Program-made: the position numbers and the translations under genes
Shown here: positions 1 to 57,320 of the stretch, piece after piece
Numbering within the stretch: position 1 is the stretch's first letter
Layout: the number at the start of each line of letters is the position of its first letter
Virus record (IMG/VR): IMGVR_UViG_3300042981_000082
Location: 1-57,320 of that record
From: a virus
Lineage: Duplodnaviria > Caudoviricetes
Direction: 5' to 3' (one strand)
Length of the DNA: 57,320 nucleotides
The notes under the pieces: model-generated
Told to the model about the DNA's origin: nothing
The model's input: only the letters and a program-made list of their open reading frames with translations
Databases searched by the model: none

Positions 1-27
1 TTTGCTACTTCACATTCTGTCGTGCCG
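1..27. repeat. Terminal 27-nt direct repeat (circular assembly overlap), left copy
   Basis: tttgctacttcacattctgtcgtgccg at 1-27 is identical to 57294-57320. Confidence 0.97.
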
Positions 28-618
28 AGCGGAACAATTGCATCTCATCCCGCGCATAGTCATCACTTACCTTGTCAGGGTCACGACCGCTCAGTGGCAT
101 CTTGAGGTCCTCAACCCACTTCTCGTAGTTCTCCGGGTCGGCTAGGTGTTCTCCGGCCCATCGGAAGAGGAGGCTGTAGAAGCGGGGTGGTTCGAGGGCG
201 AAGGGGTCAACCCCGTTGAGCGCACACGTCCCGTCGATCTCTTGCCAGAAGCGGGCGGCGTAGGCGGTGAGTCGGACGACGGCTGCGTAGGAAAACCCGA
301 CCACTCCTCCACCAGCCATTCGATGATCTCCACCAGGCCGTCAATGTCGATGATCTTCTTCGCCAGCAGGCGCTCGATGGTGCGGAATCCCGACTCGCCG
401 AGCGTCCCGCGCACGAACGAGAACAGCACCTGGAGGACGTGCTGCTGGTCGTCCTCATCCTCGAAGTCCGTTGCCGCCACCAGGGCCAGCTGGCCGGTGG
501 AGGGCTTGGTGGAGGTCAGCTTGTAGACCTTCTTGGACTCCTCGTCAGTGATCTCGAACGGGATCGATGGCTCCTCCTCGGCACGAGCCGCGGCCTTGAA
601 TGATTTGATTGCGCTCAC
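5..618 (-). CDS. Tail assembly chaperone, long (-1 frameshifted, G-T type) form
   Basis: ORF 142-618 reads ...EWSGF over the heptamer G GGT TTT (298-292); the -1 frame continues as GFSYAAVVRL... to TAG at 5-7; lies directly upstream of the tape measure gene across the circular junction. Confidence 0.85.
142..618 (-). CDS. Tail assembly chaperone, short form
   Basis: 158 aa ORF with RBS-like GGAGAGGAG; lies in the tail operon upstream of tape measure. Confidence 0.85.
   Translation of the reverse strand: MSAIKSFKAAARAEEEPSIPFEITDEESKKVYKLTSTKPSTGQLALVAATDFEDEDDQQHVLQVLFSFVRGTLGESGFRTIERLLAKKIIDIDGLVEIIEWLVEEWSGFPTQPSSDSPPTPPASGKRSTGRVRSTGLTPSPSNHPASTASSSDGPENT
292..298 (-). promoter_or_regulatory. 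Programmed -1 frameshift slippery heptamer GGGTTTT
   Basis: X XXY YYZ pattern in frame (TCG GGT TTT CCT), with an open -1 frame downstream. Confidence 0.85.
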
Positions 619-648
619 GATGGCGCTCCTCTCCGTTTGATACGCAGT

Positions 649-1074
649 CTATATACCGTATCGACGCAGAACGGCATCCTTGGCATCGTCCATCCACGGG
701 TTCGGCGGCTGGCCGCGAACGCTCTTGCGCGCGGTGTATGTCGAGTACCAGGAGTGCGGGGCTGGTCGAACCACCATGTAGGGCCTGCCGTAGATCATGG
801 CGGGTGTCCCCTCGTGCACAAAGACAGCGTGATCGGAGTCGTTGTACAGCGTCGTCCGGCAGGACAGCGAGCCGTTCGGCGTGGTCACGAAGCCGTGCTG
901 GCGCTTGAGCTCTCCGGTGCGCGCCGGAGCCTCGGTGACCGCCTCCGCCACCATCTCCACGCCGAGCTTGCGCGCGAAGTCCCACACGTCGCCGCGTGGC
1001 AGGAAGATCGATTCCAGGGCTGCGAGGTTCACCGTGACGCGAACGCGGTTGACCGATGCGATACTAAACGCCAA
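649..1074 (-). CDS. HK97 gp10-like tail completion/neck protein
   Basis: TTG start with GGAGGAG RBS; motifs APARTGELK, HAVFVHEGT, VRGQPPNPWM typical of the HK97-gp10 family. Confidence 0.7.
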   Translation of the reverse strand: MAFSIASVNRVRVTVNLAALESIFLPRGDVWDFARKLGVEMVAEAVTEAPARTGELKRQHGFVTTPNGSLSCRTTLYNDSDHAVFVHEGTPAMIYGRPYMVVRPAPHSWYSTYTARKSVRGQPPNPWMDDAKDAVLRRYGI

Positions 1075-1603
1075 GGGGTCTCCTCCGCTGGGTGACCGTG
1101 ACGGACCAGGTGCCGCCGAGGCAGCCACCGCCGGGAGGCGTGGGGGTGTAGACGCCGAGCGCGTAGTCCAGGTCCTCGTCGTCCTCGTCGTGGCCCATGC
1201 AGCACTTGATCGCACGCACCATCGCGGCCATGTCAGCCATCTGCAACCGGGTCGCCTCCAGCTGCGCCGACACGCTGGGCGGAACGCCATCCTTGTTCGA
1301 CACCGGGGCGCAGCGCACGATGCCCACCTCGATCACGAACGCAAGCGGCTGATCGCACGTGGCGGACAGCGACTGATTGGGGAAGTTCACCGATGGGTAG
1401 GCGGTGACCAGCCGGGTCCACGCCTGGCCGCACGCGCCCTGGCAGGTGCAATAGTCGAACGCCGCCAGGCCACCGGGAATGACGCCGCAGAAGCAGGTCT
1501 GGGGAAGGCCGGATGCGTTCAACTCCTCGCACACGCAAGTAGCCAGGTCCACCAGCCTCGGATAGACCCAGTAGTCCTCGCGGAAGGGGATCGGCTCGGC
1601 CAC
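1064..1603 (-). CDS. Putative tail terminator / tail completion protein (Cys-rich)
   Basis: GTG start overlaps the upstream stop (TAGTG); CGQAWTRLV...EVGIVRC...GGCLGGTW; synteny after the adaptor gene. Confidence 0.6.
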   Translation of the reverse strand: MAEPIPFREDYWVYPRLVDLATCVCEELNASGLPQTCFCGVIPGGLAAFDYCTCQGACGQAWTRLVTAYPSVNFPNQSLSATCDQPLAFVIEVGIVRCAPVSNKDGVPPSVSAQLEATRLQMADMAAMVRAIKCCMGHDEDDEDLDYALGVYTPTPPGGGCLGGTWSVTVTQRRRPLGV

Positions 1604-2394
1604 TATGCGGTCCTCTGTCGGGGGGTGGGAAGGTCGGGACTCAGGATCCTCGGCACGGTCTTGTGCCCGTACGGGTTGAAGATCTTCACCACGGCATCCA
1701 CGTTTGCGATCCCGGTCGTGCCGCCCTCGAACGGGTTGGCGTTCATCTCCATGGTCACGCCCTGGCGCGTGATGGCGGTGACGTTGGCAGGCAGCGCACA
1801 CTCCTGGCCGGTGCAGTCCTTGGCGACCTCGGCGGCGAGCATCCCGGCAGCCATGGTGAACAGCGGGTTTGTCGGATAGCCCTGGATGTAGGTGACCACG
1901 AACGAGCCGACCGTGCCCTCGGGCGCGTTCATGTCTTGGCAGGCAGGCCAGGCGTCGCCGTCCTGGCGCACCAGCCACATGCCGTTGTCCACCCGGTAGG
2001 CGTCCGGGGCGAGGGCGGCACCGTCGATCTCCACCGACACGATGCCGCCGATGGGGCCGATCAGCCTGATCTGCTGGATCGTGGTGCAGCTGCAATCATC
2101 CCCAGCGCAGCCGCACGAGTTGATCCACTGTCCGTTGACCACGCTCGGGTTGAGCGTCCCGTTGCCATAGCCATTGAGGCCGTTGAACTGGGTTGGAGCG
2201 ACGTACCACGTCCCCGCCGAGCAGCGGCGCGAGCATGGCCGCACAGCAACTGGACATTGGTCACCGGGGATCTGGTAGGCCAGGAGCGCGTTCAGCAGGC
2301 TCCAGCCCAGCAACTCGCTGCGCGCCTTGATCTGCGGGTCGAGGCTATCGACGGCTGGATAACACGACCAGTCTGCGGGTGGGTAGCAAGTCAC
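1603..2394 (-). CDS. Head-to-tail adaptor
   Basis: 263 aa; CPVAVRPC, YRVDNGMWLVRQDG..WP.CQD, CALPANVTAITRQGV, TGIANVDAVV..NP motifs of actinophage adaptors; synteny. Confidence 0.75.
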   Translation of the reverse strand: MTCYPPADWSCYPAVDSLDPQIKARSELLGWSLLNALLAYQIPGDQCPVAVRPCSRRCSAGTWYVAPTQFNGLNGYGNGTLNPSVVNGQWINSCGCAGDDCSCTTIQQIRLIGPIGGIVSVEIDGAALAPDAYRVDNGMWLVRQDGDAWPACQDMNAPEGTVGSFVVTYIQGYPTNPLFTMAAGMLAAEVAKDCTGQECALPANVTAITRQGVTMEMNANPFEGGTTGIANVDAVVKIFNPYGHKTVPRILSPDLPTPRQRTA

Positions 2395-2444
2395 GATTCT
2401 CCAATGTTCGGGTCTATTCTCCCTCGCACCTGACGATATCCCGG

Positions 2445-3707
2445 TCAGGCCGAGTCGAGGTCTCCAGACAGGAAGATGGTTCCGTTGCCACCGCCACCAG
2501 CCGTTGCAATTCCTGTCACCCGCGCGACACCACGAGTGAGCGTGGCGACCTTGCCGAGCGGCACCACGATGGTGATCCCGGCGGCAGCCGCGAAGGTGAT
2601 CTTGCGAACGTCAGTGACGAAGGTGAGATCGAGGATGTCTGGGTTGCCGAACGTCGGGAACTTCTGGAACGTGAGCGTCTGTGCGGTGTTGCGCGCGAAC
2701 CAGACATCCCCCGGGTTGCTATTGGCCGGGACGACGTTGCCGGAGACGATTGACACGATCTGCCTCGGGGCGGCAGTGAACGGGGTGAGCTTGTAGAAGG
2801 CGGCACCGGCCAGCGTGTCATATGTGGTGCGCTCGATGTACTCGATGCCCCTATCGCTATCACCCTCGAACTCGATTGTCTGGAATACGGCACCATACAG
2901 ATTCGGATCGCCGATGACGACGGTGAGCCTGGCCCACCTGCCGAAGAACGTTCCGTTCCACAGTGGGTCAACGATTGTCGTGTCGTGCGCCACGGGACCG
3001 GTGTTGGATGGGTCAACCAGTGAGTAGACACCCGGTGTCGTGTAGTCATTCAGGTTCGCCGTGCCAGGGATGATCGGCAGCTGGTCAGCCCAGGAGGTGT
3101 CGAAGTCTGTGGCGGATGCCTTCTTGAGGATCTGGCCGGTCGTGCCACCGGCGGCAACGCCAGGCCCGGCGTCACCCTGTGGCCCCTGTGGGCCGATATC
3201 GCCCTGGGGACCCTCTGGCCCGGTGTCTCCCTTGTCGCCCTTGGTGATCAGTACGCCACCGCTGGAGATCAGCGGAGCAACGACGGTGAGGTCAACTGGG
3301 TTGCCCAGGCCACCGTTGGCGTTGGGGTCCCATGTCTCGACGTTGAACGGGTATCCAGGTAGCTGGACGGCTCGCCCCGCGTTATCGAGGTCGAACGAGA
3401 CCTCCCAGGTGTAGTCCGTTGGGTTGGTCGCCGGGTCATCGGTCGCCAGGATCCAGGCGAACCGCTCGCCGTTGCGGGTGAGGTATCCCTCGCCATCCAG
3501 CGTGCAGACGACCAACTGCGGGACCGCCGACACCGGGACCGGCTGAGCGCTCACGATGCGCAGCAGCGTTGGAGTGGGGCGCAGGTAGATCGAGCCGGAG
3601 AGCGGGACGGCGTTAGGGAAGTCGTCGGGGCTGGTCGTGACGCTCCCGTTGATCGCCATGAAGCGACCAACGACCTTGCCGTACGTCAGCGGCGGCAACT
3701 CGGCCAT
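2445..3707 (-). CDS. Minor tail/fibre-like protein with collagen-like G-X-Y stretch
   Basis: 420 aa; N-terminal YGKVVGRF...LDGEGYL...LATDDPATNP attachment domain; GDKGDTGPEGPQGDIGPQGPQGDAGPG; GGTTGQILKKASATDFDTSW. Confidence 0.7.
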   Translation of the reverse strand: MAELPPLTYGKVVGRFMAINGSVTTSPDDFPNAVPLSGSIYLRPTPTLLRIVSAQPVPVSAVPQLVVCTLDGEGYLTRNGERFAWILATDDPATNPTDYTWEVSFDLDNAGRAVQLPGYPFNVETWDPNANGGLGNPVDLTVVAPLISSGGVLITKGDKGDTGPEGPQGDIGPQGPQGDAGPGVAAGGTTGQILKKASATDFDTSWADQLPIIPGTANLNDYTTPGVYSLVDPSNTGPVAHDTTIVDPLWNGTFFGRWARLTVVIGDPNLYGAVFQTIEFEGDSDRGIEYIERTTYDTLAGAAFYKLTPFTAAPRQIVSIVSGNVVPANSNPGDVWFARNTAQTLTFQKFPTFGNPDILDLTFVTDVRKITFAAAAGITIVVPLGKVATLTRGVARVTGIATAGGGGNGTIFLSGDLDSA

Positions 3708-3729
3708 GCTGCACCTTTCCCCAGTTGTG

Positions 3730-3768
3730 GCGAGGAGGCCCGACCCGTGACGAGTCGAGCCTCCTCGC
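3730..3768 (-). terminator. Stem-loop after major tail gene
   Basis: gcgaggaggc/gcctcctcgc inverted repeat extended by G-U pairs on the minus strand; no U tract. Confidence 0.6.
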
Positions 3769-3784
3769 TTACTTCAGCTGATGC

Positions 3785-4729
3785 CTACGGGCCAGTAACG
3801 GTGACGGTCGTACTGACCCAGGTGCCGTTGGTCGATGCCTTGACCGTGTAGGTCCCGGCTGCCGCGTAGGTGTGCGACACGTCGCCCAGGTCCTCGGCAG
3901 GCACATAGTCCCAGGTGCCATCTCCGAAGTCGTAGTACACCGGCTCCGTGACATCGCTGGGCGTGGTGGCGAACGCGACGACCAGGCCGGTCGGCGTGCC
4001 GGTGATGGCGGTGATCGCCGTGGCTGCCGGGTCCAACAGCGGCCTCGTGCCACATGCTGCGGCAGGAGGTGCGACGTTGGTCTCGATCAGACGCAGGGCG
4101 ATGGAGGTGCCAATCGGCGTCACCATGGGACCGGGCAGGCCACCCGAGCCGAGCATGATGTCGTTGTATGGACCGACCCCCCAGGCGTTGCCCTTCTTGG
4201 TGTTCGCGCCGGTGAGCGTGAAGGTGACCGCATCGTTCTCAACGGTGAAGTCACCCACGATGCCGCCGGATGCGAACGGGACCAGGAGGTATCCGTAGCT
4301 ACCCTGTGCACCCTCGGTCGCGCAGGCGTCGCCGCCGGAGACACCGGCCCACAACTCCAGCGCGAATCCCTGACCGGCCAGGTCCACGTCAACGTCGATG
4401 TCGAAGCCGATGACGTTTCCGTCAGGGTCCTCGACGACCGGGTTGCCGGTGACCATGGCGAACAGATCCAGGTCCACCTCGCAGAATGCGATCTCGATCC
4501 CGTAGCCGGTCAGCGTGGTGGCTGCCGGTTCGTAGATGCAGGTCTCGCCAGCGGCGTTCGTGACGTTGATCTCGTCCGAGTCGTTCGTGTTGGCCGAGAA
4601 GTCAACACTGATGAAGCCTTTGCTCACCACGCTCGACGAGTCGCCATAGACCGGACGGCCACAGGCGTCCAACCGGGTCAGGCGAATGCGTCGGCCTTTG
4701 ACGAGCGAGAGGCACTTTGCGGTTGCCAT
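3785..4729 (-). CDS. Major tail protein with C-terminal PKD/Ig-like domain
   Basis: GRRIRLTRLDACG, EINVTNAAGETC, GFALELW, GDFTVENDAVTF; C-terminal YYDFGDGT...SHTYAAAGTYTV is a PKD signature. Confidence 0.88.
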   Translation of the reverse strand: MATAKCLSLVKGRRIRLTRLDACGRPVYGDSSSVVSKGFISVDFSANTNDSDEINVTNAAGETCIYEPAATTLTGYGIEIAFCEVDLDLFAMVTGNPVVEDPDGNVIGFDIDVDVDLAGQGFALELWAGVSGGDACATEGAQGSYGYLLVPFASGGIVGDFTVENDAVTFTLTGANTKKGNAWGVGPYNDIMLGSGGLPGPMVTPIGTSIALRLIETNVAPPAAACGTRPLLDPAATAITAITGTPTGLVVAFATTPSDVTEPVYYDFGDGTWDYVPAEDLGDVSHTYAAAGTYTVKASTNGTWVSTTVTVTGP

Positions 4730-4753
4730 TTTTCCCTCCTGGGAAGTGGTGGG

Positions 4754-5134
4754 TTACTTTTTTGCAGCAGCGGACTTCGCGGCTGGTTTCTTCGCGGGCT
4801 TGGCCTCGTCCTCGGACTTGTCCTCGTCCTTCGCGGGTTCGGCTGCTGGTGCCGCCTGCCCCGCATCGTCGGCTTTGGACTGATCCGCCCCATCCGCCTC
4901 GGTCTTTGTCTCGTCGCCATCCGGCTCCGGGGTGCTCTCCGGCTCGGTCGATTCGGCCTGGTCGAAGCTGCCCTCCTCGAACTTGTCGAGAACGGCGTTG
5001 GGCACCAGGTAGCCATCGGCCACGGTGCGAACGACATCTGCTGGGTAGCCAGCGGCCTCGGCTGCCGCCAGGGCTGCGCGAGCGTTGTCCCGGCCACGAC
5101 CGGGGATGATTCCATATCCTTCTGGGGTTGCCAT
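4754..5134 (-). CDS. Hypothetical virion-associated protein (acidic/Lys-Ala tail)
   Basis: 126 aa ORF with RBS between the capsid pentamer and major tail genes. Confidence 0.7.
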   Translation of the reverse strand: MATPEGYGIIPGRGRDNARAALAAAEAAGYPADVVRTVADGYLVPNAVLDKFEEGSFDQAESTEPESTPEPDGDETKTEADGADQSKADDAGQAAPAAEPAKDEDKSEDEAKPAKKPAAKSAAAKK

Positions 5135-5146
5135 GTCTCTACTCTC

Positions 5147-6142
5147 CTATGGTGTCGAAACGACCGGGTTTGCAGGATCGGTGCTGTCCACCGTGATCCC
5201 TGTTCCTGCGACGACCGACTGCACAACGCCGGGATCGCCCTGGGGTCCAACGAGGGAGGCGAGCCATTCGGTCTCGGTTCCCACGAATCCGTTATCGACC
5301 GCGATCTGGTATGCGGATTCTCCAGCTGGTCCCACGCTTCCACCTCCGGTCAGTGCGGTGTCGATCAGGATTGCCGCCACGATGCACTCGACCGTGACGA
5401 CGTAGGTGCGCTCGGCCAGGGCACGAGCGCGGTTGATCGTGATGTCATCGACCTTCTCGGACAACACCGGCGTGCGCCAGATGTTGACCTGGCCGGTGAC
5501 GTAGGCCCAGTACTGTCCAGCAGCTGGAGCCGCCTGACCGGCGGGACCGGTCGAGAGGTCGTAGCCCGATCCTGCCGCAACCGGCGTGCCAAGCCCGGTT
5601 GACAGCGAGAAGTCGAGGCTGGGGAAGATCACGCTCTCGCTGATGCCCAGGGTCGCCAGGCGCCGGTCGATGTGGATCATCGGCATCCCGGGGTAGTTCT
5701 CGGATGCGTACTGCTCCAGGGCCGCGATGCCCTCCACGATGCCAACCGGCGTCGTGGAGATGATGTCGGTGGCTGCGAGATTGAGCACCGAAAGCTGGAA
5801 GCCCTTCTCGACGCCGTAGGACTCACCATCGGCGTGTGCCTTGCGAGCGCGCGCCTCGTAGTCCTCCGATCCCATCAGGCCGCACTCGACACCGGTGTAG
5901 GTGGCGAACGGGTCTGAGGCAATCGTGTCGATGCCGTCGAAGCTCTTGGTTCCCGTGGTGTTCAGGATGTCCCAGCACAGACCGGGAGCAAACTGCGGAA
6001 GCGTGCAGCCCTCGGTGATGTACGTGATACCCATTGCCGCGTGGGGGTCGCTCTCGTCGATGACGTTCGCCACCGACAGGAGGCCTCCCACGCTGGGACG
6101 ACGCTGCGGAGATTCCACAACGAGGCCGGGTCCTGTAGCCAT
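5147..6142 (-). CDS. Major capsid pentamer protein (second capsid gene) with C-terminal fibre-like extension
   Basis: 331 aa directly after the main capsid gene; GTPVAAGSGY, TGQVNIWR, N...ALAERTYVV..EC motifs; extra SAYQIAVDNGFVGTETEWLASLVGPQG tail. Confidence 0.75.
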   Translation of the reverse strand: MATGPGLVVESPQRRPSVGGLLSVANVIDESDPHAAMGITYITEGCTLPQFAPGLCWDILNTTGTKSFDGIDTIASDPFATYTGVECGLMGSEDYEARARKAHADGESYGVEKGFQLSVLNLAATDIISTTPVGIVEGIAALEQYASENYPGMPMIHIDRRLATLGISESVIFPSLDFSLSTGLGTPVAAGSGYDLSTGPAGQAAPAAGQYWAYVTGQVNIWRTPVLSEKVDDITINRARALAERTYVVTVECIVAAILIDTALTGGGSVGPAGESAYQIAVDNGFVGTETEWLASLVGPQGDPGVVQSVVAGTGITVDSTDPANPVVSTP

Positions 6143-6166
6143 GTGCCCACCTCCTCTCAGGTTGAT

Positions 6167-6200
6167 GCCGGGGGATCGTGGATGGGCACGACCCCCCGGC
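6167..6200 (-). terminator. Stem-loop between the two capsid genes
   Basis: gccggggg-a-tcgtg / cacga-cccccggc inverted repeat. Confidence 0.6.
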
Positions 6201-6206
6201 TATCGA

Positions 6207-7865
6207 CTACGGGGTGACGCAGGTCAATTCGGCTGCGCCGGTGACGCCAGCGAGGCAGCTGATGTCGATGGTCACCTTGCGGCCTGAGCCACAGGTGTTG
6301 ACGACCAGGAAGCCCTCTTCGAAGAATGCCGCCGTGTAGGTGTTGGTTGAGAGGCCGGTGGAGTCGTAGACCGTATCCAGGTCGATGACATCCGTGCGTC
6401 CGCGAACGTACGCGCCAGCCGGGTAGATCAGGACCTCAACCGTTGTCGGCCACGCCTGCCCGACCGTTGCACCCGTGGTGGCAATCGGCTGGTAGTCGTA
6501 GACCCACTGGATGGCGATGTTGCGCACCGAGAAGTAGCCCTGGATCTGCGCGTCGGTCACCGCCAGGAGGTCAACGCCATTGCGGCGCGAGAGGTCGCTG
6601 CGCACGATTTCCTTGAGCCACAGCGGGGCGACGACCTCCAGTGTGGCGCTCGGGTCGAGTGCGTACTGGTAGCGGAGCACCACGGCCTGGAGGCTGATGG
6701 CGTCCAGAACATCTGCGGTCGAGCCGCCGATGCCGGTGAATGCCGTTGCCGCGCCGATCAGCGTGGAGATGCGCGAGATGGTCTGCGCGTTCAGCTTGTG
6801 AGCGTGAGCGGCAGCGCCGATCTCCAGGATGCGGCGGGTCAACTCCGGGTAGCCCACGTTGGTCAGGATGCCGTTCTTGACACAGAAGCCGATCACGTCC
6901 AGGCGTACCTCGTCGAATGCCGGGCACTCGATGTCGTAGCAGACCTTCACGGTTCCGGCCTCGGCCTGCGCCTCGGTCTGGAGGAAGCCCCAGTCCGCAG
7001 CCAGCGTCGAGTAGTCAGGACCCTTGGTGTAGCGGATGCCGCCTCGGCGCACATCCACCTCGGGAACGCTGATCAGGCCGGTCACTGTCTCCAGCGAGCA
7101 GAAGTCGTAGACCGTCTCGCTCGGTGCACACCAGCCACCGGCTGCCACCAGGGAGTTGCCCGGGAGGCGAGCTTCCTTGGCCGCGTCCATGATGGTGCGG
7201 TAGGTCGCGTCCTGGTCCATCAGATCGACGGAGAACTCGTTCTTCGCCTTGCGGATCTTGCCGACGCCGAACCGCTCGAAGCGCTCGGGACCGCCGTTGC
7301 CGCCGCCGAGGTTCTTGAAGTTGCGGGAGCGGTTCTGGAATGCCGAGACCATCTGGTCGAAGTCATCCAGTTCCTGACCGGCCTCGAACTCGGCCACGTT
7401 GGCGGCTGCCACCAGGGTGTAGTTCTTCTCTGCCGGTGGGATGACGACCGCTGTTGCCTGGCTTGCGGCCTGGCGAGCAGCGGAACGCTTGGCCGATGCG
7501 GTCACAAGTTCCTTCTCCTCTTCATCGACCAGTTCGCTTGCGTCGTCGGGAACGACGATCTTCTCGTCATCCTCCTCTGTGCTCTCGTCTGCGTCCTCGT
7601 CGGCGGAATCTGCCGCCGTCAGCTTTCCGCGTGCAGCGGCGAGTCGTGTTGCCTTGTCGGCTGCTGCGCTGGCGCGCGATGCCTGCTCGCTCTCGATGGC
7701 GTCCGTGGCGTCCGCCAGGGCCTCGATGTCCGACAGCTGCTCGTCGGTGATGAGCGAGTCCTCGACCTCAAGCAGTTCCTTGGATTCTGCGAGTGCCTCG
7801 GTGATGAGCGACGCAAGCTCTGCGTCGGAGAGGGCCTTGAGGTCCTCGGGAAGCTTGAACTTCAT
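6207..7865 (-). CDS. Major capsid hexamer protein with N-terminal scaffold-like region
   Basis: 552 aa; acidic coiled-coil N-terminus; SLVAAGGWCAPSETVYD, RRGGIRY, CPAFDEVRL motifs typical of this capsid family. Confidence 0.88.
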   Translation of the reverse strand: MKFKLPEDLKALSDAELASLITEALAESKELLEVEDSLITDEQLSDIEALADATDAIESEQASRASAAADKATRLAAARGKLTAADSADEDADESTEEDDEKIVVPDDASELVDEEEKELVTASAKRSAARQAASQATAVVIPPAEKNYTLVAAANVAEFEAGQELDDFDQMVSAFQNRSRNFKNLGGGNGGPERFERFGVGKIRKAKNEFSVDLMDQDATYRTIMDAAKEARLPGNSLVAAGGWCAPSETVYDFCSLETVTGLISVPEVDVRRGGIRYTKGPDYSTLAADWGFLQTEAQAEAGTVKVCYDIECPAFDEVRLDVIGFCVKNGILTNVGYPELTRRILEIGAAAHAHKLNAQTISRISTLIGAATAFTGIGGSTADVLDAISLQAVVLRYQYALDPSATLEVVAPLWLKEIVRSDLSRRNGVDLLAVTDAQIQGYFSVRNIAIQWVYDYQPIATTGATVGQAWPTTVEVLIYPAGAYVRGRTDVIDLDTVYDSTGLSTNTYTAAFFEEGFLVVNTCGSGRKVTIDISCLAGVTGAAELTCVTP

Positions 7866-7976
7866 GAGATGTCTCCTGGTTGTAGGCGAACGGGTGGTTT
7901 ATGGATTGAGCTACGCTCGGTGATCGCCACCCGCCTACGGCCGGAGTGTGATGTTCTGTCTGCAATTATGCACACA

Positions 7977-8016
7977 CGAAAGCCCCGAGGCCAACAATCG
8001 GCTCTCGGGGCTTTCG
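7977..8016. terminator. Bidirectional intrinsic terminator-like hairpin
   Basis: cgaaagccccgag...ctcggggctttcg. Confidence 0.7.
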
Positions 8017-8025
8017 GCGTGTTGC

Positions 8026-8460
8026 TTACTTGAGGTCCGCGTTGCTGCGCAGAACGGGGAGCGCGGCCAGGGCCTTGGCCTGGTTGTTCGGGATGATCCC
8101 GACGCCTGCCGCCACGACGAACGCGAGGATGACAGCTGCCCAGTTCGCTCCGGTGACGGTGCTCCAGCCGGTGGCCGAGGCCACGATCAGCACGAGCGCC
8201 TGGAGTCCGGCCAGCACGCCAGCGGCGATGGCCTTGAGCCACCACTTCTGGCTGAGCCAGGCGACCGGCACGACGGTCACGGCGGCGATGATCGCGTTGA
8301 CGATCAGGGCTGGCGTGATCGGTCCCGCCATCAGGCCGCTCAGCACGATGGTTGCAGCCGAGCCGAAGATGGCGATGATCGCCTTGGTGTATTCACCGGG
8401 CTGGCTATCAGTTACTTCTTGTCCACCCTTGGTTACGATTGCTTTCGGTGCGTTGCTCAT
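8026..8460 (-). CDS. Holin-like membrane protein (about 4 TM)
   Basis: YTKAIIAIFG...; two repeated hydrophobic hairpins ending GVGIIPN; ATG with RBS at 8460. Confidence 0.65.
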   Translation of the reverse strand: MSNAPKAIVTKGGQEVTDSQPGEYTKAIIAIFGSAATIVLSGLMAGPITPALIVNAIIAAVTVVPVAWLSQKWWLKAIAAGVLAGLQALVLIVASATGWSTVTGANWAAVILAFVVAAGVGIIPNNQAKALAALPVLRSNADLK

Positions 8461-8836
8461 AATCCCTCTCCCTCGGCTCGCGCCGCTCCTGCTGTTTGCG
8501 GAGTATTTCTCTAACCTTCGCACGTGGCATCGTAGCCGCATCCACCGGCCAGGCCGGGATTGACTCTTCGGGAACGCCGTGCTCGATCATCTTCCGGCGC
8601 AGCAGCGATGAGTACTCGGCCTGCTTGCGACGCACCATGGCTTCGTGATCCAACTCGCGCTCGGCCTCGTCGGCACGGCGCTGGGCCTCGTCCGCCCGGC
8701 GTCGTTCGTATTCGACTGCATCGCGCTCGCGACCAGCCTTGCCGCCGATCCATTTGCCCAGCGACTGGATCAGCCGCAGAAGAACAGCGCCGCCACCCAG
8801 GGCAGAAATGAGGGCAACGATGTCCTGAACGGTCAC
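8408..8836 (-). CDS. Membrane protein, N-terminal TM plus coiled coil (lysis-associated)
   Basis: IVALISALGGGAVLLRLI followed by a charged coiled coil. Confidence 0.6.
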   Translation of the reverse strand: MTVQDIVALISALGGGAVLLRLIQSLGKWIGGKAGRERDAVEYERRRADEAQRRADEAERELDHEAMVRRKQAEYSSLLRRKMIEHGVPEESIPAWPVDAATMPRAKVREILRKQQERREPRERDYEQRTESNRNQGWTRSN

Positions 8837-8842
8837 GGTCCC

Positions 8843-9253
8843 CTACTTTCGTGGCGCTATGAGATACAGCCGAATCTCCCAGGTTCGAAGCACAAACACC
8901 ACGATCCACGCCGAAACAAAGCACCAGAATGCGATGCGCAACGGCACGTCGTCGGTTGGACTGAATGCCAGCAGCACCGAGTAGATGGCGATGCCGACCA
9001 TGATTGAGAGGATTCCCACACGCTCGATGTAGTTCCATCCTGGCAGAACGGCGAGCATCCCCAGCAAGCCGCCGAGCACGAGGAAGCCGCCCCAGACCAG
9101 AGTCTGCAAGCCGCTGATCCCATGGAACAGATTCGGCTCGCCGATGACCACGGCGGAGCCTGCCACGAGGTGGAATCCGTAGAGTACGAAGAAGCCCACC
9201 CGCTGGACGCGGGGCTGGGCGATGCTCCCCCACAATTTGCGAAGCCAGGTCAC
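8843..9253 (-). CDS. Membrane protein (about 4 TM)
   Basis: Four hydrophobic segments; GTG start with GGAGG RBS (ORF extends to 9325). Confidence 0.65.
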   Translation of the reverse strand: MTWLRKLWGSIAQPRVQRVGFFVLYGFHLVAGSAVVIGEPNLFHGISGLQTLVWGGFLVLGGLLGMLAVLPGWNYIERVGILSIMVGIAIYSVLLAFSPTDDVPLRIAFWCFVSAWIVVFVLRTWEIRLYLIAPRK

Positions 9254-9309
9254 CTCAGCCCTCCGGTGGGAGATCGATGCGCGTTGCGTCCTCGGTGGTG
9301 CTCCCGGGG

Positions 9310-9456
9310 CTACTGTGCTCGCCATGTGCCATGCACCCGTAGGGCAGCGGCTTTGGCTTCAAGCTCAGTGCTGTATGTCTTGGTCGAGCCATCAGGCGAT
9401 TTTACGACGTAGGTCGTCCTGGTGCCGTTCGACTTGTTGCCACATGCGCAGGCCAT
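9310..9456 (-). CDS. Small 48 aa protein MACACGNK...TYVVKSPDGSTKTYSTELEAKAAA (missed by ORF track)
   Basis: ATG 2 nt after the protease stop, open to TAG 9310-9312; similar small CxC proteins follow the protease gene in related phages. Confidence 0.75.
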   Translation of the reverse strand: MACACGNKSNGTRTTYVVKSPDGSTKTYSTELEAKAAALRVHGTWRAQ

Positions 9457-9458
9457 CG

Positions 9459-12095
9459 TTACTCCTCGATCTTGATTCTCTGTCGCACCGCAGCGATGCG
9501 ACGGTCGCGCAGCGCCTTCTTGGCGGGAGCGACGGCAGCCAGGCGCTCCTCGCGCTTGGTCTGGTGGATGTACTCGGCGACCGCGTTGCGGCTGATCGCG
9601 GCCACCCGCTCGTCATCGTTCAGCTTCTGGTAGCTGGATGCCACCATGGAATCGACCATACCGGCAGCCACCAGCGAGATCTGCACCCCGCCGGATGCGG
9701 CCAGGGAGTTGACCGGGATGGGGAAGCCGCCCGAATTGACAACCAGTGCGGCGATCAGTTCCATCGATCCGCCCATCCGCCGCCAGTCACCGGAGAGCCG
9801 ACCCGATGCGCGCAAGTCATGGATCTGCTCTGGCGTCGCCTTGGGTCGCATCGCACCGGCGATCCAGATGCCGAACTCGTCCTCGCCGATAGCCACGTCG
9901 GCCACGGCGGAGCCGGTGTTGTCATAGTGGCTGGCCGCTGCCATGCCGACCATGTCTCCAGGGGCATGTCCCGTGCCCATGGTGATCTGACCGACCCGAA
10001 CGTCTCCTGCATCTGTGCGCACGGTGCCCGTGGCGAAGTATGCGTAATTCGTCGCTGAGTGCGGAGCCGTGCGGCAGATGCCAGGAATCCCGATGTGGCA
10101 CACCCCCCATGCCGCTACGTGGCCGGTGATCCGTCCGTCATCGTCGATTGTGATACCGGTCGGGCCGGAGAACTTGGGGTCCTGGAACCAGGTGGAATCC
10201 AGCACCGGGGCAGCAGCGGACGCCACCAGGGACAGGGCCGGGGCAGTCTCGGTGGAGTGGTGACCCTTGCGGCCACCTGCCTCCTGGCCGGGCCAGACGC
10301 CGATGGCTTCCTTGTGCATGTTCGCGCACAGGCCTGCCAGCCATTCCGGGTTTTGCACGTACTTGGCAAGCTGCTTGCGGCAGCGGTTGAAGTCGCCGGG
10401 GACGCCCCAGCGAATCTTGGCCGCACCCTTGCCGCGAGTCCAGTACCGGCGCAGCCGCTCGGTGGCGCGTGGGTTCGTGATCCAGCCGGGACCGTCGTGC
10501 GTGCCGGGGGCGAACGCCGATGCGGTGATGGCCTCGGGCGGCTCCTCGCCCAGCGTCTTGTACGCGGTGCGCAACGATGCCTTGGCCTTGCTGATCTGCT
10601 CCGGCGAGGCGTCGGTCTGGTTCAGTCGTGCAGCAGCTGCATGGACCCCGGCGCGGGAGAGCTTGCCGGAGGGCGTCTTGATCGGCAGCTTGTTGTCGCT
10701 CTTGACCCGTGAGTCACCGTTGGTGTGGATGATCGTGGCGTTGTACCACTGGTCGTTGTCGTACTTGCCAGCCGAGCCATCCCAGGCACCCTCGTCGATC
10801 TCGGCCAGCTGGTTCTCGAAGTCGAAGTTGGCTCGCCAGGCGTCGTCACCCTCAAGCTCCTCAACCGGCCAGTTGGCAAGCTCGTCGAGGATCTCCGCCA
10901 GCGCCTCCTCGGTCACCGTGTCCTGGTTGCAGCCGCACGCGGCCAGCGCCTGGTCATCCTCGAAGTCGGGGCCGAGCGCGATGTAGGCCTCCTGGAATGC
11001 CGGGATGGACACGATGGTGGCACCGGCAATCCTTGCCTTGGAGAACACGGTCAACTCTGGGCCGAAGATCAAGTCGGCCAAGTCGGCCTCGTCATCCCCG
11101 CTCGGCTCCTCCTGAACCTGGATCTCGATATCATCCACGTCCACCGACAGGCCGCGATAGATGCCCTCGGTGATTCCGGCGATCACGTCCTGGGCTTCCG
11201 GCACGGACTGGGAGAACACGCCGCGCGCACGCCACATGCCATCCTCGCCGCGCCAGGCCTCGTCCATCCGGGCGACTACGACGGAGCCGCCATGGCCCTC
11301 GGATGAGGTGCGCTGGAAGCTGATCGGCAACGGCATCTCGCGCGTCGAAAGAGCGCCAACGGCAAACTGTCGGCCATCGCCGGTTGGCACGCCCTCCGGG
11401 GCGAGTACGGCGTGCCAGGGCACCTCTACGGCGTCATCTACCAGGTCCTCGTTCTCGTCGGCTGGGGCGTCATCGACGTGGATGCCATCGCCCTCTTCCT
11501 CGATGTTTGGATCCTCTTGTGTCGGCGCTGCCGCCGTGATTGCGCTCATTGCCTTCACCTTTCCACCAGCCACCAAGCAGCGGCAATTGATCCAGATATC
11601 CGGGGGGCCGACCGGCTCGCCCGGGAAGTGCAGATGGTATCCGCCTACCTCAAATGTGCCATTCACGGACACTACCTGTCCATCGGCCAGCACGTGTGTG
11701 TGGCGCACCGAGGCGTCGTGCATCGTTACCCAGCGCATGGTGCGCTGACCGGCGGCACGGTTGCCATGGAAGGTCGCCGCGTTGACGACGTAGGTGCCGA
11801 TCCACAGCGTCACCCGATCAACCTGCACTTCGTCGGGCGGGTTGGCCGGGGACGCCGTTTTGGCAAGCGAGGCGCGCAGGTCGTCCTGGAAGTCGGCGAG
11901 GACCTTATCGGGGAATGCATCGGGAGCCTCGCCCTGGAAGATCTCAAGCCAGAGCACGGCGGCGGCTTCCACCACGTCGTCCCAGGTCTTGTCGTTGCCG
12001 AAGTCCTCCAGCGCCTTGCGCACGAACGGACGCATGTCCTCGTCGGCGGAGACCAGGCGCTTGTTGCGGGTGGCAGCGAACTCCTCGACATCCAT
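9459..12095 (-). CDS. MuF-like minor capsid / capsid maturation protease fusion
   Basis: N-terminal WVTMHDASVRHTH...FPGEP...INCRC (Mu gpF); LAPEGVPTGDGR...GLSVD...GATIVSIPAF protease-like region; C-terminal GHVAAWGVCHIG...LSGDWR domain. Confidence 0.82.
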   Translation of the reverse strand: MDVEEFAATRNKRLVSADEDMRPFVRKALEDFGNDKTWDDVVEAAAVLWLEIFQGEAPDAFPDKVLADFQDDLRASLAKTASPANPPDEVQVDRVTLWIGTYVVNAATFHGNRAAGQRTMRWVTMHDASVRHTHVLADGQVVSVNGTFEVGGYHLHFPGEPVGPPDIWINCRCLVAGGKVKAMSAITAAAPTQEDPNIEEEGDGIHVDDAPADENEDLVDDAVEVPWHAVLAPEGVPTGDGRQFAVGALSTREMPLPISFQRTSSEGHGGSVVVARMDEAWRGEDGMWRARGVFSQSVPEAQDVIAGITEGIYRGLSVDVDDIEIQVQEEPSGDDEADLADLIFGPELTVFSKARIAGATIVSIPAFQEAYIALGPDFEDDQALAACGCNQDTVTEEALAEILDELANWPVEELEGDDAWRANFDFENQLAEIDEGAWDGSAGKYDNDQWYNATIIHTNGDSRVKSDNKLPIKTPSGKLSRAGVHAAAARLNQTDASPEQISKAKASLRTAYKTLGEEPPEAITASAFAPGTHDGPGWITNPRATERLRRYWTRGKGAAKIRWGVPGDFNRCRKQLAKYVQNPEWLAGLCANMHKEAIGVWPGQEAGGRKGHHSTETAPALSLVASAAAPVLDSTWFQDPKFSGPTGITIDDDGRITGHVAAWGVCHIGIPGICRTAPHSATNYAYFATGTVRTDAGDVRVGQITMGTGHAPGDMVGMAAASHYDNTGSAVADVAIGEDEFGIWIAGAMRPKATPEQIHDLRASGRLSGDWRRMGGSMELIAALVVNSGGFPIPVNSLAASGGVQISLVAAGMVDSMVASSYQKLNDDERVAAISRNAVAEYIHQTKREERLAAVAPAKKALRDRRIAAVRQRIKIEE

Positions 12096-13861
12096 TACGC
12101 TGGCTCCCTCACGGTGAGGTAGCTCACCATCAGTTCGCGGTTGTGCGGCTTGCGCGTGGCGATGAGCGCACGGGCGTAGCTATCCAGCGACTGGACCAGG
12201 TGATCGGATTGGACGCCGAAGTCTATGCGTTCGCATATTGACCAGGCCCCCTCCAGCAGGTCGTCGAGGTCCGCTGTCGGCACGGTCACCGACTGGTAGA
12301 GATCGATGGCCTCCACGCCATCGGGCATCACGAAGCCCTTGCGGTTCTTGATCCGATTGCCCACCCGCTCCAGCGCACGGAACACCACGGCCTCGGCGGC
12401 AGCGGCCTCGCTGTCCGGCAGGTCACGGCTCGGGTGCCCCAGGAGACTCGGAGTGGGGCGAGCCTCCTGGGTGTCGGGCTGAGTCTGTTGTGGGACGGCG
12501 GCGTCCGGCGGGTTCTCGATCTTCACGCCGAGCAGGCGCAGTGCCTCGGCAACCAGGTCCGGCGTTGTCGAGCCGGATGCCACCTTCTGGACGAACCAGG
12601 CGACGCGCTCCTTGTCGGTCATCGCATCCTGCGGGTCGAAGCCGTTCTCGCGCAGCATCGCCTCGGCGGACAACTGGCCACGGTCGTACAGTTCCTGGGC
12701 TTCCTTGGAACGGTTCGGGCGCAGACGCATCTTGGCGGTGTCTGCCTCGATGGTGAATTCGTGCCAGTTCGTGACGTTCTCGGCGCGCAGTGCCGATTGC
12801 AGATAGCCGGTGGTCAGCGCATTTGTGATGACCTCCAGCAATGGCTCGGTGTGGCTCTTGACCGATGCCTCATCCATCTGCCAGGCCGACCAGTGATTCA
12901 TGTCGCCGGAGCCTTCGAGCGCTTCCGGCGGCATGTCCATGCCCAGCGCCAGACGACGGATCGCCTCGTTGCGCAGCGGGATGGAGTTGGCGTCGAGGTC
13001 GCTCCAGAATTTGATGTGCGTGATCTTGTCCAGAAATTCGCCGGGAGCCTGGATCACGATGGGCACCAGGGCAGAGGCGTCCTCCCGATTGCCGATGGCA
13101 GTGGTCATGGCCTTCTGCAGTGTCTCCATGAAGGCGTCCGCGCCGGTCTTGGGTTGAGCGTTCTCGCCCTCGACGGCGGCAGCGGGACCGACGCCCATCG
13201 TCATCTCGCTGGGGACGGCCAAGATTCCAGCACCGGCCAGGCGCGAGTCGATCTCCGCCGCGATGCGCTTGGCTAGTCCGTCGATCTCGGCCAGCGTCGG
13301 CAGCACGGCACGCGAGGGGGAGTCCGCCTGGTCGCCACGCTCGGGATGCGGCTTCCACATGCGGATGATCAACGGCTTGCCGATGATGGCCTTCTTGCCG
13401 ATCTTGTAGACGCCAGCCTCGAAGCTCAGCTGTGTGGCTGCGACCACCCGCCAGTCGTCGGGATCGTTGTCGTTCGCGCCGGGGATACCGACCAGGTAGT
13501 TCTCCCCGGCCACGGTGAAGTGGATGCCCAGCTGGCGCAGCATCTCCGACTGACCCTCGGGTCCGCCGAACAGGTCCTGGAGCAGATCGAAAGCCGGTCC
13601 AGATGTGACCGGCTTGTTCTTGCCCTTCTGTGCGACGTAGAGCTTGGCTCGCGAGAGCAGGTTGCCGACCCAGTTACACGAATATCGGTACTCGCCGATG
13701 GTGTCGTACCAGCCCCAGGCGATGGCCTGCCACTCTTCGGGGCGGATCGGCTTGGGCTTTTTCGTGGCGGATGTGGCACCAGTGAGGTTGACCGCCGAGG
13801 CGACCATCGAGTTCGGCAGTGGCGAAAGTGTCTCGCTCTTGAATGACTGGTCTTTCGCCAC
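12095..13861 (-). CDS. Portal protein
   Basis: 588 aa between terminase and MuF/protease; EWQAIAWGWYD, IDSRLAGAGIL, RRLALGMDMPPE..NHWSAW motifs. Confidence 0.85.
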   Translation of the reverse strand: MAKDQSFKSETLSPLPNSMVASAVNLTGATSATKKPKPIRPEEWQAIAWGWYDTIGEYRYSCNWVGNLLSRAKLYVAQKGKNKPVTSGPAFDLLQDLFGGPEGQSEMLRQLGIHFTVAGENYLVGIPGANDNDPDDWRVVAATQLSFEAGVYKIGKKAIIGKPLIIRMWKPHPERGDQADSPSRAVLPTLAEIDGLAKRIAAEIDSRLAGAGILAVPSEMTMGVGPAAAVEGENAQPKTGADAFMETLQKAMTTAIGNREDASALVPIVIQAPGEFLDKITHIKFWSDLDANSIPLRNEAIRRLALGMDMPPEALEGSGDMNHWSAWQMDEASVKSHTEPLLEVITNALTTGYLQSALRAENVTNWHEFTIEADTAKMRLRPNRSKEAQELYDRGQLSAEAMLRENGFDPQDAMTDKERVAWFVQKVASGSTTPDLVAEALRLLGVKIENPPDAAVPQQTQPDTQEARPTPSLLGHPSRDLPDSEAAAAEAVVFRALERVGNRIKNRKGFVMPDGVEAIDLYQSVTVPTADLDDLLEGAWSICERIDFGVQSDHLVQSLDSYARALIATRKPHNRELMVSYLTVREPA

Positions 13862-13869
13862 CGTATCCC

Positions 13870-14223
13870 CTATTCTGAACCGGGCTCGTCACGGGCAATG
13901 ATAATGCTGCTGACGTAGGCGAGGGCTAGCCACCCCCAAAACAGCCACCAGATCACTGCAACCCATACGACGACCAACCCGAGGGCGAACCAGCCCAGGG
14001 CCACGAGCATGATCCAGGGTGTCGCGCACCAGAAGCAGTGCACGAGCTTGGACCATGAGCCGTCGTGCGTGATCTTATCCCACCAGATGCGCACGGCGAT
14101 GGAGGGCGGGAACACGTCGTAGGTCAGCACCCGGGAGAGCCGACCGACGCCGAACACCACCACGAGCACGGCAGCCACGATGAGCCAGGGACTGTCGAGG
14201 TAGTGCTGGATTGCTGCGGTCAT
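13870..14223 (-). CDS. DUF1360-like membrane protein
   Basis: RLSRVLTYD...LVHCFWCATPW pattern with TM segments. Confidence 0.7.
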   Translation of the reverse strand: MTAAIQHYLDSPWLIVAAVLVVVFGVGRLSRVLTYDVFPPSIAVRIWWDKITHDGSWSKLVHCFWCATPWIMLVALGWFALGLVVVWVAVIWWLFWGWLALAYVSSIIIARDEPGSE

Positions 14224-15641
14224 GCGATTCTCCTCCTGGGAATTGAGTTGACGGAGCGGGTGTGCTGCGTCCTGGGTATTGCTCGCCCGACCGGTGAGGC
14301 GATGGATGTCTCGCCCACCTCGCCTGCCAGTTCACCGATGGCCCACACGGTGGCGTCTACCCGGTTGGGGGAGTCGCCCTTGCCGGGGATCCAGGTGCAC
14401 ATCTCGTCCTCGATGTCGGCGCAGTTGCCGTAGTGCTTGACCTTCTGCTGCTCGTACAGGCCGACAACTGGCTCCGCGCGCAGCTTCTTGGACTTCTGCG
14501 CGGTCGCCACCTTGACCCGCGCGATGATCTTGCGTTCCTTCAGCGCGTTGTCGATGGTGGCCTTGACCATATCCCCGCCGTAGTTCTTCTCGGCCAGGAT
14601 GCAATCGGCCTCGTAGGACTCGTGCAGGTCGATGGCCTTGTTCGCCCAGTCGTTCGGGGTGTACTTGCCGGTTGCGTCGTGCAGCACGTAGTAGCACCCG
14701 CGATAGAGGCCGACGACCACGATGCCGGTCTCGTCGCTGCGCTTGTTCTTGGTGCCAGCCGGGTCGATTGCCACCACGATGCGCTCGCAGTCGTGCCAGT
14801 CGAAGCCGACCTCGGCCTTCTGGAACATCGTGTCATTCCACAGCGCGCCCTCGACATCGTTCAGCACCTGGCCCATCAGTTCCTGCTTGCCCTTGCGGGT
14901 GCCCTCGTACTTGTCGAGGATGTTCTGCCGGAACGTCGGGTCCAGGTTGTCCAGGTTGATGTAGGTGGGCACCGAGATGTGGATCGTCTTGCGATCCGCC
15001 TTGGTCGCCTTCACCCACTTGGATGGCACCGGCGTTGAGGTAGCCAGGATCTTCGCGCCGCCCGGCAGCCCCGGCAGACGCAGGCCGAAGAGCAGGTTGT
15101 CCCAGACCTCCTCGATCAGATCGAAGTGCGCCGGTTCGTCCGCCCAGGCCGCGCCGTGCTGGGGGCCGCGCAGGGTGTCCGGCTCCTCGGCGCTGTAGCC
15201 GAACGCCTTGGCACCGTTGCCGAAGGTGAATTCCTTCTTGGATGGCTGCCAGTCATAGTCAACCCCGGCGCGCTCGCACACCGCGATCAGACCAGACTCG
15301 CCCTCGACCATGGTGCCTCGCACGTCCGGGCCACGACGACCGATCAGCGCGATGCGCGGCACGTACTTGGTGATGGTGCGTACCCACTCGCTGCCGGTGC
15401 GGGTCTTGCCAGATCCGCGCCCAGACAGGATCAGCCAGGTGAGCCAGTCGATCTCGCGCGGGGGCCACTGGTCGCCGCGTGCGTGGGGATACTCGAATCC
15501 CTTGTGCGGCTTGCCATCGCAGATGCGACCGCGCGTGCAATACCAAGCCTTGCGCTCGGGGTTGGCACGGGCACGGGCAACCTCCAGCGCGCGCTTCTTA
15601 TCAGCGGCTGACCAGTTCGCGACATCAGCGACGCTCGTCAC
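14220..15641 (-). CDS. terL: Terminase large subunit
   Basis: Walker A GRGSGKT, LRGPQ...WADE Walker B, TSTP, nuclease VVAIDPAG...DETGIVV, EKNYGG, SPNRVDA. Confidence 0.95.
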   Translation of the reverse strand: MTSVADVANWSAADKKRALEVARARANPERKAWYCTRGRICDGKPHKGFEYPHARGDQWPPREIDWLTWLILSGRGSGKTRTGSEWVRTITKYVPRIALIGRRGPDVRGTMVEGESGLIAVCERAGVDYDWQPSKKEFTFGNGAKAFGYSAEEPDTLRGPQHGAAWADEPAHFDLIEEVWDNLLFGLRLPGLPGGAKILATSTPVPSKWVKATKADRKTIHISVPTYINLDNLDPTFRQNILDKYEGTRKGKQELMGQVLNDVEGALWNDTMFQKAEVGFDWHDCERIVVAIDPAGTKNKRSDETGIVVVGLYRGCYYVLHDATGKYTPNDWANKAIDLHESYEADCILAEKNYGGDMVKATIDNALKERKIIARVKVATAQKSKKLRAEPVVGLYEQQKVKHYGNCADIEDEMCTWIPGKGDSPNRVDATVWAIGELAGEVGETSIASPVGRAIPRTQHTRSVNSIPRRRIA

Positions 15642-15966
15642 GGTAGTCCTCCATCGAGATGATCTTCCACGGGCCGAAGTCGCCCAGTCCCGACTCCAAC
15701 TGGCGCTCCTGGCTGTTGGTCCCGAACCGGCACATCGGCGGTTCGTCCGCCATGACGGTGAACCAGTCCAGCCCGAGGTCGTAGGTCGCCACGGCCATCA
15801 GCGCGCGGCGCGTGTAGCTGGTCAGCGACATATCGCGCGCGCGGCACGCGGCCACGATGTTCGAATGCATGGACGTGGGGTAGTTCAGACCGATGGATCG
15901 CCGGGGAGGGCGCGTGTCCCGCTCGGCACTGACCTCATCGAGGATTCTCTGCTGCCAATCGAGCAT
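15625..15966 (-). CDS. Hypothetical protein, possible ribbon-helix-helix
   Basis: 113 aa in operon; AACRARDMSLTSYTRRAL resembles RHH helix 2. Confidence 0.55.
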   Translation of the reverse strand: MLDWQQRILDEVSAERDTRPPRRSIGLNYPTSMHSNIVAACRARDMSLTSYTRRALMAVATYDLGLDWFTVMADEPPMCRFGTNSQERQLESGLGDFGPWKIISMEDYRDERR

Positions 15967-15969
15967 TGC

Positions 15970-16578
15970 TTACGGCTCCTCGTCTGCCGGTCCCCAGGTG
16001 ACGCCATCCGGCGCCTGCTCCAGGGTGAAGATGTCGGCCTCCTCGACCTCGCCGCCCATCTCCTGGACGAATTTGTCCACCATCGCGTTGAATTCGTCCA
16101 CCGATGGGTTGGAGACCTCCATCTTGACCGGCGCATCCAGGCCCCAGAGCTTGGCCTTGCGGTCGATGATCGATACCGCCTGGCGAACGTAGGCCAGGTG
16201 CTCGGAATCGTTCTTATCCAGGGCGCGAGCGGCCACGGACTTCATCAGACCGTCCAGCTGGGCTGATGCGATGGCGCGCATCATCTTGTAGTCCACGTCC
16301 GAGTCGCCGGAGTCCGCGATGGCGCGCTCCACGGCGAGGCGAGCCGCCGCTGGCGAGGAGTATTCCTGCAATTGGGCGATCTCGGCGTATGTTGCACCGG
16401 CCAACTTGAGCTTGACCGCCGCCAGGGCCGATCGATCGCTGCGCTTCTTGACCTGGGCGGAGTCTTTGTCATCGCCGAGGTCGTTGACCACGTTCGGCTG
16501 GCCGTCATCGCGCACAGACTCCGTGGTGATCTTCTTTCCCTCGCGTCCGAAGGTGATCGTGTTCGCCATTATCGCCAT
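15970..16578 (-). CDS. Putative terminase small subunit (HTH)
   Basis: AVKLKLAGATYAEIA...AARLAVERA...IIDRKAKLWGLDAP pattern; upstream of terL. Confidence 0.7.
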   Translation of the reverse strand: MAIMANTITFGREGKKITTESVRDDGQPNVVNDLGDDKDSAQVKKRSDRSALAAVKLKLAGATYAEIAQLQEYSSPAAARLAVERAIADSGDSDVDYKMMRAIASAQLDGLMKSVAARALDKNDSEHLAYVRQAVSIIDRKAKLWGLDAPVKMEVSNPSVDEFNAMVDKFVQEMGGEVEEADIFTLEQAPDGVTWGPADEEP

Positions 16579-17219
16579 GCTCCGATCTCGAATCCGTCAA
16601 GCTCCATCTGGCCCACCCGTTTCAGGCCCAGTGCCTGGCGAATCCGGTTGTAGTCGGTCGAGGTGAATTCCCCGGTGCCGCCACGAGGCTCGATGGTGAT
16701 GGCTGTGCACGCATCGCCGTCCTCGGATCGCTCTGGATACACGTCATAGAGTTCATCCTTGGCGTGCGTGGCCTCCCCGGCTGGCTCCGCCTCGAAGTCG
16801 AGCCGCTCGTCGAGGGAATCCAGCAGGGTTTGTAGTTCGGCGGCGTCGAAGCCGGTTCCCAGCAGTCCCTCGTCGGACTCGCTGATGGCGTCCAGCAGCT
16901 GGGCGAGCCGTGTCGGGTCGTCAATTCCCAGCCGGGTGATCTTGTTGTCGGCCACCATGATGCGCTTGGCCTCGATGTCGTCCACATCCAGGAAGATCAC
17001 CGGGATGGATTCTTCACCAGCGGCCTTCATCACCTCCCAGCGGTGGTTCCCGGCCAGGATGTAGCCGGTCGAGGCCTGCACCAGCACCGGAGCGTAGAAG
17101 CCGGAGATCTCGATGGACTCCGTGAGGGCCTGGATGTCGGATTCGTTGGCGTTGTCGGGGTGTCGCTCGATCTCATCGATGGGGGAGGAGACGACTTGGA
17201 GATTTTCATGCACTCGCAT
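16569..17219 (-). CDS. ParB-like nuclease domain protein
   Basis: HPDNAN...SIEISGFYAPVLV...ILAGNHRW...ADNK (ParB N-terminal domain). Confidence 0.85.
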   Translation of the reverse strand: MRVHENLQVVSSPIDEIERHPDNANESDIQALTESIEISGFYAPVLVQASTGYILAGNHRWEVMKAAGEESIPVIFLDVDDIEAKRIMVADNKITRLGIDDPTRLAQLLDAISESDEGLLGTGFDAAELQTLLDSLDERLDFEAEPAGEATHAKDELYDVYPERSEDGDACTAITIEPRGGTGEFTSTDYNRIRQALGLKRVGQMELDGFEIGAWR

Positions 17220-17409
17220 CGGGTGAGCCTTTCGATTTTTGCGTTCCGAGCCGGTGTCCATCGGCTTTGACGAGGGAGCGGATGTAGGCCGAGCGGTCTG
17301 CGAAGCCGCGCAGCGCCCGTTGACGGTCCAGGCTTGCCTGTTCCGCCTTGGAGAACTTGGTTGTCACCGGCACGGTGCGCGCAACCGGTCCATCGGGTGG
17401 TCGTCCCAT
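17206..17409 (-). CDS. Ribbon-helix-helix DNA-binding protein
   Basis: MGRPP...VTTKFSKAEQASLD...RSAYIRSLV; TACGAT -10-like box 7 nt upstream (possibly leaderless). Confidence 0.65.
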   Translation of the reverse strand: MGRPPDGPVARTVPVTTKFSKAEQASLDRQRALRGFADRSAYIRSLVKADGHRLGTQKSKGSPDASA

Positions 17410-17442
17410 GGTCCGTATCGTAGTACGCAATCGGCAGGCATA

Positions 17443-17485
17443 GAAAAACCCCTGATCAGCAGGCATTTTCTGCAGATCAGGGGTT
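17443..17485 (-). terminator. Rho-independent terminator
   Basis: aacccctgatc/gatcaggggtt stem followed by a T tract on the minus strand. Confidence 0.75.
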
Positions 17486-17493
17486 CGTCGTCG

Positions 17494-17727
17494 TTACCTG
17501 AACGTGACCCGGTAGCGTCGATGGCCTCCGGTGGAGGCCACGAGGAGCCACCACCACCAGCCCACGGTCAGCCAGTAGAACATCGCCAGGCTGAATGCCA
17601 CCGGCCACCACAGCAGCACCGTCACCAGGCCCAATATCCAGTTGCTGGGCAGCCTAAACATCGCGCGCATACGCCACCTCACCCCCAAGCCCCGCGTATC
17701 CGGCGAGGTCGATCCAGTGATCGGCAT
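17494..17727 (-). CDS. Small Trp-rich membrane protein
   Basis: 77 aa ORF with hydrophobic WILGLVTVLLWWPVAFSLAMFYWL. Confidence 0.5.
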   Translation of the reverse strand: MPITGSTSPDTRGLGVRWRMRAMFRLPSNWILGLVTVLLWWPVAFSLAMFYWLTVGWWWWLLVASTGGHRRYRVTFR

Positions 17728-17986
17728 TCGTCGGCGAGTATGTGATCCGGGCGATCTTGAGCGCGGCCAGCATCAGTGGGACCTGCCACGGTTCGATCCT
17801 GAAGTCGATGATCGTGGACCATAGCTCGGCGGTCTTGCCGAAGGATTCGTGCGCCCCGCCATATTCGCTTTGACGTTGGCCGGAGATGATGGCTCCAGCC
17901 ATCTGGATGATCTGGTCCCGGTCCATCACTCGGACCATCTTGATGTCACCCTCTTGTGGGTCACCCTCTGTTGTTGTCTTAGCCAT
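17654..17986 (-). CDS. DUF6378-like protein
   Basis: IISGQRQSEYG...SF..TAELWS...VPLMLAALKIAR...DHWIDLAGYA. Confidence 0.8.
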   Translation of the reverse strand: MAKTTTEGDPQEGDIKMVRVMDRDQIIQMAGAIISGQRQSEYGGAHESFGKTAELWSTIIDFRIEPWQVPLMLAALKIARITYSPTNADHWIDLAGYAGLGGEVAYARDV

Positions 17987-18476
17987 TGTCGTTCTCTCCG
18001 TTTTCATAGTCTTCTTCTTCGGTTCCGATGATGTTCATCTCGCGCATCACCTTCAAGCGGAGGGGCAGTTCGCCCTTCCACAGGTAGAGCGGGTTGAGCC
18101 GGACCCTGCCGCGCCCGATCTTCACGACCACGCCAGAATCGACGATCCGTTTCACCGCTCGGGACGTGGCAACCGCCGCGTTGGGTCCCTCGGCCACCCC
18201 GATCTCCGCCAGCGTGTAGCGCACGATGCCCGTGTTGAACTCCGCGACATCGCACATCCGCAACAGGATCTTCCAGTCGTTGCCGTTCAGCCCCTGGAGA
18301 TCCTCTAGTCCTCTAGACCACATGAACATATATCCCCTTTGCCCACCCTTCCTGCCGTTTCGCCTGGGTTCCTCCCACTCGTGGGTCTGTATCTCGCCGG
18401 TTTCCCGGATGACGACCTGCTTGGTCTTGTGCACCATGACCGTCCGCCGAGGCTCCTGCATAGGCTCTCCATCCAT
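17979..18476 (-). CDS. RepL-like winged-HTH protein
   Basis: LNGNDWKILL...TLAEIG...TSRAVKRI...GVVVKIGRGRVRLNPLYLWKG resembles the RepL replication/maintenance family. Confidence 0.6.
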   Translation of the reverse strand: MDGEPMQEPRRTVMVHKTKQVVIRETGEIQTHEWEEPRRNGRKGGQRGYMFMWSRGLEDLQGLNGNDWKILLRMCDVAEFNTGIVRYTLAEIGVAEGPNAAVATSRAVKRIVDSGVVVKIGRGRVRLNPLYLWKGELPLRLKVMREMNIIGTEEEDYENGENDNG

Positions 18477-18479
18477 GCA

Positions 18480-18860
18480 CCCAATATGGGCCAGTTGTTA
18501 TCGGTTATTGCTATAAGTTTACGCTCATATTGATAGTATCTCCATTCGCAGTTTTTGTACGCTGACCGGGTGTTTTACCCCCATTTTTGAAATTCTCCTA
18601 TATCTATCAGAGGTATCTAAACGGCTATTTTCAGACCCGATTTACGGGGTTTCGTAGTCCCGGATTATTCCGTACTACGGAATGGTTGCGGGTGGTATCC
18701 ACGTGGTAGATCGGGCAGCGTATACAAGCCCCAGCCCCGTACCCGAATCGCTCGGGTGGGGGGCACAAGTCAAGCCCCCCTTTTTGGGGGTGTCCAGGTG
18801 GCTGGACGATCGTCCCGATGGGTGTACGTTGGTATCAATCGCACCACCCAACCGAAGGGA
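18480..18860. promoter_or_regulatory. Non-coding AT-rich divergence region between the two transcription arms
   Basis: Visibly A/T-rich at 18495-18680, no credible ORF, genes diverge on either side; G/C-run inverted repeats at 18730-18792. Confidence 0.65.
18802..18838 (+). promoter_or_regulatory. Putative early promoter
   Basis: CTGGAC-N17-TACGTT followed by GGTATCAA, which is also found at 20835. Confidence 0.5.
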
Positions 18861-18868
18861 TAGGCACC

Positions 18869-19165
18869 ATGGACATCACACCGGCGTACACTACCGTAGA
18901 AGGCGTGCACGAAGGGGGTCATTTCGGCCCCCGAATGTGCTTCATTCCCGCTTGCGAATGCGGAAATAACGACTTCGATTTGGACTATGCCGGATGCGCT
19001 AGCGATGGCACGTTCGACACCGACGCGATGGACTACTTCGCATGCCGCCTTTGTGGCCGTGTGATGGATGTCACGGACGGGTCCGTCGTGTTCCAATACG
19101 ACGTGGATGCCGCCGATGTTCGCGATGCGTTCAACGTCTACGGGCTTGAAATGGCGGGGATGTAA
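18869..19165 (+). CDS. Hypothetical Cys-containing protein
   Basis: CEC...CRLC, RBS upstream. Confidence 0.6.
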   Translation: MDITPAYTTVEGVHEGGHFGPRMCFIPACECGNNDFDLDYAGCASDGTFDTDAMDYFACRLCGRVMDVTDGSVVFQYDVDAADVRDAFNVYGLEMAGM

Positions 19166-19359
19166 TGGCCGCCATCAAGGGCACGATGCGTGCCGTACGT
19201 AGCGCACGCTTGGTACGCGGCGTTAGCGCCGTTGGACGTGTGGGCATCTCACTTGTGGTCACGTGCGTTGTTGTTGCCGGTGCGGTTTGCGTGGTGCCAT
19301 CGCTAGGTAGCTCATTGCTGGGCATGTTCGCATCGATGGCGCGGATGTTCGGACTCTAG
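19165..19359 (+). CDS. Small membrane protein
   Basis: TAATG-coupled to the previous gene; hydrophobic segment. Confidence 0.45.
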   Translation: MAAIKGTMRAVRSARLVRGVSAVGRVGISLVVTCVVVAGAVCVVPSLGSSLLGMFASMARMFGL

Positions 19360-19455
19360 ACATCCCCCCGCTTGGGGGTATGGCGCGTACCACACGGTGC
19401 GTGCATCATGGATACAACGAGGACATGGTGTCCTCACGAAAGGAAGGTCAGGATC

Positions 19456-20244
19456 ATGGCCACTGCAACACTCAACAAGCCCGTCATCTCCGGCGACAAG
19501 GCACCGGCGCCCGTTTCGAAGAAGGCGTCCGCGAAGGCGGATGTCGAGGCCAAGCGCTCGGCGGAGGTCGCTGCGGAGGCGGCTGCCGCTGTGTCGGTTC
19601 AGTTCGCTGGACGCATGGCGAAGCTCTTCGACGACACCAAGAGCACGTTCGACCGCGCTCGCCTCAGCCACCAGGCCGTCGCCAAGGGTGCCTCGCTGAC
19701 CATCGTGGCCGATGAACTCTCGATGATCCGCGCTCGTGCCGCGTACCCCGAGGCCACCGAGATCGAGTTGGACTACTACGCGTCCAACGTCACGGGCAAG
19801 GGGGGCACGCAGATCAGCAAGGCGTCCCTGCACGCCTACGCCAGCGCCTGGGAGTCGATCTCCAAGGCGACCCTCGAGCACGACGTGGAGGTGGTGGGGC
19901 TGGCCTTCCGCCTGTACAGCAAGGGGGGCACGGCCTCCGGACGCAAGGAGTCCGAGGTGCGCTGCGCCGCGATGGAGGACAAGGCCGCTGCGCGTGCCGA
20001 GTACATCCGCGCTGCCCACCTGAACCTGCGCGGCGTCAACCCGTACGAGATCACCCCGAAGGTCGCGCCGAAGTCCGAGGACACCAGCGAGGACGAGGAG
20101 ACGGAGGAGGAGCCGCAGTCCAAGGGCTTCAGCCTGGCGCAGGTGCTCTCGACCATCGAGCAGGCCTCCCGGCAGACCTGGAACACCAAGGAGCGCGATC
20201 GTATCCTGGAGGCGTTCAGCGCATTCGTGGATGCCACTGCGTAG
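19456..20244 (+). CDS. Hypothetical protein (highly biased codon usage)
   Basis: 262 aa, RBS AAAGGAAGG, strong GC3 bias. Confidence 0.8.
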   Translation: MATATLNKPVISGDKAPAPVSKKASAKADVEAKRSAEVAAEAAAAVSVQFAGRMAKLFDDTKSTFDRARLSHQAVAKGASLTIVADELSMIRARAAYPEATEIELDYYASNVTGKGGTQISKASLHAYASAWESISKATLEHDVEVVGLAFRLYSKGGTASGRKESEVRCAAMEDKAAARAEYIRAAHLNLRGVNPYEITPKVAPKSEDTSEDEETEEEPQSKGFSLAQVLSTIEQASRQTWNTKERDRILEAFSAFVDATA

Positions 20245-20253
20245 TCCCCAGCC

Positions 20254-20349
20254 CCTGGTGGCGAGTCTTACACGGGTGAGGCTCGCCACCAGGCCCAATA
20301 CCGTCATGGCATGACGGCCTCCCAGCCGCTGACCCCCCTCGCGGCTGGG
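20254..20349 (+). other. Three consecutive stem-loops (terminator, processing site or structured RNA)
   Basis: cctggtggcgag/ctcgccaccagg (20254-20293); ccgtcatg/catgacgg (20301-20317); cccagccgc/gcggctggg (20321-20349). Confidence 0.6.
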
Positions 20350-20397
20350 CGGTCTCCACGCCACTACGGCGATCCCTAACCAGATAGGAGATCCACC

Positions 20398-20502
20398 ATG
20401 TCCACCCCTGCCCAACCGCAGGCTCCCCAGACCGTCGAGGAGCCGGAATACAAGAGCGAGGCCCAACTATGGGTCGAGGCCTGGCTGGAGCGCGTGTCAT
20501 GA
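20398..20502 (+). CDS. Small 34 aa hypothetical protein
   Basis: AGGAG RBS; MSTPAQPQ...WLERVS; ATGA overlap with the next gene. Confidence 0.6.
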   Translation: MSTPAQPQAPQTVEEPEYKSEAQLWVEAWLERVS

Positions 20503-20801
20503 CGCCGCGATTCCCCTCCAAGGCCCAGCAGCGTGCCTCCGCGCGTGCCGAACGCAACGAACAGTTGCTGGACGAGGTGACCACCGACACCAGCCGCGAG
20601 CGCATGGCGCCGCATCATTCCACGCCAGACGGCCACGAACACGAGATCGTGGTGCGCATCCGCATCCGGCCTCGCACAATCATCACGGTAGGCGTGGCTT
20701 TCGCCATCGGCGTGCTGTGTGGCATGAGCATGGAGGCACAGGCGATGCACGCTGGCATCCCTGCCGATACCGGGAGCACGTTCAGCACCCTGGACAGGTA
20801 G
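20499..20801 (+). CDS. Hypothetical membrane protein
   Basis: One TM segment IITVGVAFAIGVLCGM. Confidence 0.6.
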   Translation: MTPRFPSKAQQRASARAERNEQLLDEVTTDTSRERMAPHHSTPDGHEHEIVVRIRIRPRTIITVGVAFAIGVLCGMSMEAQAMHAGIPADTGSTFSTLDR

Positions 20802-20804
20802 GAG

Positions 20805-20842
20805 TTGACATCGTGCACCCACTGGGGATACGATGGTATCAA
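20805..20842 (+). promoter_or_regulatory. SigA-type promoter
   Basis: TTGACA-N18-TACGAT then GGTATCAA. Confidence 0.75.
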
Positions 20843-20858
20843 CGACGAAGGGGGCATC

Positions 20859-21131
20859 ATGCTTCAGGTAGTACTGGATCGGCGGCGATTGAAGGACGCC
20901 GACGCTTCGGCAGCACAGGCACAGGCGGAGGTGATCGATCACCCGCGAGAGCGCATCGTGATCGTTCGCCTGCCGCGCATTTCGGCAACAGCGTTCTGGG
21001 GAGCCATCCGTGCATCCAATCAGTGGGCGGATGCCCAGGCGCGCAAGATCAACGGCAAGGCGAGGCTCGTCTCGCACGCCGATACCAACCAGACAGCGCT
21101 CGGCGTGGTCATTCGCCGATACAGCTACTGA
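20859..21131 (+). CDS. Hypothetical protein
   Basis: ATG with GAAGGGGG RBS downstream of the promoter. Confidence 0.65.
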   Translation: MLQVVLDRRRLKDADASAAQAQAEVIDHPRERIVIVRLPRISATAFWGAIRASNQWADAQARKINGKARLVSHADTNQTALGVVIRRYSY

Positions 21132-21152
21132 ACGACGACAAGGAGAGCAATC

Positions 21153-22034
21153 ATGACGAACAACTGGAACATGGCCGAGCGGATGGCGCGGATCGCCTGG
21201 AGCACAATCGCGGAGCCCGGAGACCCGTACGTGGACTCCTGGTGCACGGAGGAGGGCGGATACAGCCAGGGCATCAAGGCGCTGGCCGAATACCAGGGGA
21301 AGGCCCATCATGTGCTGCGCTGGCAGGCCCAGATGGAGACCTCGCTGGTCCCGCGCGTGACCAGGCTGCTGGCCGAGCACCAGATCGGCACGCTCATCCC
21401 GGGCGATGTGTACTGGCCGCGTCGAATCGGCGATCTCGGGGGCAACGCGCCCTGGATCCTGTACTTCCGTGGCGCTCCCGAGATGCTGGACGAGGACAAG
21501 ATCGTGGCCGTCATTGGCGCTCGTGCCGCCACTGCGTACGGCGAACACGTGTCCAGGACCTGGAGCCAGGAATTCGCCCGGCAGAACGTGGCTGTCATCT
21601 CCGGCGGAGCCTACGGCATCGATGCGGCAGCCCATCGTGGTGCCCTCGACGAGCACGGAGCCACGATCTCCGTCATGGCTGGCGGACTGGATCGCCTCTA
21701 TCCATCCGGCAACCAGGATCTCCTAGGCACCGTGGCCTACGAGGGGCTGATGGTCAGCGAGATGCCGCCGGGATACGCGCCCACCAAGTCACGCTTCCTG
21801 GCGCGCAATCGCCTGATCGCAGCGCTGAGCGACGTGATGCTCGTGGTCGAGGCAGGTCACCGCAGCGGATCGCTGAATGCGGCGCATCATGCCATCGTCC
21901 TGGACCGCATGCTGTGTGCAGTTCCTGGACCGATCACCTCAGCCGCATCCGGCGGATCGAACGACCTGATCGCCGAGGGCGTGGCCAGGCTGGTCGCCAC
22001 CTCCGGCGATGTGATCAAACTGGGGGGCTGGTGA
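21153..22034 (+). CDS. dprA: DprA/Smf DNA-processing protein
   Basis: VAVIGARAATAYG, ISGGAYGIDAAAHRGAL, SEMPPG..P...RFLARNRLIAALS..VVEAG.RSGSL, AVPGPI. Confidence 0.95.
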   Translation: MTNNWNMAERMARIAWSTIAEPGDPYVDSWCTEEGGYSQGIKALAEYQGKAHHVLRWQAQMETSLVPRVTRLLAEHQIGTLIPGDVYWPRRIGDLGGNAPWILYFRGAPEMLDEDKIVAVIGARAATAYGEHVSRTWSQEFARQNVAVISGGAYGIDAAAHRGALDEHGATISVMAGGLDRLYPSGNQDLLGTVAYEGLMVSEMPPGYAPTKSRFLARNRLIAALSDVMLVVEAGHRSGSLNAAHHAIVLDRMLCAVPGPITSAASGGSNDLIAEGVARLVATSGDVIKLGGW

Positions 22035-22038
22035 GGGC

Positions 22039-22233
22039 ATGAATCCGCACGCCGCGATGGGATGGCTGGCGCTGTGCGGCCTGATAATCATGGCCGTGCT
22101 GCTGCTCATCCTCGCTACCGTGCCGCCACAGGAGGCCGGTACGCGCGTCAGGAATTCCATCTGGCTACCCAGTACCAGCCTGGCTGTTTCAGGCGCTCAG
22201 CTAGGCGCTGGTGGGCAGCCAGCCCATCGCTAG
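22039..22233 (+). CDS. Small membrane protein
   Basis: N-terminal hydrophobic helix. Confidence 0.4.
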   Translation: MNPHAAMGWLALCGLIIMAVLLLILATVPPQEAGTRVRNSIWLPSTSLAVSGAQLGAGGQPAHR

Positions 22234-22278
22234 ATCAAGGCATCACCCAACGCAACACCAATTGAACGGAGAATCATC

Positions 22279-22755
22279 ATGGATATGTCACCAGAGCAGT
22301 ACAAGAAGGTCCTCAAGATGGCCAAAACGGAGGGGCTGGGCGACATCGAGCAGTGGTCGATGTCGGAAGGCCTGGCACGCTACGTCGCATTCTCGCCGGG
22401 CCGAGTGATCCTTTATGCAGTCGATGGCGAAGGCAATGCCCTCATCCAGCGGGTCAATACGGACGGACCCTGGGAGTACCTCGATGGCGTTCAGTATCGC
22501 GTGGTCTATCGAGCCTGGCACAACGGCGCATGGCTGGACCTGGTTGCCGTCGATGGCTTCGACTCGCGCAACACCGCGATCAAGCACGCCCAGAACTTCG
22601 TGGGCAAAGGGCTGGCAATGGTCACCTGCCAGATCGGCTCGCGGATCATCAACGAACTCACGCCATACACGATCATCGACGACGCGAAGCTCGAAACGTA
22701 CAGCGCGCTGGCCGGGAGCAACGACCCGCTCGACACGGAGGTCATCGCTCTGTGA
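22279..22755 (+). CDS. Hypothetical protein
   Basis: 158 aa, GGAG RBS, phage-like codon usage. Confidence 0.75.
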   Translation: MDMSPEQYKKVLKMAKTEGLGDIEQWSMSEGLARYVAFSPGRVILYAVDGEGNALIQRVNTDGPWEYLDGVQYRVVYRAWHNGAWLDLVAVDGFDSRNTAIKHAQNFVGKGLAMVTCQIGSRIINELTPYTIIDDAKLETYSALAGSNDPLDTEVIAL

Positions 22756-22988
22756 GGATGCGCGGCACCAGGCTCGTGATCGAGGTGGACCTGGATGCTG
22801 CACGCATAGCCGGATACACCGTGGCGCAGGTGGTGGCGGAGGTCGCCGCCTCGCGCCCGGTGATCCATGGCCGACTGATCCATGACCAGCCGCGCACCCT
22901 GGAAACGGAGGAGGGGATTGCCCTGGCGCGCATCACCCTCCAGAACAAAGCCCACGCGCCGCAACAGGAAGGAAGGTTGAGCGCATGA
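22752..22988 (+). CDS. Hypothetical protein
   Basis: GTGA-coupled; (V)RMRGTRLVIEVDL... Confidence 0.6.
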   Translation: MRMRGTRLVIEVDLDAARIAGYTVAQVVAEVAASRPVIHGRLIHDQPRTLETEEGIALARITLQNKAHAPQQEGRLSA

Positions 22989-23350
22989 TCCTCAATCAGA
23001 ACTACAGCCAGGACACGTTCGTCCGAGTGCTGGATGAATGGCAGAAGGAGGCGTACGAGATCGAACAGAAGCTGACCGCGCTGATCTCCGACGTCAAGTA
23101 CGAGCCGGAGGAGGGCGAGCACACGCTCAACCAGGACCTCTCGGCAGCACGCATGACCGCCATTGCCAACCAGGTGGAACGCCTGGCCGAGGGGCTGCGA
23201 GCGCTGCGCTCCCATGCGCGCTACGTCCCAGGCGATCAGCCGCCTGCACCGATCACCGGAACCGTCTCCGTCCAGCAGCTGGGCGGCGATTGGCGAGCCA
23301 AGACGCACCTTCACCTGGTGCCTGACCCCGTAGAGGAACCACCATGCTGA
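22985..23350 (+). CDS. Hypothetical coiled-coil protein
   Basis: 121 aa, ATGA overlap. Confidence 0.7.
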   Translation: MILNQNYSQDTFVRVLDEWQKEAYEIEQKLTALISDVKYEPEEGEHTLNQDLSAARMTAIANQVERLAEGLRALRSHARYVPGDQPPAPITGTVSVQQLGGDWRAKTHLHLVPDPVEEPPC

Positions 23351-23487
23351 CCCCGCAAGAGATCAAGGCCAAGCGCGATCTCGATTCGACCGTGACACTC
23401 ATCGCCGACACCGAGTTGCCGTGGGAGGACCAGGACAAGCTGGTCGATACGGCGCTGCGGCTCTTCGACCGCGATTACTTCGCTTGA
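23344..23487 (+). CDS. Small 47 aa hypothetical protein
   Basis: GAGGA RBS; MLTPQEIKAKR...DYFA. Confidence 0.6.
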   Translation: MLTPQEIKAKRDLDSTVTLIADTELPWEDQDKLVDTALRLFDRDYFA

Positions 23488-23523
23488 CATCGCGCCATCG
23501 TTGGGTATAGATTCTACCCAACG
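23484..23523 (+). promoter_or_regulatory. SigA-type promoter with overlapping palindrome
   Basis: TTGACA-N18-TAGATT; cgttgggta/tacccaacg inverted repeat flanks the -10 box. Confidence 0.7.
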
Positions 23524-23558
23524 GTGACACATTCAACCCCGAACAAAGGAAAGAGATC

Positions 23559-24581
23559 ATGTCGCAAGAAACTTTGGCTTGGCTGCAGGAGAACACCCGC
23601 ATCGGCTTCACGGCCAAGCGCGGCGCAGCCTGGCATGCAGCACGCGGAGCCGATGGCGAGTACCGCAACCACTTCGAGGGACCTGTCCCGCTGGAGGAGG
23701 TCACCGGCCTGATGAGCTATGAGTTGGTCGAGGCGGAGATCACCGCGACCGCGCTCACCCAGGACGGCGTGATCAGCACCGTGGATCCCGACCGCAAGGC
23801 GATCATGCGTGCCGACAACGGCGTGCTGTTCGGCATCTTCAGCAAGCGTGGCTACCGCATTCACGAGCCGCAGAAGTGGTGCGTGGATACCGTCTCCAGC
23901 ATCCTGGACACCTCCTCCTCGGATCTGAACATCGGCTCCGCAGGCCTGCTCAAGCAGGGCGCGCAGGCCTTCGTTCAGTTCGAATTGGCGGACACTTTCG
24001 AGTCCATCGAGGGCGTGAAACACCGGCCATTTCTGACCGCGGCAACATCCCACGACGGTTCGCTGGCCACCACGTACATCACCGGCACGACGGTAGTCGT
24101 CTGCGACAACACGCTGAGCCTGGCTTTGTCCCGTGCGGAGGGCAAATTCAAGGTGCGTCACTCGACCAATAGCCTCAACAAGATCGGCGAGGTACGGGCC
24201 AGCCTGGACCTGGTTGTCGAGGAGGCAGGCGACGCCTTCGACGCCGAGGTGCGCGAACTCATGGCGCAGTCCGTAAGCCAGGACAAGTGGAAGCGCTTCG
24301 TCAAGGCCTACGTCAACCCCTCCGGCAAGGAATTGGAGGGTCGTGGCCTGACCATGGCCGAGACCAAAGAGGCAGCGCTGAACAGGCTCTGGAACTACGA
24401 CGAGCGCGTGGCTCCGTGGCGCGGGAACGCCTTCGGCGTGGTCTCGGCGGTGAACACCTACGTCCATCACGAGCAGAACGTGAAGGGCGTGGGACGTGTC
24501 GAGAGAAATATGTCCAGGATGATCCTGGGCGAATTCGACAAGATCGACTCGTCCACCCTCAAGCTCCTGGAGCGCGTGTAG
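23559..24581 (+). CDS. DUF932 (LGT_TIGR03299-like) domain protein
   Basis: SAGLLKQGAQAFVQ, FLTAATSHDGS, VVCDNTL, KVRHS, AFGVVSAVNTYVHH. Confidence 0.85.
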   Translation: MSQETLAWLQENTRIGFTAKRGAAWHAARGADGEYRNHFEGPVPLEEVTGLMSYELVEAEITATALTQDGVISTVDPDRKAIMRADNGVLFGIFSKRGYRIHEPQKWCVDTVSSILDTSSSDLNIGSAGLLKQGAQAFVQFELADTFESIEGVKHRPFLTAATSHDGSLATTYITGTTVVVCDNTLSLALSRAEGKFKVRHSTNSLNKIGEVRASLDLVVEEAGDAFDAEVRELMAQSVSQDKWKRFVKAYVNPSGKELEGRGLTMAETKEAALNRLWNYDERVAPWRGNAFGVVSAVNTYVHHEQNVKGVGRVERNMSRMILGEFDKIDSSTLKLLERV

Positions 24582-24590
24582 CTCCAGAAG

Positions 24591-24657
24591 CTGGATGCGC
24601 AGCGTCTGGAATCGGGCGCATCCAGGCAGGCCGGGGGACGACAGAGACTCCCCCGGC
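24591..24657 (+). other. Two tandem stem-loops
   Basis: ctggatgcgc/gcgcatccag and gccggggga/tcccccggc. Confidence 0.55.
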
Positions 24658-24691
24658 TTGCACCACCGACACACACGAAACGGAGAGCACC

Positions 24692-24991
24692 ATGGATCAG
24701 ACACAGGATCAGGAACAGGCAACATCGCTAGCCAAGTACTTCATCACCTTCGGGATGCAGTACAGCCACGAGGATCATCCGATCTTCGAGCGCGCACACC
24801 CGGATGGATACGTGGTTATCCTCGCGCCGGATCGGGAGACAGCCAGGCGGATGGCGTGGGGAGCGTTCGGAGATCGCTGGGCATTCGACTACGACGAGAA
24901 CAGCTTCAACGCATCGCTCCATCCCCTCGGCGAGATCGGACGGATCACCTGCGACATGGCGCTGTCCACCAGGCTGCGAGGTGAGGCATGA
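24692..24991 (+). CDS. Hypothetical protein
   Basis: GGAGAG RBS; YFITFG...HP.GYVVI.A...AR.....FG..WAF.Y pattern common in phages. Confidence 0.7.
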   Translation: MDQTQDQEQATSLAKYFITFGMQYSHEDHPIFERAHPDGYVVILAPDRETARRMAWGAFGDRWAFDYDENSFNASLHPLGEIGRITCDMALSTRLRGEA

Positions 24992-25323
24992 GCACCAGGC
25001 GCAAGATCGAGAAGTCCTACCGAGGCAAGGTCCTGGTGACCATCCCAAAGTTCGGCGTGGAGATGCCCTTCACTGGTGACCACTACGCGGATCAATGGGT
25101 GGCCGAGCGGAACCTCGGCCAGGTGGTCGAGCGTGCCAAGAGCTACGTGAAGAGCCTCAGCCGGGACATGGGATACAACACATTCCAGGCTCACGCCAAG
25201 GCGACCATCGAGTGCTATATCACAACGACCTACATCGAGCAGACCGAAACCAGCACGCTGCACAGCACGCATGACTGGTACGTGGATCGCTCGCAGATCG
25301 GGGAGGCGAGGTCACATGCCTGA
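24988..25323 (+). CDS. Hypothetical protein
   Basis: 111 aa, ATGA overlap. Confidence 0.65.
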   Translation: MSTRRKIEKSYRGKVLVTIPKFGVEMPFTGDHYADQWVAERNLGQVVERAKSYVKSLSRDMGYNTFQAHAKATIECYITTTYIEQTETSTLHSTHDWYVDRSQIGEARSHA

Positions 25324-25543
25324 TCCAATGCTCTACGGCGACGTGATGGGCGACGTCCGATGCGACCAGTGTCTGGACGGCGCGCGGGGATTCGAACCGT
25401 TCCCGCAGTGCGACCTCATCCAGCTGGGCGCGATCCTCGCCTCGTTCGGACGTGACCTGGAGTGCAAGTGCGGCGCCGTCAGGTACGACGCAGCAAGCCA
25501 GACGACCACCAGTACAGCCGGGACGGATACCAATGGAACGTAG
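25316..25543 (+). CDS. Small Cys-rich hypothetical protein
   Basis: CDQC...CKC, GGAGG RBS. Confidence 0.55.
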   Translation: MPDPMLYGDVMGDVRCDQCLDGARGFEPFPQCDLIQLGAILASFGRDLECKCGAVRYDAASQTTTSTAGTDTNGT

Positions 25544-25832
25544 GAACTACCACTGGCAGGCCGTGGTCAAGAAGCTGCGGCGCAGGCCGGGCAAGTGGTC
25601 CCTGGAATTCCAGAACGTTCCCGAGCGCAGCGTTCGTCTGGTGCGGCTCAAGCGCCACCCGGCATTGCGCTTCGAGGACGGCTACCTGCAAGCCCAGATG
25701 ACCGAGAGCTATCTCGACGACGAGGGAACGCGACGCGGCAGCCTGTGGGTCAGGCTCGTGTTGTACCAAGATCAACCCACCGATACCATTGGAGAGAGTC
25801 ATGCTCAGGAAGATCAACGCATGGATGAATGA
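25533..25832 (+). CDS. Hypothetical basic protein
   Basis: MERRNYHWQAVVKKLRRRPGKW... Confidence 0.6.
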   Translation: MERRNYHWQAVVKKLRRRPGKWSLEFQNVPERSVRLVRLKRHPALRFEDGYLQAQMTESYLDDEGTRRGSLWVRLVLYQDQPTDTIGESHAQEDQRMDE

Positions 25833-25911
25833 CGATCCGCGCAACGCGGCCAGCGCCATCGCCGTGACGTTCGCCATCCTCCTGATCGTGCTGGCTCTGT
25901 CCACCACCTGA
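25801..25911 (+). CDS. Small 36 aa membrane protein
   Basis: GGAGAG RBS; single TM segment. Confidence 0.5.
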   Translation: MLRKINAWMNDDPRNAASAIAVTFAILLIVLALSTT

Positions 25912-25922
25912 AAGGAAAGCCC

Positions 25923-26225
25923 ATGCTTCGAATGAAGATCCGTGTGACCGACGACGAGAAGACGATCATCTCCCGGTACGCGCACGAACAGTACACCGAG
26001 ATGTCCTCGATCATCCGATCGAAGGTCAACGCCTACGGGAAGAAGGGCCTCAAGGGGATCGCGCTGCCCAAGGTGCTCTCCTCGGTGAGCGCATCGCGTC
26101 GCAATCGTCAGCTGTCCTTCGTCATTCCACCCGAGCAGTGGGATCTTGCGCTGGAGAGATCCCGTGCGGACGGCGTGCCGTTGGCGACCATCATCCGTAG
26201 CTCGCTGCTGGAGGATGCCAGGTGA
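25923..26225 (+). CDS. Tandem ribbon-helix-helix DNA-binding protein
   Basis: Two RHH-like units: MKIRVTDDEK...MSSIIRSKV and LSFVIPPEQW...LATIIRSSL. Confidence 0.65.
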   Translation: MLRMKIRVTDDEKTIISRYAHEQYTEMSSIIRSKVNAYGKKGLKGIALPKVLSSVSASRRNRQLSFVIPPEQWDLALERSRADGVPLATIIRSSLLEDAR

Positions 26226-26869
26226 GTGAGCCGTACTACGTCGATGAGTACGTGACACTCTTCCTGGGCCGGATGCAGGACAACGACCAGTGGCTGGACG
26301 CCGACGTGCTGATCACCGACCCGCCATACGGGATGCGCTACGTCAGCAACTCCTCCAAGGTCTCCCCGACAGACCCGATCATCGGCGACCAGGACACCAC
26401 CCAGCGCGACATTGCGCTGGCCATGTGGGGCGATAAGAAGGCGGCGCTGGTGTTCGGGACCTGGCGTGCAGATCGTCCGCGAGGCACGCGCCAGTTGCTG
26501 GTCTGGCACAAGGGGGACTCGCCGGGGATGGGCGACCTCACCCTGCCGTGGGGACCCAGCCACGAGGAGATCTACGTGCTGGGCGGACGCGGTGGAGTCG
26601 GCTTCACCGGCAAGCGAGGGCCATCCGTGATCCGCTCCCGGGTGAAGGAAGGCAGCGCGCCCAAGGATCACGATCACCCGACGCCCAAGCCGATCTACCT
26701 GATGCAGACGTTGATCGCCAAGACCACCGGGACCATCGCCGATCCGTTCGCAGGATCGGGAGCAACAGCCGTGGCAGCCAAGATGCTGCGGCGCAAGTGC
26801 ATTGCCGTGGAGTTGGACCGCGGCTATTGCGACACAATCGTCCAGCGACTGGAGCGTATAGAACGATGA
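26222..26869 (+). CDS. Orphan amino-DNA methyltransferase (m6A/m4C, beta class)
   Basis: Catalytic DPPY precedes HPTPKP and the SAM motif DPFAGSG. Confidence 0.9.
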   Translation: MSEPYYVDEYVTLFLGRMQDNDQWLDADVLITDPPYGMRYVSNSSKVSPTDPIIGDQDTTQRDIALAMWGDKKAALVFGTWRADRPRGTRQLLVWHKGDSPGMGDLTLPWGPSHEEIYVLGGRGGVGFTGKRGPSVIRSRVKEGSAPKDHDHPTPKPIYLMQTLIAKTTGTIADPFAGSGATAVAAKMLRRKCIAVELDRGYCDTIVQRLERIER

Positions 26870-27369
26870 GCGAGACAGGACAGCCCGATTCCGGGAAGGA
26901 CTGGGCCGAGAATGAGACATCCCAGACCGCAAATGAGACATCGAATGACCCAGATGGGACAACCGAGGCACCATTGCCGGAGCCTGTGTTCCGGCTTCTG
27001 ATCGCAGCCAGCGCGTCATGGGACAATCACGCGGCCATCGGCAGGGCGCTGGAGAACTGGTGGGAGGCCAACGGCAGGCGCTTCGGAACAATGGTGATCG
27101 GCGACACACCGATGGGCGGAGAGCCGATGGCGATGCAGGTCTGGGGCCAGGTGGGGCTGCCGGTGGAGATGCATCACGCCGACCGCGTGTCGATGGAGGC
27201 ACGGGATCGGGGGATGATCGCCTCCGGGATCGACGTGGCAATGGTGTTCATCGTGGATGAATCACCCGGTGCAACCCGTGTCCGAGACCTGGCGATTGCA
27301 GCCGGAATCCCGGTGATCGAGTACCACGTGACGCACCACAAGCCCAAGCGCCCATGGGACTCGCAATGA
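26866..27369 (+). CDS. SLOG-family (DUF2493/YspA-like) protein
   Basis: RLLIAASASW...VIGDTPMGGE.MA...RDRGMI...VFI..ESPGAT....AIAAGIPV. Confidence 0.7.
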   Translation: MSETGQPDSGKDWAENETSQTANETSNDPDGTTEAPLPEPVFRLLIAASASWDNHAAIGRALENWWEANGRRFGTMVIGDTPMGGEPMAMQVWGQVGLPVEMHHADRVSMEARDRGMIASGIDVAMVFIVDESPGATRVRDLAIAAGIPVIEYHVTHHKPKRPWDSQ

Positions 27370-27404
27370 GCGGATAGCCAGGGCTATGCTCTGAGCACGA
27401 CGAA

Positions 27405-27431
27405 GCCCCGGCTACCGAAGTAGACCGGGGC
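27405..27431. terminator. Stem-loop
   Basis: gccccgg-ctac/gtag-a-ccggggc. Confidence 0.5.
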
Positions 27432-27488
27432 ATCGTTCAAGCGTTGGTTTGCCGCCGCGCTTTTCCTTCCAACTAGAAAGGTTCAATC

Positions 27489-28169
27489 GTGAGTATACCC
27501 ACACCGTCAGATAGCTCGCAATCTAGAGACACACCATCTCGTGGTGACAGTGACGCCTCGCCACTAGATGTTGTAGTCCGTGCGCTATCCAAGCTCGACG
27601 ATGCGCAACGCAGACTGGTTAATGAGCAGGCCAATGTCACTGCGGCGCGCGATGTTGTCGAGGCTGAATTACTAAAGCTCGGCAAATACGTCGAGTATCA
27701 CGACATGCCTACGCCGATTGATCTGGTTCGAGAGATCTATTGGCATCAACCAACTGTCAGAGTCAAGGCGATATCCGATTCGTTCCCGACAACCTGGTCG
27801 TACCAGAGCCTTGTTTCCAGGGATATGGGAGAAGGCTCTCGACAGCGAAAGTGTGTCGTATGCGATGCGTTATTTGAGTATCCAGTTTCTGTACGATCCT
27901 GGAGCGGAAGCAAGCCGATCACCTGTTCGCGGGAGTGCAGTGTTGCCTACAACCTGGATGCCGAAGAGAAGGACAGGATGCGACGTGAACGAGAGGCTTG
28001 GGAATTCCGCTCTGCGATCGCCAATGGCAACTATGTGATTAGCAAACAGACAACATCCATTGGTGGAAAAGAAATTGTCTATGAGTATGCAATCATCCTG
28101 ACAACAACTGGTGCTGGATATTCCTATTCGCCCGACGACTTCGAGAAGGAGTTTGGGCATCTGGCATGA
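27489..28169 (+). CDS. Hypothetical protein with CxxC..CxxxC motif, atypically low GC
   Basis: CVVC...TCSREC; many A/T-ending codons. Confidence 0.65.
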   Translation: MSIPTPSDSSQSRDTPSRGDSDASPLDVVVRALSKLDDAQRRLVNEQANVTAARDVVEAELLKLGKYVEYHDMPTPIDLVREIYWHQPTVRVKAISDSFPTTWSYQSLVSRDMGEGSRQRKCVVCDALFEYPVSVRSWSGSKPITCSRECSVAYNLDAEEKDRMRREREAWEFRSAIANGNYVISKQTTSIGGKEIVYEYAIILTTTGAGYSYSPDDFEKEFGHLA

Positions 28170-28897
28170 GCATCGAGGCAATGAGATGGGTCTGGGAGAA
28201 CACGACCTATACGGGTAACAAGCTAAATACTCTCGTTGCGATAGCCAGTTTCCTGGACGCGAGCGGACATGGCTACCCAGGCATCGACAAGATTCGTGAG
28301 CGCTGTCACTTATCGAAGAACACCGTGCTCAAATTCATCGCTGAATACGAGGACGAGGGCGTGCTCAGCAGGGATCGTCGCAACGTGGACAAGGGCTATC
28401 GGACGAGCAATGAATACCACTTGACGAGCCTAAGTCCAAAGTCCAACAAGACTGGACCTAGGCCTAAGTCCAGTTTTGAGCAGCCTAAGTCCAGTTTTGA
28501 GCAGCCTAAGTCCAACATGTTGGACCTACATAGGAAAGTAAGTACAGAAAGTCAGAAAGAAAGTCAGTTAACTACGCGCGAGGGATTCGATTCTGTCTGG
28601 GATTCATGGCCTCGGAAAGAGAACAAGCGAGCAGCGAAGAAGGCCTTCGAGATCGCGATGGAGAAGTCGCCCGACGAGCGAGCGGTGATCAATCGCATCC
28701 TCGTATTCGGCCAGATCTTCAGCCGTGGCAATCCGAAGTACGTTCCGGGACTGGCCAGGTGGCTGGACGACGAGCGCTGGAACGACGAGCTACCCAGGGA
28801 GAGAGCGCCCCTGAATGACAGCAACATGGACGCCATGGTCCGGCTCAGTGGCTGGATCAACGCAACACCAGGAACGATTGGAGGGATCACATCATGA
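28166..28897 (+). CDS. Phage replication initiator (N-terminal HTH, lambda O-like organisation)
   Basis: MSIEAMRWVW...LVAIA...GYPGIDKI..RC.LS..TV...; C-terminal FDSVWDSWPRKENKRAAKKAF...WLDDERWNDE. Confidence 0.82.
   Translation: MSIEAMRWVWENTTYTGNKLNTLVAIASFLDASGHGYPGIDKIRERCHLSKNTVLKFIAEYEDEGVLSRDRRNVDKGYRTSNEYHLTSLSPKSNKTGPRPKSSFEQPKSSFEQPKSNMLDLHRKVSTESQKESQLTTREGFDSVWDSWPRKENKRAAKKAFEIAMEKSPDERAVINRILVFGQIFSRGNPKYVPGLARWLDDERWNDELPRERAPLNDSNMDAMVRLSGWINATPGTIGGITS
28428..28567. repeat. Iteron-like repeats, putative origin of replication inside the initiator gene
   Basis: GCCTAAGTCCA at 28428, 28462, 28483, 28504 (last three with 21-bp period); inverted copies TGGACCTA at 28453 and 28521; A-rich AGAAAGTCAG repeats follow. 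Confidence 0.78.
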
Positions 28898-29247
28898 CCA
28901 AGAAAGAAATCGCTGCACTCCTCGGCCTCATCGCCGGGGCTGATGGCCGACAGCCAGATGCACTGATGGCCGAGGCATGGTACGCCGTCCTCGATGGGAT
29001 GGACATCACGTTCCCGCAGGCACGCGAGAAGGTCCTCGCGTTCTACCGTGCCGGACACACCCGGCGCATCCAGATCGGCGACATCACCGCCAAGAAGAAG
29101 ATCACCGAGCAGGACGGCTACAACATCAAGCGCCGGGACCTGTTCGGCGAGCGCCGTCGTTGGCAGGCGGCTCATCCCAACGGCACCGCTGCCGAGTTCG
29201 CCAAGTGGTACGAGGCCACCGACAACCAGATCGAGCCGAAGCCATGA
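28894..29247 (+). CDS. Putative helicase loader/inhibitor
   Basis: EIAALLGLIAGADGR...AEAWYAVL...; lies between initiator and helicase. Confidence 0.6.
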   Translation: MTKKEIAALLGLIAGADGRQPDALMAEAWYAVLDGMDITFPQAREKVLAFYRAGHTRRIQIGDITAKKKITEQDGYNIKRRDLFGERRRWQAAHPNGTAAEFAKWYEATDNQIEPKP

Positions 29248-30452
29248 CCGGGACAGTTGCCGAGCAGCACCTGATCGGTGCGGTGATCCTCGAGCCTCGG
29301 TACTACACAAGTCTGGAGCAGCTGGTCACCGGCGACGACTTCAGCGATGCGCGGATGGGCCAGGTCTACGATCGCATCGGCCAGATGCTGCGCGCCGGAG
29401 AGGTGGTCGATCAGATCACCGTCATTGAGGCCATCGAGTCCCTGGACCTGGTGAACTTCGACTCGACCCAGGTGTTCTCCTGGGCGGATGCATCGGTGGC
29501 TCCATCGGCAGCGGTGGACTACGCCAAGGCCGTACGCCGGGACAAGCTGCGTCGTGCCATGGGCGACGTGGTTCAGGTCATGACCGAGCGCGCAGCATCC
29601 GGCGATAGCCCGTTCGACATCGCCAGCGATTCGATGCGTGCGCTGTCCAGCGTGCTGGAAGGGGCGACCTCGGGGCGCTTGCAACCCAAGCGGTTGCGGG
29701 AGATCCTGGATGAGCCAGACAGCTTCGACTGGATCATCCCCGGCTTGCTGGAACGCCAAGACCGACTGATCCTGACCGGAGGTGAGGGCGTGGGAAAGAC
29801 GACATTTGCACGCCAGATAGTCCTGCTTGCTGCCGCTGGCCTGCACCCGCTACGCTTCGAGCGGATGCATCCCGTCCGCTGCCTGGTTGTCGATGCCGAG
29901 AACACCGAGAGGCAGTGGCGCAGGTACGTTCGCTGGCTTGCGCACGATGCTGCTGAGCAGGGCGTCATTGATCCTCGCGATCACGTGTTCATCCAGGCAG
30001 GATCACGAATCGATATCACCAGTGGCAGCGACCTGGCCGAGATCCATCGGCTCATCGATATCCACAAGCCCGACCTGCTGTACATCGGGCCGCTCTACAA
30101 GCTCGTTCCGAAAGCGATCTATTCGGACGACGACGCCGCACCCCTGATCGTGGCATTGGATTCGCTGCGGGACCGGGGCCTGGCGCTGGTCATGGAAGCA
30201 CACGCTGGCAAGGCCAAAGATCACCACGGCGACAGGTCACTGGAGCCGAGGGGGTCGAGCCAGCTACTGGGCTGGCCGGAGTTCGGATTGGGACTCCGGC
30301 AAGACGAGGACGACCCCAAGCGGGTTGACGTTGTGCGCTGGCGTGGCGACCGTGAGGCCGACCGCGAATGGCCCACGGCGATGTACCACGGCAAGACCTT
30401 CCCCTGGATCGATTCGTCGATCCGAAATCAGAACGGAGAACCTGATGAGTGA
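29244..30452 (+). CDS. DnaB-like replicative helicase (DnaB N-terminal domain plus RecA-type ATPase)
   Basis: AEQHLIGAVIL...GDDF; Walker A GGEGVGKT; VVDAEN; HAGK; PRGSS. Confidence 0.88.
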   Translation: MTGTVAEQHLIGAVILEPRYYTSLEQLVTGDDFSDARMGQVYDRIGQMLRAGEVVDQITVIEAIESLDLVNFDSTQVFSWADASVAPSAAVDYAKAVRRDKLRRAMGDVVQVMTERAASGDSPFDIASDSMRALSSVLEGATSGRLQPKRLREILDEPDSFDWIIPGLLERQDRLILTGGEGVGKTTFARQIVLLAAAGLHPLRFERMHPVRCLVVDAENTERQWRRYVRWLAHDAAEQGVIDPRDHVFIQAGSRIDITSGSDLAEIHRLIDIHKPDLLYIGPLYKLVPKAIYSDDDAAPLIVALDSLRDRGLALVMEAHAGKAKDHHGDRSLEPRGSSQLLGWPEFGLGLRQDEDDPKRVDVVRWRGDREADREWPTAMYHGKTFPWIDSSIRNQNGEPDE

Positions 30453-30933
30453 CAGCACGGACGACGAGAGGCTCGGGCAGGACCATGCCGGAGCGCTGCT
30501 TCTGCAGTACATCTTCAACGAGGCGCACCGGTCCACGGGCCTGACCGGCAGCCTGTTCTCGCTGGCGATGCCGGAGATGGACGACCACGCCATGCACGTG
30601 TTCACCTACTCGGCGCTCATGACGTTCGGCGAATCCTTCCGTGAGCTTGCCAGGGATAACGGCACCATCGTGGGCCGCGATCCGAGCAAGGGCCAGGCGA
30701 TGCCGACGTTCACCGTCGCAGCCCCGGGCGAGATCCCGGAGCCGGTTCGCCTGATGACGCAGATGATGAATTGCGCGGTGGTCGAGGACGCCGACATGGC
30801 GCACGACATCCTGGAGGTCTGGGAGTCCCGGTTCAGCTGGATGGATCGACGGCAGTCCGTGGTGTTCCTGGTCAACCAGTTCCACGAGATATATCACGGC
30901 AGGCTCACGGTGATCTTCAAGGACAAGCCGTGA
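30445..30933 (+). CDS. Hypothetical protein
   Basis: GGAG RBS, 162 aa. Confidence 0.65.
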   Translation: MSDSTDDERLGQDHAGALLLQYIFNEAHRSTGLTGSLFSLAMPEMDDHAMHVFTYSALMTFGESFRELARDNGTIVGRDPSKGQAMPTFTVAAPGEIPEPVRLMTQMMNCAVVEDADMAHDILEVWESRFSWMDRRQSVVFLVNQFHEIYHGRLTVIFKDKP

Positions 30934-31235
30934 ATGTCCCGGTGCTCGTCCAGGTATCTGGATGGACGGTCAGCATCTGCGTCCTGGCCCGTACCCCCGA
31001 TGGCGTGGCGCTCATGGCGAAGAACACCTACCGACCGATGGGCCACGTCAAGCGCTCGGCACGCCGGGGGGATCACGGCTTTGCGATCACGGTCTGGGAA
31101 TGGACCGACGAGCGCGGCGCTCGTGGCATCGGCAAGACCAAGGCTGACGCGATAGCCAAGATGCTGCACCATGGCGGCTACGTCGAGGTGGACATCAACG
31201 CCACCATCCCAGATCTGTTGGCCGGTCTGGAGTAA
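30930..31235 (+). CDS. Hypothetical protein
   Basis: GTGA-coupled ORF. Confidence 0.6.
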   Translation: MNVPVLVQVSGWTVSICVLARTPDGVALMAKNTYRPMGHVKRSARRGDHGFAITVWEWTDERGARGIGKTKADAIAKMLHHGGYVEVDINATIPDLLAGLE

Positions 31236-31317
31236 TCAATCGTCCCGCTGGGGCTGCACCGTGCAGCCGCCTTCGGGATTGCAAGAAATCAGCACCACCG
31301 AATCGAAGGGAAAAATC

Positions 31318-32472
31318 ATGAACATCAAGAGAATCGCTGCGGGGCTCGGCACCGTGGCACTGATCGCGGCAGGGGCGGTGATCGGGTTTGCTGCGCCTGC
31401 TAGTGCACACACGGCGAGCCTCACCGGCTCGGCTGAGTGCGGCGACGATGGCTCGGCGACGATCACCTGGTCGTTGACCAACGACTGGGATCTGTTCGCT
31501 ACCATCACCGACAGCACGCTGGCCGGTGACCTCCGCGCCAACCAGACGCTGGGCGCACACGCCACCAAGACGGCCACCCAGGTCGTGGCCCCTCCGGCTG
31601 CTGGCGCGATCGTTGCCGCCAACGTGTCGGTCAAGTGGTCGGATGGCGTGACGGCGACCTACCAGAACCAGGTCACGATCAGCGACGACTGCGTTGTGCC
31701 ACCGCCTGCCGAGCCGAACCCGGCTGCCAGCATCGACACGACCTGTGGCGCCGCAACCGTGACGGCTACCAACGAACTGGGCGATGCACTGGACCGGCTG
31801 ACCGCAAGCCTTGTGGTCTACGTCGATGGCACAGCAACGCTGTTCCCGACAGTGCCAGCCGGTCAGAGCTACACCTCGGACCCGATCACCTTCGGCGAGG
31901 ACAGCGGCGATCACACGGTGACGGTACGAACCGGGCCAGCGTTCGGCGATGTCGAACTGACAACGGCAACGGTGTCCAGCGACTGCACGGTGCCGGTCAC
32001 CCCGATCATCCCGCTGGATGCCACGGCAACCGTCGCGACGACGGATGCCACGTGTGACGCCGATGGCACGGTGAGCTTCGATCAGGTCAATGCAACCTGG
32101 TCCGACGCTCAGCGTGGCGAGGATGGCGTGTTCAGCCGGATCGCCACCGCCGACGATGGACACCTGTTCAACGCCGGGGATGGCGTCAGCGACGACCAGA
32201 CCACCAAGACGGTGACGTACTCGATCCAGCCTCAGCTGACCGGGGACGACTGCGCAGCCGTGGTCACCCCGCCGACGAGCACGCCGACGACGACTCCGGT
32301 TGCCACGGTGAACGACACGCCGGTTGCCCTGGAGACCCAGAGCGCTGGCCTGGCCGACACGGGATCGAACATCGACGGTGCAATCTGGGTTGCCGGAGGT
32401 GGGCTGGCCGCTGGTCTGCTCATCCTCAGCCTGGTGTTCTGGTCGCGTCGTCGCCAGATCAACCAGCAGTAA
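31318..32472 (+). CDS. Secreted cell-wall-anchored protein with LAxTG sortase signal
   Basis: Signal peptide MNIKR...AAPASA; Thr/Asp-rich beta domains with paired Cys; P/T linker; LADTG, TM helix and RRRQ tail. Confidence 0.85.
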   Translation: MNIKRIAAGLGTVALIAAGAVIGFAAPASAHTASLTGSAECGDDGSATITWSLTNDWDLFATITDSTLAGDLRANQTLGAHATKTATQVVAPPAAGAIVAANVSVKWSDGVTATYQNQVTISDDCVVPPPAEPNPAASIDTTCGAATVTATNELGDALDRLTASLVVYVDGTATLFPTVPAGQSYTSDPITFGEDSGDHTVTVRTGPAFGDVELTTATVSSDCTVPVTPIIPLDATATVATTDATCDADGTVSFDQVNATWSDAQRGEDGVFSRIATADDGHLFNAGDGVSDDQTTKTVTYSIQPQLTGDDCAAVVTPPTSTPTTTPVATVNDTPVALETQSAGLADTGSNIDGAIWVAGGGLAAGLLILSLVFWSRRRQINQQ

Positions 32473-32484
32473 CAATCGACAGAA

Positions 32485-32522
32485 CGGCCCGGCCTCTAGT
32501 GTGCACCAGTGAGGCCGGGCCG
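32485..32522 (+). terminator. Stem-loop after the surface protein gene
   Basis: cggcccggcctc/gaggccgggccg. Confidence 0.6.
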
Positions 32523-32546
32523 CTCACCCGAATGGCAGGAAATACC

Positions 32547-32774
32547 ATGCCCAAGAAGTCTCGCACACTTGACAAGCAGAAGCTCGTACAGCACCTGGAA
32601 CACAAGCGCGAGCACTCCAACCTGCTTGTCTACGCAGTGCTGGAGGGACTGCGCACGGCCATCGTGCGTGGTGATTTTGACATCGCCGACGAAGAGGAAG
32701 AAGTAGATGACGGAGACGCTGTTCCTACCACCACACTGCCGGGGCTGCGGCAGGACACCGAACGAGACAGGTGA
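32547..32774 (+). CDS. Hypothetical protein
   Basis: AGGA RBS; MPKKSRTLDK... Confidence 0.55.
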   Translation: MPKKSRTLDKQKLVQHLEHKREHSNLLVYAVLEGLRTAIVRGDFDIADEEEEVDDGDAVPTTTLPGLRQDTERDR

Positions 32775-32928
32775 CTACGACCTGGAGGAGATCGGCATCG
32801 ACGACATCGACGCCAATCACGCCATGGTCAAGTACCGGCTCGATGGCACCTACAACCCGGATACAAACCGGTTCTGGTGTGATCGTTGCTACATCCAGGC
32901 GAGTCAGCCACTGGGGCTGGCTCCGTGA
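32707..32928 (+). CDS. Small zinc-finger-like protein
   Basis: CRGC...GTYNP..NRFWCDRC. Confidence 0.65.
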   Translation: MTETLFLPPHCRGCGRTPNETGDYDLEEIGIDDIDANHAMVKYRLDGTYNPDTNRFWCDRCYIQASQPLGLAP

Positions 32929-32945
32929 AAAAGGAGAGCAAGGAA

Positions 32946-33359
32946 ATGAAGAAGAAGGATCGGATCGAACAGCTGGAGAGCCTCACCCGTGGACTGCGAG
33001 CACGGGTGGTCAACTACAACAGCCTCATCGATAGCAACAAGTACCTCATCGAGGCGACCACCGCAGAGTTGCGCAAGGCCGAGCGTGAACTGGCCGAGCT
33101 ACATCGCCCGAAGGAACCAAAGCCGGGATCTGTCATCACGTTCTCGCGGACCTATGTCGGGTCTAGGACGACCTACGAGTATGCGGCGCTTCGAGTCGGC
33201 GACACCTGGTACATCACCGGCGCCACGTGCCCTCGGAACGGCTTCACCTGGGGAGCGTTGCTGCAATTCATCAGCGGCAAGAACTTCGGCGCGAACCTGC
33301 TCAGACACAGTGACATCGTGGTGGTCAAGACCGGCAAGGTCATCGAGGTTCCACGGTGA
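32946..33359 (+). CDS. Hypothetical protein
   Basis: Coiled coil then PGSVITF...YEYAALRVGDTWYITG. Confidence 0.7.
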   Translation: MKKKDRIEQLESLTRGLRARVVNYNSLIDSNKYLIEATTAELRKAERELAELHRPKEPKPGSVITFSRTYVGSRTTYEYAALRVGDTWYITGATCPRNGFTWGALLQFISGKNFGANLLRHSDIVVVKTGKVIEVPR

Positions 33360-33700
33360 CCAGGATCAATGGCCGCCACGTGGTGCAGATGGTCGGTGAC
33401 GACAAGCTCGTGTTCACCGATGATCACACCGGCGTGGAGGTCGTGATGCCGATGGCCGCTATGGAGGCGATCCTCTCGCTGTGGGCACTCGACGTTGCGC
33501 AGGGCAAGACCTTCAACGTGAAGGCCGGTGCGCACGAGCGCATCACGTTTCAGCCAGACGAGTTCGAGTCGGTCAAGCAGGCCGTCGAGTACTTCATCTG
33601 GATCTCCAGAACACCACTGAGCCAGCGTGGCGAGGTGAGCATCGTGTCATTCGACTCCATCGAGGATGCGATGGACTTCTTGAAAGGACAAGGATCATGA
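33356..33700 (+). CDS. Hypothetical protein
   Basis: GTGA-coupled, 114 aa. Confidence 0.65.
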   Translation: MTRINGRHVVQMVGDDKLVFTDDHTGVEVVMPMAAMEAILSLWALDVAQGKTFNVKAGAHERITFQPDEFESVKQAVEYFIWISRTPLSQRGEVSIVSFDSIEDAMDFLKGQGS

Positions 33701-34245
33701 CAACAACGCCGGTGCTGGACACGCTGACCTCGATGCTGGAAACGGAGGTTGCGCTGGACGCCTGGGATGTTCCGCCCTGGATCGGCATCCTCTTCGAGGA
33801 CAGGGGCAAGGTCTCCAGCAGGCCGTTCCGATTCTCCACGGAGTTCTGGGGGCTGGCCCATCCTGTCGTAGCGGTGGAGACCATCGCCAAGGCCATCGAG
33901 GCCATCGGCCTGCCGGATCATCTCTACGTGCAGAACGACGAGCAGTACGTCGGCGTCATGCTGTTCAACGAGGGGTGGGGCCTGATCTCATCCGGGGATG
34001 ACCCCGACAGCGATGCGAAGAAGAAGGCTGGCGAGGATCACACCATCCATCTGCGTGATGACCGCATCGAGTTGAAGATCATGAGCGCTGTCGCTCGATC
34101 CGGCACGCGCTACATGGTTCAGGTCGCACGCGGCTCGGAGCATCCCGAGGTGTACGAGGCGACCGACAACACGCTTGAGGGTCGCGTGTTCGATGCGCTC
34201 ACGAAGCTGGAAAGGTCTGTGCGCAATGCCCAGGGAGAGCAATAG
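33697..34245 (+). CDS. Hypothetical protein
   Basis: ATGA-coupled, 182 aa. Confidence 0.7.
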   Translation: MTTTPVLDTLTSMLETEVALDAWDVPPWIGILFEDRGKVSSRPFRFSTEFWGLAHPVVAVETIAKAIEAIGLPDHLYVQNDEQYVGVMLFNEGWGLISSGDDPDSDAKKKAGEDHTIHLRDDRIELKIMSAVARSGTRYMVQVARGSEHPEVYEATDNTLEGRVFDALTKLERSVRNAQGEQ

Positions 34246-34540
34246 CCAGCGCGAGCAGCGCGAGTTCCTGGAGTTCATCAGGCGGCAGCAGAAGCAGCAG
34301 GAATTCGAGGCTCAATTCTCGGAGCGCTTCGCCGCCAACCTGGACCGCTACCACCAGGACCCCGAGTTCAAGCACAGGGTCTGGATGCTGCACGAGGTTG
34401 CTGCGCTGGCCAGGTTGCTATGGCCCGAGGTGTTCGGCCAGACCCGTGTCGAGTCGCATGTTGACACCGACATCCCGACGATGATCGCCGTCATGACCGC
34501 GTTGGAGATGGACTTGCTGAGCGACCGCGACAACATCTAA
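34226..34540 (+). CDS. Hypothetical protein
   Basis: GAAAGG RBS, 104 aa. Confidence 0.6.
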   Translation: MPRESNSQREQREFLEFIRRQQKQQEFEAQFSERFAANLDRYHQDPEFKHRVWMLHEVAALARLLWPEVFGQTRVESHVDTDIPTMIAVMTALEMDLLSDRDNI

Positions 34541-34591
34541 ACTAGTTACGTGCCCGTTGATCACGGGCGAGACATTGAGACTGGAGATGAA

Positions 34592-35071
34592 ATGGCACAG
34601 GGCGAAACGCAACTTACGGTGATCGGGAACCTCACCGCCGATGCCGAACTGCGATACACGCAGGCGGGATTGGCCGTGGCGAACTTCACGATCGCATCAA
34701 CGCCCCGCGAATTCGACAAGGCCAGCAACGAGTGGAAAGACGGACAGGCATTGTTCCTCCGGTGCTCCGCTTGGCGCGACCTCGCCGAGAACGTGACCGG
34801 CTCGCTGACGAAGGGATCGCGAGTGATCGCGGTCGGACGCCTCAAGCAGCGCAGCTACGACACCAAGGAAGGCGAACACCGAACCGTCATCGAGATGGAT
34901 GTCGATGAGATCGGGCCATCCTTGCGGTTTGCAACGGTGAGCGTTCAACGCTCGCAGACGAGCCGGACACAGCAGGACAACAGACAGCGCACGCAGACCG
35001 GCACCGATGGTGCCACGCCAGCGGATGATGTCTGGAACGCACCTGGCTACGACGACGAGACTCCGTTCTAG
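34592..35071 (+). CDS. ssb: Single-stranded DNA-binding protein
   Basis: [33 protein letters not shown]...[21 protein letters not shown]; acidic tail DDETPF. Confidence 0.96.
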
Positions 35072-35089
35072 GTCGCCGCAGTCAGCACC

Positions 35090-35122
35090 GGGCCAGGTCG
35101 TTTTTGGGGTACGACCTGGCCC
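35090..35122 (+). promoter_or_regulatory. 12-bp stem-loop at the 5' boundary of the RAMP-like/array module
   Basis: gggccaggtcgt/acgacctggccc. Confidence 0.6.
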
Positions 35123-35149
35123 ACCACCCCGAAGAAAAGGAAAAGGATC

Positions 35150-35803
35150 ATGGCAGAAACACAGGCAGTTGCACCACGCATCGAGATCGATCGCATCCCG
35201 ATTGAGACAATCCGCGTCCCGTTGATCGGACTCAGCCCGTTGATCGTGCACAACTTCAGCGAGAAGTCCAAGCGCCAGATGCTGGAGGCGCAGCAGGGCA
35301 AGAAGAAGGTCAAGGCCGTACGCGATCCAGAAGCTGAATACCTCGCGGCGTTCTATCGCATCCGCGAGATCGGCGACGAGCAGGATCGCTACGGATTCCC
35401 GGTCACCGCCTTCAAGGCAGCGACCACCGGAGCCGCCAGGTTCTATGACAAGTCCATCAGCATGACCGGCCTGCGTCAGTTCCTGTTCTTCCGTGGCATC
35501 CTCACCGATGCGGACCCACAGCAGCTTGTCGAGATCAACGGCGAGCCTCGGATGCGCGAGGACATCGTGCGGCTCGGCGGGGTGTCCCGCTCGGCTGACC
35601 TGCGCTACCGTCCCGAGTTCATCAACTGGACCGCGACGCTGGATGTGACATACGTGGCATCCTCGATCAGCCAGAATTCGGTGCTGTCGCTGATCGACGC
35701 CGGAGGCCTGGGCATCGGCGTCGGCGAATGGCGACCGGAGAAGCGCGGCGAGTTCGGCACCTACGCCATCGACCAGTCCAGGGCGGTCGAGGTTCTGCCA
35801 TGA
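35150..35803 (+). CDS. RAMP/Cas7-like protein, putative effector of the downstream pentamer array
   Basis: IRVPLIGLSPLIVH (RAMP first strand), YGFPVTAFKAA (cf. iP.sslKGa), RYRPEF..W, and C-terminal Gly-rich loop GGLGIGVGEWRPEKRGEFGTY; the ORF is certain, the fold is inferred. Confidence 0.7.
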   Translation: MAETQAVAPRIEIDRIPIETIRVPLIGLSPLIVHNFSEKSKRQMLEAQQGKKKVKAVRDPEAEYLAAFYRIREIGDEQDRYGFPVTAFKAATTGAARFYDKSISMTGLRQFLFFRGILTDADPQQLVEINGEPRMREDIVRLGGVSRSADLRYRPEFINWTATLDVTYVASSISQNSVLSLIDAGGLGIGVGEWRPEKRGEFGTYAIDQSRAVEVLP

Positions 35804-36216
35804 GCGACCTGCGCGAACACCTCCTGAGCATCCGACGCCAGCACGGAGCGCTCACCCCGCGTGCCGTGCTGGTGGAGGCCGAGCCGGAGGACTCACCGCT
35901 GCATCACCATTTCGAGTGGGACCAGGAGGCGGCGGCGGATGCCTACCGGCTTGAGCAGGCGCGCGAGTTGATCCGTTCCGTGATGGTCGTCTACACCGAC
36001 AGCAAGGCACGCAACCGGAGTGTGCGCGGTTTCGTGAACGTCCAGCAGGCTGGATCTACCGGTCGCGAATACAAGCCCATCGAGGAGGTGGCGCAGGACC
36101 CGTTCGCGCGTCAGCTTGTCCTGCGTGAAGCCGAACGCGACTGGAAGGCACTGCGCTCCAAGTACGGGGACCTCCAGGAATTCATGGATCTCGTGCGCAA
36201 CGATGTCGCAGTCTAG
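35800..36216 (+). CDS. Conserved hypothetical protein coupled to the RAMP-like gene (array-associated accessory)
   Basis: ATGA overlap; G.LTP.AVL..A....SPLH..FEWD...AA..YRL.QAR.LIRSV motif; its stop codon supplies the first G of the array. Confidence 0.75.
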   Translation: MSDLREHLLSIRRQHGALTPRAVLVEAEPEDSPLHHHFEWDQEAAADAYRLEQARELIRSVMVVYTDSKARNRSVRGFVNVQQAGSTGREYKPIEEVAQDPFARQLVLREAERDWKALRSKYGDLQEFMDLVRNDVAV

Positions 36217-36764
36217 GCAGGCCAGGCTAGTCGAGGCGGGTCGAGTCCAGGCAAGGCGCGGCGAGGCAGGCGAGTCGAGGCATGACGTGGTAGGGCTTGG
36301 CGGGGCTGGGCTAGGCAGAGCGAGGCAGGGCAGGCAGGGTACGGCCTGGTGCGGCCTGGCTGGGCTTGGCGCGTCGAGGCAGGCAAGGCATGGCTCGTCA
36401 GAGCATGGCTCGGCTTGGCACGGCAGGCTGGGCATGGCACGGCAAGTCTGGGTCCGGCAGGGTTCGGTTGGGCGCGGTGTGGCGTGGCAAGGCAGGCACG
36501 GTGCGGCGTGGGGAGGCACGGCGGGGCGCGGCTTGGCAGGCACGGCACGGCTCGGCTAGACATGGCAGGTCTCGGCCCGGCAAGGCAGGCACGGAATGGC
36601 GTGGTTGGGCTTGGCTCGGCGGGGTGTGGCACGGCAGGCGAGGTATGGCTCGGCCTGGCATGGCAGGGCAGGGTTGGGCTGGGTGCGGCAAGGCAGGCTG
36701 GGCATGGAATGGCCAGGCAGGGCAAGGCTGGGCACGGCCGGGCTTGGCGCGGCAGGCAAGGCTG
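36216..36764 (+). repeat. GGY-NN pentamer array: 101 pentamers in 10 units separated by 11 GGCA tetramers; putative guide-RNA precursor
   Basis: Manual parse accounts for every base (101x5 + 11x4 = 549); 86 of 101 pentamers start GGC/GGT; last two bases are variable; GGCA at 36216, 36265, 36329, 36378, 36422, 36491, 36535, 36584, 36633, 36692, 36751. Confidence 0.93.
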
Positions 36765-36785
36765 GAAGTAACGAAAGGAAACGCA

Positions 36786-37277
36786 GTGGAAATCGCGTTT
36801 GAGGTCGATGGCGTGCCGGGACCGCAAGGGTCGAAGCGGTACGTCGGCAAGCGCAAGAAAGGTCCCCGAGCCGGGCAGGCAATCATGATCGAGTCGTCGA
36901 AAAAAGTTCGACCCTGGCGCGAGGCCGTTCGCCTCGCCGCCATCCAGGCGATGGACGAGGACCCAACCTGGGAACGCGGATTCGATGGACCGGTTGCGCT
37001 GAGCATTTTGTTCTACTTGCCGCGTCCAGAATCTGCACCGAAACGATCACGAATCCGAGCTAAGAGAGTGCCCGACGTGTCCAAACTTTTGCGTGCCACC
37101 GAGGACGCGATCACCGACTCGGGCCTATGGCGGGATGACGCTCGCGTTGTCATCGCCCACGTGGAAAAAACATACGCGATCGGATCGCACCTGAGCGCCA
37201 TCTATCAACTCGACGACCGCGAGATAGCGGGAGCCGAGATCACCATCGAAGCACTGGGAGAAACGGAGGACACATGA
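36786..37277 (+). CDS. rusA: RusA-like Holliday junction resolvase
   Basis: VDGVPGPQGSK...ESSKKVRPWR...PDVSKLLRATEDAIT..GLWRDDARVV; GTG start with AAAGGA RBS. Confidence 0.9.
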   Translation: MEIAFEVDGVPGPQGSKRYVGKRKKGPRAGQAIMIESSKKVRPWREAVRLAAIQAMDEDPTWERGFDGPVALSILFYLPRPESAPKRSRIRAKRVPDVSKLLRATEDAITDSGLWRDDARVVIAHVEKTYAIGSHLSAIYQLDDREIAGAEITIEALGETEDT

Positions 37278-37735
37278 GATTCACCCGAGCACTCGAAGAG
37301 CAGATCGTCGAGGCGATCACGACCAACCCGGAAGATCACATCGTTCTTCCGTCCGAGATGTACCGTCCCGATGGGTTGATCCTGATCCATCGCGACAACC
37401 TGAGCTACGCGATCCATCGCTACCTCTACGGCAAGCTGGTCCGTCCGCTGAAACGCGGCGAGTATCTGCTGCCGCGATGCAAGGTGAGGGGATGCATCAA
37501 TCCCCTGGAGCCGCATCGTAAGCTTTCCAATTCGCCTCACCCCGGCCAGGCGGCAAACAGGACCTGTCCCAACGGCCACGAGTACACCAGGGAGAACACG
37601 CTTCCAGCTTCTGAACGCAACCGCTGCCGACAATGCAAGCAGGAGCGGTTGGCACGTCGTCGAGTGAAAGACGCCGAACGGCGAGCGGCATTGAAACAGC
37701 AACTAGATCGGAGACACGCATCATGGCAAGACTGA
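37274..37735 (+). CDS. Degenerate HNH-endonuclease-like zinc-binding protein
   Basis: HRYLY..LV...C....CINP, then TCPNGHEYTRENT...RCRQC. Confidence 0.65.
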   Translation: MRFTRALEEQIVEAITTNPEDHIVLPSEMYRPDGLILIHRDNLSYAIHRYLYGKLVRPLKRGEYLLPRCKVRGCINPLEPHRKLSNSPHPGQAANRTCPNGHEYTRENTLPASERNRCRQCKQERLARRRVKDAERRAALKQQLDRRHASWQD

Positions 37736-38382
37736 CCCAGGCACAAATGGTTCGACTGCTCAACCCGGTACGCGAGGATCGCATCGAGGTCAAGCAGGGC
37801 CTCAGCTATGTTCCCCAGCAGGAGGTCCGCGCCGAGTTGAACCGCACCTTCGGGATGGGCAACTGGGACTCGCAGGTCATCCACATGGAGCTTGCCTACG
37901 AGAACACGCAGCCCGGCACCGGCAAGAACGCGGACAAGACCTACTGGATATGCGGCTACGCAGCCGCCGTCCGGCTCCGCGTGCGCAACTACGAGGGCGA
38001 ACCCATCGCGGAGTTCATCGAGTACCACTTCGAGGAGAACGCACCTCAGCCCAACCGTGGCGAGGCTCGCGTCCTGGCGATGACATCCGCCGCCAGCTAC
38101 GCGCTGCGTCGTGCTGCAATCGGCCTGGGCGATGCGTTCGGACTGCACCTCTACGACAGGGGCAACCTCAATCCCATCGTGCGCGGGACGCTGGCCCTCA
38201 CCGACAAGGATTCGCCCACCTACAAGGAACCACAGAAGCCCGCTGGAGCGCCTAGGAATCCCGCCCTGGTACAGGAAGGCCAGGCACCCCAGAACGCGCC
38301 GGAGAGCCCCGTTCCTGCCCCAGCCAGTGGCATCAGCGAATTGGCCGAGGGATTCAATCACCCGGAAGCGAGGCAGTCATGA
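37723..38382 (+). CDS. Rad52/Rad22-family ssDNA-annealing recombinase
   Basis: LSYVPQQEVRAELNRTFG..NW...A.SYALRRAAIGLGDAFGLHLY. Confidence 0.85.
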   Translation: MARLTQAQMVRLLNPVREDRIEVKQGLSYVPQQEVRAELNRTFGMGNWDSQVIHMELAYENTQPGTGKNADKTYWICGYAAAVRLRVRNYEGEPIAEFIEYHFEENAPQPNRGEARVLAMTSAASYALRRAAIGLGDAFGLHLYDRGNLNPIVRGTLALTDKDSPTYKEPQKPAGAPRNPALVQEGQAPQNAPESPVPAPASGISELAEGFNHPEARQS

Positions 38383-38861
38383 GGACACAAGACGAGATCC
38401 GCGCTCGATTGGACACCGTGCGCGCATCCCATCTGGACTTCCTGGGCAAGCGCCAGGAGGTGCTCGTCCAGACGCTGGACTATGAGCACATCAAGGATCT
38501 GCTCACCGATCCCGACCCGGAGAAGTGGGGCGATCCACAGACGCCGTGGGAAACCTCAGCGGCTGCTGGCGAATACCTGGCATTCGCCGTGGAGAAGGCG
38601 ATCGATCACCGGGGCCTCTCGGCCAACCGATCTATCGACGCCTTCACCGAGTACCTGTGGCTGCTCACCGACGACGACACCTGCCGGAAGTTCGATGAGG
38701 TCCGCTACGCCCCGTATGGGATGCCGAAGCTGAAGTTCGCGGCGGAGGCGCTGGGCTTCACGGAGGCCTTCGACGCCATGGGCAAGGAGTACGGAGTCGA
38801 GATGGCGCGGATGGCGGCTGGGCTGTCGTGCAGCGATAACTGCGGGGAGTGTTTCTCGTGA
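38379..38861 (+). CDS. Hypothetical protein
   Basis: 160 aa; FAVEKAIDHRGLSANRS...WLL...YGMPKL. Confidence 0.75.
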   Translation: MRTQDEIRARLDTVRASHLDFLGKRQEVLVQTLDYEHIKDLLTDPDPEKWGDPQTPWETSAAAGEYLAFAVEKAIDHRGLSANRSIDAFTEYLWLLTDDDTCRKFDEVRYAPYGMPKLKFAAEALGFTEAFDAMGKEYGVEMARMAAGLSCSDNCGECFS

Positions 38862-39814
38862 CCGGCGTCGAGGTGATTCAGCGAGGCCAGCGCCTGGCCG
38901 AGCAGATGGTGGCCGATATGGTGCACCACCAGAACAACCGGCCTCGTTCGCTCCAGAGCCAGAAGCGCATCCTGGGTATGAGCGAGATGGGCGGATGCCG
39001 CGAGTACATCCGGGCCACCATCGCCGGGGACAAGAAGATGGACCCGACGCTGTGGAAGCAGGAGGCCGAGTTCGGCACGGCGCTGGGCGACTACATCGAG
39101 AACGCCATCGGCGAGGCGCACGGTGATGACGTGATGCTCCAGCACAGGCTGACGCTGGAGTTGCAGGTGGGCGGTCATCCCATTCGGGTATCCGGCTCCA
39201 CCGACATCATCTACATCACCGACGACGGAGACATCGTTGACCTCAAGTCGAAGAACGGGCTGGGCCTGACCAAGCGCGAGGGACCGACCTTCAAGAACAA
39301 GGCTCAGCTGGCTGGCTACATGGAGGCTGCCGTCCAGGAAGGCCTGGTGAATCCAGAGACAGTAGCTGGACACCTCATGTTCTTCGACCGGGGAGCAGCC
39401 GAGAAGGGCTTCCTGCCGTACTCGATGGACTACGCGCAGGCCAAGCTGATCCTGGAGGCGGTGTCCGAGCGCCTGGAGGATGTTGCCAGCGCGCTATCCA
39501 CAGCCAGGATGGCGACCCGCGATGAGCCGGAGTCCTGGTGCTGGGCGGTGCAGTGCCCGTTCTACAACAACTGCTGGGCTGGCTACATGCCGGATCAGAA
39601 GATCGAGAACCCCGAGGCGCTGGAAGCCATTCGCATCTACGTCGAGGCTCGCCGTGATCGCAATGACGACATCAGCGCGGTCGAGGCTGCCAAGCAGATG
39701 CTGGAGGGAATCGAGGGCGTCACGCCGGACGGTGTTGTCGTGCGCTGGACCGAGGTCATGCCGAAATCCGGCAACGCCTACATGAAGCTCGAAGTGAGGG
39801 AGCCGAAGCAATGA
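38858..39814 (+). CDS. Cas4-family / PD-(D/E)xK exonuclease
   Basis: SEMGGCR; GSTD...IVDLKS; QLAGY; C-terminal C....CPFY..C. Confidence 0.8.
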   Translation: MTGVEVIQRGQRLAEQMVADMVHHQNNRPRSLQSQKRILGMSEMGGCREYIRATIAGDKKMDPTLWKQEAEFGTALGDYIENAIGEAHGDDVMLQHRLTLELQVGGHPIRVSGSTDIIYITDDGDIVDLKSKNGLGLTKREGPTFKNKAQLAGYMEAAVQEGLVNPETVAGHLMFFDRGAAEKGFLPYSMDYAQAKLILEAVSERLEDVASALSTARMATRDEPESWCWAVQCPFYNNCWAGYMPDQKIENPEALEAIRIYVEARRDRNDDISAVEAAKQMLEGIEGVTPDGVVVRWTEVMPKSGNAYMKLEVREPKQ

Positions 39815-40266
39815 CTGACGAGACATACGACCTGGACGAGTTGAAGACCGGTGACAAGCTCCAGATGCTGTTCCGCCAGCCCGGGGATGCGTTTCACGTG
39901 AAACAGAACGTGACGCTCCAGGGCGAGGCGGTCTGGCTGCCCGGTCACGGCTGGGGATTCCAGCTGGCGGATGGGGCACTGATGGATCTGCGCGCCATGG
40001 TCGATCAAGAGGGCTGGGTGATCGTCGATCTGGCGCACGCCAAGCTCACCCACGAGCAGGAGCGCCTGGCCGATGCGCTGGACAATCCCGACCTGCGGGT
40101 GGCCTTCCGCGATGACTGCCCCATCGACTCCACGATGATCATCACCGAGCTAGCGATGGGCGAGCCCTTCCCGGTGCTCGTTCTCAACTCGGCGCTGCGC
40201 AAGCAGTGGACGACCGGCAAGCCTGACATGAAGATCCACGAAGGGCTGTTGCCCAATGAGCGCTGA
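39811..40266 (+). CDS. Hypothetical protein
   Basis: ATGA-coupled, 151 aa. Confidence 0.65.
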   Translation: MTDETYDLDELKTGDKLQMLFRQPGDAFHVKQNVTLQGEAVWLPGHGWGFQLADGALMDLRAMVDQEGWVIVDLAHAKLTHEQERLADALDNPDLRVAFRDDCPIDSTMIITELAMGEPFPVLVLNSALRKQWTTGKPDMKIHEGLLPNER

Positions 40267-40435
40267 CCTCCTGCTGCCGGTGATCCTGTTCGTGATCGCC
40301 GCCACGATGCCGATAGTTATCGTCATCCAGCTTCTGATCATCGCCTACATCCGCATGCTCCGGCAGTGGAAGTGGAACCACCAAGAGCCGATCCAGTGGC
40401 CTTCACCCTGGACCAACACGAAAGGAAATCAGTGA
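40256..40435 (+). CDS. Small 59 aa membrane protein
   Basis: MSADLLLPVILFVIAATMPIVIVIQLLIIAY; overlaps both neighbours. Confidence 0.55.
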   Translation: MSADLLLPVILFVIAATMPIVIVIQLLIIAYIRMLRQWKWNHQEPIQWPSPWTNTKGNQ

Positions 40436-40716
40436 TGCATCCGCTAGTAGCGATTGCGATTGTCGCCGGAATTCTCATCTTCGCGGTGTCGATCGGTTCG
40501 ATCATGTTCGATGCATTCAGAGGATCGATTGACGGTGAGGTCGATGCGACGCTCCGCAAGGTCACGCCATCCTCGGACATGCAGAACAACGATCCAGGGG
40601 TAAAACACCCGATCCGCCGAGCCGCGTACGTGTGGGCCTATCGGCGCGGCTGGAGCAAGCAGATCCGCGAAGAGAACACAGCGCGTCCGCCGCGCATCAT
40701 GCCAAGGGAGAAGTGA
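40435..40716 (+). CDS. Membrane protein
   Basis: AAAGGA RBS; N-terminal TM segment. Confidence 0.6.
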   Translation: MHPLVAIAIVAGILIFAVSIGSIMFDAFRGSIDGEVDATLRKVTPSSDMQNNDPGVKHPIRRAAYVWAYRRGWSKQIREENTARPPRIMPREK

Positions 40717-40717
40717 G

Positions 40718-41146
40718 ATGCCGATCAAGAACTACACGTCGATCATCGCGGTCAACAAGTCGATGGCTGATATCAACAAGATCCTCCAGGGCCGGGTCGC
40801 CAGCGTGTCCACGCACTACGCGGAGGATGGCTCGCCCTCGGGGCTGGCCTTCAGCATCCGCACCCCACACGGCATCCGCAACTTCATGATGACCGCCAAC
40901 GTGGCCGGTGTGCACGCGACGCTGAACAGCGATCCGAAGGTGGCACGGATGTACCGCACGGTCGAGCACGCTCAGCGCGTGGCCTGGCGGATTATCAAGG
41001 ATTGGCTGGATGCCCAGCTGGCCCTGATCGAGGCGGACCTGGCATCGATGGATCAGGTGATGCTGCCCTATCTCGTCGTCCATCCTGACGGCACCACGCT
41101 CTATGAGAACTACAAGACTCGTGAGCAATCGGCCCTAGAGGCCTGA
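40718..41146 (+). CDS. Conserved hypothetical phage protein
   Basis: MPIKNYTS.I...AQRVAWRIIKDWLDAQLALIE...QVMLPY...TLYE. Confidence 0.8.
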   Translation: MPIKNYTSIIAVNKSMADINKILQGRVASVSTHYAEDGSPSGLAFSIRTPHGIRNFMMTANVAGVHATLNSDPKVARMYRTVEHAQRVAWRIIKDWLDAQLALIEADLASMDQVMLPYLVVHPDGTTLYENYKTREQSALEA

Positions 41147-41155
41147 CCTCAAACC

Positions 41156-41177
41156 CCCAGCGGGGACCACCGCTGGG
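41156..41177 (+). other. Stem-loop upstream of the AAA gene
   Basis: cccagcgg/ccgctggg. Confidence 0.45.
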
Positions 41178-41203
41178 TAAACAGAAAATGAACGGAGAGC
41201 ACA

Positions 41204-42685
41204 ATGTCGAAGCAGTCTGAATACACTGCGGAGAAGTCAACCTCGGACCTGTTCGCGGAGGTGCTGAAGTCCATCCCGGGACTCGGCGGCAAGGCGATCA
41301 CCGGCGAGGAGGTCGAATTCCACGACGGCAGCAAGATCATCCTGCCGAAGGGAATGACCTACGAGAAGGCGTTCAAGATCCTCAAGCGCCTGGAGGAGGA
41401 AGCCGAGACGACCACCGGCTTCACTCGGATGTTCCGCTACCGTCCCGACGATGGGGCCTACGCCACATTCCAGGTGATCAAGCAGCGCTACGGAATGCTG
41501 CTGGGCAAAGAGATCAACATGGGATTCTTCGGAACCCGGCCACCCGAGATGCGCACGATCAACATCGGGGTCAACCAGTCGATGCAGGTGCCGTGGGGAT
41601 TGATCGAGATCCCGGTGATGCCGGGCATGGAGATCTACATCGGTGAGGCGTCTGACCGTGACTACGGCCAGATCTTCGGCATCCGTGGCGAGGGCCCTCG
41701 CAAGTACAAGGACGAGATCGAGGCTCTCTTCGATGACGTCCAGGAGTATCTGGAGAAGAATTCCATCTACCGTGGCCGTGCCATCGTCGGCTCGGACTCG
41801 CCGGAATTCCTGGATATGTCCAACTTCCGCGCCGATCAGATCGTGTTCTCCGATGAGGTGACCCGCACGCTGGAGGGCACCCTGTGGGCACCGATCCGGC
41901 ACACGGCAACGATGCGCGAGGAGGGCGTTCCCCTCAAGCGTGCCGTGCTGGTCTATGGCCCATACGGAACCGGCAAGACCTCGACCGGTCAGATGACCGC
42001 ACAGGTGGCGACCGACAACGACTGGACCTTCATCGGCGCACGACCTGGCCGGGACAAGATCGAGGATGTACTGCGCACGGCTCGGCTCTACCAGCCTGCC
42101 GTCGTGTTCGTTGAGGACATCGACAACGCGGCATCGACCAGCGACCAGGACGAGGTGACCAAGCTGCTGGAGGCCTTCGATGGCATCACGGCCAAGGGTG
42201 GCGAACTGATGGTTGTGATGACCTCGAACCACATCGAGCGCATCCACCGTGGAATGCTGCGCCCGGGACGCCTGGACGCCGTTGTGGAGATCGCTGGCCT
42301 GGACCCCAACGGCATCGAGCGGTTGATCAAGGTCGTGGTCGATGCAGCCAAGCTGTCGGAGAAGGTGGACTACGCTGCCGTTGCCGAATCGATGGAGGGC
42401 TTTCTCCCGGCGTTCGTTCGTGAGTCGATCACCCGCGCGGTGACGTTTGCGATCAGCCGACTGGACGGTGACGGCAAGTACGTCATCGACACCAGCGACC
42501 TGGTAGATGCCGCTCACTCGCTCAAGCCTCAGCTGGATGCGCTCAACGCAGCCGACGAGGGCGAGAAGCGTCCGGAGATCTCCAGCGCGCTGAACGACGC
42601 GATCAAGGGTGCCGTTGCATCGATGAGCACTTTCGACGGATACAACGATCAGTGGAAGAAGATCGAAGAGCGCAAGGCAAACTAG
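41204..42685 (+). CDS. AAA+ ATPase
   Basis: GPYGTGKT, VVFVEDID, TSNH, SRH MLRPGRLD. Confidence 0.92.
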   Translation: MSKQSEYTAEKSTSDLFAEVLKSIPGLGGKAITGEEVEFHDGSKIILPKGMTYEKAFKILKRLEEEAETTTGFTRMFRYRPDDGAYATFQVIKQRYGMLLGKEINMGFFGTRPPEMRTINIGVNQSMQVPWGLIEIPVMPGMEIYIGEASDRDYGQIFGIRGEGPRKYKDEIEALFDDVQEYLEKNSIYRGRAIVGSDSPEFLDMSNFRADQIVFSDEVTRTLEGTLWAPIRHTATMREEGVPLKRAVLVYGPYGTGKTSTGQMTAQVATDNDWTFIGARPGRDKIEDVLRTARLYQPAVVFVEDIDNAASTSDQDEVTKLLEAFDGITAKGGELMVVMTSNHIERIHRGMLRPGRLDAVVEIAGLDPNGIERLIKVVVDAAKLSEKVDYAAVAESMEGFLPAFVRESITRAVTFAISRLDGDGKYVIDTSDLVDAAHSLKPQLDALNAADEGEKRPEISSALNDAIKGAVASMSTFDGYNDQWKKIEERKAN

Positions 42686-42692
42686 CCCTATG

Positions 42693-42721
42693 AGGGGGCG
42701 AGGCACTCCGCCTCGCCCCCT
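42693..42721 (+). terminator. Stem-loop after the AAA gene
   Basis: agggggcgaggc/gcctcgccccct. Confidence 0.6.
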
Positions 42722-42740
42722 TCCAACGATGGAGGGCACC

Positions 42741-42932
42741 ATGCAGAAACGACACGCACGCGAGATCAGGGCCGGGATTCTGGACTCCCGCAGAAGGCGC
42801 TGGAACAGCGAGATCGCTGGACCGTACTTCTTCTTCCAGCCTGGAGCGCGAGCATCTCTATACCGCGACGCCTGGCGTCGCACGGAGGGCACGATGAACA
42901 TCCGCCCTCCACGACAGGAAGCAGGATCATGA
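42741..42932 (+). CDS. Small basic hypothetical protein
   Basis: GGAGGG RBS. Confidence 0.55.
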   Translation: MQKRHAREIRAGILDSRRRRWNSEIAGPYFFFQPGARASLYRDAWRRTEGTMNIRPPRQEAGS

Positions 42933-43204
42933 TGGAAACCGAACTACACGGGTGCTCATGCACCGAGTGTGGCTACAAGTTCGATCTGGCCAGCGGCGTC
43001 GGCCAGGCGGAGAATTCCGCCCCCGAGCCTGGCGGCATCTCGCTGTGCATCCGCTGCGGCAACGCAGATGTATTCGATGAGGTCGATGGCGTGCTCACGT
43101 TGCGAGTGCCGACACCCGAGGAGTTGGAATCGATCAACGCCGATTTGACCGTCCGCGCCGCACAGATCGCCATTCGCGGCATGAGGACTTGGAGCAGGAA
43201 ATGA
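42929..43204 (+). CDS. Zinc-ribbon-like protein
   Basis: CTEC...PEPG.ISLCIRCG. Confidence 0.7.
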   Translation: MMETELHGCSCTECGYKFDLASGVGQAENSAPEPGGISLCIRCGNADVFDEVDGVLTLRVPTPEELESINADLTVRAAQIAIRGMRTWSRK

Positions 43205-43713
43205 AGCTATGGCGCAAGGATGCCGAGATAGCTCGGCTGCGCAAGGAATTGGAATTTGCCAACGGATGCCTGGGTGCGTCGTCGCACAACGAGATCGAGT
43301 TCGGCAAGGCCATCGATGTTCTGCGTGACGTGCTTCACGAAGGGCGAGTGGCGGCTGCATCACTGCTACGCGAGCGTGACGAACTGCTCCAGCAACTGGC
43401 CGCGTCGGTGACAACCGAGTACCACGATGGGATCGTCAATGAAGCTCAGCGCCGGATTCACGAACTTGAGGGGCAACTGGCCGAGGCACAACGTGGCGAT
43501 CTTTGCGACCGCCACTATGGGGATCGTGAGGACGAGCAGGACCATGGCGTGAGTACCTGTATCGACTGCCTACGCATCGCTCTGGCTGAGGCACAAGCGA
43601 CCATCGAGAAGGTGCGCGACTGGAACGAGAAGCACGGGACGCTGACTCTCGGTGAAATCCTGTCCGCTCCCTCGTCTACGGGAGGCAACGATGAGCAACA
43701 ACACCGAGCGTGA
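43201..43713 (+). CDS. Hypothetical coiled-coil protein
   Basis: ATGA-coupled; CDRH...CIDC. Confidence 0.6.
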   Translation: MKLWRKDAEIARLRKELEFANGCLGASSHNEIEFGKAIDVLRDVLHEGRVAAASLLRERDELLQQLAASVTTEYHDGIVNEAQRRIHELEGQLAEAQRGDLCDRHYGDREDEQDHGVSTCIDCLRIALAEAQATIEKVRDWNEKHGTLTLGEILSAPSSTGGNDEQQHRA

Positions 43714-44113
43714 CGAACTAGCGGGAGTGATCGCTGACCGGCTGTCATGGTCCTCCCTGCACTGGGATGTCCATAGTTCAGATATGCACCGCTGTTTGGC
43801 TGACACACTTATCGCTGCCGGTTACCGGAAATCAGCAGCCGCTGAGGGCGATGGAGTTTATGGACCCGAGACACAGGCCGTGATCGCGCGCGCACCAGAG
43901 TATGCGTTCAAGATCATCGCCCAGCAGTGCCAGGATGACCCGCCCAGAAAAGACCGGGGTAAGCGAATCTCCGTGATTGCGCGCACGAGGCAGGGCGCTA
44001 TCCACGAGGCCACGCGACTATTGGGCGAGGCGCAAAGCGGTTGGCACTGGTCCTTCCGGGTTGACGAAGCTGTCGATGCGCGGCTCGTCCGCGAGGAGGG
44101 GAGCCATGGATGA
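43691..44113 (+). CDS. Hypothetical protein
   Basis: GGAGG RBS; ERDELA...LADTLIAAGYRK. Confidence 0.65.
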   Translation: MSNNTERDELAGVIADRLSWSSLHWDVHSSDMHRCLADTLIAAGYRKSAAAEGDGVYGPETQAVIARAPEYAFKIIAQQCQDDPPRKDRGKRISVIARTRQGAIHEATRLLGEAQSGWHWSFRVDEAVDARLVREEGSHG

Positions 44114-44312
44114 GGTACGAATGTTGGCGTGCATCCTCCTGATCGCCGGGGCATTCGAACTGTTGGCCGTGTACCTCATTGACCGATTCATCCAGAACGG
44201 GCCGAACGACAGGTTCTACGGGCTGAGGATCCTGGGCGGTTCGATTCTCGGGACCATCGGCGTCATGAGCCTGATCTTCGGTGTTGTGCTACTGGTCACG
44301 GGAGGCAAGTGA
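44106..44312 (+). CDS. Small 2-TM membrane protein
   Basis: GGAG RBS; two hydrophobic helices. Confidence 0.6.
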   Translation: MDEVRMLACILLIAGAFELLAVYLIDRFIQNGPNDRFYGLRILGGSILGTIGVMSLIFGVVLLVTGGK

Positions 44313-44611
44313 TGAGCAAGAACAACATCTACCGCGATGGCAAGGTTCACGTGCTGAGCCGGGAGTGCGCCACATGCATCTTCAATCCACACACTCGTCC
44401 AGTGGCTGGATCGCGGGTGGCCGAGATGGTGCGGGACACGAAGGACACGGACTCGGCAACGGTCGTCTGCCACTCCACGATCTACCGCGAGGCCAAGGAG
44501 AACGCCATCTGCAGAGGCTGGTTCGACCGGCTCGCGGATCGTGACCCTGTGCTCAGGCTGGCCCAGGCGATGGGGATCCTCGTGGAGCAGGAGCCACCAG
44601 CCCATGACTGA
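44309..44611 (+). CDS. Hypothetical Cys/His protein
   Basis: CATCIF...VCH...ICRGW. Confidence 0.7.
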   Translation: MMSKNNIYRDGKVHVLSRECATCIFNPHTRPVAGSRVAEMVRDTKDTDSATVVCHSTIYREAKENAICRGWFDRLADRDPVLRLAQAMGILVEQEPPAHD

Positions 44612-44771
44612 CGACCGCTGCCCAGCGTGCGGCCATCACATGAACTGGGTCGATGGCTACGGGTACATCTGCAACAAGCGCGGCGGATGCGGATCGGAGT
44701 GGGAGATATCCGAGTACGGCGTGGAGATCAGCGAAGAAGAATTCAACAACAGATGCGGAGAGAAGCCATGA
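44604..44771 (+). CDS. Small zinc-finger protein
   Basis: CPACG...C....C. Confidence 0.55.
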   Translation: MTDDRCPACGHHMNWVDGYGYICNKRGGCGSEWEISEYGVEISEEEFNNRCGEKP

Positions 44772-45067
44772 ACGTAGACGAGGCAATGAGCATTGTGGTG
44801 CAGGGCGTCGTGGCGTCAGCAGTGCGTGAGCAGTTGAACTGGGAGAACTACCCGGAGATCGGAGAACGTGACTGGGAAGAGATTCGGCGCCGGGCGTTGG
44901 CTGTCATGGTTCCCCCGATAACGTTCCGTGCGGCTTATGAAATCATCGCCGCACGGGCAGAGCATCTGCCGAGCTATCGTGGCCGACCACCATTCGAGGA
45001 CGCCATACTTGGGGACAACACTGGCCCCTCCGAAGAGGGGCCCGTGTCGCTGGTGGAGGGGTCGTGA
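44768..45067 (+). CDS. Hypothetical protein
   Basis: ATGA-coupled; WENYPEIGERDW. Confidence 0.6.
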   Translation: MNVDEAMSIVVQGVVASAVREQLNWENYPEIGERDWEEIRRRALAVMVPPITFRAAYEIIAARAEHLPSYRGRPPFEDAILGDNTGPSEEGPVSLVEGS

Positions 45068-45072
45068 ACGGA

Positions 45073-45945
45073 TTAGAACGCCGCGTCGTTGGCAGCGCCA
45101 GCGCGATCCAGTGCAGCGTTGGTGCCATCGCCGACGATGCCGTCGATGTCTCCGGTGTAACCGTACCGCGCAGCAAGCCAGCGCTGCATCGCCTTGTAGG
45201 TGTTCTCGCCGGGGTCGCCGTCAACCGGGCCGGTGTAGCCCCAGTTGGCCTTGAGGAAGCGCTGCATAGCTGCCCACGTGCCCTGCCCAGGGTCGTTGTC
45301 GATGGCACCGGTGTAGCCGTAGAGCGCCTTGAGCATCTGCTGGATGCCAGCCCATCCGCCGCCACCGGTTGGTGGAGCAGGAGGAGCCGCCGGGAACAGC
45401 GCGGCATCCGTGGCGGGACCATAGACGCCATCGATGTCCAGACCCTTCTGCTTCTGGAACTCGGCGACAGCCGCCGTGGTGTCCTTGCCGTAGATGCCGT
45501 CAACTCCGCTGGAGCCGATGCCGATTCCGGCGTTCACCAGAGCCTGCTGGACATCGCTGGTTGGGCGGCTGGTGATGTTGCCGACCTTGCCACCGCCGGA
45601 GCTTCCGCCGCCAACGTAGATGAAGTGCACGGGGTCGCTGTTGGGCAGATTGTGCTGCCAGCCGAAGTCGCCACAGTGCTGCGCGAATCGGTTGTAGTCC
45701 GTGGTGTCAACGGCATGACCGCCGACGTGCGGACCCGATGCGGCAGGCATGTAGGGCTGATAGAGGTACGGAGGCCGGTTGTAGGTGCCGCCCTGATACC
45801 ACCGGTCGATGAGGTCCTGTTGCTCCTGGACCGTGCGGCCAGCGTCGGTGATGTCGAGCACACCGTACTGAGCCTCGTAGGCGTTGAGTGCATCCGCAGC
45901 CGCGTCGTCGAGCCAGTAGCTAGGGTGATTGGCCAGATACTTCAT
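45073..45945 (-). CDS. Endolysin: M15-family peptidase plus peptidoglycan-binding domains
   Basis: RTVQEQ..L, SGPHVGGHAVD, DPVHF; VDGIYGKDT..AVAEFQ...GLDIDGVYGPAT; three GYTG.IDG repeats. Confidence 0.9.
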   Translation of the reverse strand: MKYLANHPSYWLDDAAADALNAYEAQYGVLDITDAGRTVQEQQDLIDRWYQGGTYNRPPYLYQPYMPAASGPHVGGHAVDTTDYNRFAQHCGDFGWQHNLPNSDPVHFIYVGGGSSGGGKVGNITSRPTSDVQQALVNAGIGIGSSGVDGIYGKDTTAAVAEFQKQKGLDIDGVYGPATDAALFPAAPPAPPTGGGGWAGIQQMLKALYGYTGAIDNDPGQGTWAAMQRFLKANWGYTGPVDGDPGENTYKAMQRWLAARYGYTGDIDGIVGDGTNAALDRAGAANDAAF

Positions 45946-46015
45946 GCGTATTTCCTTTCAATTCGAGGGGATCGATCCTTTACAGACGATCCTTGCACAC
46001 TGTGATCTGGAGGAC

Positions 46016-46417
46016 ATGATGGCAACACGAAAACGCACGGTCCAGAACTTCCCGAAGATGAAGGATCGGCACAAGGGGAGAATGATCCGCAAGGCACGAC
46101 GCGAATTCCTGGCCAACCCAGGGGATGTATTCAAGCGGCTCACCGGGGCATTCTCGGCGGCTGTCGGCGTCATCGGGTTGTGGGCAGAACAGATTGGCGA
46201 GGCAATGAAGGGATTTGGTGAGGCACTTGGACAAGCCAGAGGTGGCATTCATGGAGGGGTTCGAGGCCCTGGCGACCTTGGCCTCGACGTTCACCGGGGT
46301 CAAATCGGAATACCTCCGGCAGGGCTGGAGCGAGCACATGGCGGAGATGATGACGCTCCAGACCTTCAAGTACATGACGGCACAACTCAAGCAGAACGGC
46401 GTGAACGCGCCCACTGA
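46016..46417 (+). CDS. Hypothetical basic protein (3' half doubtful)
   Basis: GGAGGA RBS, MMATRKRTVQNF...; overlaps the alternative ORF 46215-46427. Confidence 0.45.
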   Translation: MMATRKRTVQNFPKMKDRHKGRMIRKARREFLANPGDVFKRLTGAFSAAVGVIGLWAEQIGEAMKGFGEALGQARGGIHGGVRGPGDLGLDVHRGQIGIPPAGLERAHGGDDDAPDLQVHDGTTQAERRERAH

Positions 46418-46427
46418 ATCTGAATAG
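46215..46427 (+). CDS. Hypothetical protein
   Basis: GC3-biased frame ...EALATLASTFTGVKSEYLRQGWSEHMAE... Confidence 0.45.
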   Translation: MVRHLDKPEVAFMEGFEALATLASTFTGVKSEYLRQGWSEHMAEMMTLQTFKYMTAQLKQNGVNAPTESE

Positions 46428-46474
46428 ACTGGTCGGGATCGGTTACATTGCTCTCCGTTCTGTCCCGATCACAA

Positions 46475-46508
46475 AGGACCCCCCAGGTTGATCCGCCTGG
46501 GGGGTCCT
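46475..46508. terminator. Bidirectional terminator
   Basis: 13-bp stem aggaccccccagg/cctggggggtcct with T-rich flanks on both strands, between convergent genes. Confidence 0.75.
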
Positions 46509-46521
46509 GCTTTCTGTTGTT

Positions 46522-47004
46522 CTATACCGCTGTGCCCATGGCATCGCGCCAGGTCGCTCCGTCGCTCCAGGCGGGCTTTTGCAGCGTCGTGTCGTAGTAG
46601 GTGCCACCGGCTCCTGCCGAGGCCGCAGTCGGGCGGCTGCCGGTTGCCAGCGGCTGGAAGGGGCGATGGAATTCCCAGTGTCCGTCACCGCCGGAGGTGC
46701 CGACGTAGACCGGGGATTGTCCAGCAACTGGAACGCCGCTCGGGTTGGACACGTCGGACAGCTGCTGGAGCTTGAGCGTGACGTTGCCGGAGAGGATGAA
46801 CGGGTCCTCGTTGGTCCCGCTGCCCAACAGCACCAGGCCGAGCGTTGTCGTGTTCGCCACCGAGAACGAATCGCTCAGGCTCGCGCCGGTGTTCGTGATC
46901 TGGAACGGGCTAGCCGCCGTGCCGATACCGGTAATCCCAATGCCATTGCCAGCGATGATCTGGCAGCCGCAGGTCGATCCACTGCAATTACAGTTGCGAG
47001 CCAT
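46522..47004 (-). CDS. Minor tail protein
   Basis: Cys-rich N-terminus paralogous to 47765-48445; C-terminal RPTA...YYDTTLQKPAWSDGATWRDAMGT. Confidence 0.75.
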   Translation of the reverse strand: MARNCNCSGSTCGCQIIAGNGIGITGIGTAASPFQITNTGASLSDSFSVANTTTLGLVLLGSGTNEDPFILSGNVTLKLQQLSDVSNPSGVPVAGQSPVYVGTSGGDGHWEFHRPFQPLATGSRPTAASAGAGGTYYDTTLQKPAWSDGATWRDAMGTAV

Positions 47005-47014
47005 GTCCCTATCC

Positions 47015-47761
47015 CTACTTCGTCGTTACCCACGCGCCGCTGACACGTGCGTTCATGATGATGGTTTTCCAGGCTCCGGCGTCCCGGATCCTCCAGCTGG
47101 CCGATGACCACGCTGCGCTCACCCGGATGTGCCCACCGCCGGTGATGGTGTACGGGCCGACCTGGGAGATCGGGCCGGAGCCAACGCCATTGATCGCCCA
47201 GACCCGGAACCGGTAGCTGCCTGGTGGCAGGTTCGCATAGGTGTAGGTTCCGCTGACGTTCGACACATTCCCGGTCCACGCTCCGCCGTCCTTGGAGTAC
47301 TGGATCGTGTAGCTGGAGATGGCCGAGCCGCCGTTGTCGGCAGGGGCGATGAAGGTCACCTTGGCGCTGGAGCCGGTGATCAGCACGGCGAGGTTGCGAA
47401 CCGCTCCCGGTGCCTTGGCGATGCGCGGCGCGCTGCCCGACTGGCTCCAGCCCACCGGGCCTGCATAGGTCTGCGTGCCGGTGTCGTTGACGTAGGCCGA
47501 GATGGTCCAGTTGAGGTAGCCGTTTCCGTCATGGCCGATGTTGACGTTGTAGTTGGCGATCTCGATGCTTGAGCCGTCGAAGCTGAACGTGCCCGAGTTG
47601 GCGTAGGAGCTCCACCCGATCCCGGATGCATAGCCGGACCAGCCACTGTCGGCGATGGCGTAGATGTGGATGTTGAACGTCGAATAGTTCCCGGCCTGGT
47701 TCTGGCTGAGAAGGGTCACATCCAGGTAGAAGGTGGAGTGCCCCGAGCGCGCTGAGGACAT
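47015..47761 (-). CDS. Minor tail protein with fibronectin type III domain
   Basis: SQNQAGNYST N-terminal domain; APGAVRNL...APADNGGSAISSYTIQY...YRFRVWAINGVGSG. Confidence 0.82.
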   Translation of the reverse strand: MSSARSGHSTFYLDVTLLSQNQAGNYSTFNIHIYAIADSGWSGYASGIGWSSYANSGTFSFDGSSIEIANYNVNIGHDGNGYLNWTISAYVNDTGTQTYAGPVGWSQSGSAPRIAKAPGAVRNLAVLITGSSAKVTFIAPADNGGSAISSYTIQYSKDGGAWTGNVSNVSGTYTYANLPPGSYRFRVWAINGVGSGPISQVGPYTITGGGHIRVSAAWSSASWRIRDAGAWKTIIMNARVSGAWVTTK

Positions 47762-47764
47762 GGC

Positions 47765-48445
47765 TTACCAGCTGATCCAGATGGAGCCATCGGGGACGTT
47801 GCCTGGATCGGCCTGCTGGATGTAGAAGGCGTGGCCGAGGATGCCACCGACGCCGAGCATCTGATCCTGGCCGGTGATGGTCGTGCCCGGCTGGCTGTGC
47901 GCGGACGGCGGGAAGGTCGTTGGCTTGTTCGTGATGTTCGACCAGTCCACGGACAGGCCGCTTCCCGGCAGCGCGCGGAGGTTTCCAGCCGAGTCGGCGT
48001 AGACCTCCAGGCCGGTTGTCGGGCCTCCCTCGTTCGTGCCGACCAGTGCCACCTTCAGCGGCGTGGCTGCGGCGCCGGTGCCCGTGATGCCGGTGGACAC
48101 GTTCACCGTTCCGGCTGGGGCGACCGAGGGGATCTTGAACTCGAACGCCGAGCCGTTCCACACCGGGGACTCACCGACCGATGGGCCACCCTCGGGATCG
48201 TTGATATCCGACAGCCCGGTCAGCGGCATGGTGGCATCCGCGCGGAGGATGAAGCGATCCTCCGGTGTGCCCGAGCCGAACAGGGTGAGGTTGACCGTGG
48301 TCGAGTCCTGGACGGAGAACGACTCGCCCAGCGCGTTGTCAGCCGAGAGGATGTATGGCGATGTCGCCGTGCCCGATCCGGCGACCGATGCGCCGGGACC
48401 GGCCTGGATGACGCAGTTGCATCCGCTGTCGCTGCACCCTGCCAT
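47765..48445 (-). CDS. Minor tail protein
   Basis: GCNCVIQAG...GSGTATSPY; DWSNITNKPTTFPPSAH motif of tail fibres. Confidence 0.78.
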   Translation of the reverse strand: MAGCSDSGCNCVIQAGPGASVAGSGTATSPYILSADNALGESFSVQDSTTVNLTLFGSGTPEDRFILRADATMPLTGLSDINDPEGGPSVGESPVWNGSAFEFKIPSVAPAGTVNVSTGITGTGAAATPLKVALVGTNEGGPTTGLEVYADSAGNLRALPGSGLSVDWSNITNKPTTFPPSAHSQPGTTITGQDQMLGVGGILGHAFYIQQADPGNVPDGSIWISW

Positions 48446-48546
48446 GGGAACCTCCGAATCTCACCGGAGGGCGGATTCGCACCGTCATGGCTCCGGTCCT
48501 AGTGTGGGCTGGCCGTCGTACAGGAACAGACTACAGGCGGGACGGC

Positions 48547-48831
48547 TTATATCCCGACGATTTTGTTGCCGATGATGAAGCCGTTGATCGAGGGGATCAG
48601 ATAGACGCGATCACCTTTGACCGGCGTGTAGTCCGCGCTGTATGGCATCCCTGGCTGGCGCACGAAGCTCTCGCCATCGACCTTCACCAGCGGGTTTCCA
48701 GTTCCTGACCATGACGCATCGACGGTGCCGAATTGTACACGCGCGGCGATGGGACGCCGGTTGAGGTTCTCCATCGTCTTTGCCTGGTCACGCAGGTACT
48801 GTTCGGTTGTCATCGGCTTGGGCCTGCTCAT
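48547..48831 (-). CDS. Small minor tail protein (OB-like)
   Basis: GTVD...PLVKVDGE...YTPVKGDRV.L.......IIGNKI. Confidence 0.65.
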   Translation of the reverse strand: MSRPKPMTTEQYLRDQAKTMENLNRRPIAARVQFGTVDASWSGTGNPLVKVDGESFVRQPGMPYSADYTPVKGDRVYLIPSINGFIIGNKIVGI

Positions 48832-49925
48832 GCGATGATCGCTCCAATCGGCGCAGGTGACATGCTCACCTGGATCTTCTCGCCCTTGTCATCCTCGCTC
48901 ACGGTCACGGAGTCCAGCTTCTGCCACTGCATGACGAGCTTGCCGTTGATCGTGGCACGTACCGGGATGAACACCCCGGGCACCAGGTCGCCCAGCTGCA
49001 AGGTCCCGTTCGGATTGATCGTGGAGTTGTCCGACACGCGGATCAGCACGGGTGCCGGGTTGTGACCGGCGAGGTTCGCCAGGGCCTGGCTGTCCAACTC
49101 GGCCTGTGTCGGAGGTGGGCCATCGGCTGATTCCTCGGAGGGGGATTGCAGTGCCTCCCACTCGCCGTAGTAGTCATCGATGCCACCCGCTGAGCCGAAG
49201 TTTCCCTGGCCGTCCGTGGAGATGGAGTGCGTGATCAGTTCGCTGCCGTAGCTGGAAACGATCAACCCCTCGCCCAGGAAGTCGTTGTCGGTCAGCGCCG
49301 GGGTCTGGCCGATGTTGTTGTCCGTGTCCCAGAAGATGATCCTGCGACCGACCGTTGTGTAGTCCATCCCCGACTTCGCCGCCATGTCGTCGATGTCGCC
49401 GAACAGCGTTTTCTCGTAGGGCTTGGTCACCCGCGAGGTCTTGGCGTCGTCGGGGGTCTGCACGTAGAGCACGTGGGGCAGCACGTTGATCGGCGGGTCG
49501 AGTGCTTCCTTGCGAGCAAGCTCCGCGTTCATCATCGTCTTGGCCCGGTCGATGACATAGGCGATGTTCGGGTAGGCGTTGGAGTACGCCGCGTGCAGCA
49601 CCGTCTTAGCCATGTAGTAGGTCACGTCGGAGGCGTCCAGCGAGTAGCCGCTGGCCTCGTCCGTGGTGATGCGGATGGGGCCTTCCCACGCGCGCTCCTC
49701 GCCACGATAGATCACGACCTCGTGCCGACCGGCGGAGATGCGATCCAGTGCCGCACGCTGTGAACCGCATGCGGCACTGGAGATCTTGATCGTCGCCTGG
49801 GAGGTGTCGTCCCTGGTGCGCTCGTATTTGACCGAGGTGACGTTGACCAACTCGTCCAGGCGCTGGACGCCACCGCGATCATGGATGAACACACGGTGCT
49901 TGGAAACGCAGGCGATTGCCACCAC
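48828..49925 (-). CDS. Minor tail protein (Tal/hub-like)
   Basis: 365 aa after the Dit-like gene; HEVVIYRGEERAWEGPI, DLVPGVFIPV. Confidence 0.8.
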   Translation of the reverse strand: MVAIACVSKHRVFIHDRGGVQRLDELVNVTSVKYERTRDDTSQATIKISSAACGSQRAALDRISAGRHEVVIYRGEERAWEGPIRITTDEASGYSLDASDVTYYMAKTVLHAAYSNAYPNIAYVIDRAKTMMNAELARKEALDPPINVLPHVLYVQTPDDAKTSRVTKPYEKTLFGDIDDMAAKSGMDYTTVGRRIIFWDTDNNIGQTPALTDNDFLGEGLIVSSYGSELITHSISTDGQGNFGSAGGIDDYYGEWEALQSPSEESADGPPPTQAELDSQALANLAGHNPAPVLIRVSDNSTINPNGTLQLGDLVPGVFIPVRATINGKLVMQWQKLDSVTVSEDDKGEKIQVSMSPAPIGAIIA

Positions 49926-52900
49926 TACTCCTGACTCGTCAGCGCCAAGCTTACTGTCAGGTCATCGGGGGCCGTCGTCGGCACATCGACCGTCATCGTG
50001 TAGCCGACACCGCACGAGAGGCTGGGCCAGGTCATCGGTGCGCCACCGGTGCCATAGAGCAGGTTGGACGCTGGCTGGGGAGCAGCACCGGCCACGGATG
50101 CGTAGGCGCGCTCGACCGTGCCATCCACCGTCAACTCCGCCTCGGCTGGCAGGTAGCTCAGGATGAACTCGGCACAGTAGCTGCACGGGTCCAACTCCTC
50201 CGGTGGCCTGTCGAACGGATTGGCGAAGAAGCGCACCCGGATCGAGCGCACCTCCTGGGTGGCCGAGTTGATCGTGACCGTGGGCAGCGTCTGGCTCCAC
50301 GCCGCCACGTCCTCGGGATGGATCTCCAGGTAGTAGCGCAGCCAGTCGGTGGGCACGCTCAGGCACGGGTTATCCACAACCGGGGCTGTGGGCTTGGGAG
50401 GAGGCTGTGGACAACTCGGATCGACGATGGGCGCATCCGAGGGATCGACCGGGCAGTCAGCCACGTAGACCACCTGCGAGGTGGACAGGTCAGCGCCGCC
50501 GGTCCAGCTGTAGGTGTACGCCGGAGTGTCGGTCATCCCGCCGTCGAAGTAGGGCAGCACGGTGAATCGACCTTCGGTGATCACGACGCCGGTTGCATAG
50601 AGGTGCTGCGTCTCGCCGTCGTCCACGACTAGCGCGAGACCCGCCGTGGTCGCCCCAGCCGGTGCCAAGCCGGAGATGGCGATGCGTCGCCATTCACCGA
50701 TCTGCAATGTGAACGAGGTAACCTCGGAGTTGTCAGCGCCTGGGAACACGAGCCAGGCGTTGAGCGAGATGGGATCGCTTGCCTTCACCCACACCGATGC
50801 GCTGTACCACTGGCCGGGGGTGACAGGCACGGAGCCGGGCGTTGCTGCTCCGCTGATATCAACGCCATAGCTGATCGCGGCCAGGTTGGATGCGCCCCAT
50901 TGCGAGTCGAAGTAGTTCTGGATGTAGGGCGTGGGGCCTCCGTGGATCTGGATCGTCGAGGGGCCGAAGCCGTACCAGTAATTCCCGACGAACGCCAGCT
51001 TCGGGTTGGTCGCCAGGTTGATCCTGGTGTAGCCCGTGTCGCTGTACTCGGCCAGCGGATAGTCGTTCAACGGCGAGAACTGCACAAGCTCTTTCGTCGC
51101 ACCGTAGGCGGCAGGGCTTCCCGCCGTCATGAAGAACTCGATCTCTTTGGCCGCGCCGTTGGCGAGCTTGTAGTCGCGGATCACGCTCGGGCCGGATGTG
51201 ACCGTGACCTCGTGATAGCTGCGCTCGAACCTCTCGGCCTGCTTCTCATCGGGGATGCGCGTCTGACCGCCGACGATGTAGGTCGAGGTCGAGAAGCTGC
51301 CGACGATGACAGAGATGAATGCACGCCAATCTGTGCCACAGATCCAGGGCAGCTGTGCGGTGTGCTCGATGCCACCTCCTGGCTCGTCCGACTTCTCGTA
51401 GAAGTCGCCGATCCATGACCACCGGGACGGTGACAGGTTCGGCTCGCCGAGCCATGACAGCGTGTAGTCGGATCGGATCGCACCCGGCATGGGCAGACCG
51501 TCCGCGTCGTCGCCGTCGAAGTAGTCCAGGAGGGTGTGTGCCTGCTCGAACAGCACCTGGTCGATGTCGAATCCGCCATAGTCGCTGTAGAGGCTGATCC
51601 CCGAGTTGCGGCCATTGGGGACCTGCACTGAGTACCGGGTCCACTCGGGTGTCAACTGGATGACCTGCTGGATCGAGTCGGAGCCGTCCTGCTGGACGAA
51701 GAAATAGACCTGCGCGTTGTCCATCGAGCGCAGATAGAGCGAGACCTGGGCGACGCCGAACAGGCCGTTGACCGGCACGTAGGCATTGCGCGACAGCTGC
51801 ACGCTGGGATATGCGGAGAACAGGCTGGCGTACGCTCCGTCGTCCACGCCACCCGTGGGGATGCGCACGGCTGAAAGCAGGTCACCACTTGCCAGGGAGT
51901 CGGAGTTGTCCGGCGTTCCCTCCCAGGTGTAGAAGATGCCATCCACCGCTGGCGTGTTGCCGTCGAAGTACTCTCCGGTGTAGGGGTGATCAATGTCCGG
52001 GATGTCGATGATCGCCATGTACTGGACATCCAGCTGGTCGCCTCGAACGAACCCATCGCCAGCCCTGCCGACGAAGCCCACGGACGGACCAGTGCCGGAG
52101 TTGACAGCCGTGTAGTTCAGTGTCTGCCACTGCCCCGCCAAGACTGGGTAGATTGTCTCGCCACCGACGCCCTGGCCCTGGTTGATGCGCAGCCGGATGT
52201 TGCCGTTCCACGACGTGCGGAAACGGGTGACCATCGTATACGCCGCACCAGATACCAGGCCGACGACGAGGCTGGCCCCCCATGCCGAGCCGCCCTGGCC
52301 AATGATGTAGCTCGCCCCGATCCCATCGTCGAAGTGGTTCTGGAACCATTTGCCCTGGATGTCTGAGGTCGTGGTGTTCGTCGGGACAAGGCCCTTCTGG
52401 AAGCTGGTCGATGCGTTTGGTGTTCCATTCCAGGCGAACGTGAAGGTCTCGTCCGGCGCAGACGAGCCGTCGAAGTATGGACCAGGAAGCGAGCCGTCCT
52501 CCATCATCACGGCGTCGAACGCGATCTGATCACCGATCAGAACGGGGTCGACGACGTTGATCGAGATGATCGCAAACGTGGTCAGGGGCGGAGCTATGGC
52601 GCTAACGACCATCCGCTCGCGATCCGTCGTGATGGTGGTGGAACTGGCAGTTCCAGTCACCCCTCCGCTGTTGGCGAAGAGTATCTGGATATTGGTGGCA
52701 AACGACTTGTTGACGGCCATCTTGTAGGCCGAGAAGGTGTAGGCGTTTCCGGCCACCACCGGCAACGGATCCGTGTTGATAGCCATCCCCGTTGCGTTCG
52801 AGGTCGCTGTCATCAGTCCACGGCGAGTGCCGAATACCGCTTCCGAACTGACCTGGGACACGAGCGTGCAGAATGAGACGCTCCACTGCGTTGCGTCCGT

Positions 52901-54343
52901 TTCGAAGTTCGGGTTGGGAATGTAGTTCGTGCGCACATTCACGGCAGCCCCGGTCTTGCGGAAGTGGGGGTTGGCGAACTCGTTGCGGTTGATAATCAGC
53001 ATCGAGCTTGAGATCACCTGGAGGCTGCGTGAGGCATTCACCGTGCCATCCCACTCATATGTGAAGTTCTGATCGGCAGGCGTGTTTCCGTCGAAGTAGT
53101 CGCTGGCAACCGGGCTGTTCTCCATCATCGCGTTATCGACGTAGAACACCATTCCACTCTGGGCAGAGTAGACCGAGAAGCGCATCGGGTCGGTGTCCGG
53201 GTTGTGTCCAGTGAACTGCACGCGCTGCCAGGCTCCGTTCCCAGTGAACTGCGCGGAGGTGTCAACGACGTTCACGCCAGCCTTGACCAGGATGAAGTCG
53301 GAGCCGATCAACGCACCGACCGGTGCCTTGAAGTAGAAGGATACCGTCACGGGCCGGTCAGCGCGTGCGCTGGTGGCGGGGCTGATCGTCGGCGAGATGG
53401 CACCGCGCCCCAGCGCGCTAGCCCCGACCTGCATGCAGGCTGGCGAGGACACGAAGTCCCCGGTGTAGCGCGTGGCGGAACCGCCATTCAGCGGGGTCCA
53501 GTCCATGAGCGCCGCGCCGAAGTTCGGGTTCGTCATGTAGTTCGTGTTGACCGTCCTGGTCGTTCCAGGCTCATACGAGTTGAACTGCCAGCCGCGCAGA
53601 TCCTCGGTGAAGGATGGGTTGGCAACGTAGTTCGTGCGCTGCGACATGAACGGGCCGAAGTGCGAGATCTCTTTGGACGACTCCCCGAGCATCTGGCCGT
53701 ACTCGAAGATCGTTCCATCGGTGGGCGGGATGACGAACGTGCCCTGGAGACGCGCGTCGGAGGTGGGCCGGGGCAGGATCAACGGGGAGGAGTCCGGGGT
53801 GATCGGGCCGGTGAACTGCTGGAAGCTGAATCCACCAGACTCGTCGTAGCAGTCCTCGATGATCGGGCAGGCCGAGTAGTAGCAGATCGTGGAGCCACCA
53901 CAGGAGCCGCCGTGCTCCGAGCACGGTGCCGGGTCAAGCGCCGCCTGGAGCCAGACCAGTCCGGCGGAAACGGCGTCCTCGTCCTCGCCCACCAGCACGC
54001 CACGAACACGCATCCCGCGCGTGGCCTTGCGCAGACCGTTGACGAATCCGCCAGCGCCGATGGCCTCCACGACGGTGCCGGTGGTCGTTGACCCCTCGAA
54101 CTTCTCGAACTCCAGCGGGTAGAGGCCGAAGAACTTTCCAGTTGCTGCATTGGCCGGATCGAACCACGGCGCGTCATCGACGATGGGCGATGTGTAGGGG
54201 AGGTGCCCGAGAGCCAGGTGCAGCGTGCCGCACTCCACGCAATTCTGCAATGGGAAGGTGGGCATCACATTGTCGATATACGCCTTGGTGCGCTCGGCGT
54301 TGACGATCTCGACACCCGCCATTTGCAGGAATCCCTGGTACAC
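49925..54343 (-). CDS. Large minor tail protein (evolved Dit) with five carbohydrate-binding-like modules
   Basis: 1472 aa right after tape measure; five N...NP.(F/L) openers and five YFDG...W.G...S closers. Confidence 0.82.
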   Translation of the reverse strand: MYQGFLQMAGVEIVNAERTKAYIDNVMPTFPLQNCVECGTLHLALGHLPYTSPIVDDAPWFDPANAATGKFFGLYPLEFEKFEGSTTTGTVVEAIGAGGFVNGLRKATRGMRVRGVLVGEDEDAVSAGLVWLQAALDPAPCSEHGGSCGGSTICYYSACPIIEDCYDESGGFSFQQFTGPITPDSSPLILPRPTSDARLQGTFVIPPTDGTIFEYGQMLGESSKEISHFGPFMSQRTNYVANPSFTEDLRGWQFNSYEPGTTRTVNTNYMTNPNFGAALMDWTPLNGGSATRYTGDFVSSPACMQVGASALGRGAISPTISPATSARADRPVTVSFYFKAPVGALIGSDFILVKAGVNVVDTSAQFTGNGAWQRVQFTGHNPDTDPMRFSVYSAQSGMVFYVDNAMMENSPVASDYFDGNTPADQNFTYEWDGTVNASRSLQVISSSMLIINRNEFANPHFRKTGAAVNVRTNYIPNPNFETDATQWSVSFCTLVSQVSSEAVFGTRRGLMTATSNATGMAINTDPLPVVAGNAYTFSAYKMAVNKSFATNIQILFANSGGVTGTASSTTITTDRERMVVSAIAPPLTTFAIISINVVDPVLIGDQIAFDAVMMEDGSLPGPYFDGSSAPDETFTFAWNGTPNASTSFQKGLVPTNTTTSDIQGKWFQNHFDDGIGASYIIGQGGSAWGASLVVGLVSGAAYTMVTRFRTSWNGNIRLRINQGQGVGGETIYPVLAGQWQTLNYTAVNSGTGPSVGFVGRAGDGFVRGDQLDVQYMAIIDIPDIDHPYTGEYFDGNTPAVDGIFYTWEGTPDNSDSLASGDLLSAVRIPTGGVDDGAYASLFSAYPSVQLSRNAYVPVNGLFGVAQVSLYLRSMDNAQVYFFVQQDGSDSIQQVIQLTPEWTRYSVQVPNGRNSGISLYSDYGGFDIDQVLFEQAHTLLDYFDGDDADGLPMPGAIRSDYTLSWLGEPNLSPSRWSWIGDFYEKSDEPGGGIEHTAQLPWICGTDWRAFISVIVGSFSTSTYIVGGQTRIPDEKQAERFERSYHEVTVTSGPSVIRDYKLANGAAKEIEFFMTAGSPAAYGATKELVQFSPLNDYPLAEYSDTGYTRINLATNPKLAFVGNYWYGFGPSTIQIHGGPTPYIQNYFDSQWGASNLAAISYGVDISGAATPGSVPVTPGQWYSASVWVKASDPISLNAWLVFPGADNSEVTSFTLQIGEWRRIAISGLAPAGATTAGLALVVDDGETQHLYATGVVITEGRFTVLPYFDGGMTDTPAYTYSWTGGADLSTSQVVYVADCPVDPSDAPIVDPSCPQPPPKPTAPVVDNPCLSVPTDWLRYYLEIHPEDVAAWSQTLPTVTINSATQEVRSIRVRFFANPFDRPPEELDPCSYCAEFILSYLPAEAELTVDGTVERAYASVAGAAPQPASNLLYGTGGAPMTWPSLSCGVGYTMTVDVPTTAPDDLTVSLALTSQE

Positions 54344-54351
54344 GTATCCTC

Positions 54352-57282
54352 CTACCCGAGCTTCGCCACAAGGCGGTCGATTGCGCTGGATGCAGTCAAC
54401 TCGCCATCGTCGGACTCGTTGATAACGACGGCGCCAGCCTCCACCGTGATGACCTTCTGTGGACCTGATGATACCTGGCCCTTGCCCTGAGCGATGGCTG
54501 ACAGACCACGCACGCTCGGGTCAACCCGATAGAGGGGTCGATCCAGCGGGACGACGGCCTCGGGACCGGCCTCGCCGATCACCCGCAGTGCGGCCTTGGT
54601 CTCGATGGCACCGGCAGCCAGGCGCGGGATCTTGGGGATCGCCGGGATGCCCAACGCGCCGGTCACGTTGTTCACGCTGCCGATCATCCCGTTGATCAGC
54701 GAGATGAAGCCGTTGATAGCGCCGCGCACCGTGCCCTGAATGCCATCCCACAGCGAGGTGAAGATGCCGATGATGTCGTTCCACGCCGCCGACCAGTTGC
54801 CCTTGAAAACGTTCGTGATGAAGCTGATCACGCCCTGGAGAACGGATGTGATGGTGTTCACCACCGGGACCAGCGTTCCCGAGATCATCTGCACCACGGC
54901 CTCGATCACGGGGATCAGGACCTGGAACGCGAGCATGAGGGGCTTCATAGCAATGTTGATCAGCATCACGATCAGCTGCGACAACGGGCCGAGGATGGGG
55001 CCGATCAGCTGGAGCAGCGGTGCAATCAGAGCCAGGATCGGGGTCAGTAGCTGGATGAACAGATCGATCAGCGGGGTGAGGATCGGCAGGAGCATGGTGA
55101 TCAGGTCGATCAGCGGAGTGAGGATCGCCTGGATGATGGGCAGGAACGCCGCGACAAGCTCAGTGATGACCGGGGCCAGGGCCTGGAATACGGGCAGCAG
55201 CAGCCCGGCCACCTGGGTGATCAGCTGGGCGAAGATCGGGATGAGCGGGGTGAGGGCCTGCACCAGCTGGAGGATCACCGTGGCGACGATCTGGAGCACC
55301 CCGCCTGCCAGCGTGGCGAACACCTCGGCCAGCGGCTGGAAGAGCGGGGTGAGGGCCTGGAGCGCCTGGGCAAGTGGGCCGATCAGTGCCGACACGATGG
55401 GGGCCAGGGCGGTGGCGAAGGACACGATCACCGGCACGAGCGCCTGGAGTACGGTGCCCAGTGCCCCGCCGAGCGCGCCGATCAGATCGGCAACGACCGG
55501 GGCGAGCGGCGCGAAGGCGTTCACCAGGTCACCGATGGGGCCGATCAGTCCCTGGACGAGGGCGGTCATCGGGGTCAGGATCGCCTGGACGAATGAGGAG
55601 AATGCTGGCAGCAGGGCCACGATGATGTTGACCAGGGGGCCGAGGGCCGCACCGGCAAGCTGGACCAGCGCGGTCACCAGCGGCCCGACGACGGCAAGCG
55701 CCTGCGAGAAGTACTGGGCGATGGGGCCAAGGATCGGCAGCAGGGAACTGAGCACGGCGCTGAGTGCGGACATGACCGGCGTGAGCGCGGAGCCGAGGGA
55801 ATCCACCATCAGGCTGATCACGGGGGCAAGCTCGGCACCAAGCTCGGCGATGAATGGGATCAACGGGGCGATGGCGTTGGCGACGACGCCGATTGCCTGG
55901 GCCAGGATGTTGAAGATGTCGAGGTTGCCCAGTGCCTCCAGGATCTGACCGACCACCGGCACGACCGCCGAGAGGGTGTTGATCAGGTTCACCGTGGACT
56001 GGATTGTCTCGGGGGTGACCAGCGCGGCAAGGGTCTTGGCGAGCGAGCCGACCAGGCCGGTGAGCGCGGTGAAGATCTCCCGGCCATGCTCGAAGAACAC
56101 CTGGAGCGCGCTCTGGCCCTCGACCGATTTGGTCCACGTGGCGAACTGGGTTGTCAGGCTGAGCAGGGCCTGGCTGAACAGCACCGTCGTCGGCATCGCC
56201 GCCAGGAAGATCTGGCCGATAGCCTTGCCCAGCTGACCGGCGGTGAGGATGAGGTTGCCGAAGATCGGGGCAAACCCGGTGAGGATGTTCTGGAAGTCCT
56301 TCACACCCTCGGTGGAGGTCAGGCCGTCCAGGATCGTCTTGAATGCGCTGTTGGCACTGGAGGCCAGGGCGACGAAGCCCACCTGGAGTGCGGGGAGCAG
56401 GTTGTCGGTGATCCGCTGGATGGAGGGGGCGAGGCCAGCGAACAGCGCGCCCTGGGTGGCCTGCTGCACGTCGCCGAACGCTGCCCCGATGCCCTTGATG
56501 GCAATGGCCGCATCGCGCGCCTCGGGGGCCACGCCGGAGAGATCCTTGGTGATACCACGGAAGCCCACCAGCAGCGTGCCGATACCGGCGGCGGCAGCAC
56601 CGGCGGCGGTGCCCAGCACAGCCAGTCCGCTTCCAGCAGCTGAACCGAGCACGGCGATGTTGGCACCACCGGAGGCGATGGCCGTTGACCAGAAGATCAC
56701 CTGGCGCGTGTTGGTCCGCAGCCCCGCACCGTTCTTCTTCAGCGATTGCGTGTTGCGATCCACCGAGCGGGTGTGCTTGTCGGTGTTCGTCGTCAACTCG
56801 CGCTCACTGGAGGAGAGGCGTTTCAGCGAGGTGTCCACGTTGTTGTTGCCCCGCGCCCACTGGTCCATCAGGCCGGTGATGTTGCGCACATCGCCATCGG
56901 TGATCTGGCCATTGGCGTGCAGGTCACGCAGCGATGCGTTCAGGTGATCGGTGGCCTCACGGGTGCCGCCGAGCTTCTGCGAGAGCTTGTCGAAGCCCTT
57001 GGGATCGGAAACGACCTGGGCCATTTCTCGGGCCAGGTCGTCGAAGCCCTTAGAGACCTCGGCGTTGAACGCATCGCGGAAGTTGACGCCACCGAGCTTG
57101 CCGTTCTTCTTCAGGTTTCCAGCGATGTTCTTGCCGAAGGTGGACATCCGATCCGACCAGCCCTTGCTGAACGAATCGCCACCGATTGCACCGGCCTCTT
57201 CACCGATGCGCTTGGCGTCTGCCGGGGTGCCCTTACCGTCGAGATCGACCGCGATCTCTGCGCGCCCAACGGTTACAGCCAT
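54352..57282 (-). CDS. Tape measure protein
   Basis: 976 aa Ala/Leu/Gly-rich with periodic Pro repeats; C-terminal IPRLAAG...IGEAGPEAVVPL; AGGAGG RBS. Confidence 0.93.
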   Translation of the reverse strand: MAVTVGRAEIAVDLDGKGTPADAKRIGEEAGAIGGDSFSKGWSDRMSTFGKNIAGNLKKNGKLGGVNFRDAFNAEVSKGFDDLAREMAQVVSDPKGFDKLSQKLGGTREATDHLNASLRDLHANGQITDGDVRNITGLMDQWARGNNNVDTSLKRLSSSERELTTNTDKHTRSVDRNTQSLKKNGAGLRTNTRQVIFWSTAIASGGANIAVLGSAAGSGLAVLGTAAGAAAAGIGTLLVGFRGITKDLSGVAPEARDAAIAIKGIGAAFGDVQQATQGALFAGLAPSIQRITDNLLPALQVGFVALASSANSAFKTILDGLTSTEGVKDFQNILTGFAPIFGNLILTAGQLGKAIGQIFLAAMPTTVLFSQALLSLTTQFATWTKSVEGQSALQVFFEHGREIFTALTGLVGSLAKTLAALVTPETIQSTVNLINTLSAVVPVVGQILEALGNLDIFNILAQAIGVVANAIAPLIPFIAELGAELAPVISLMVDSLGSALTPVMSALSAVLSSLLPILGPIAQYFSQALAVVGPLVTALVQLAGAALGPLVNIIVALLPAFSSFVQAILTPMTALVQGLIGPIGDLVNAFAPLAPVVADLIGALGGALGTVLQALVPVIVSFATALAPIVSALIGPLAQALQALTPLFQPLAEVFATLAGGVLQIVATVILQLVQALTPLIPIFAQLITQVAGLLLPVFQALAPVITELVAAFLPIIQAILTPLIDLITMLLPILTPLIDLFIQLLTPILALIAPLLQLIGPILGPLSQLIVMLINIAMKPLMLAFQVLIPVIEAVVQMISGTLVPVVNTITSVLQGVISFITNVFKGNWSAAWNDIIGIFTSLWDGIQGTVRGAINGFISLINGMIGSVNNVTGALGIPAIPKIPRLAAGAIETKAALRVIGEAGPEAVVPLDRPLYRVDPSVRGLSAIAQGKGQVSSGPQKVITVEAGAVVINESDDGELTASSAIDRLVAKLG

Positions 57283-57293
57283 CCCGGCCTCCT

Positions 57294-57320
57294 TTTGCTA
57301 CTTCACATTCTGTCGTGCCG
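57294..57320. repeat. Terminal 27-nt direct repeat (circular assembly overlap), right copy
   Basis: Identical to 1-27. Confidence 0.97.

Follow-up and report, generated by a model that had tools for sequence, protein, structure and literature searches.

VIPR (Viral Interference Programmable Repeat) systems are related to CRISPR; their guide RNAs, composed of GGY-NN pentamers, are read by a small Cas7-like protein (10.64898/2026.04.26.720920, 10.64898/2026.04.26.720927). They have been described in three bioRxiv preprints from 2026 (10.64898/2026.04.26.720920, 10.64898/2026.04.26.720927, 10.64898/2026.10.15.759431), with 664 loci in print (10.64898/2026.04.26.720920). The guides, or vrRNAs, are reported to comprise 9–16 repeats, and the published targeting rule is that dsDNA is read with a 1-nt skip (10.64898/2026.04.26.720920, 10.64898/2026.04.26.720927).

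The VIPR type II system of Escherichia phage SUSP1 consists of vipr (ALH47069), vap1 (ALH47068) and four vrRNAs, with a structure under PDB entry 36pp. Cryo-EM of the SUSP1 Vipr protein named H17, R138, D177, W178 and R179 as the GGY contacts (10.64898/2026.04.26.720920, 10.64898/2026.04.26.720927), and SUSP1 vrRNA4 targets the catalytic core of a satellite recombinase (10.64898/2026.10.15.759431). Small-RNA sequencing confirmed only ribozyme and single-guide architectures (10.64898/2026.04.26.720920). The legend of fig. S18 in the same preprint describes staggered vrRNA arrays with "1 nt overlapping positions"; on the wording of that legend, the end of one vrRNA therefore marks the start of the next.

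Here, we analysed a 57,320-nt stretch of viral DNA (the window; IMG/VR record IMGVR_UViG_3300042981_000082, positions 1 to 57,320) and found that positions 35150-36764 are a VIPR locus of this already published kind. A preliminary description of the locus had suggested the name VIPR and doubted that the system was new; since the system is indeed in print, the locus adds no new principle. It does place a staggered, tail-less VIPR form within a large clade. We assign a probability of about 90% to the following reading as a whole: a VIPR locus that, by homology, would silence dsDNA, with guides set by register slips, one guide (U6) directed against M78 peptidase genes, and a partner protein acting with Vipr.

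Genomic setting and the two protein-coding genes

The cassette belongs to the early module for replication and recombination of a siphovirus-like soil phage. The G+C content of the phage is 63%, pointing to an Actinobacteria-like host range. All five elements of the cassette listed in the preliminary description, namely a hairpin, two coupled genes, an array and its end just before the ribosome-binding site of rusA, were present at the positions given there (Table 1). The rusA-like gene starts with GTG at 36786, about 20 nt past the array end, with AAAGGA in between, and the last 2-pentamer stub of the array runs into its ribosome-binding site.

Table 1. Features of the VIPR locus, its flanking genes and the units of its array (window coordinates)
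Feature	Position	Strand	Basis
ssb, upstream flank	34550..35071	+	Pfam SSB, E 1.1e-27
Hairpin between ssb and cassette	35090..35122	+	Centroid structure: perfect 12-bp stem, 9-nt loop
vipr, 217 aa	35150..35803	+	ORF; 36pp homology; predicted RAMP fold; phrog_4652
Partner gene, 138 aa	35800..36216	+	ATGA overlap with vipr; phrog_15946 (unknown function)
Staggered vrRNA array of GGYNN pentamers, 549 nt	36216..36764	+	Periodicity; GGCA/GG slips
Degenerate 5' part of array, short units	36216..36268	+	Slips at 36216, 36235, 36265
U3: 12 pentamers + GGCA; three degenerate GGY (GTC, GAC, AGC)	36269..36332	+	Slip map
U4: 9 pentamers + GGCA	36333..36381	+	Slip map
U5: 8 pentamers + GGCA	36382..36425	+	Slip map
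U6: 13 pentamers + GGCA; putative M78 HEXXH guide	36426..36494	+	Slip map; 1-nt-skip decoding
U7: 8 pentamers + GGCA	36495..36538	+	Slip map
U8 (5 pentamers + GGCA) and irregular U9 (one 6-nt step)	36539..36587	+	Slip map
U10: 9 pentamers + GGCA	36588..36636	+	Slip map
U11: 11 pentamers + GGCA	36637..36695	+	Slip map
U12 (11 pentamers + GGCA, to 36754) and last 2-pentamer stub	36696..36764	+	Slip map
rusA-like resolvase, downstream flank	36786..37277	+	Pfam RusA, E 4.3e-14; phrog_140

The hairpin may serve in RNA processing or as a terminator/attenuator. Its 79-nt context was unexceptional (z = −1.42; 17 of 200 shuffles folded equally well), no U-tract follows the stem on its 3' side, and a terminator scan of 34900-36900 did not call it. 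The same interval contained no sigma-70-like promoter in a promoter scan. One minus-strand terminator-like site, at chance level, was observed there.

No CRISPR-like array with 25-80-nt repeats was detected in the window by TRF. Among 69 ORFs scanned, the only Cas-associated PHROG was phrog_1706 (E 1.1e-14), a secondary match of an ORF whose best match is the exonuclease PHROG phrog_35747. The locus falls outside Class 1 CRISPR-Cas, having no repeat-spacer array accompanied by Cas5, Cas6, a large subunit or genes for adaptation, and the earlier label "non-CRISPR" was fair.

In a single-sequence phmmer search of the PDB, the 217-aa protein matched 36pp, the SUSP1 Vipr protein, with E 2.9e-4. 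This was the sole match below E 0.01 and covered the C-terminal third only. A 66-sequence profile extended the match to chain residues 4-188 of 202 (E 1.7e-13), and hhalign gave a probability of 98% against SUSP1 Vipr. By this alignment, the residues that hold GGY are conserved: H17 of SUSP1 corresponds to H34, R138 to R154, D177 to E193, W178 to W194 and R179 to R195. The change of D177 to E193 appears to be a conservative replacement, and R154 and R195 are invariant across the 66-sequence alignment.

The AF2 model of the protein (pLDDT 93.9) contains a long beta-hairpin at residues 133-157, bearing R152/R154, and a GVGEWRP loop at residues 190-196. Foldseek returned 82 PDB matches at E ≤ 1e-3; those listed were all type III Csm/Cmr, type VII or Cas7-11 effector entries, either (sub)complexes or a single Cmr6 subunit. 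The top matches had E about 1e-6 and probability 1.00, with TM-scores of 0.41-0.56 and identity of 6-18%. We confidently predict a Cas7-type RAMP fold from this model. The preliminary description had called the first gene RAMP/Cas7-like and proposed structure prediction of 35150-35803 with Foldseek as a check; both the homology to 36pp and the structural matches bear it out.

The predicted protein shares an RRM core, a glycine-rich loop and a thumb hairpin with the Cas7 backbones of Class 1 CRISPR (Csm3/Cmr4 of type III, Cas7 of type VII, Cas7-11), and by analogy it would polymerise on its guide at a fixed period with bases flipped out in each period. The periods themselves differ: 5 nt with three bases sequestered in VIPR, in contrast to 6 nt with one base flipped in Cas7. 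VIPR loci also differ from Class 1 CRISPR in the absence of a repeat handle, Cas6, Cas5, a large subunit and adaptation genes, and their guide information is interleaved, with no contiguous spacer.

The ATG of the partner gene at 35800 overlaps the vipr TGA as ATGA, and its TAG stop lies at 36214-36216. An alternative longer frame of 162 aa begins at 35728; the start at 35800 is supported because alignments with homologues begin within residues 1-6 of the 138-aa form. In relatives, vipr is followed by this gene in 37 of the 41 loci. Its AF2 model is of high pLDDT (94.1), and searches returned no named relative: the best E was 0.027 (below cut-off) against Pfam, 0.52 against PDB sequences and 0.28 against PDB structures by Foldseek. 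VIA-align against 48,161 chains gave a best Z of 3.2 and no match at Z ≥ 5. Three matches at E ≤ 1e-3 in BFVD were all unnamed or uncharacterised, and the ESM Atlas yielded "hypothetical protein" clusters only, mostly viral. The partner therefore has no assignable fold, by which a new fold is not implied. Comparison of a 43-sequence partner profile with SUSP1 vap1 gave an hhalign probability of 0.1%, i.e., no detectable homology. The partner gene stands where VIPR systems have an accessory (vap) gene; given the lack of vap1 similarity, its role is deduced from position only.

The locus and the SUSP1 system have in common a homologous Vipr whose G-loop (GVG[DE]WRP) and thumb (YRP) carry the same motifs, a two-gene operon in which vipr precedes a gene of ~140 aa, same-strand GGY/NN pentamer guides, carriage by a phage without cas genes, and one guide apparently wobble-aligned to a conserved coding motif. 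In contrast to SUSP1, the partner has no detectable relationship to vap1, D177 is replaced by E, and the host range is Actinobacteria-like. Each SUSP1 vrRNA is capped by a conserved ~40-nt 3' tail (pseudoknot), which is missing here, and the four SUSP1 blocks lie some way apart (about 55-75 nt by one figure, ~100 nt by another), whereas the guides of this phage abut in one continuous 549-nt array. Neither of the features of VIPR type II (SUSP1 / P. fulva clade), vap1 and conserved 3' tail, was found.

A staggered array and its recurrence in relatives

The first G of the array is the last base of the partner's TAG stop. Self-identity of the array was 0.59 at lag 5 and 0.55 at lag 10, and 0.19-0.21 at lags 2-3. 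Of 98 GGY-to-GGY steps, 72 measured 5 nt, 13 measured 4 nt, 10 measured 10 nt, one measured 6 nt and two had other lengths. GGY was present in 81 of 101 in-phase pentamers, with frequencies of G 0.90, G 0.93 and C/T 0.90 at positions 1-3; entropy at positions 4 and 5 was 1.95 and 2.00 bits, respectively, with each of the 16 dinucleotides represented. A detector requiring at least 6 of 10 in-phase GGY found this array alone on the plus strand of the window and one 50-nt chance block on the minus strand. The detector threshold was reached anywhere in 12 of 1000 shuffles of the array.

Thirteen one-base register slips, visible as the 4-nt steps, interrupt this period. At 12 of the 13, the tetramer GGCA is followed directly by the GG of the next pentamer (GGCA/GG, the slash marking the junction). 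Across the 41 related loci the slip junction was GGCA in 140 of 206 cases, compared with 340 of 1261 (27%) ordinary pentamers opening with this tetramer. GGCA/GG is a quantitative signature of the putative guide boundary. Neither the junction preference nor its spread across loci was found in the text of the VIPR preprints available to us.

The preliminary description correctly recognised a punctuated array, but its count of 10 units did not hold. The slips divide the array into nine units of 5-13 full pentamers, each with a junction 4-mer, and further short or degenerate units lie at 36216-36268 and 36568-36587. With the junction counted, the units contain 9, 9, 10, 10, 12, 12, 13 and 14 repeats, and the shorter or degenerate ones 4-7, so that most fall within the published 9-16 repeats or one repeat short of it. 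Successive units overlap by one nucleotide, as described for staggered arrays; judged by the fig. S18 legend, the overlap between adjacent vrRNAs corresponds to the 4-nt GGCA/GG step. The units abut without a spacer and no 3' tail was found between them. An Rfam scan of 34900-36900 returned nothing but a chance miRNA row at E 0.47; hence, no hammerhead ribozyme separates the units.

To place the array among its relatives, we examined 41 related loci from many phyla, encoding Vipr relatives of 33-78% identity. GGY arrays adjoined vipr on the same strand in 37 of them and on the opposite strand in none (0/41), lying upstream of, between or downstream of the two genes. The recurrence of arrays beside the gene, which the preliminary description had proposed as a check, was thereby observed. 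As a control, the detector recovered the published vrRNAs of SUSP1, one upstream and three downstream.

The Vipr clade comprises 3315 cluster representatives at E ≤ 1e-3 and includes model phages that are in culture and non-pathogenic, with 27 Mycobacterium smegmatis and five Gordonia terrae phage records. In these phages, the staggered architecture, which is outside those confirmed by small-RNA sequencing in the preprint, could be tested directly. In a literature search for Vipr or vrRNA together with actinophages, none of the 15 papers listed out of 244 contained both, which does not imply absence from print.

Guide U6 and its candidate target class

Six guides (U3, U4, U6, U10, U11 and U12) were scanned for targets, with seeds searched in viral contigs only. 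Read antisense with the 1-nt skip, all 14 repeats of U6 yield L-[FL]-T-T-A-[HQ]-[DE]-L-G-[HQ]-[FL]-V-[IM]-[HQ], which includes L[FL]TTAHELGH[FL]V[IM]H. This pattern suggests that U6 mirrors, with wobble alignment, the part of ImmA/IrrE (M78) peptidase genes that encodes the catalytic HEXXH segment.

An 8-repeat seed of U6 matched 46 viral contigs, and 35 of these gave the reading TTAHELGH. A second 8-repeat seed matched 52; in 29 of them, 23-26 of the 28 guide bases agreed and the decoded sequence was AHELGH[LF]VMH or SHELGHLVMH, and the remaining 23 scored 16-21. In the control, with the U6 seed read backwards, six contigs were matched, the best at 20 of 28. Pfam Peptidase_M78 was detected in all six matched genes tested, and four of these six viral-contig genes encode a fusion of an XRE helix-turn-helix with M78. 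Of the 44 arrays or loci inspected, five contained the AHELGH guide core (this array and four related ones), which was the only 6-repeat NN word common to different loci among 868 indexed. The recurring U6 guide therefore points to the HEXXH codons of ImmA/IrrE genes as a concrete class of targets.

Searches for an individual target were less productive. No self-targets in the phage exceeded permuted guides, and guides of the relatives reached 80% against this phage in 2 of 135 cases, equal to 2 of 135 for permuted guides. U6 had no site with at most three mismatches in 3 genomes, in 201 genomes from the genus of a Microbacterium relative or in 401 genomes from its class, and its exact 14- and 12-repeat patterns were absent from the metagenome contigs searched. 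The contigs with the best U6 matches (24-26 of 28) have a G+C content of 31-58%, so that a host in common with this phage of 63% G+C is unlikely. Consequently, U6 provides a case for a target class and not for an identified target. Seeds of the other guides matched 73 (U11), 9 (U12), 4 (U10), 18 (U3) and 10 (U4) viral contigs. None of their extensions exceeded chance; the highest agreement was 23 of 26 for U3, in a contig of 35% G+C.

U6 resembles SUSP1 vrRNA4 in that, within the segment for an active site, it would read only the first two positions of each codon; escape would therefore need an amino-acid change in the catalytic core. The two differ in their motif, which is that of a recombinase for vrRNA4 and the HEXXH zinc site of ImmA/IrrE (M78) peptidases, as a target class only, for U6. 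This would extend the published idea that VIPR guides aim at codon positions unable to mutate freely. A word search for ImmA, IrrE and peptidase found none of these in the main texts of 10.64898/2026.10.15.759431 and 10.64898/2026.04.26.720920. The word "protease" occurs once in these two main texts, for the TEV protease in the purification protocol of 10.64898/2026.04.26.720920.

Proposed mechanism and alternative readings

By homology to SUSP1, the array would be transcribed together with its neighbour genes and its RNA coated by the 217-aa Vipr, one protomer per pentamer. The G-loop, a thumb arginine and a beta-sheet histidine would hold each GGY and leave the two variable bases exposed. 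The filament would then bind dsDNA matching NN-x-NN-x..., skipping every third base, and block transcription there. The preliminary description had assigned one GGY to one subunit, with NN presented for pairing. The held GGY and the exposed, readable NN agree with the published account, but according to the cryo-EM paper, two adjacent protomers jointly hold GGY, and the published target is dsDNA with a one-base skip, not a contiguous site. Its suggestion that the output is silencing of competing phage or host sequences is in line with the VIPR systems described in print.

In the array, guides of about 8-14 repeats abut and are separated solely by a one-base slip, nearly always GGCA/GG. We infer that the slip terminates one filament and begins the next. 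The probable targets are competitors of the phage, namely resident prophages, satellites or integrative elements, in which the system would silence the machinery for induction or derepression; a host regulator of the ImmA/IrrE-type family would be an alternative target. The conserved 138-aa partner may act with Vipr, as vap1 does in SUSP1.

A more specific proposal combines these steps, and we put it forward tentatively, considering it rather doubtful in its joint form. In this widespread clade without tails, the GGCA/GG slip alone would mark guide boundaries, stop and seed filaments and expose the junction to trimming, the clade-specific 138-aa partner would replace the capping or processing by the pseudoknot tail, and a generalist HEXXH guide would lock prophages or satellites. 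If true, the slip would be a third kind of guide-array punctuation beside Cas6-cut repeat hairpins and self-cleaving ribozymes, and a recurrent generalist guide would keep many unrelated prophages or satellites locked in place.

The locus could also be a VIPR system whose natural targets are host genes, with chromosomal XRE-HTH/M78 regulators silenced during host takeover. Actinobacteria also have XRE/M78 fusions among their chromosomal regulators. In two related prophages (L001 and L002), guides match a 413-aa XRE helix-turn-helix/Peptidase_M78 fusion gene at 19 of 22 bases, and this gene sits in the L002-carrying genome on a different contig; the same fusion was seen in four of the six viral-contig genes described above. 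We nevertheless regard host targets as unlikely. A match of 19 of 22 is near chance in a G+C-rich 3-Mb genome (an estimated 0.01-0.4 expected per guide), and the core motif is common to any M78 gene. Furthermore, the 29 best matches and the 35 TTAHELGH matches came from viral contigs, the sole collection seed-scanned, and the natural targets in print comprise satellites, rival VIPR loci and regulators of prophage switches.

Two further alternatives deny that the array encodes separate guides. It would be one long scaffold RNA, decoy or sponge if the slips were functionless scars of replication slippage, and the lack of a separating tail, ribozyme or promoter between units, their irregular lengths (2 to 13 full pentamers), the degeneracy of several of them and the absence of staggered arrays from the architectures confirmed by small-RNA sequencing in the preprint are all consistent with this. 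Random slippage would not, however, choose one tetramer, and the enrichment of GGCA at slips, here and in the 41 loci, therefore disfavours it. The M78-motif reading also fills U6 exactly from the first to the last repeat, and most unit lengths are close to the published ones, which makes a scaffold or sponge very improbable. The lowest probability, close to negligible, is given to an array coding for a low-complexity protein rich in Gly, Ala, Arg and Trp. Several frames on each strand hold long ORFs that extend across the array, e.g., 36349-36771 (+) and 36213-36827 (−), but these are expected because GGYNN repeats rarely form stop codons. A period of 5 nt does not fit codons, the 13 slips shift the frame, and conservation lies on GGY in any frame, with entropy at its maximum in the two remaining bases; the variable placement of the array relative to the two genes in relatives likewise fits an RNA element. 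In Gordonia phage Pipp, the equivalent array is annotated as CDS gene 43, and this protein-coding annotation is probably wrong.

Identity of the Vipr protein and setting of the locus

The 217-aa protein had no match in Pfam (best E 0.16) and fell into phrog_4652, a PHROG of unknown function. When the single sequence was compared with every chain sequence in the PDB, E fell below 0.01 for one chain only, 36pp, "SUSP1 Vipr protein" (E 2.9 × 10−4), from the characterised VIPR (Viral Interference Programmable Repeat) system of Escherichia phage SUSP1. A 66-member profile matched 36pp with E 1.7 × 10−13, covering residues 4–188 of 202, and hhalign against the SUSP1 Vipr gene product gave a probability of 98%. 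Relatives at E ≤ 10−3 comprised 2535 of 2885 candidates in 90% clusters and 3315 representatives in 50% clusters, 120 of these reaching 10−30. The GGY contacts reported for SUSP1 Vipr (H17, R138, D177, W178 and R179; 10.64898/2026.04.26.720927) align to H34, R154, E193, W194 and R195, with R154 and R195 invariant across the 66-sequence alignment.

The structure prediction and Foldseek search proposed in the preliminary description yielded a confident AlphaFold2 model (pLDDT 93.9, pTM 0.88) and 82 PDB matches at E ≤ 10−3. The matches listed all came from type III Csm/Cmr, type VII or Cas7-11 effectors, from Csm/Cas7-11 complexes or subcomplexes, or from a single Cmr6 subunit, with TM-scores of 0.41–0.56 against the CRISPR effector chains; the PDB copy searched ran to 2026-04-08, and no VIPR entry was among its results. 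Homology, fold and conserved contact residues identify the protein as a Vipr and Vipr as a Cas7-like RAMP, as the preliminary description had suggested.

VIPR is the subject of three 2026 bioRxiv preprints (the first, 10.64898/2026.04.26.720920; the cryo-EM preprint, 10.64898/2026.04.26.720927; the third, 10.64898/2026.10.15.759431), and a further preprint describes a language model that recovers VIPR arrays. According to the first, Vipr is an early-branching RAMP, the guide RNAs (vrRNAs) consist of 9–16 YNNGG repeats with hypervariable NN, and double-stranded DNA is recognised in a pattern of two bases read to one skipped, silencing transcription without a PAM. It reports satellites, prophage switch regulators and rival VIPR loci as natural targets, and describes seven types, six accessory (vap) gene families and variants of the array, among them "staggered arrays with overlapping vrRNAs"; according to its text, small-RNA sequencing confirmed the ribozyme variant and the single-guide variant but not the staggered form. 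The third preprint reports that holding down a satellite needs both vipr and vap1, and that the satellite-directed guide, within the codons of the recombinase catalytic core, reads positions 1 and 2 only. Because these accounts describe such silencing by Vipr and vrRNAs, both the mechanism anticipated earlier (a RAMP protein, GGY/NN guides, silencing) and the name VIPR given there were correct. The locus is a genuine VIPR, a new example of a system already in print; its array is of the less-studied staggered form and its partner is not vap1.

The window spans an entire virus record of 57,320 bases and has a G+C content of 63% and a siphovirus-like gene layout (PHROG scan, 69 ORFs), with the tape measure, minor tail, major head, portal and terminase genes on the minus strand and a replication/recombination module on the plus strand, where ssb is followed by the cassette and then by rusA. 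Neither an integrase nor an ImmA-like gene was recognised among the 69 ORFs. An 878-aa ORF (9462–12095) hits PHROGs named for the portal protein, for head maturation protease and for head morphogenesis. Its stretch is 84% identical in nucleotide sequence to Microbacterium phages RubyRalph, Fransoyer and SadLad, and nothing else in window positions 1–20000 had a near match in the phage collection. Within the replication-initiator gene, a 21-nt sequence is repeated perfectly in direct orientation (2.5 copies, 28462–28514), resembling the iterons of a phage origin. The exonuclease ORF best matched phrog_35747 (exonuclease) and also phrog_1706, labelled "CRISPR/Cas system associated"; together with the adjoining recombinase it resembles a standard phage recombination pair and not a component of the VIPR cassette.

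Coordinates of the cassette and of other genes discussed in the text
Feature	Coordinates	Strand	Basis or remark
Replication initiator	28166–28894	+	Pfam/PHROG scan
DnaB-like helicase	28977–30449	+	Pfam/PHROG scan
12-bp hairpin	35090–35122		Predicted fold
vipr, 217 aa	35150–35803	+	
Partner gene, 138 aa	35800–36216	+	ATG overlaps vipr TGA as ATGA
GGYNN array, 549 nt	36216–36764	+	
Recombinase	37633–38379	+	Pfam/PHROG scan
Exonuclease	38849–39811	+	Pfam/PHROG scan
XRE-HTH + Peptidase_M78 fusion gene, 413 aa	L259 865–2103 (contig 74)		Same genome as L002

Array, partner protein and recurrence across relatives

The array starts at the G of the partner TAG stop and ends ~20 nt upstream of the rusA start. 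At lags of 5 and 10 nt its self-identity was 0.59 and 0.55, compared with about 0.2 at lags of 2 and 3 nt. The 98 GGY-to-GGY steps comprised 72 of 5 nt, 13 of 4 nt, 10 of 10 nt (each enclosing a single degenerate pentamer), one of 6 nt and two others. GGY occupied 81 of 101 in-register pentamers and the recurrent degenerate form GTC another five of the 101; the variable positions carried 1.95 and 2.00 bits, with all 16 dinucleotides used. The periodicity is beyond chance: the detector threshold (at least 6 of 10 in-phase GGY) was reached by 12 of 1000 array shuffles. On the plus strand of the window the detector found this array alone, and its one hit on the minus strand was a chance block of 50 nt; TRF picked up fragments of this array only, with no CRISPR-like array anywhere in the window.

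Unlike that of SUSP1, the array lacks a 3′ tail, and its units abut, every boundary being a 4-nt step, which matches the "1 nt overlapping positions" of published staggered arrays (fig. S18 legend of the first preprint). GGCA stands at 12 of the 13 4-nt steps here and at 140 of 206 in 41 related loci, whereas it opens 340 of 1261 ordinary pentamers; L005 and L006 are among the clean examples, their units having 10–13 pentamers and a terminal GGCA each. The units are punctuated by register slips with GGCA as the preferred junction.

The partner shows no detectable similarity to SUSP1 vap1 (hhalign probability 0.1%, 43-sequence partner profile) and had no Pfam or PDB sequence match. Its confident model (pLDDT 94.1) consists of three helices, a four-stranded sheet and three helices, and found no convincing structural match (Foldseek best E 0.28; VIA-align best Z 3.2 over 48,161 chains). 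Matches in BFVD were three uncharacterised viral proteins, and look-alikes in Atlas were viral "hypothetical proteins". Invariant or near-invariant residues are P33-L34-H35, F38, W40, D42, A45, R50, Q53, A54 and Y91.

The 41 loci with Vipr relatives (33–78% identity, one genome per species) came from Actinomycetes, Chloroflexota, Bacteroidota, Clostridia, Alphaproteobacteria and others. Periodic GGY arrays do recur beside homologues, a check the preliminary description had named: in 37 of 41 loci they adjoin vipr on the same strand, with no locus showing one on the opposite strand, and on SUSP1, the positive control, the detector recovered the published layout of one vrRNA upstream and three downstream. 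No array was detected at L027, L032, L033 and L036, L033 being a short contig that ends within ~500 nt downstream of vipr, and L027 and L032 each having more than 1.5 kb on both sides. By tblastn, the partner lies downstream in 37 of 41 loci and was not found at L032, L035, L037 and L041. The three parts, vipr, partner and array, form an obligate module. The array follows the partner in the window and L001, lies between vipr and partner in L004, L005, L008 and Gordonia phage Pipp, and precedes vipr in Mycobacterium phage Saal.

Cultured relatives comprised 34 phage records, among them phages of Mycobacterium smegmatis and of Gordonia terrae, with vipr present in 27 Mycobacterium phage records. 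In Pipp (MN234179), the array (L257 3117–3352, about 33099–33334 of the record) separates vipr (gene 42) from the partner (gene 44) and has been entered as protein-coding gene 43, "hypothetical protein", probably a mis-annotation that other actinophage records may share. In Saal (NC_023580), the array (L258 2078–2340) is overlapped by the annotated 5′ end of vipr (gene 51), and the locus adjoins the immunity repressor, antirepressor and excisionase.

Putative guide targets and proposed mechanism

Guides were searched unit by unit in the published form, each GGY becoming one wildcard, and were read as codons by taking NN plus the skipped base. On the reverse strand, unit U6 (36426–36494, 14 repeats) reads L-[FL]-T-T-A-[HQ]-[DE]-L-G-[HQ]-[FL]-V-[IM]-[HQ], which we take to be the HEXXH zinc-site motif of ImmA/IrrE (Pfam Peptidase_M78) proteins; this one guide is wobble-aligned against a catalytic motif. 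An exact 8-repeat seed from mid-U6 occurred in 46 viral contigs, 35 reading TTAHELGH in frame. The 8-repeat seed of its 5′ end occurred in 52: 29 matched 23–26 of 28 guide bases and read AHELGH[LF]VMH or SHELGHLVMH, and the other 23 matched 16–21. The reversed 5′-end seed hit six contigs (best 20 of 28). Peptidase_M78 was present in all six U6-matched genes scanned, with an XRE helix-turn-helix ahead of it in four.

The guide core TG-CC-AG-TC-TG (HELGH) is common to the arrays of L001, L002, L008 and L022, where its flanks differ yet read M78-like. Among 868 distinct six-repeat NN words from 44 sources, only two were shared between loci, both of the HELGH element.

Seeds for the other units searched (U3, U4, U10, U11 and U12) gave nothing above chance, and guides of relatives did not target the window phage. 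No site in the phage beat order-permuted guides, in agreement with the no-self-targeting report of the first preprint.

For U6 we claim a putative target class, the M78 HEXXH codons, rather than an individual target, because the best matches lie in contigs of 31–58% G+C, no site within 3 mismatches occurred in 3, 201 or 401 sampled actinobacterial genomes, no exact 14- or 12-repeat match occurred in the metagenome collection, and the match of the guides of the prophage arrays L001 and L002 to HEXXH codons of the XRE-M78 fusion gene, which may be a host regulator, in the L002-bearing genome is 19 of 22 bases, a score close to chance.

By analogy with SUSP1, the array would be transcribed with the early operon, Vipr would assemble into a filament with one protomer per pentamer, and gapped pairing to double-stranded DNA would silence transcription. 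A one-base slip would break the protein register, and filaments would therefore end and restart there; the partner may somehow substitute for the missing tail or assist on DNA. Silencing of an ImmA/IrrE-type protease gene could keep a resident prophage, satellite or integrative element from repressor cleavage, so that the element would not be induced during infection, much as SUSP1 keeps its satellite in the chromosome.

The stretch GTCTG, then GGTCC, then GGCAG or GGTAG, found in three arrays (window 36446–36460; L001 ~5216; L008 ~4781), is part of the shared AHELGH-directed guide.

What the first reader, a model, noticed from the sequence alone, without database searches (positions are those of the whole stretch)
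35150..35803. Stand-alone phage protein with RAMP-like motifs and no cas operon
Motif order matches my recollection of RAMP proteins: N-terminal strand ending SPL, then P....KAA helix, R.RPEF..W strand, and a terminal glycine-rich loop (GGLGIGVGEWRP..RGEFG) before the last strand. No cas1, cas2, cas3, cas10 or CRISPR repeats are seen in the genome. It may be a minimal or ancestral Class 1-like backbone subunit. An alternative is an anti-CRISPR Cas7 mimic.
Basis: inference. Interest (0 to 1): 0.85.

Follow-up and report, generated by a model that had tools for sequence, protein, structure and literature searches.

The report
Phage VIPR system: Vipr, Vap, guides
The gene encodes a Vipr protein, a small Cas7-like RNA-binding subunit of the recently described phage VIPR guide-RNA silencing system, and it sits beside its accessory gene and a 550-base array of GGYNN guide repeats, so it is a new member of a known kind.

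Summary
It is not stand-alone. It is the first gene of a three-part module: Vipr, a small accessory gene (35800-36216), and a ~550-nt (GGYNN)n array (36216-36764). This architecture matches the VIPR systems described in 2026 preprints.

Evidence for membership:
- A family profile matches the solved SUSP1 Vipr chain 36pp (E 1.2e-12).
- The GGY-contacting residues are kept (H34, R154, E193, W194, R195).
- 74 of 80 related viral loci carry the same array beside the gene, and 70 of 80 carry the accessory gene.
- No cas genes or CRISPR repeats were found.

Added here:
- The array is of the 'staggered' type: about nine guides of 9-14 units, each ending in GGCA|G.
- The accessory protein is unrelated to SUSP1 vap1.
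- One guide (36426-36495), read by the published one-base-skip rule, spells the catalytic AHELGH motif of ImmA/IrrE metallopeptidase genes. It gave 28 exact hits in viral contigs, all on that motif, against 0 for five control patterns.
- Similar guides recur in 12 of 124 related sources.

Verdict: a new member of a known kind, with no expression data for this contig.

The parts
35150..35803 (+). vipr: 217-aa Vipr protein with a RAMP/Cas7-like fold (RRM core, thumb, G-loop)
35800..36216 (+). vap-like accessory gene, 138 aa. Its start overlaps the vipr stop (ATGA). It has a weak winged-helix-like N-terminal domain and a long C-terminal helix.
36216..36764 (+). vrRNA array: (GGYNN)n on the gene strand. 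It fills the whole gap between vap and rusA.
   Evidence: Successive GGY are spaced by 5 nt 72 times, by 10 nt 10 times and by 4 nt 13 times. It is the only stretch of the window, on either strand, with at least 10 GGY per 60 nt over at least 100 nt. 13 of the 14 in-phase runs of 4 or more units in the window lie here. There is no Rfam match.
36216..36268 (+). 5' part of the array: short or degenerate blocks with repeated GTCGAGG
   Evidence: Its role is unknown.
36269..36333 (+). guide block D, 13 units, ending in GGCA|G
   Evidence: No target found.
36333..36382 (+). guide block E, 10 units
   Evidence: No target found.
36382..36426 (+). guide block F, 9 units
36426..36495 (+). guide block G, 14 units. 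Read with one base skipped per unit, its reverse complement spells L-[FL]-T-T-A-[HQ]-[DE]-L-G-[HQ]-[FL]-V-[IM]-[HQ], the HExxH motif of ImmA/IrrE peptidases.
36495..36539 (+). guide block H, 9 units
   Evidence: The exact 9-unit pattern gave 0 hits.
36539..36588 (+). guide block IJ, 10 units. A 4-nt plus 6-nt pair of units inside it restores the phase.
36588..36637 (+). guide block K, 10 units
36637..36696 (+). guide block L, 12 units
   Evidence: The exact 11-unit pattern gave 0 hits.
36696..36755 (+). guide block M, 12 units
   Evidence: The exact 10-unit pattern gave 0 hits.
34550..35071 (+). context: SSB gene upstream
   Evidence: Pfam SSB, E 1.1e-27.
36786..37277 (+). context: RusA-like resolvase gene, directly after the array
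   Evidence: Pfam RusA, E 4.3e-14.

Best explanation
This is a VIPR (Viral Interference Programmable Repeat) system carried by a 57-kb siphovirus-like actinobacteriophage contig from soil.

Proposed mechanism:
- The array 36216-36764 is probably transcribed with vipr and vap. This is inferred: no promoter-like site was found in 34400-37000, and no terminator-like site on the + strand.
- Vipr protomers bind one GGY per protomer pair through the G-loop, thumb and first strand (H34, R154, E193, W194, R195). This is inferred by homology with SUSP1 Vipr. The binding forms a filament that exposes the NN pair of each 5-nt unit.
- The exposed NN pairs read double-stranded DNA with one target base skipped per unit. 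The guide therefore follows codon positions 1-2 and ignores the wobble base, and binding silences transcription. This mechanism was shown for SUSP1 in the preprints. It is inferred here, and the decoding of guide G supports it.
- The array is of the 'staggered' kind. Guides of 9-14 units abut, and each ends in a 4-nt unit GGCA whose following G starts the next guide. My inference is that this one-base slip breaks the 5-nt register, ends a Vipr filament, and so sets guide length without a 3' tail.
- At least one guide (G) is aimed at the HExxH-coding segment of ImmA/IrrE-type metallopeptidase genes. These are regulators of prophage and mobile-element induction. The likely use is control of a resident competitor, which is also inferred.
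- Vap is a conserved accessory protein, possibly DNA-binding. Its role is unknown.
For: Protein:
- The single sequence hits PDB 36pp 'SUSP1 Vipr protein' (E 2.9e-4). The 69-sequence profile hits it at E 1.2e-12. hhalign gives 97.9% probability, E 5.7e-13.
- AF2 model: pLDDT 93.7, pTM 0.87.
- SUSP1 contact residues map as H17->H34 (H in 59 of 69 relatives), R138->R154 (69/69), D177->E193 (E 56, D 10, N 3), W178->W194 (63/69) and R179->R195 (69/69).

Array:
- It is the only GGY-dense stretch in the window.
- 74 of 80 IMG/VR loci with a Vipr relative (36-81% identity) have such an array on the same strand within -1.5/+2.5 kb. Four of the six without one are cut within 660 nt of the gene.
- In 889 boundary contexts, NN columns carry at most 0.13 bit and GG columns 0.8-1.5 bit.

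Stagger:
- 13 four-nt units occur in the window, 12 of them GGCA.
- In 129 related arrays there are 934 four-nt units, 695 of them GGCA. Distances between them peak at 49, 54, 44, 59 and 64 nt, and 549 of 812 are 4 mod 5.
- This fits the legend of fig. S18 of the preprint.

Target of guide G:
- With up to 3 mismatches it hits 7 of 401 Microbacteriaceae genomes, against 0 for the reversed pattern. Six of the 7 hits lie in HTH+HELGH ORFs. The three of those ORFs that I scanned carry Peptidase_M78.
- Its first 10 units (20 fixed bases) match 28 IMG/VR contigs exactly. All 28 lie on ...AHELGH[LF]VMH in one frame, with the skipped base at codon position 3. The best is 25 of 26.
- Five control patterns gave 0 hits: the reversed pattern and other guides.
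- Guides with the H-E-[LIM]-G-H core lie inside the arrays of 12 of 124 sources, against 0 in four scrambled controls.
- G is the only window guide with look-alikes in other arrays (23/26, 22/26 and 20/26, against a shuffle maximum of 18).
- A relative's guide (L081) has no match in its own genome but 2-mismatch matches in three other genomes.
- No window guide matches the window itself.
Against: - There are no expression data. No RNA run holds this DNA, so transcription, processing and RNP formation are all inferred.
- Eight of the nine full guides have no target. They show nothing above shuffles in the window, the 80 IMG/VR loci or the 77 later loci, and exact patterns gave 0 hits.
- No perfect target of guide G was found. 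The 13-unit pattern gave 0 hits in viral contigs and 0 in metagenome contigs.
- The 28 exact 10-unit hits span GC 0.32-0.61, so most are look-alike motifs in other hosts' phages and not the real target.
- The Microbacteriaceae hits lie in a chromosomal cassette (unknown gene, HTH/M78, DUF3223) that is not visibly a prophage.
- All 12 HELGH guides are antisense to the coding strand, with only one weak sense case. This fits shared descent, or mRNA pairing, as well as DNA silencing.
- Identity to SUSP1 Vipr is low and alignable with confidence only over the C-terminal ~65-125 residues. The H17->H34 and K33->R42 mappings rest on a global pairwise alignment.
- The one-base-skip rule has been shown only for type II systems.
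Confidence: 0.9

Rival explanations
1. It is a Vipr-family RNP that acts on RNA, or in recombination and replication, and not by silencing DNA transcription. For example, guides could pair with mRNAs of competitors, or the module could serve the neighbouring SSB-RusA-Rad52 recombination genes.
For: - All 12 HELGH-type guides are antisense to the coding strand, so they are complementary to the mRNA.
- The closest solved folds, Csm3, Cmr4 and type VII Cas7, are RNA-targeting backbones.
- The module sits between SSB and RusA/HNH/Rad52-like genes.
- Vap differs from vap1.
Against: - The homologous SUSP1 system binds dsDNA and represses from either strand (preprint 720920, Results; preprint 720927).
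- Module position varies among relatives. It is next to integrase, repressor and excise in Gordonia phage UmaThurman, so linkage to recombination genes is not conserved.
- The antisense bias may be common descent of one guide.
Confidence: 0.06
2. It is an anti-CRISPR or decoy: a Cas7 mimic that poisons host Class 1 effector complexes or soaks up crRNA.
For: Cas7-like fold in a phage with no cas genes.
Against: - It keeps the residues that hold GGY RNA.
- It is always next to its own pentamer array (74 of 80 loci).
- It is homologous to a protein shown to use such RNAs as guides.
- The array has 5-nt periodicity and is not CRISPR-repeat-like.
- The family occurs in many phyla regardless of CRISPR type.
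Confidence: 0.02
3. It is a decayed remnant of a CRISPR-Cas locus: an orphan Cas7 with a degenerate repeat region and no present function.
For: No other cas genes.
Against: - The ORF is intact.
- The family is very large: 2535 relatives, and 3315 cluster representatives at E <= 1e-3.
- Functional residues are invariant.
- The three-part module is conserved across 36-81% identity.
- NN positions are hypervariable while GGY is fixed, which indicates selection.
Confidence: 0.01

Closest known systems
VIPR systems; Vipr of Escherichia phage SUSP1 (type II; PDB 36pp). Source: bioRxiv 10.64898/2026.04.26.720920 (outline, Results and methods sections 18 and 20 read; term searches), 10.64898/2026.04.26.720927 (outline and Results sections 5 and 6 read) and 10.64898/2026.10.15.759431 (outline with abstract, and term search only).
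   Same: - Phage-borne two-gene operon with GGY/NN pentamer arrays on the gene strand.
- RAMP fold with G-loop and thumb.
- GGY-contact residues kept.
- No cas genes.
- One guide decodes by the one-base-skip rule onto codon positions 1-2 of a gene, as the papers report for natural targets.
- No self-target.
   Different: - Sequence is alignable with confidence only in the C-terminal part (28% identity over 65 columns).
- The protein is 217 aa against 195 aa.
- Vap is unrelated to vap1.
- The array is staggered, with no 3' tail or pseudoknot, and lies only downstream of vap. SUSP1 has ~100-nt vrRNAs with tails on both sides of the genes, and I saw GGYNN runs on both sides.
- The host is probably an actinobacterium.
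- The predicted target is an ImmA/IrrE gene, not a satellite recombinase or a cI/cro-type regulator.
Cas7-family backbone subunits of Class 1 CRISPR-Cas: Csm3 (type III-A), Cmr4 (III-B), type VII Cas7
   Same: - Foldseek's best hit is a type VII Cas7 (E 1.8e-6, 16-18% identity).
- It has a glycine-rich loop and a thumb, and should oligomerise along a guide RNA.
   Different: - No cas operon and no CRISPR repeat-spacer array.
- Guide periodicity is 5 nt, with 3 nt buried and 2 nt read, against 6 nt with 1 nt flipped.
- It is encoded by a virus.
- Sequence identity is 9-18%.
Homologues in cultured actinobacteriophages: Gordonia phages UmaThurman, Pipp, ODay and Ecliptus (64-66% identity), and 27 Mycobacterium phage records such as Brocalys and Donkeykong (48%)
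   Same: Vipr, Vap and staggered GGYNN array are all present in the two phages I examined, UmaThurman and Brocalys.
   Different: - All are annotated 'hypothetical protein'.
- The order of parts differs: in UmaThurman the array lies between vipr and vap and is annotated as CDS gp40; in Brocalys the array lies upstream of vipr.
- Both carry lysogeny genes (UmaThurman integrase, repressor and excise; Brocalys excisionase and anti-repressor). No integrase was seen among the 59 window ORFs scanned with PHROGs.

Membership tests
VIPR system (Vipr + vrRNA) | Protein homologous to an experimentally characterised Vipr | tested here: met
   PDB 36pp_D 'SUSP1 Vipr protein': phmmer E 2.9e-4; profile E 1.2e-12; hhalign probability 97.9%, E 5.7e-13.
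[not shown]
   [not shown]
VIPR system (Vipr + vrRNA) | Residues that hold G1, G2 and Y3 of each repeat (SUSP1 H17, R138, D177, W178, R179) | tested here: met
   H34, R154, E193 (a conservative D->E change), W194 and R195. Conservation in 69 relatives: 59, 69, 56 (+10 D), 63 and 69. The H17->H34 mapping rests on a pairwise global alignment only.
VIPR system (Vipr + vrRNA) | Tandem YNNGG/GGYNN repeats (at least 4 units) next to vipr, on its strand | tested here: met
   Array 36216-36764, with 72 five-nt spacings. It is unique in the window.
VIPR system (Vipr + vrRNA) | GGY conserved and NN hypervariable among relatives | tested here: met
   889 contexts from 80 loci: NN columns at most 0.13 bit, GG columns 0.8-1.5 bit. 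Eight of the nine window guides have no look-alike in other arrays.
VIPR system (Vipr + vrRNA) | Adjacent vipr-accessory gene (vap) | tested here: met
   The 138-aa gene overlaps the vipr stop. A homologue lies beside vipr in 70 of 80 loci. It is not homologous to SUSP1 vap1. I cannot tell which of vap1-6 it is.
VIPR system (Vipr + vrRNA) | No cas genes or CRISPR array in the locus; viral genome | tested here: met
   0 of 65 ORFs hit cas models. No long-period repeats. Capsid, portal, terminase, tape measure and endolysin genes are present.
VIPR system (Vipr + vrRNA) | Natural targets found by the one-base-skip rule, with the skipped base at codon position 3 and no self-target | tested here: inconclusive
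   Met for 1 of 9 guides: guide G has 28 exact 10-unit hits, all on one motif in one frame, with controls at 0. No target was found for the other 8. No self-target.
VIPR system (Vipr + vrRNA) | vrRNAs expressed and co-purifying with Vipr; DNA binding and silencing | not testable with these tools
   No RNA run holds this DNA. This needs bench work.
VIPR type II (SUSP1 / P. fulva clade) | vrRNA with an invariable 3' tail or pseudoknot; vap1 | tested here: not met
   There is no constant tail: guides abut at GGCA|G. Vap against vap1 gives hhalign probability 0.1. The system is therefore not type II. It matches the 'staggered array' variant named in the text and in the legend of fig. S18.
Cas7 of a CRISPR-Cas Class 1 effector | Encoded in a cas operon and loaded with a CRISPR repeat-derived crRNA | tested here: not met
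   No cas genes and no CRISPR array. The fold is shared, but this is not a Cas7 in the operational sense.
Anti-CRISPR protein | Inhibits a Cas effector | not testable with these tools
   No evidence for it. The gene's own guide array argues against it.

The most novel reading that the evidence does not exclude
In this actinobacterial clade, VIPR arrays keep one 'family-level' guide among otherwise private guides. The guide reads only codon positions 1-2 of the catalytic A-H-E-L-G-H segment. It can therefore recognise ImmA/IrrE anti-repressor protease genes of many unrelated prophages and mobile elements, and synonymous changes cannot escape it. The phage could use it to lock resident elements in the repressed state while it replicates.

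In the same clade, guides are delimited by a one-base register slip (GGCA|G) and not by a structured tail. The slip would end the Vipr filament, a ruler mechanism that needs no processing nuclease signal.

Neither point appears in the main texts of the three VIPR preprints. Word searches for ImmA, IrrE, metallo, peptidase and anti-repressor in preprint 720920, and for ImmA, IrrE and metallo in 759431, found none. I did not word-search preprint 720927. Staggered arrays are mentioned only in one sentence and one legend. The supplements could not be read.
Probability: 0.45. Interest if true: 0.6.

Novelty: new member of a known kind. Interest (0 to 1): 0.45.

Why it matters
That combination was published in 2026 as VIPR, a phage RNA-guided DNA-silencing system proposed to predate CRISPR. 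This window adds a well-preserved member from an uncultured soil actinobacteriophage.

Through its relatives it also shows that tractable phages of Mycobacterium smegmatis and Gordonia terrae carry the same module. There the proteins are annotated only as hypothetical, and in at least one phage the array is annotated as a protein-coding gene.

The module gives a concrete target hypothesis (ImmA/IrrE genes) and a concrete processing hypothesis (register slip) for the staggered array type. The preprint says this type had not been confirmed by RNA sequencing.

Pfam, NCBIfam and PADLOC have no model for Vipr or this Vap, so automatic annotation still misses these systems.

Tried and rejected
- **Family libraries.** Pfam found nothing for Vipr above noise (SusG_C, E 0.16). 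NCBIfam and PADLOC found nothing for Vipr or Vap. Rfam found nothing on 34900-37000 except a chance miRNA row (E 0.5).
- **Promoter scan, 34400-37000.** No sigma-70-like site. The only terminator-like sites are on the minus strand. This is a consensus scan and not evidence of absence in an actinobacterial host.
- **Target searches that found nothing.**
  - All nine guides against the window and 80 IMG/VR loci.
  - All nine guides against 77 later loci; only the loci chosen with guide G scored.
  - Exact patterns of guide G (13 units) in viral contigs and in metagenome contigs.
  - Exact patterns of guide L (11 units), D (10 units), M (10 units) and H (9 units).
- **Retropepsin idea.** Guide H reads T-A-V-[DE]-T-G-A, which looked like a D-T-G-A motif (the motif is recalled). 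It had no database support and I dropped it.
- **Expression.** No RNA holder is listed for this DNA. Laying two runs showed only the probable source contig and short conserved pieces in a second run.
- **Tool limits.** Relatives of a virus record cannot be drawn. These could already list this clade, its type number and its targets.
- **Not run.**
  - A Vipr-Vap complex prediction, because I make no binding claim.
Full report
**1. The observation**

The ORF 35150-35803 (+) exists as described: ATG start, 217 aa, TGA stop. A purine-rich AAGGA lies a few bases upstream.
- SPL at residues 29-31.
- P84...K89-A90-A91.
- R152-Y-R154-P-E-F-I-N-W160.
- The glycine-rich stretch G185 to G203.

These are not chance features. 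In an alignment of 69 relatives of 34-63% identity, R154, W160, G186, G190, R195 and G203 are invariant. G27, L31, K89, R152, G192, W194 and G200 are at least 90% conserved.

The family is very large. The word-indexed search found 2535 proteins at E <= 1e-3. The exhaustive search found 3315 cluster representatives. Every source name shown in the 120 rows listed was 'hypothetical protein' or 'Uncharacterized protein'.

**2. What surrounds it**

The window is the whole record: a 57,320-bp virus contig of 63% GC. It carries capsid, portal, terminase, major tail, tape-measure and endolysin genes on the minus strand. An early/replication block lies on the plus strand.

The gene order around the finding is:
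- SSB (34550-35071).
- The ORF in question.
- A 138-aa ORF (35800-36216) whose ATG overlaps the TGA of the first gene.
- A 570-nt gap.
- RusA (36786-37277), an HNH protein, a Rad52-like recombinase and an exonuclease.

The 'gap' is not empty. From 36216 to 36764 the plus strand is a run of GGYNN pentamers. Successive GGY are 5 nt apart 72 times, 10 nt apart 10 times and 4 nt apart 13 times. It is the only stretch of the window, on either strand, with at least 10 GGY per 60 nt. 13 of the 14 in-phase runs of four or more units in the whole window lie here.

**3. Identity of the protein**

Pfam, NCBIfam and PADLOC have no model for it. PHROGs places it in phrog_4652, 'unknown function'.

A sequence search of the PDB gave one significant hit: chain 36pp_D, 'SUSP1 Vipr protein'. 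The hit was E 2.9e-4 with the single sequence and E 1.2e-12 with the family profile. hhalign against the SUSP1 gene product gives 97.9% probability.

The name led to three 2026 bioRxiv preprints:
- 10.64898/2026.04.26.720920: I read the outline, the Results and methods sections 18 and 20, and ran two term searches.
- 10.64898/2026.04.26.720927: I read the outline and Results sections 5 and 6.
- 10.64898/2026.10.15.759431: I read the outline with its abstract and ran a term search.

They describe VIPR as follows:
- A phage-encoded Vipr protein (a minimal RAMP) plus an accessory gene (vap).
- vrRNAs made of alternating GGY and NN. Vipr protomers bury each GGY and expose each NN.
- The NN pairs read double-stranded DNA with one target base skipped per unit.
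- The result is transcriptional silencing of competing phages, prophages and satellites.

A fourth preprint (10.64898/2026.10.21.760802; passages only) recovers VIPR arrays with a language model.

**4. Structure**

The AF2 model built on the 69-sequence alignment is confident (pLDDT 93.7, pTM 0.87).
- Foldseek's best PDB matches are type VII Cas7, Csm3 and Cmr4 (E 1.8e-6 downward; 81 rows at E <= 1e-3).
- The structure library predates 36pp, so the Vipr structure itself could not be matched by fold.

**5. Functional residues**

The cryo-EM preprint names these contacts: H17 and D177 for G1; R138 and W178 for G2; R179 for Y3. D177A and R138A abolish silencing. They map as follows:

| SUSP1 residue | This protein | Basis | Conservation in 69 relatives |
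|---|---|---|---|
| R138 | R154 | HMMER and hhalign alignments | 69/69 |
| D177 | E193 | same | E 56, D 10, N 3 |
| W178 | W194 | same | 63/69 |
| R179 | R195 | same | 69/69 |
| H17 | H34 | global pairwise alignment only | H 59/69 |
| K33 | R42 | global pairwise alignment only | not counted |

The last two mappings are the weakest.

**6. The module is conserved**

Of 80 IMG/VR loci that encode a relative (36-81% identity):
- 74 have a GGY-dense array on the same strand within -1.5/+2.5 kb. Four of the six without one are cut within 660 nt of the gene.
- 70 have a tblastn homologue of the 138-aa accessory gene next to vipr.

The order of parts varies: V-A-array in 32 loci, and arrays upstream or between the two genes in others.

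Across 889 distinct boundary contexts from these arrays, the NN columns carry at most 0.13 bit. The GG columns carry 0.8-1.5 bit. This is the published signature.

Relatives occur in named genomes of Microbacterium, Streptomyces, Sciscionella, Varibaculum, Rhizobium, Methylobacterium and many MAGs. They also occur in 34 cultured-phage records: five Gordonia records at 64-66% identity, 27 Mycobacterium records at about 48%, one cyanophage and one Pseudomonas phage. All are annotated as hypothetical.

In Gordonia phage UmaThurman the array lies between vipr (gp39) and vap (gp41) and is annotated as a protein-coding gene, gp40. In Mycobacterium phage Brocalys the array lies upstream of vipr.

**7. 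Array anatomy**

The 4-nt units are the punctuation. 12 of the 13 in the window are GGCA, followed at once by GG. The array therefore falls into in-phase blocks that each end ...GGCA|G, where the G is shared with the next block.

There are nine full blocks, D to M, of 9-14 units (44-69 nt). A short degenerate 5' part lies at 36216-36268.

The same holds in relatives. In 129 arrays there are 934 four-nt units, 695 of them GGCA. Distances between them peak at 49, 54, 44, 59 and 64 nt, and 549 of 812 are 4 mod 5. No extended conserved motif flanks the slip.

[quoted passage not shown] S18 legend. The Results text says that only the ribozyme-interspersed and single-vrRNA architectures were confirmed by RNA sequencing.

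My inference is that the one-base slip breaks the 5-nt register and ends a Vipr filament, so it sets guide length without a tail. There is no 3' tail or pseudoknot as in type II.

**8. The accessory protein**

- It has no family in Pfam, NCBIfam or PADLOC. It falls in phrog_15946.
- The word-indexed search lists 21 proteins, one of them the window's own.
- The model is confident (pLDDT 91.9): three helices, a four-stranded sheet and a 37-residue C-terminal helix.
- Foldseek finds nothing at E <= 1e-3.
- It is not related to SUSP1 vap1 (hhalign probability 0.1).

The system is therefore not type II. The preprint says the vaps of types II, VI and VII are predicted DNA binders.

**9. Targets**

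I applied the published rule, concatenating the NN pairs with one wildcard between them.

No guide matches the window itself or the 80 related loci above shuffled guides.

Guide G (36426-36495) gave the following results:
- It has no exact 13-unit match in viral contigs or metagenome contigs.
- With up to 3 mismatches it hits 7 of 401 Microbacteriaceae genomes, against 0 for the backwards pattern.
- Six of the 7 hits lie in ORFs of 356-443 aa with an HTH and ...RFT[LVI]AHELGH[LA]VMH. The seventh lies in a doubtful ORF. The three of these ORFs that I scanned carry HTH_3 and Peptidase_M78.
- Read on the opposite strand, guide G spells L-[FL]-T-T-A-[HQ]-[DE]-L-G-[HQ]-[FL]-V-[IM]-[HQ], with every skipped base at codon position 3.
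- Its first ten units (20 fixed bases) match 28 IMG/VR contigs exactly. All 28 matches lie on ...AHELGH[LF]VMH in that frame.
- The best, L153 and L139, match 25 of 26 bases. Each lies in a 178-aa Peptidase_M78 gene next to a 120-aa HTH gene.
- Five control patterns gave 0 matches: the same pattern read backwards and patterns from guides L, D, M and H.

Guides with this core recur in relatives. A guide with the H-E-[LIM]-G-H core, always preceded by A, lies inside the arrays of 12 of 124 sources. Four scrambled controls gave 0. L003 and L082 may be the same element.

G is the only window guide with look-alikes in other arrays: 23/26, 22/26 and 20/26, against a shuffle maximum of 18.

The corresponding guide of a Microbacterium lacus prophage (L081) has no match in its own genome. 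It has 2-mismatch matches in the ImmA-like genes of three other genomes and a 3-mismatch match in a fourth genome that I did not inspect. The backwards control gave 0.

These results also give independent support for the one-base-skip rule in a clade far from SUSP1.

**10. Limits of the target claim**

- No perfect target was found.
- The 28 exact hits span GC 0.32-0.61, so most are motif look-alikes in other hosts' phages.
- The Microbacteriaceae genes sit in a chromosomal cassette (unknown 196-aa gene, HTH/M78, DUF3223) that is not visibly a prophage.
- All 12 HELGH guides are antisense to the coding strand, with only one weak sense case. Shared descent or mRNA pairing could explain this equally well.
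- The other eight guides remain without targets.
- That ImmA/IrrE proteases cleave repressors of prophages and integrative elements is established knowledge that I recall (ICEBs1 ImmA/ImmR, Deinococcus IrrE/DdrO). It comes from no call. The proposed consequence, locking a resident element, is inference.

**11. Host and lifestyle**

The capsid is only 42-47% identical to those of Microbacterium and Curtobacterium phages. The closest Vipr relatives with source names are from Microbacterium. The host is probably an actinobacterium, perhaps of the Microbacteriaceae.

No integrase or repressor family appeared among the 59 ORFs scanned with PHROGs.

The DNA comes from a soil metagenome run. No RNA run holds it, so nothing can be said about expression.

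**12. Verdict**

The system was described in print in April-October 2026, so the finding is a new member of a known kind.

What this analysis adds:
- The anatomy of a staggered array and its conserved GGCA|G punctuation.
- A vap family different from vap1.
- The presence of the module in cultured actinobacteriophages, with at least one array annotated as a CDS.
- A recurrent guide against the catalytic motif of ImmA/IrrE genes.

The main texts I searched do not mention ImmA, IrrE, metallopeptidases, actinobacteria or mycobacteriophages. The supplements, which I could not open, might.

Noticed in passing
window 28462-28514: A perfect 21-nt direct repeat (GCCTAAGTCCAGTTTTGAGCA, 2.5 copies), with further AAGTCCA/AAGTACAGA repeats nearby (28432-28568). 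It lies about 400 nt upstream of a DnaB-like helicase gene (28977-30452). These are possibly origin iterons.
   Followed up: no
window 21153-22034 (+): A phage-encoded DprA-like protein (NCBIfam TIGR00732, E 7.3e-58). It also matches the PADLOC ShosA model of the Shosta defence system (E 5e-51).
   Followed up: no
window 38849-39814 (+): An exonuclease that matches a PHROG labelled 'CRISPR/Cas system associated' (phrog_1706, E 1.1e-14) as well as phage exonuclease PHROGs. It has no PADLOC cas hit. It is probably a recombination exonuclease beside the Rad52-like gene and not a cas gene.
   Followed up: partly
L158 2610-2947 (Gordonia phage UmaThurman, NC_031249.1, about 33347-33684): The GGYNN array between vipr (gp39) and vap (gp41) is annotated in GenBank as the protein-coding gene gp40, 'hypothetical protein'. 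Such arrays have few stop codons and so produce spurious ORFs. The window's own array does the same (ORFs 36116-36559, 36349-36771 and minus-strand 35893-36543).
   Followed up: partly
L016 10680-14683 and L037 12424-15306 (IMG/VR contigs): Some relatives carry very long GGY-dense arrays of about 4 kb and 2.9 kb next to vipr. That is several times the length of the window's array.
   Followed up: no
L167 8444-10804 and L168 8697-11054 (two Microbacteriaceae genomes): A conserved three-gene cassette: an unknown 196-aa gene, an HTH_3+Peptidase_M78 gene (357 aa) and a DUF3223 gene (about 228 aa). In one genome it lies next to a DNA methylase and a ResIII helicase gene. It may be a small defence or regulatory cassette. 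It is the chromosomal look-alike of the guide-G target.
   Followed up: partly
window 16572-17261 (-) and 26222-26869 (+): A ParB-like nuclease-domain protein and a DNA methyltransferase. Both hit type II methyltransferase models in PADLOC.
   Followed up: no
window 36223-36282: The first 60 nt of the array contain a 14-15-nt repeat (CAGGCGAGTCGAGG, about 4 copies), and the degenerate unit GTCGA recurs further in (36274, 36373). Its role is unknown; it could be a leader or decayed guides.
   Followed up: no
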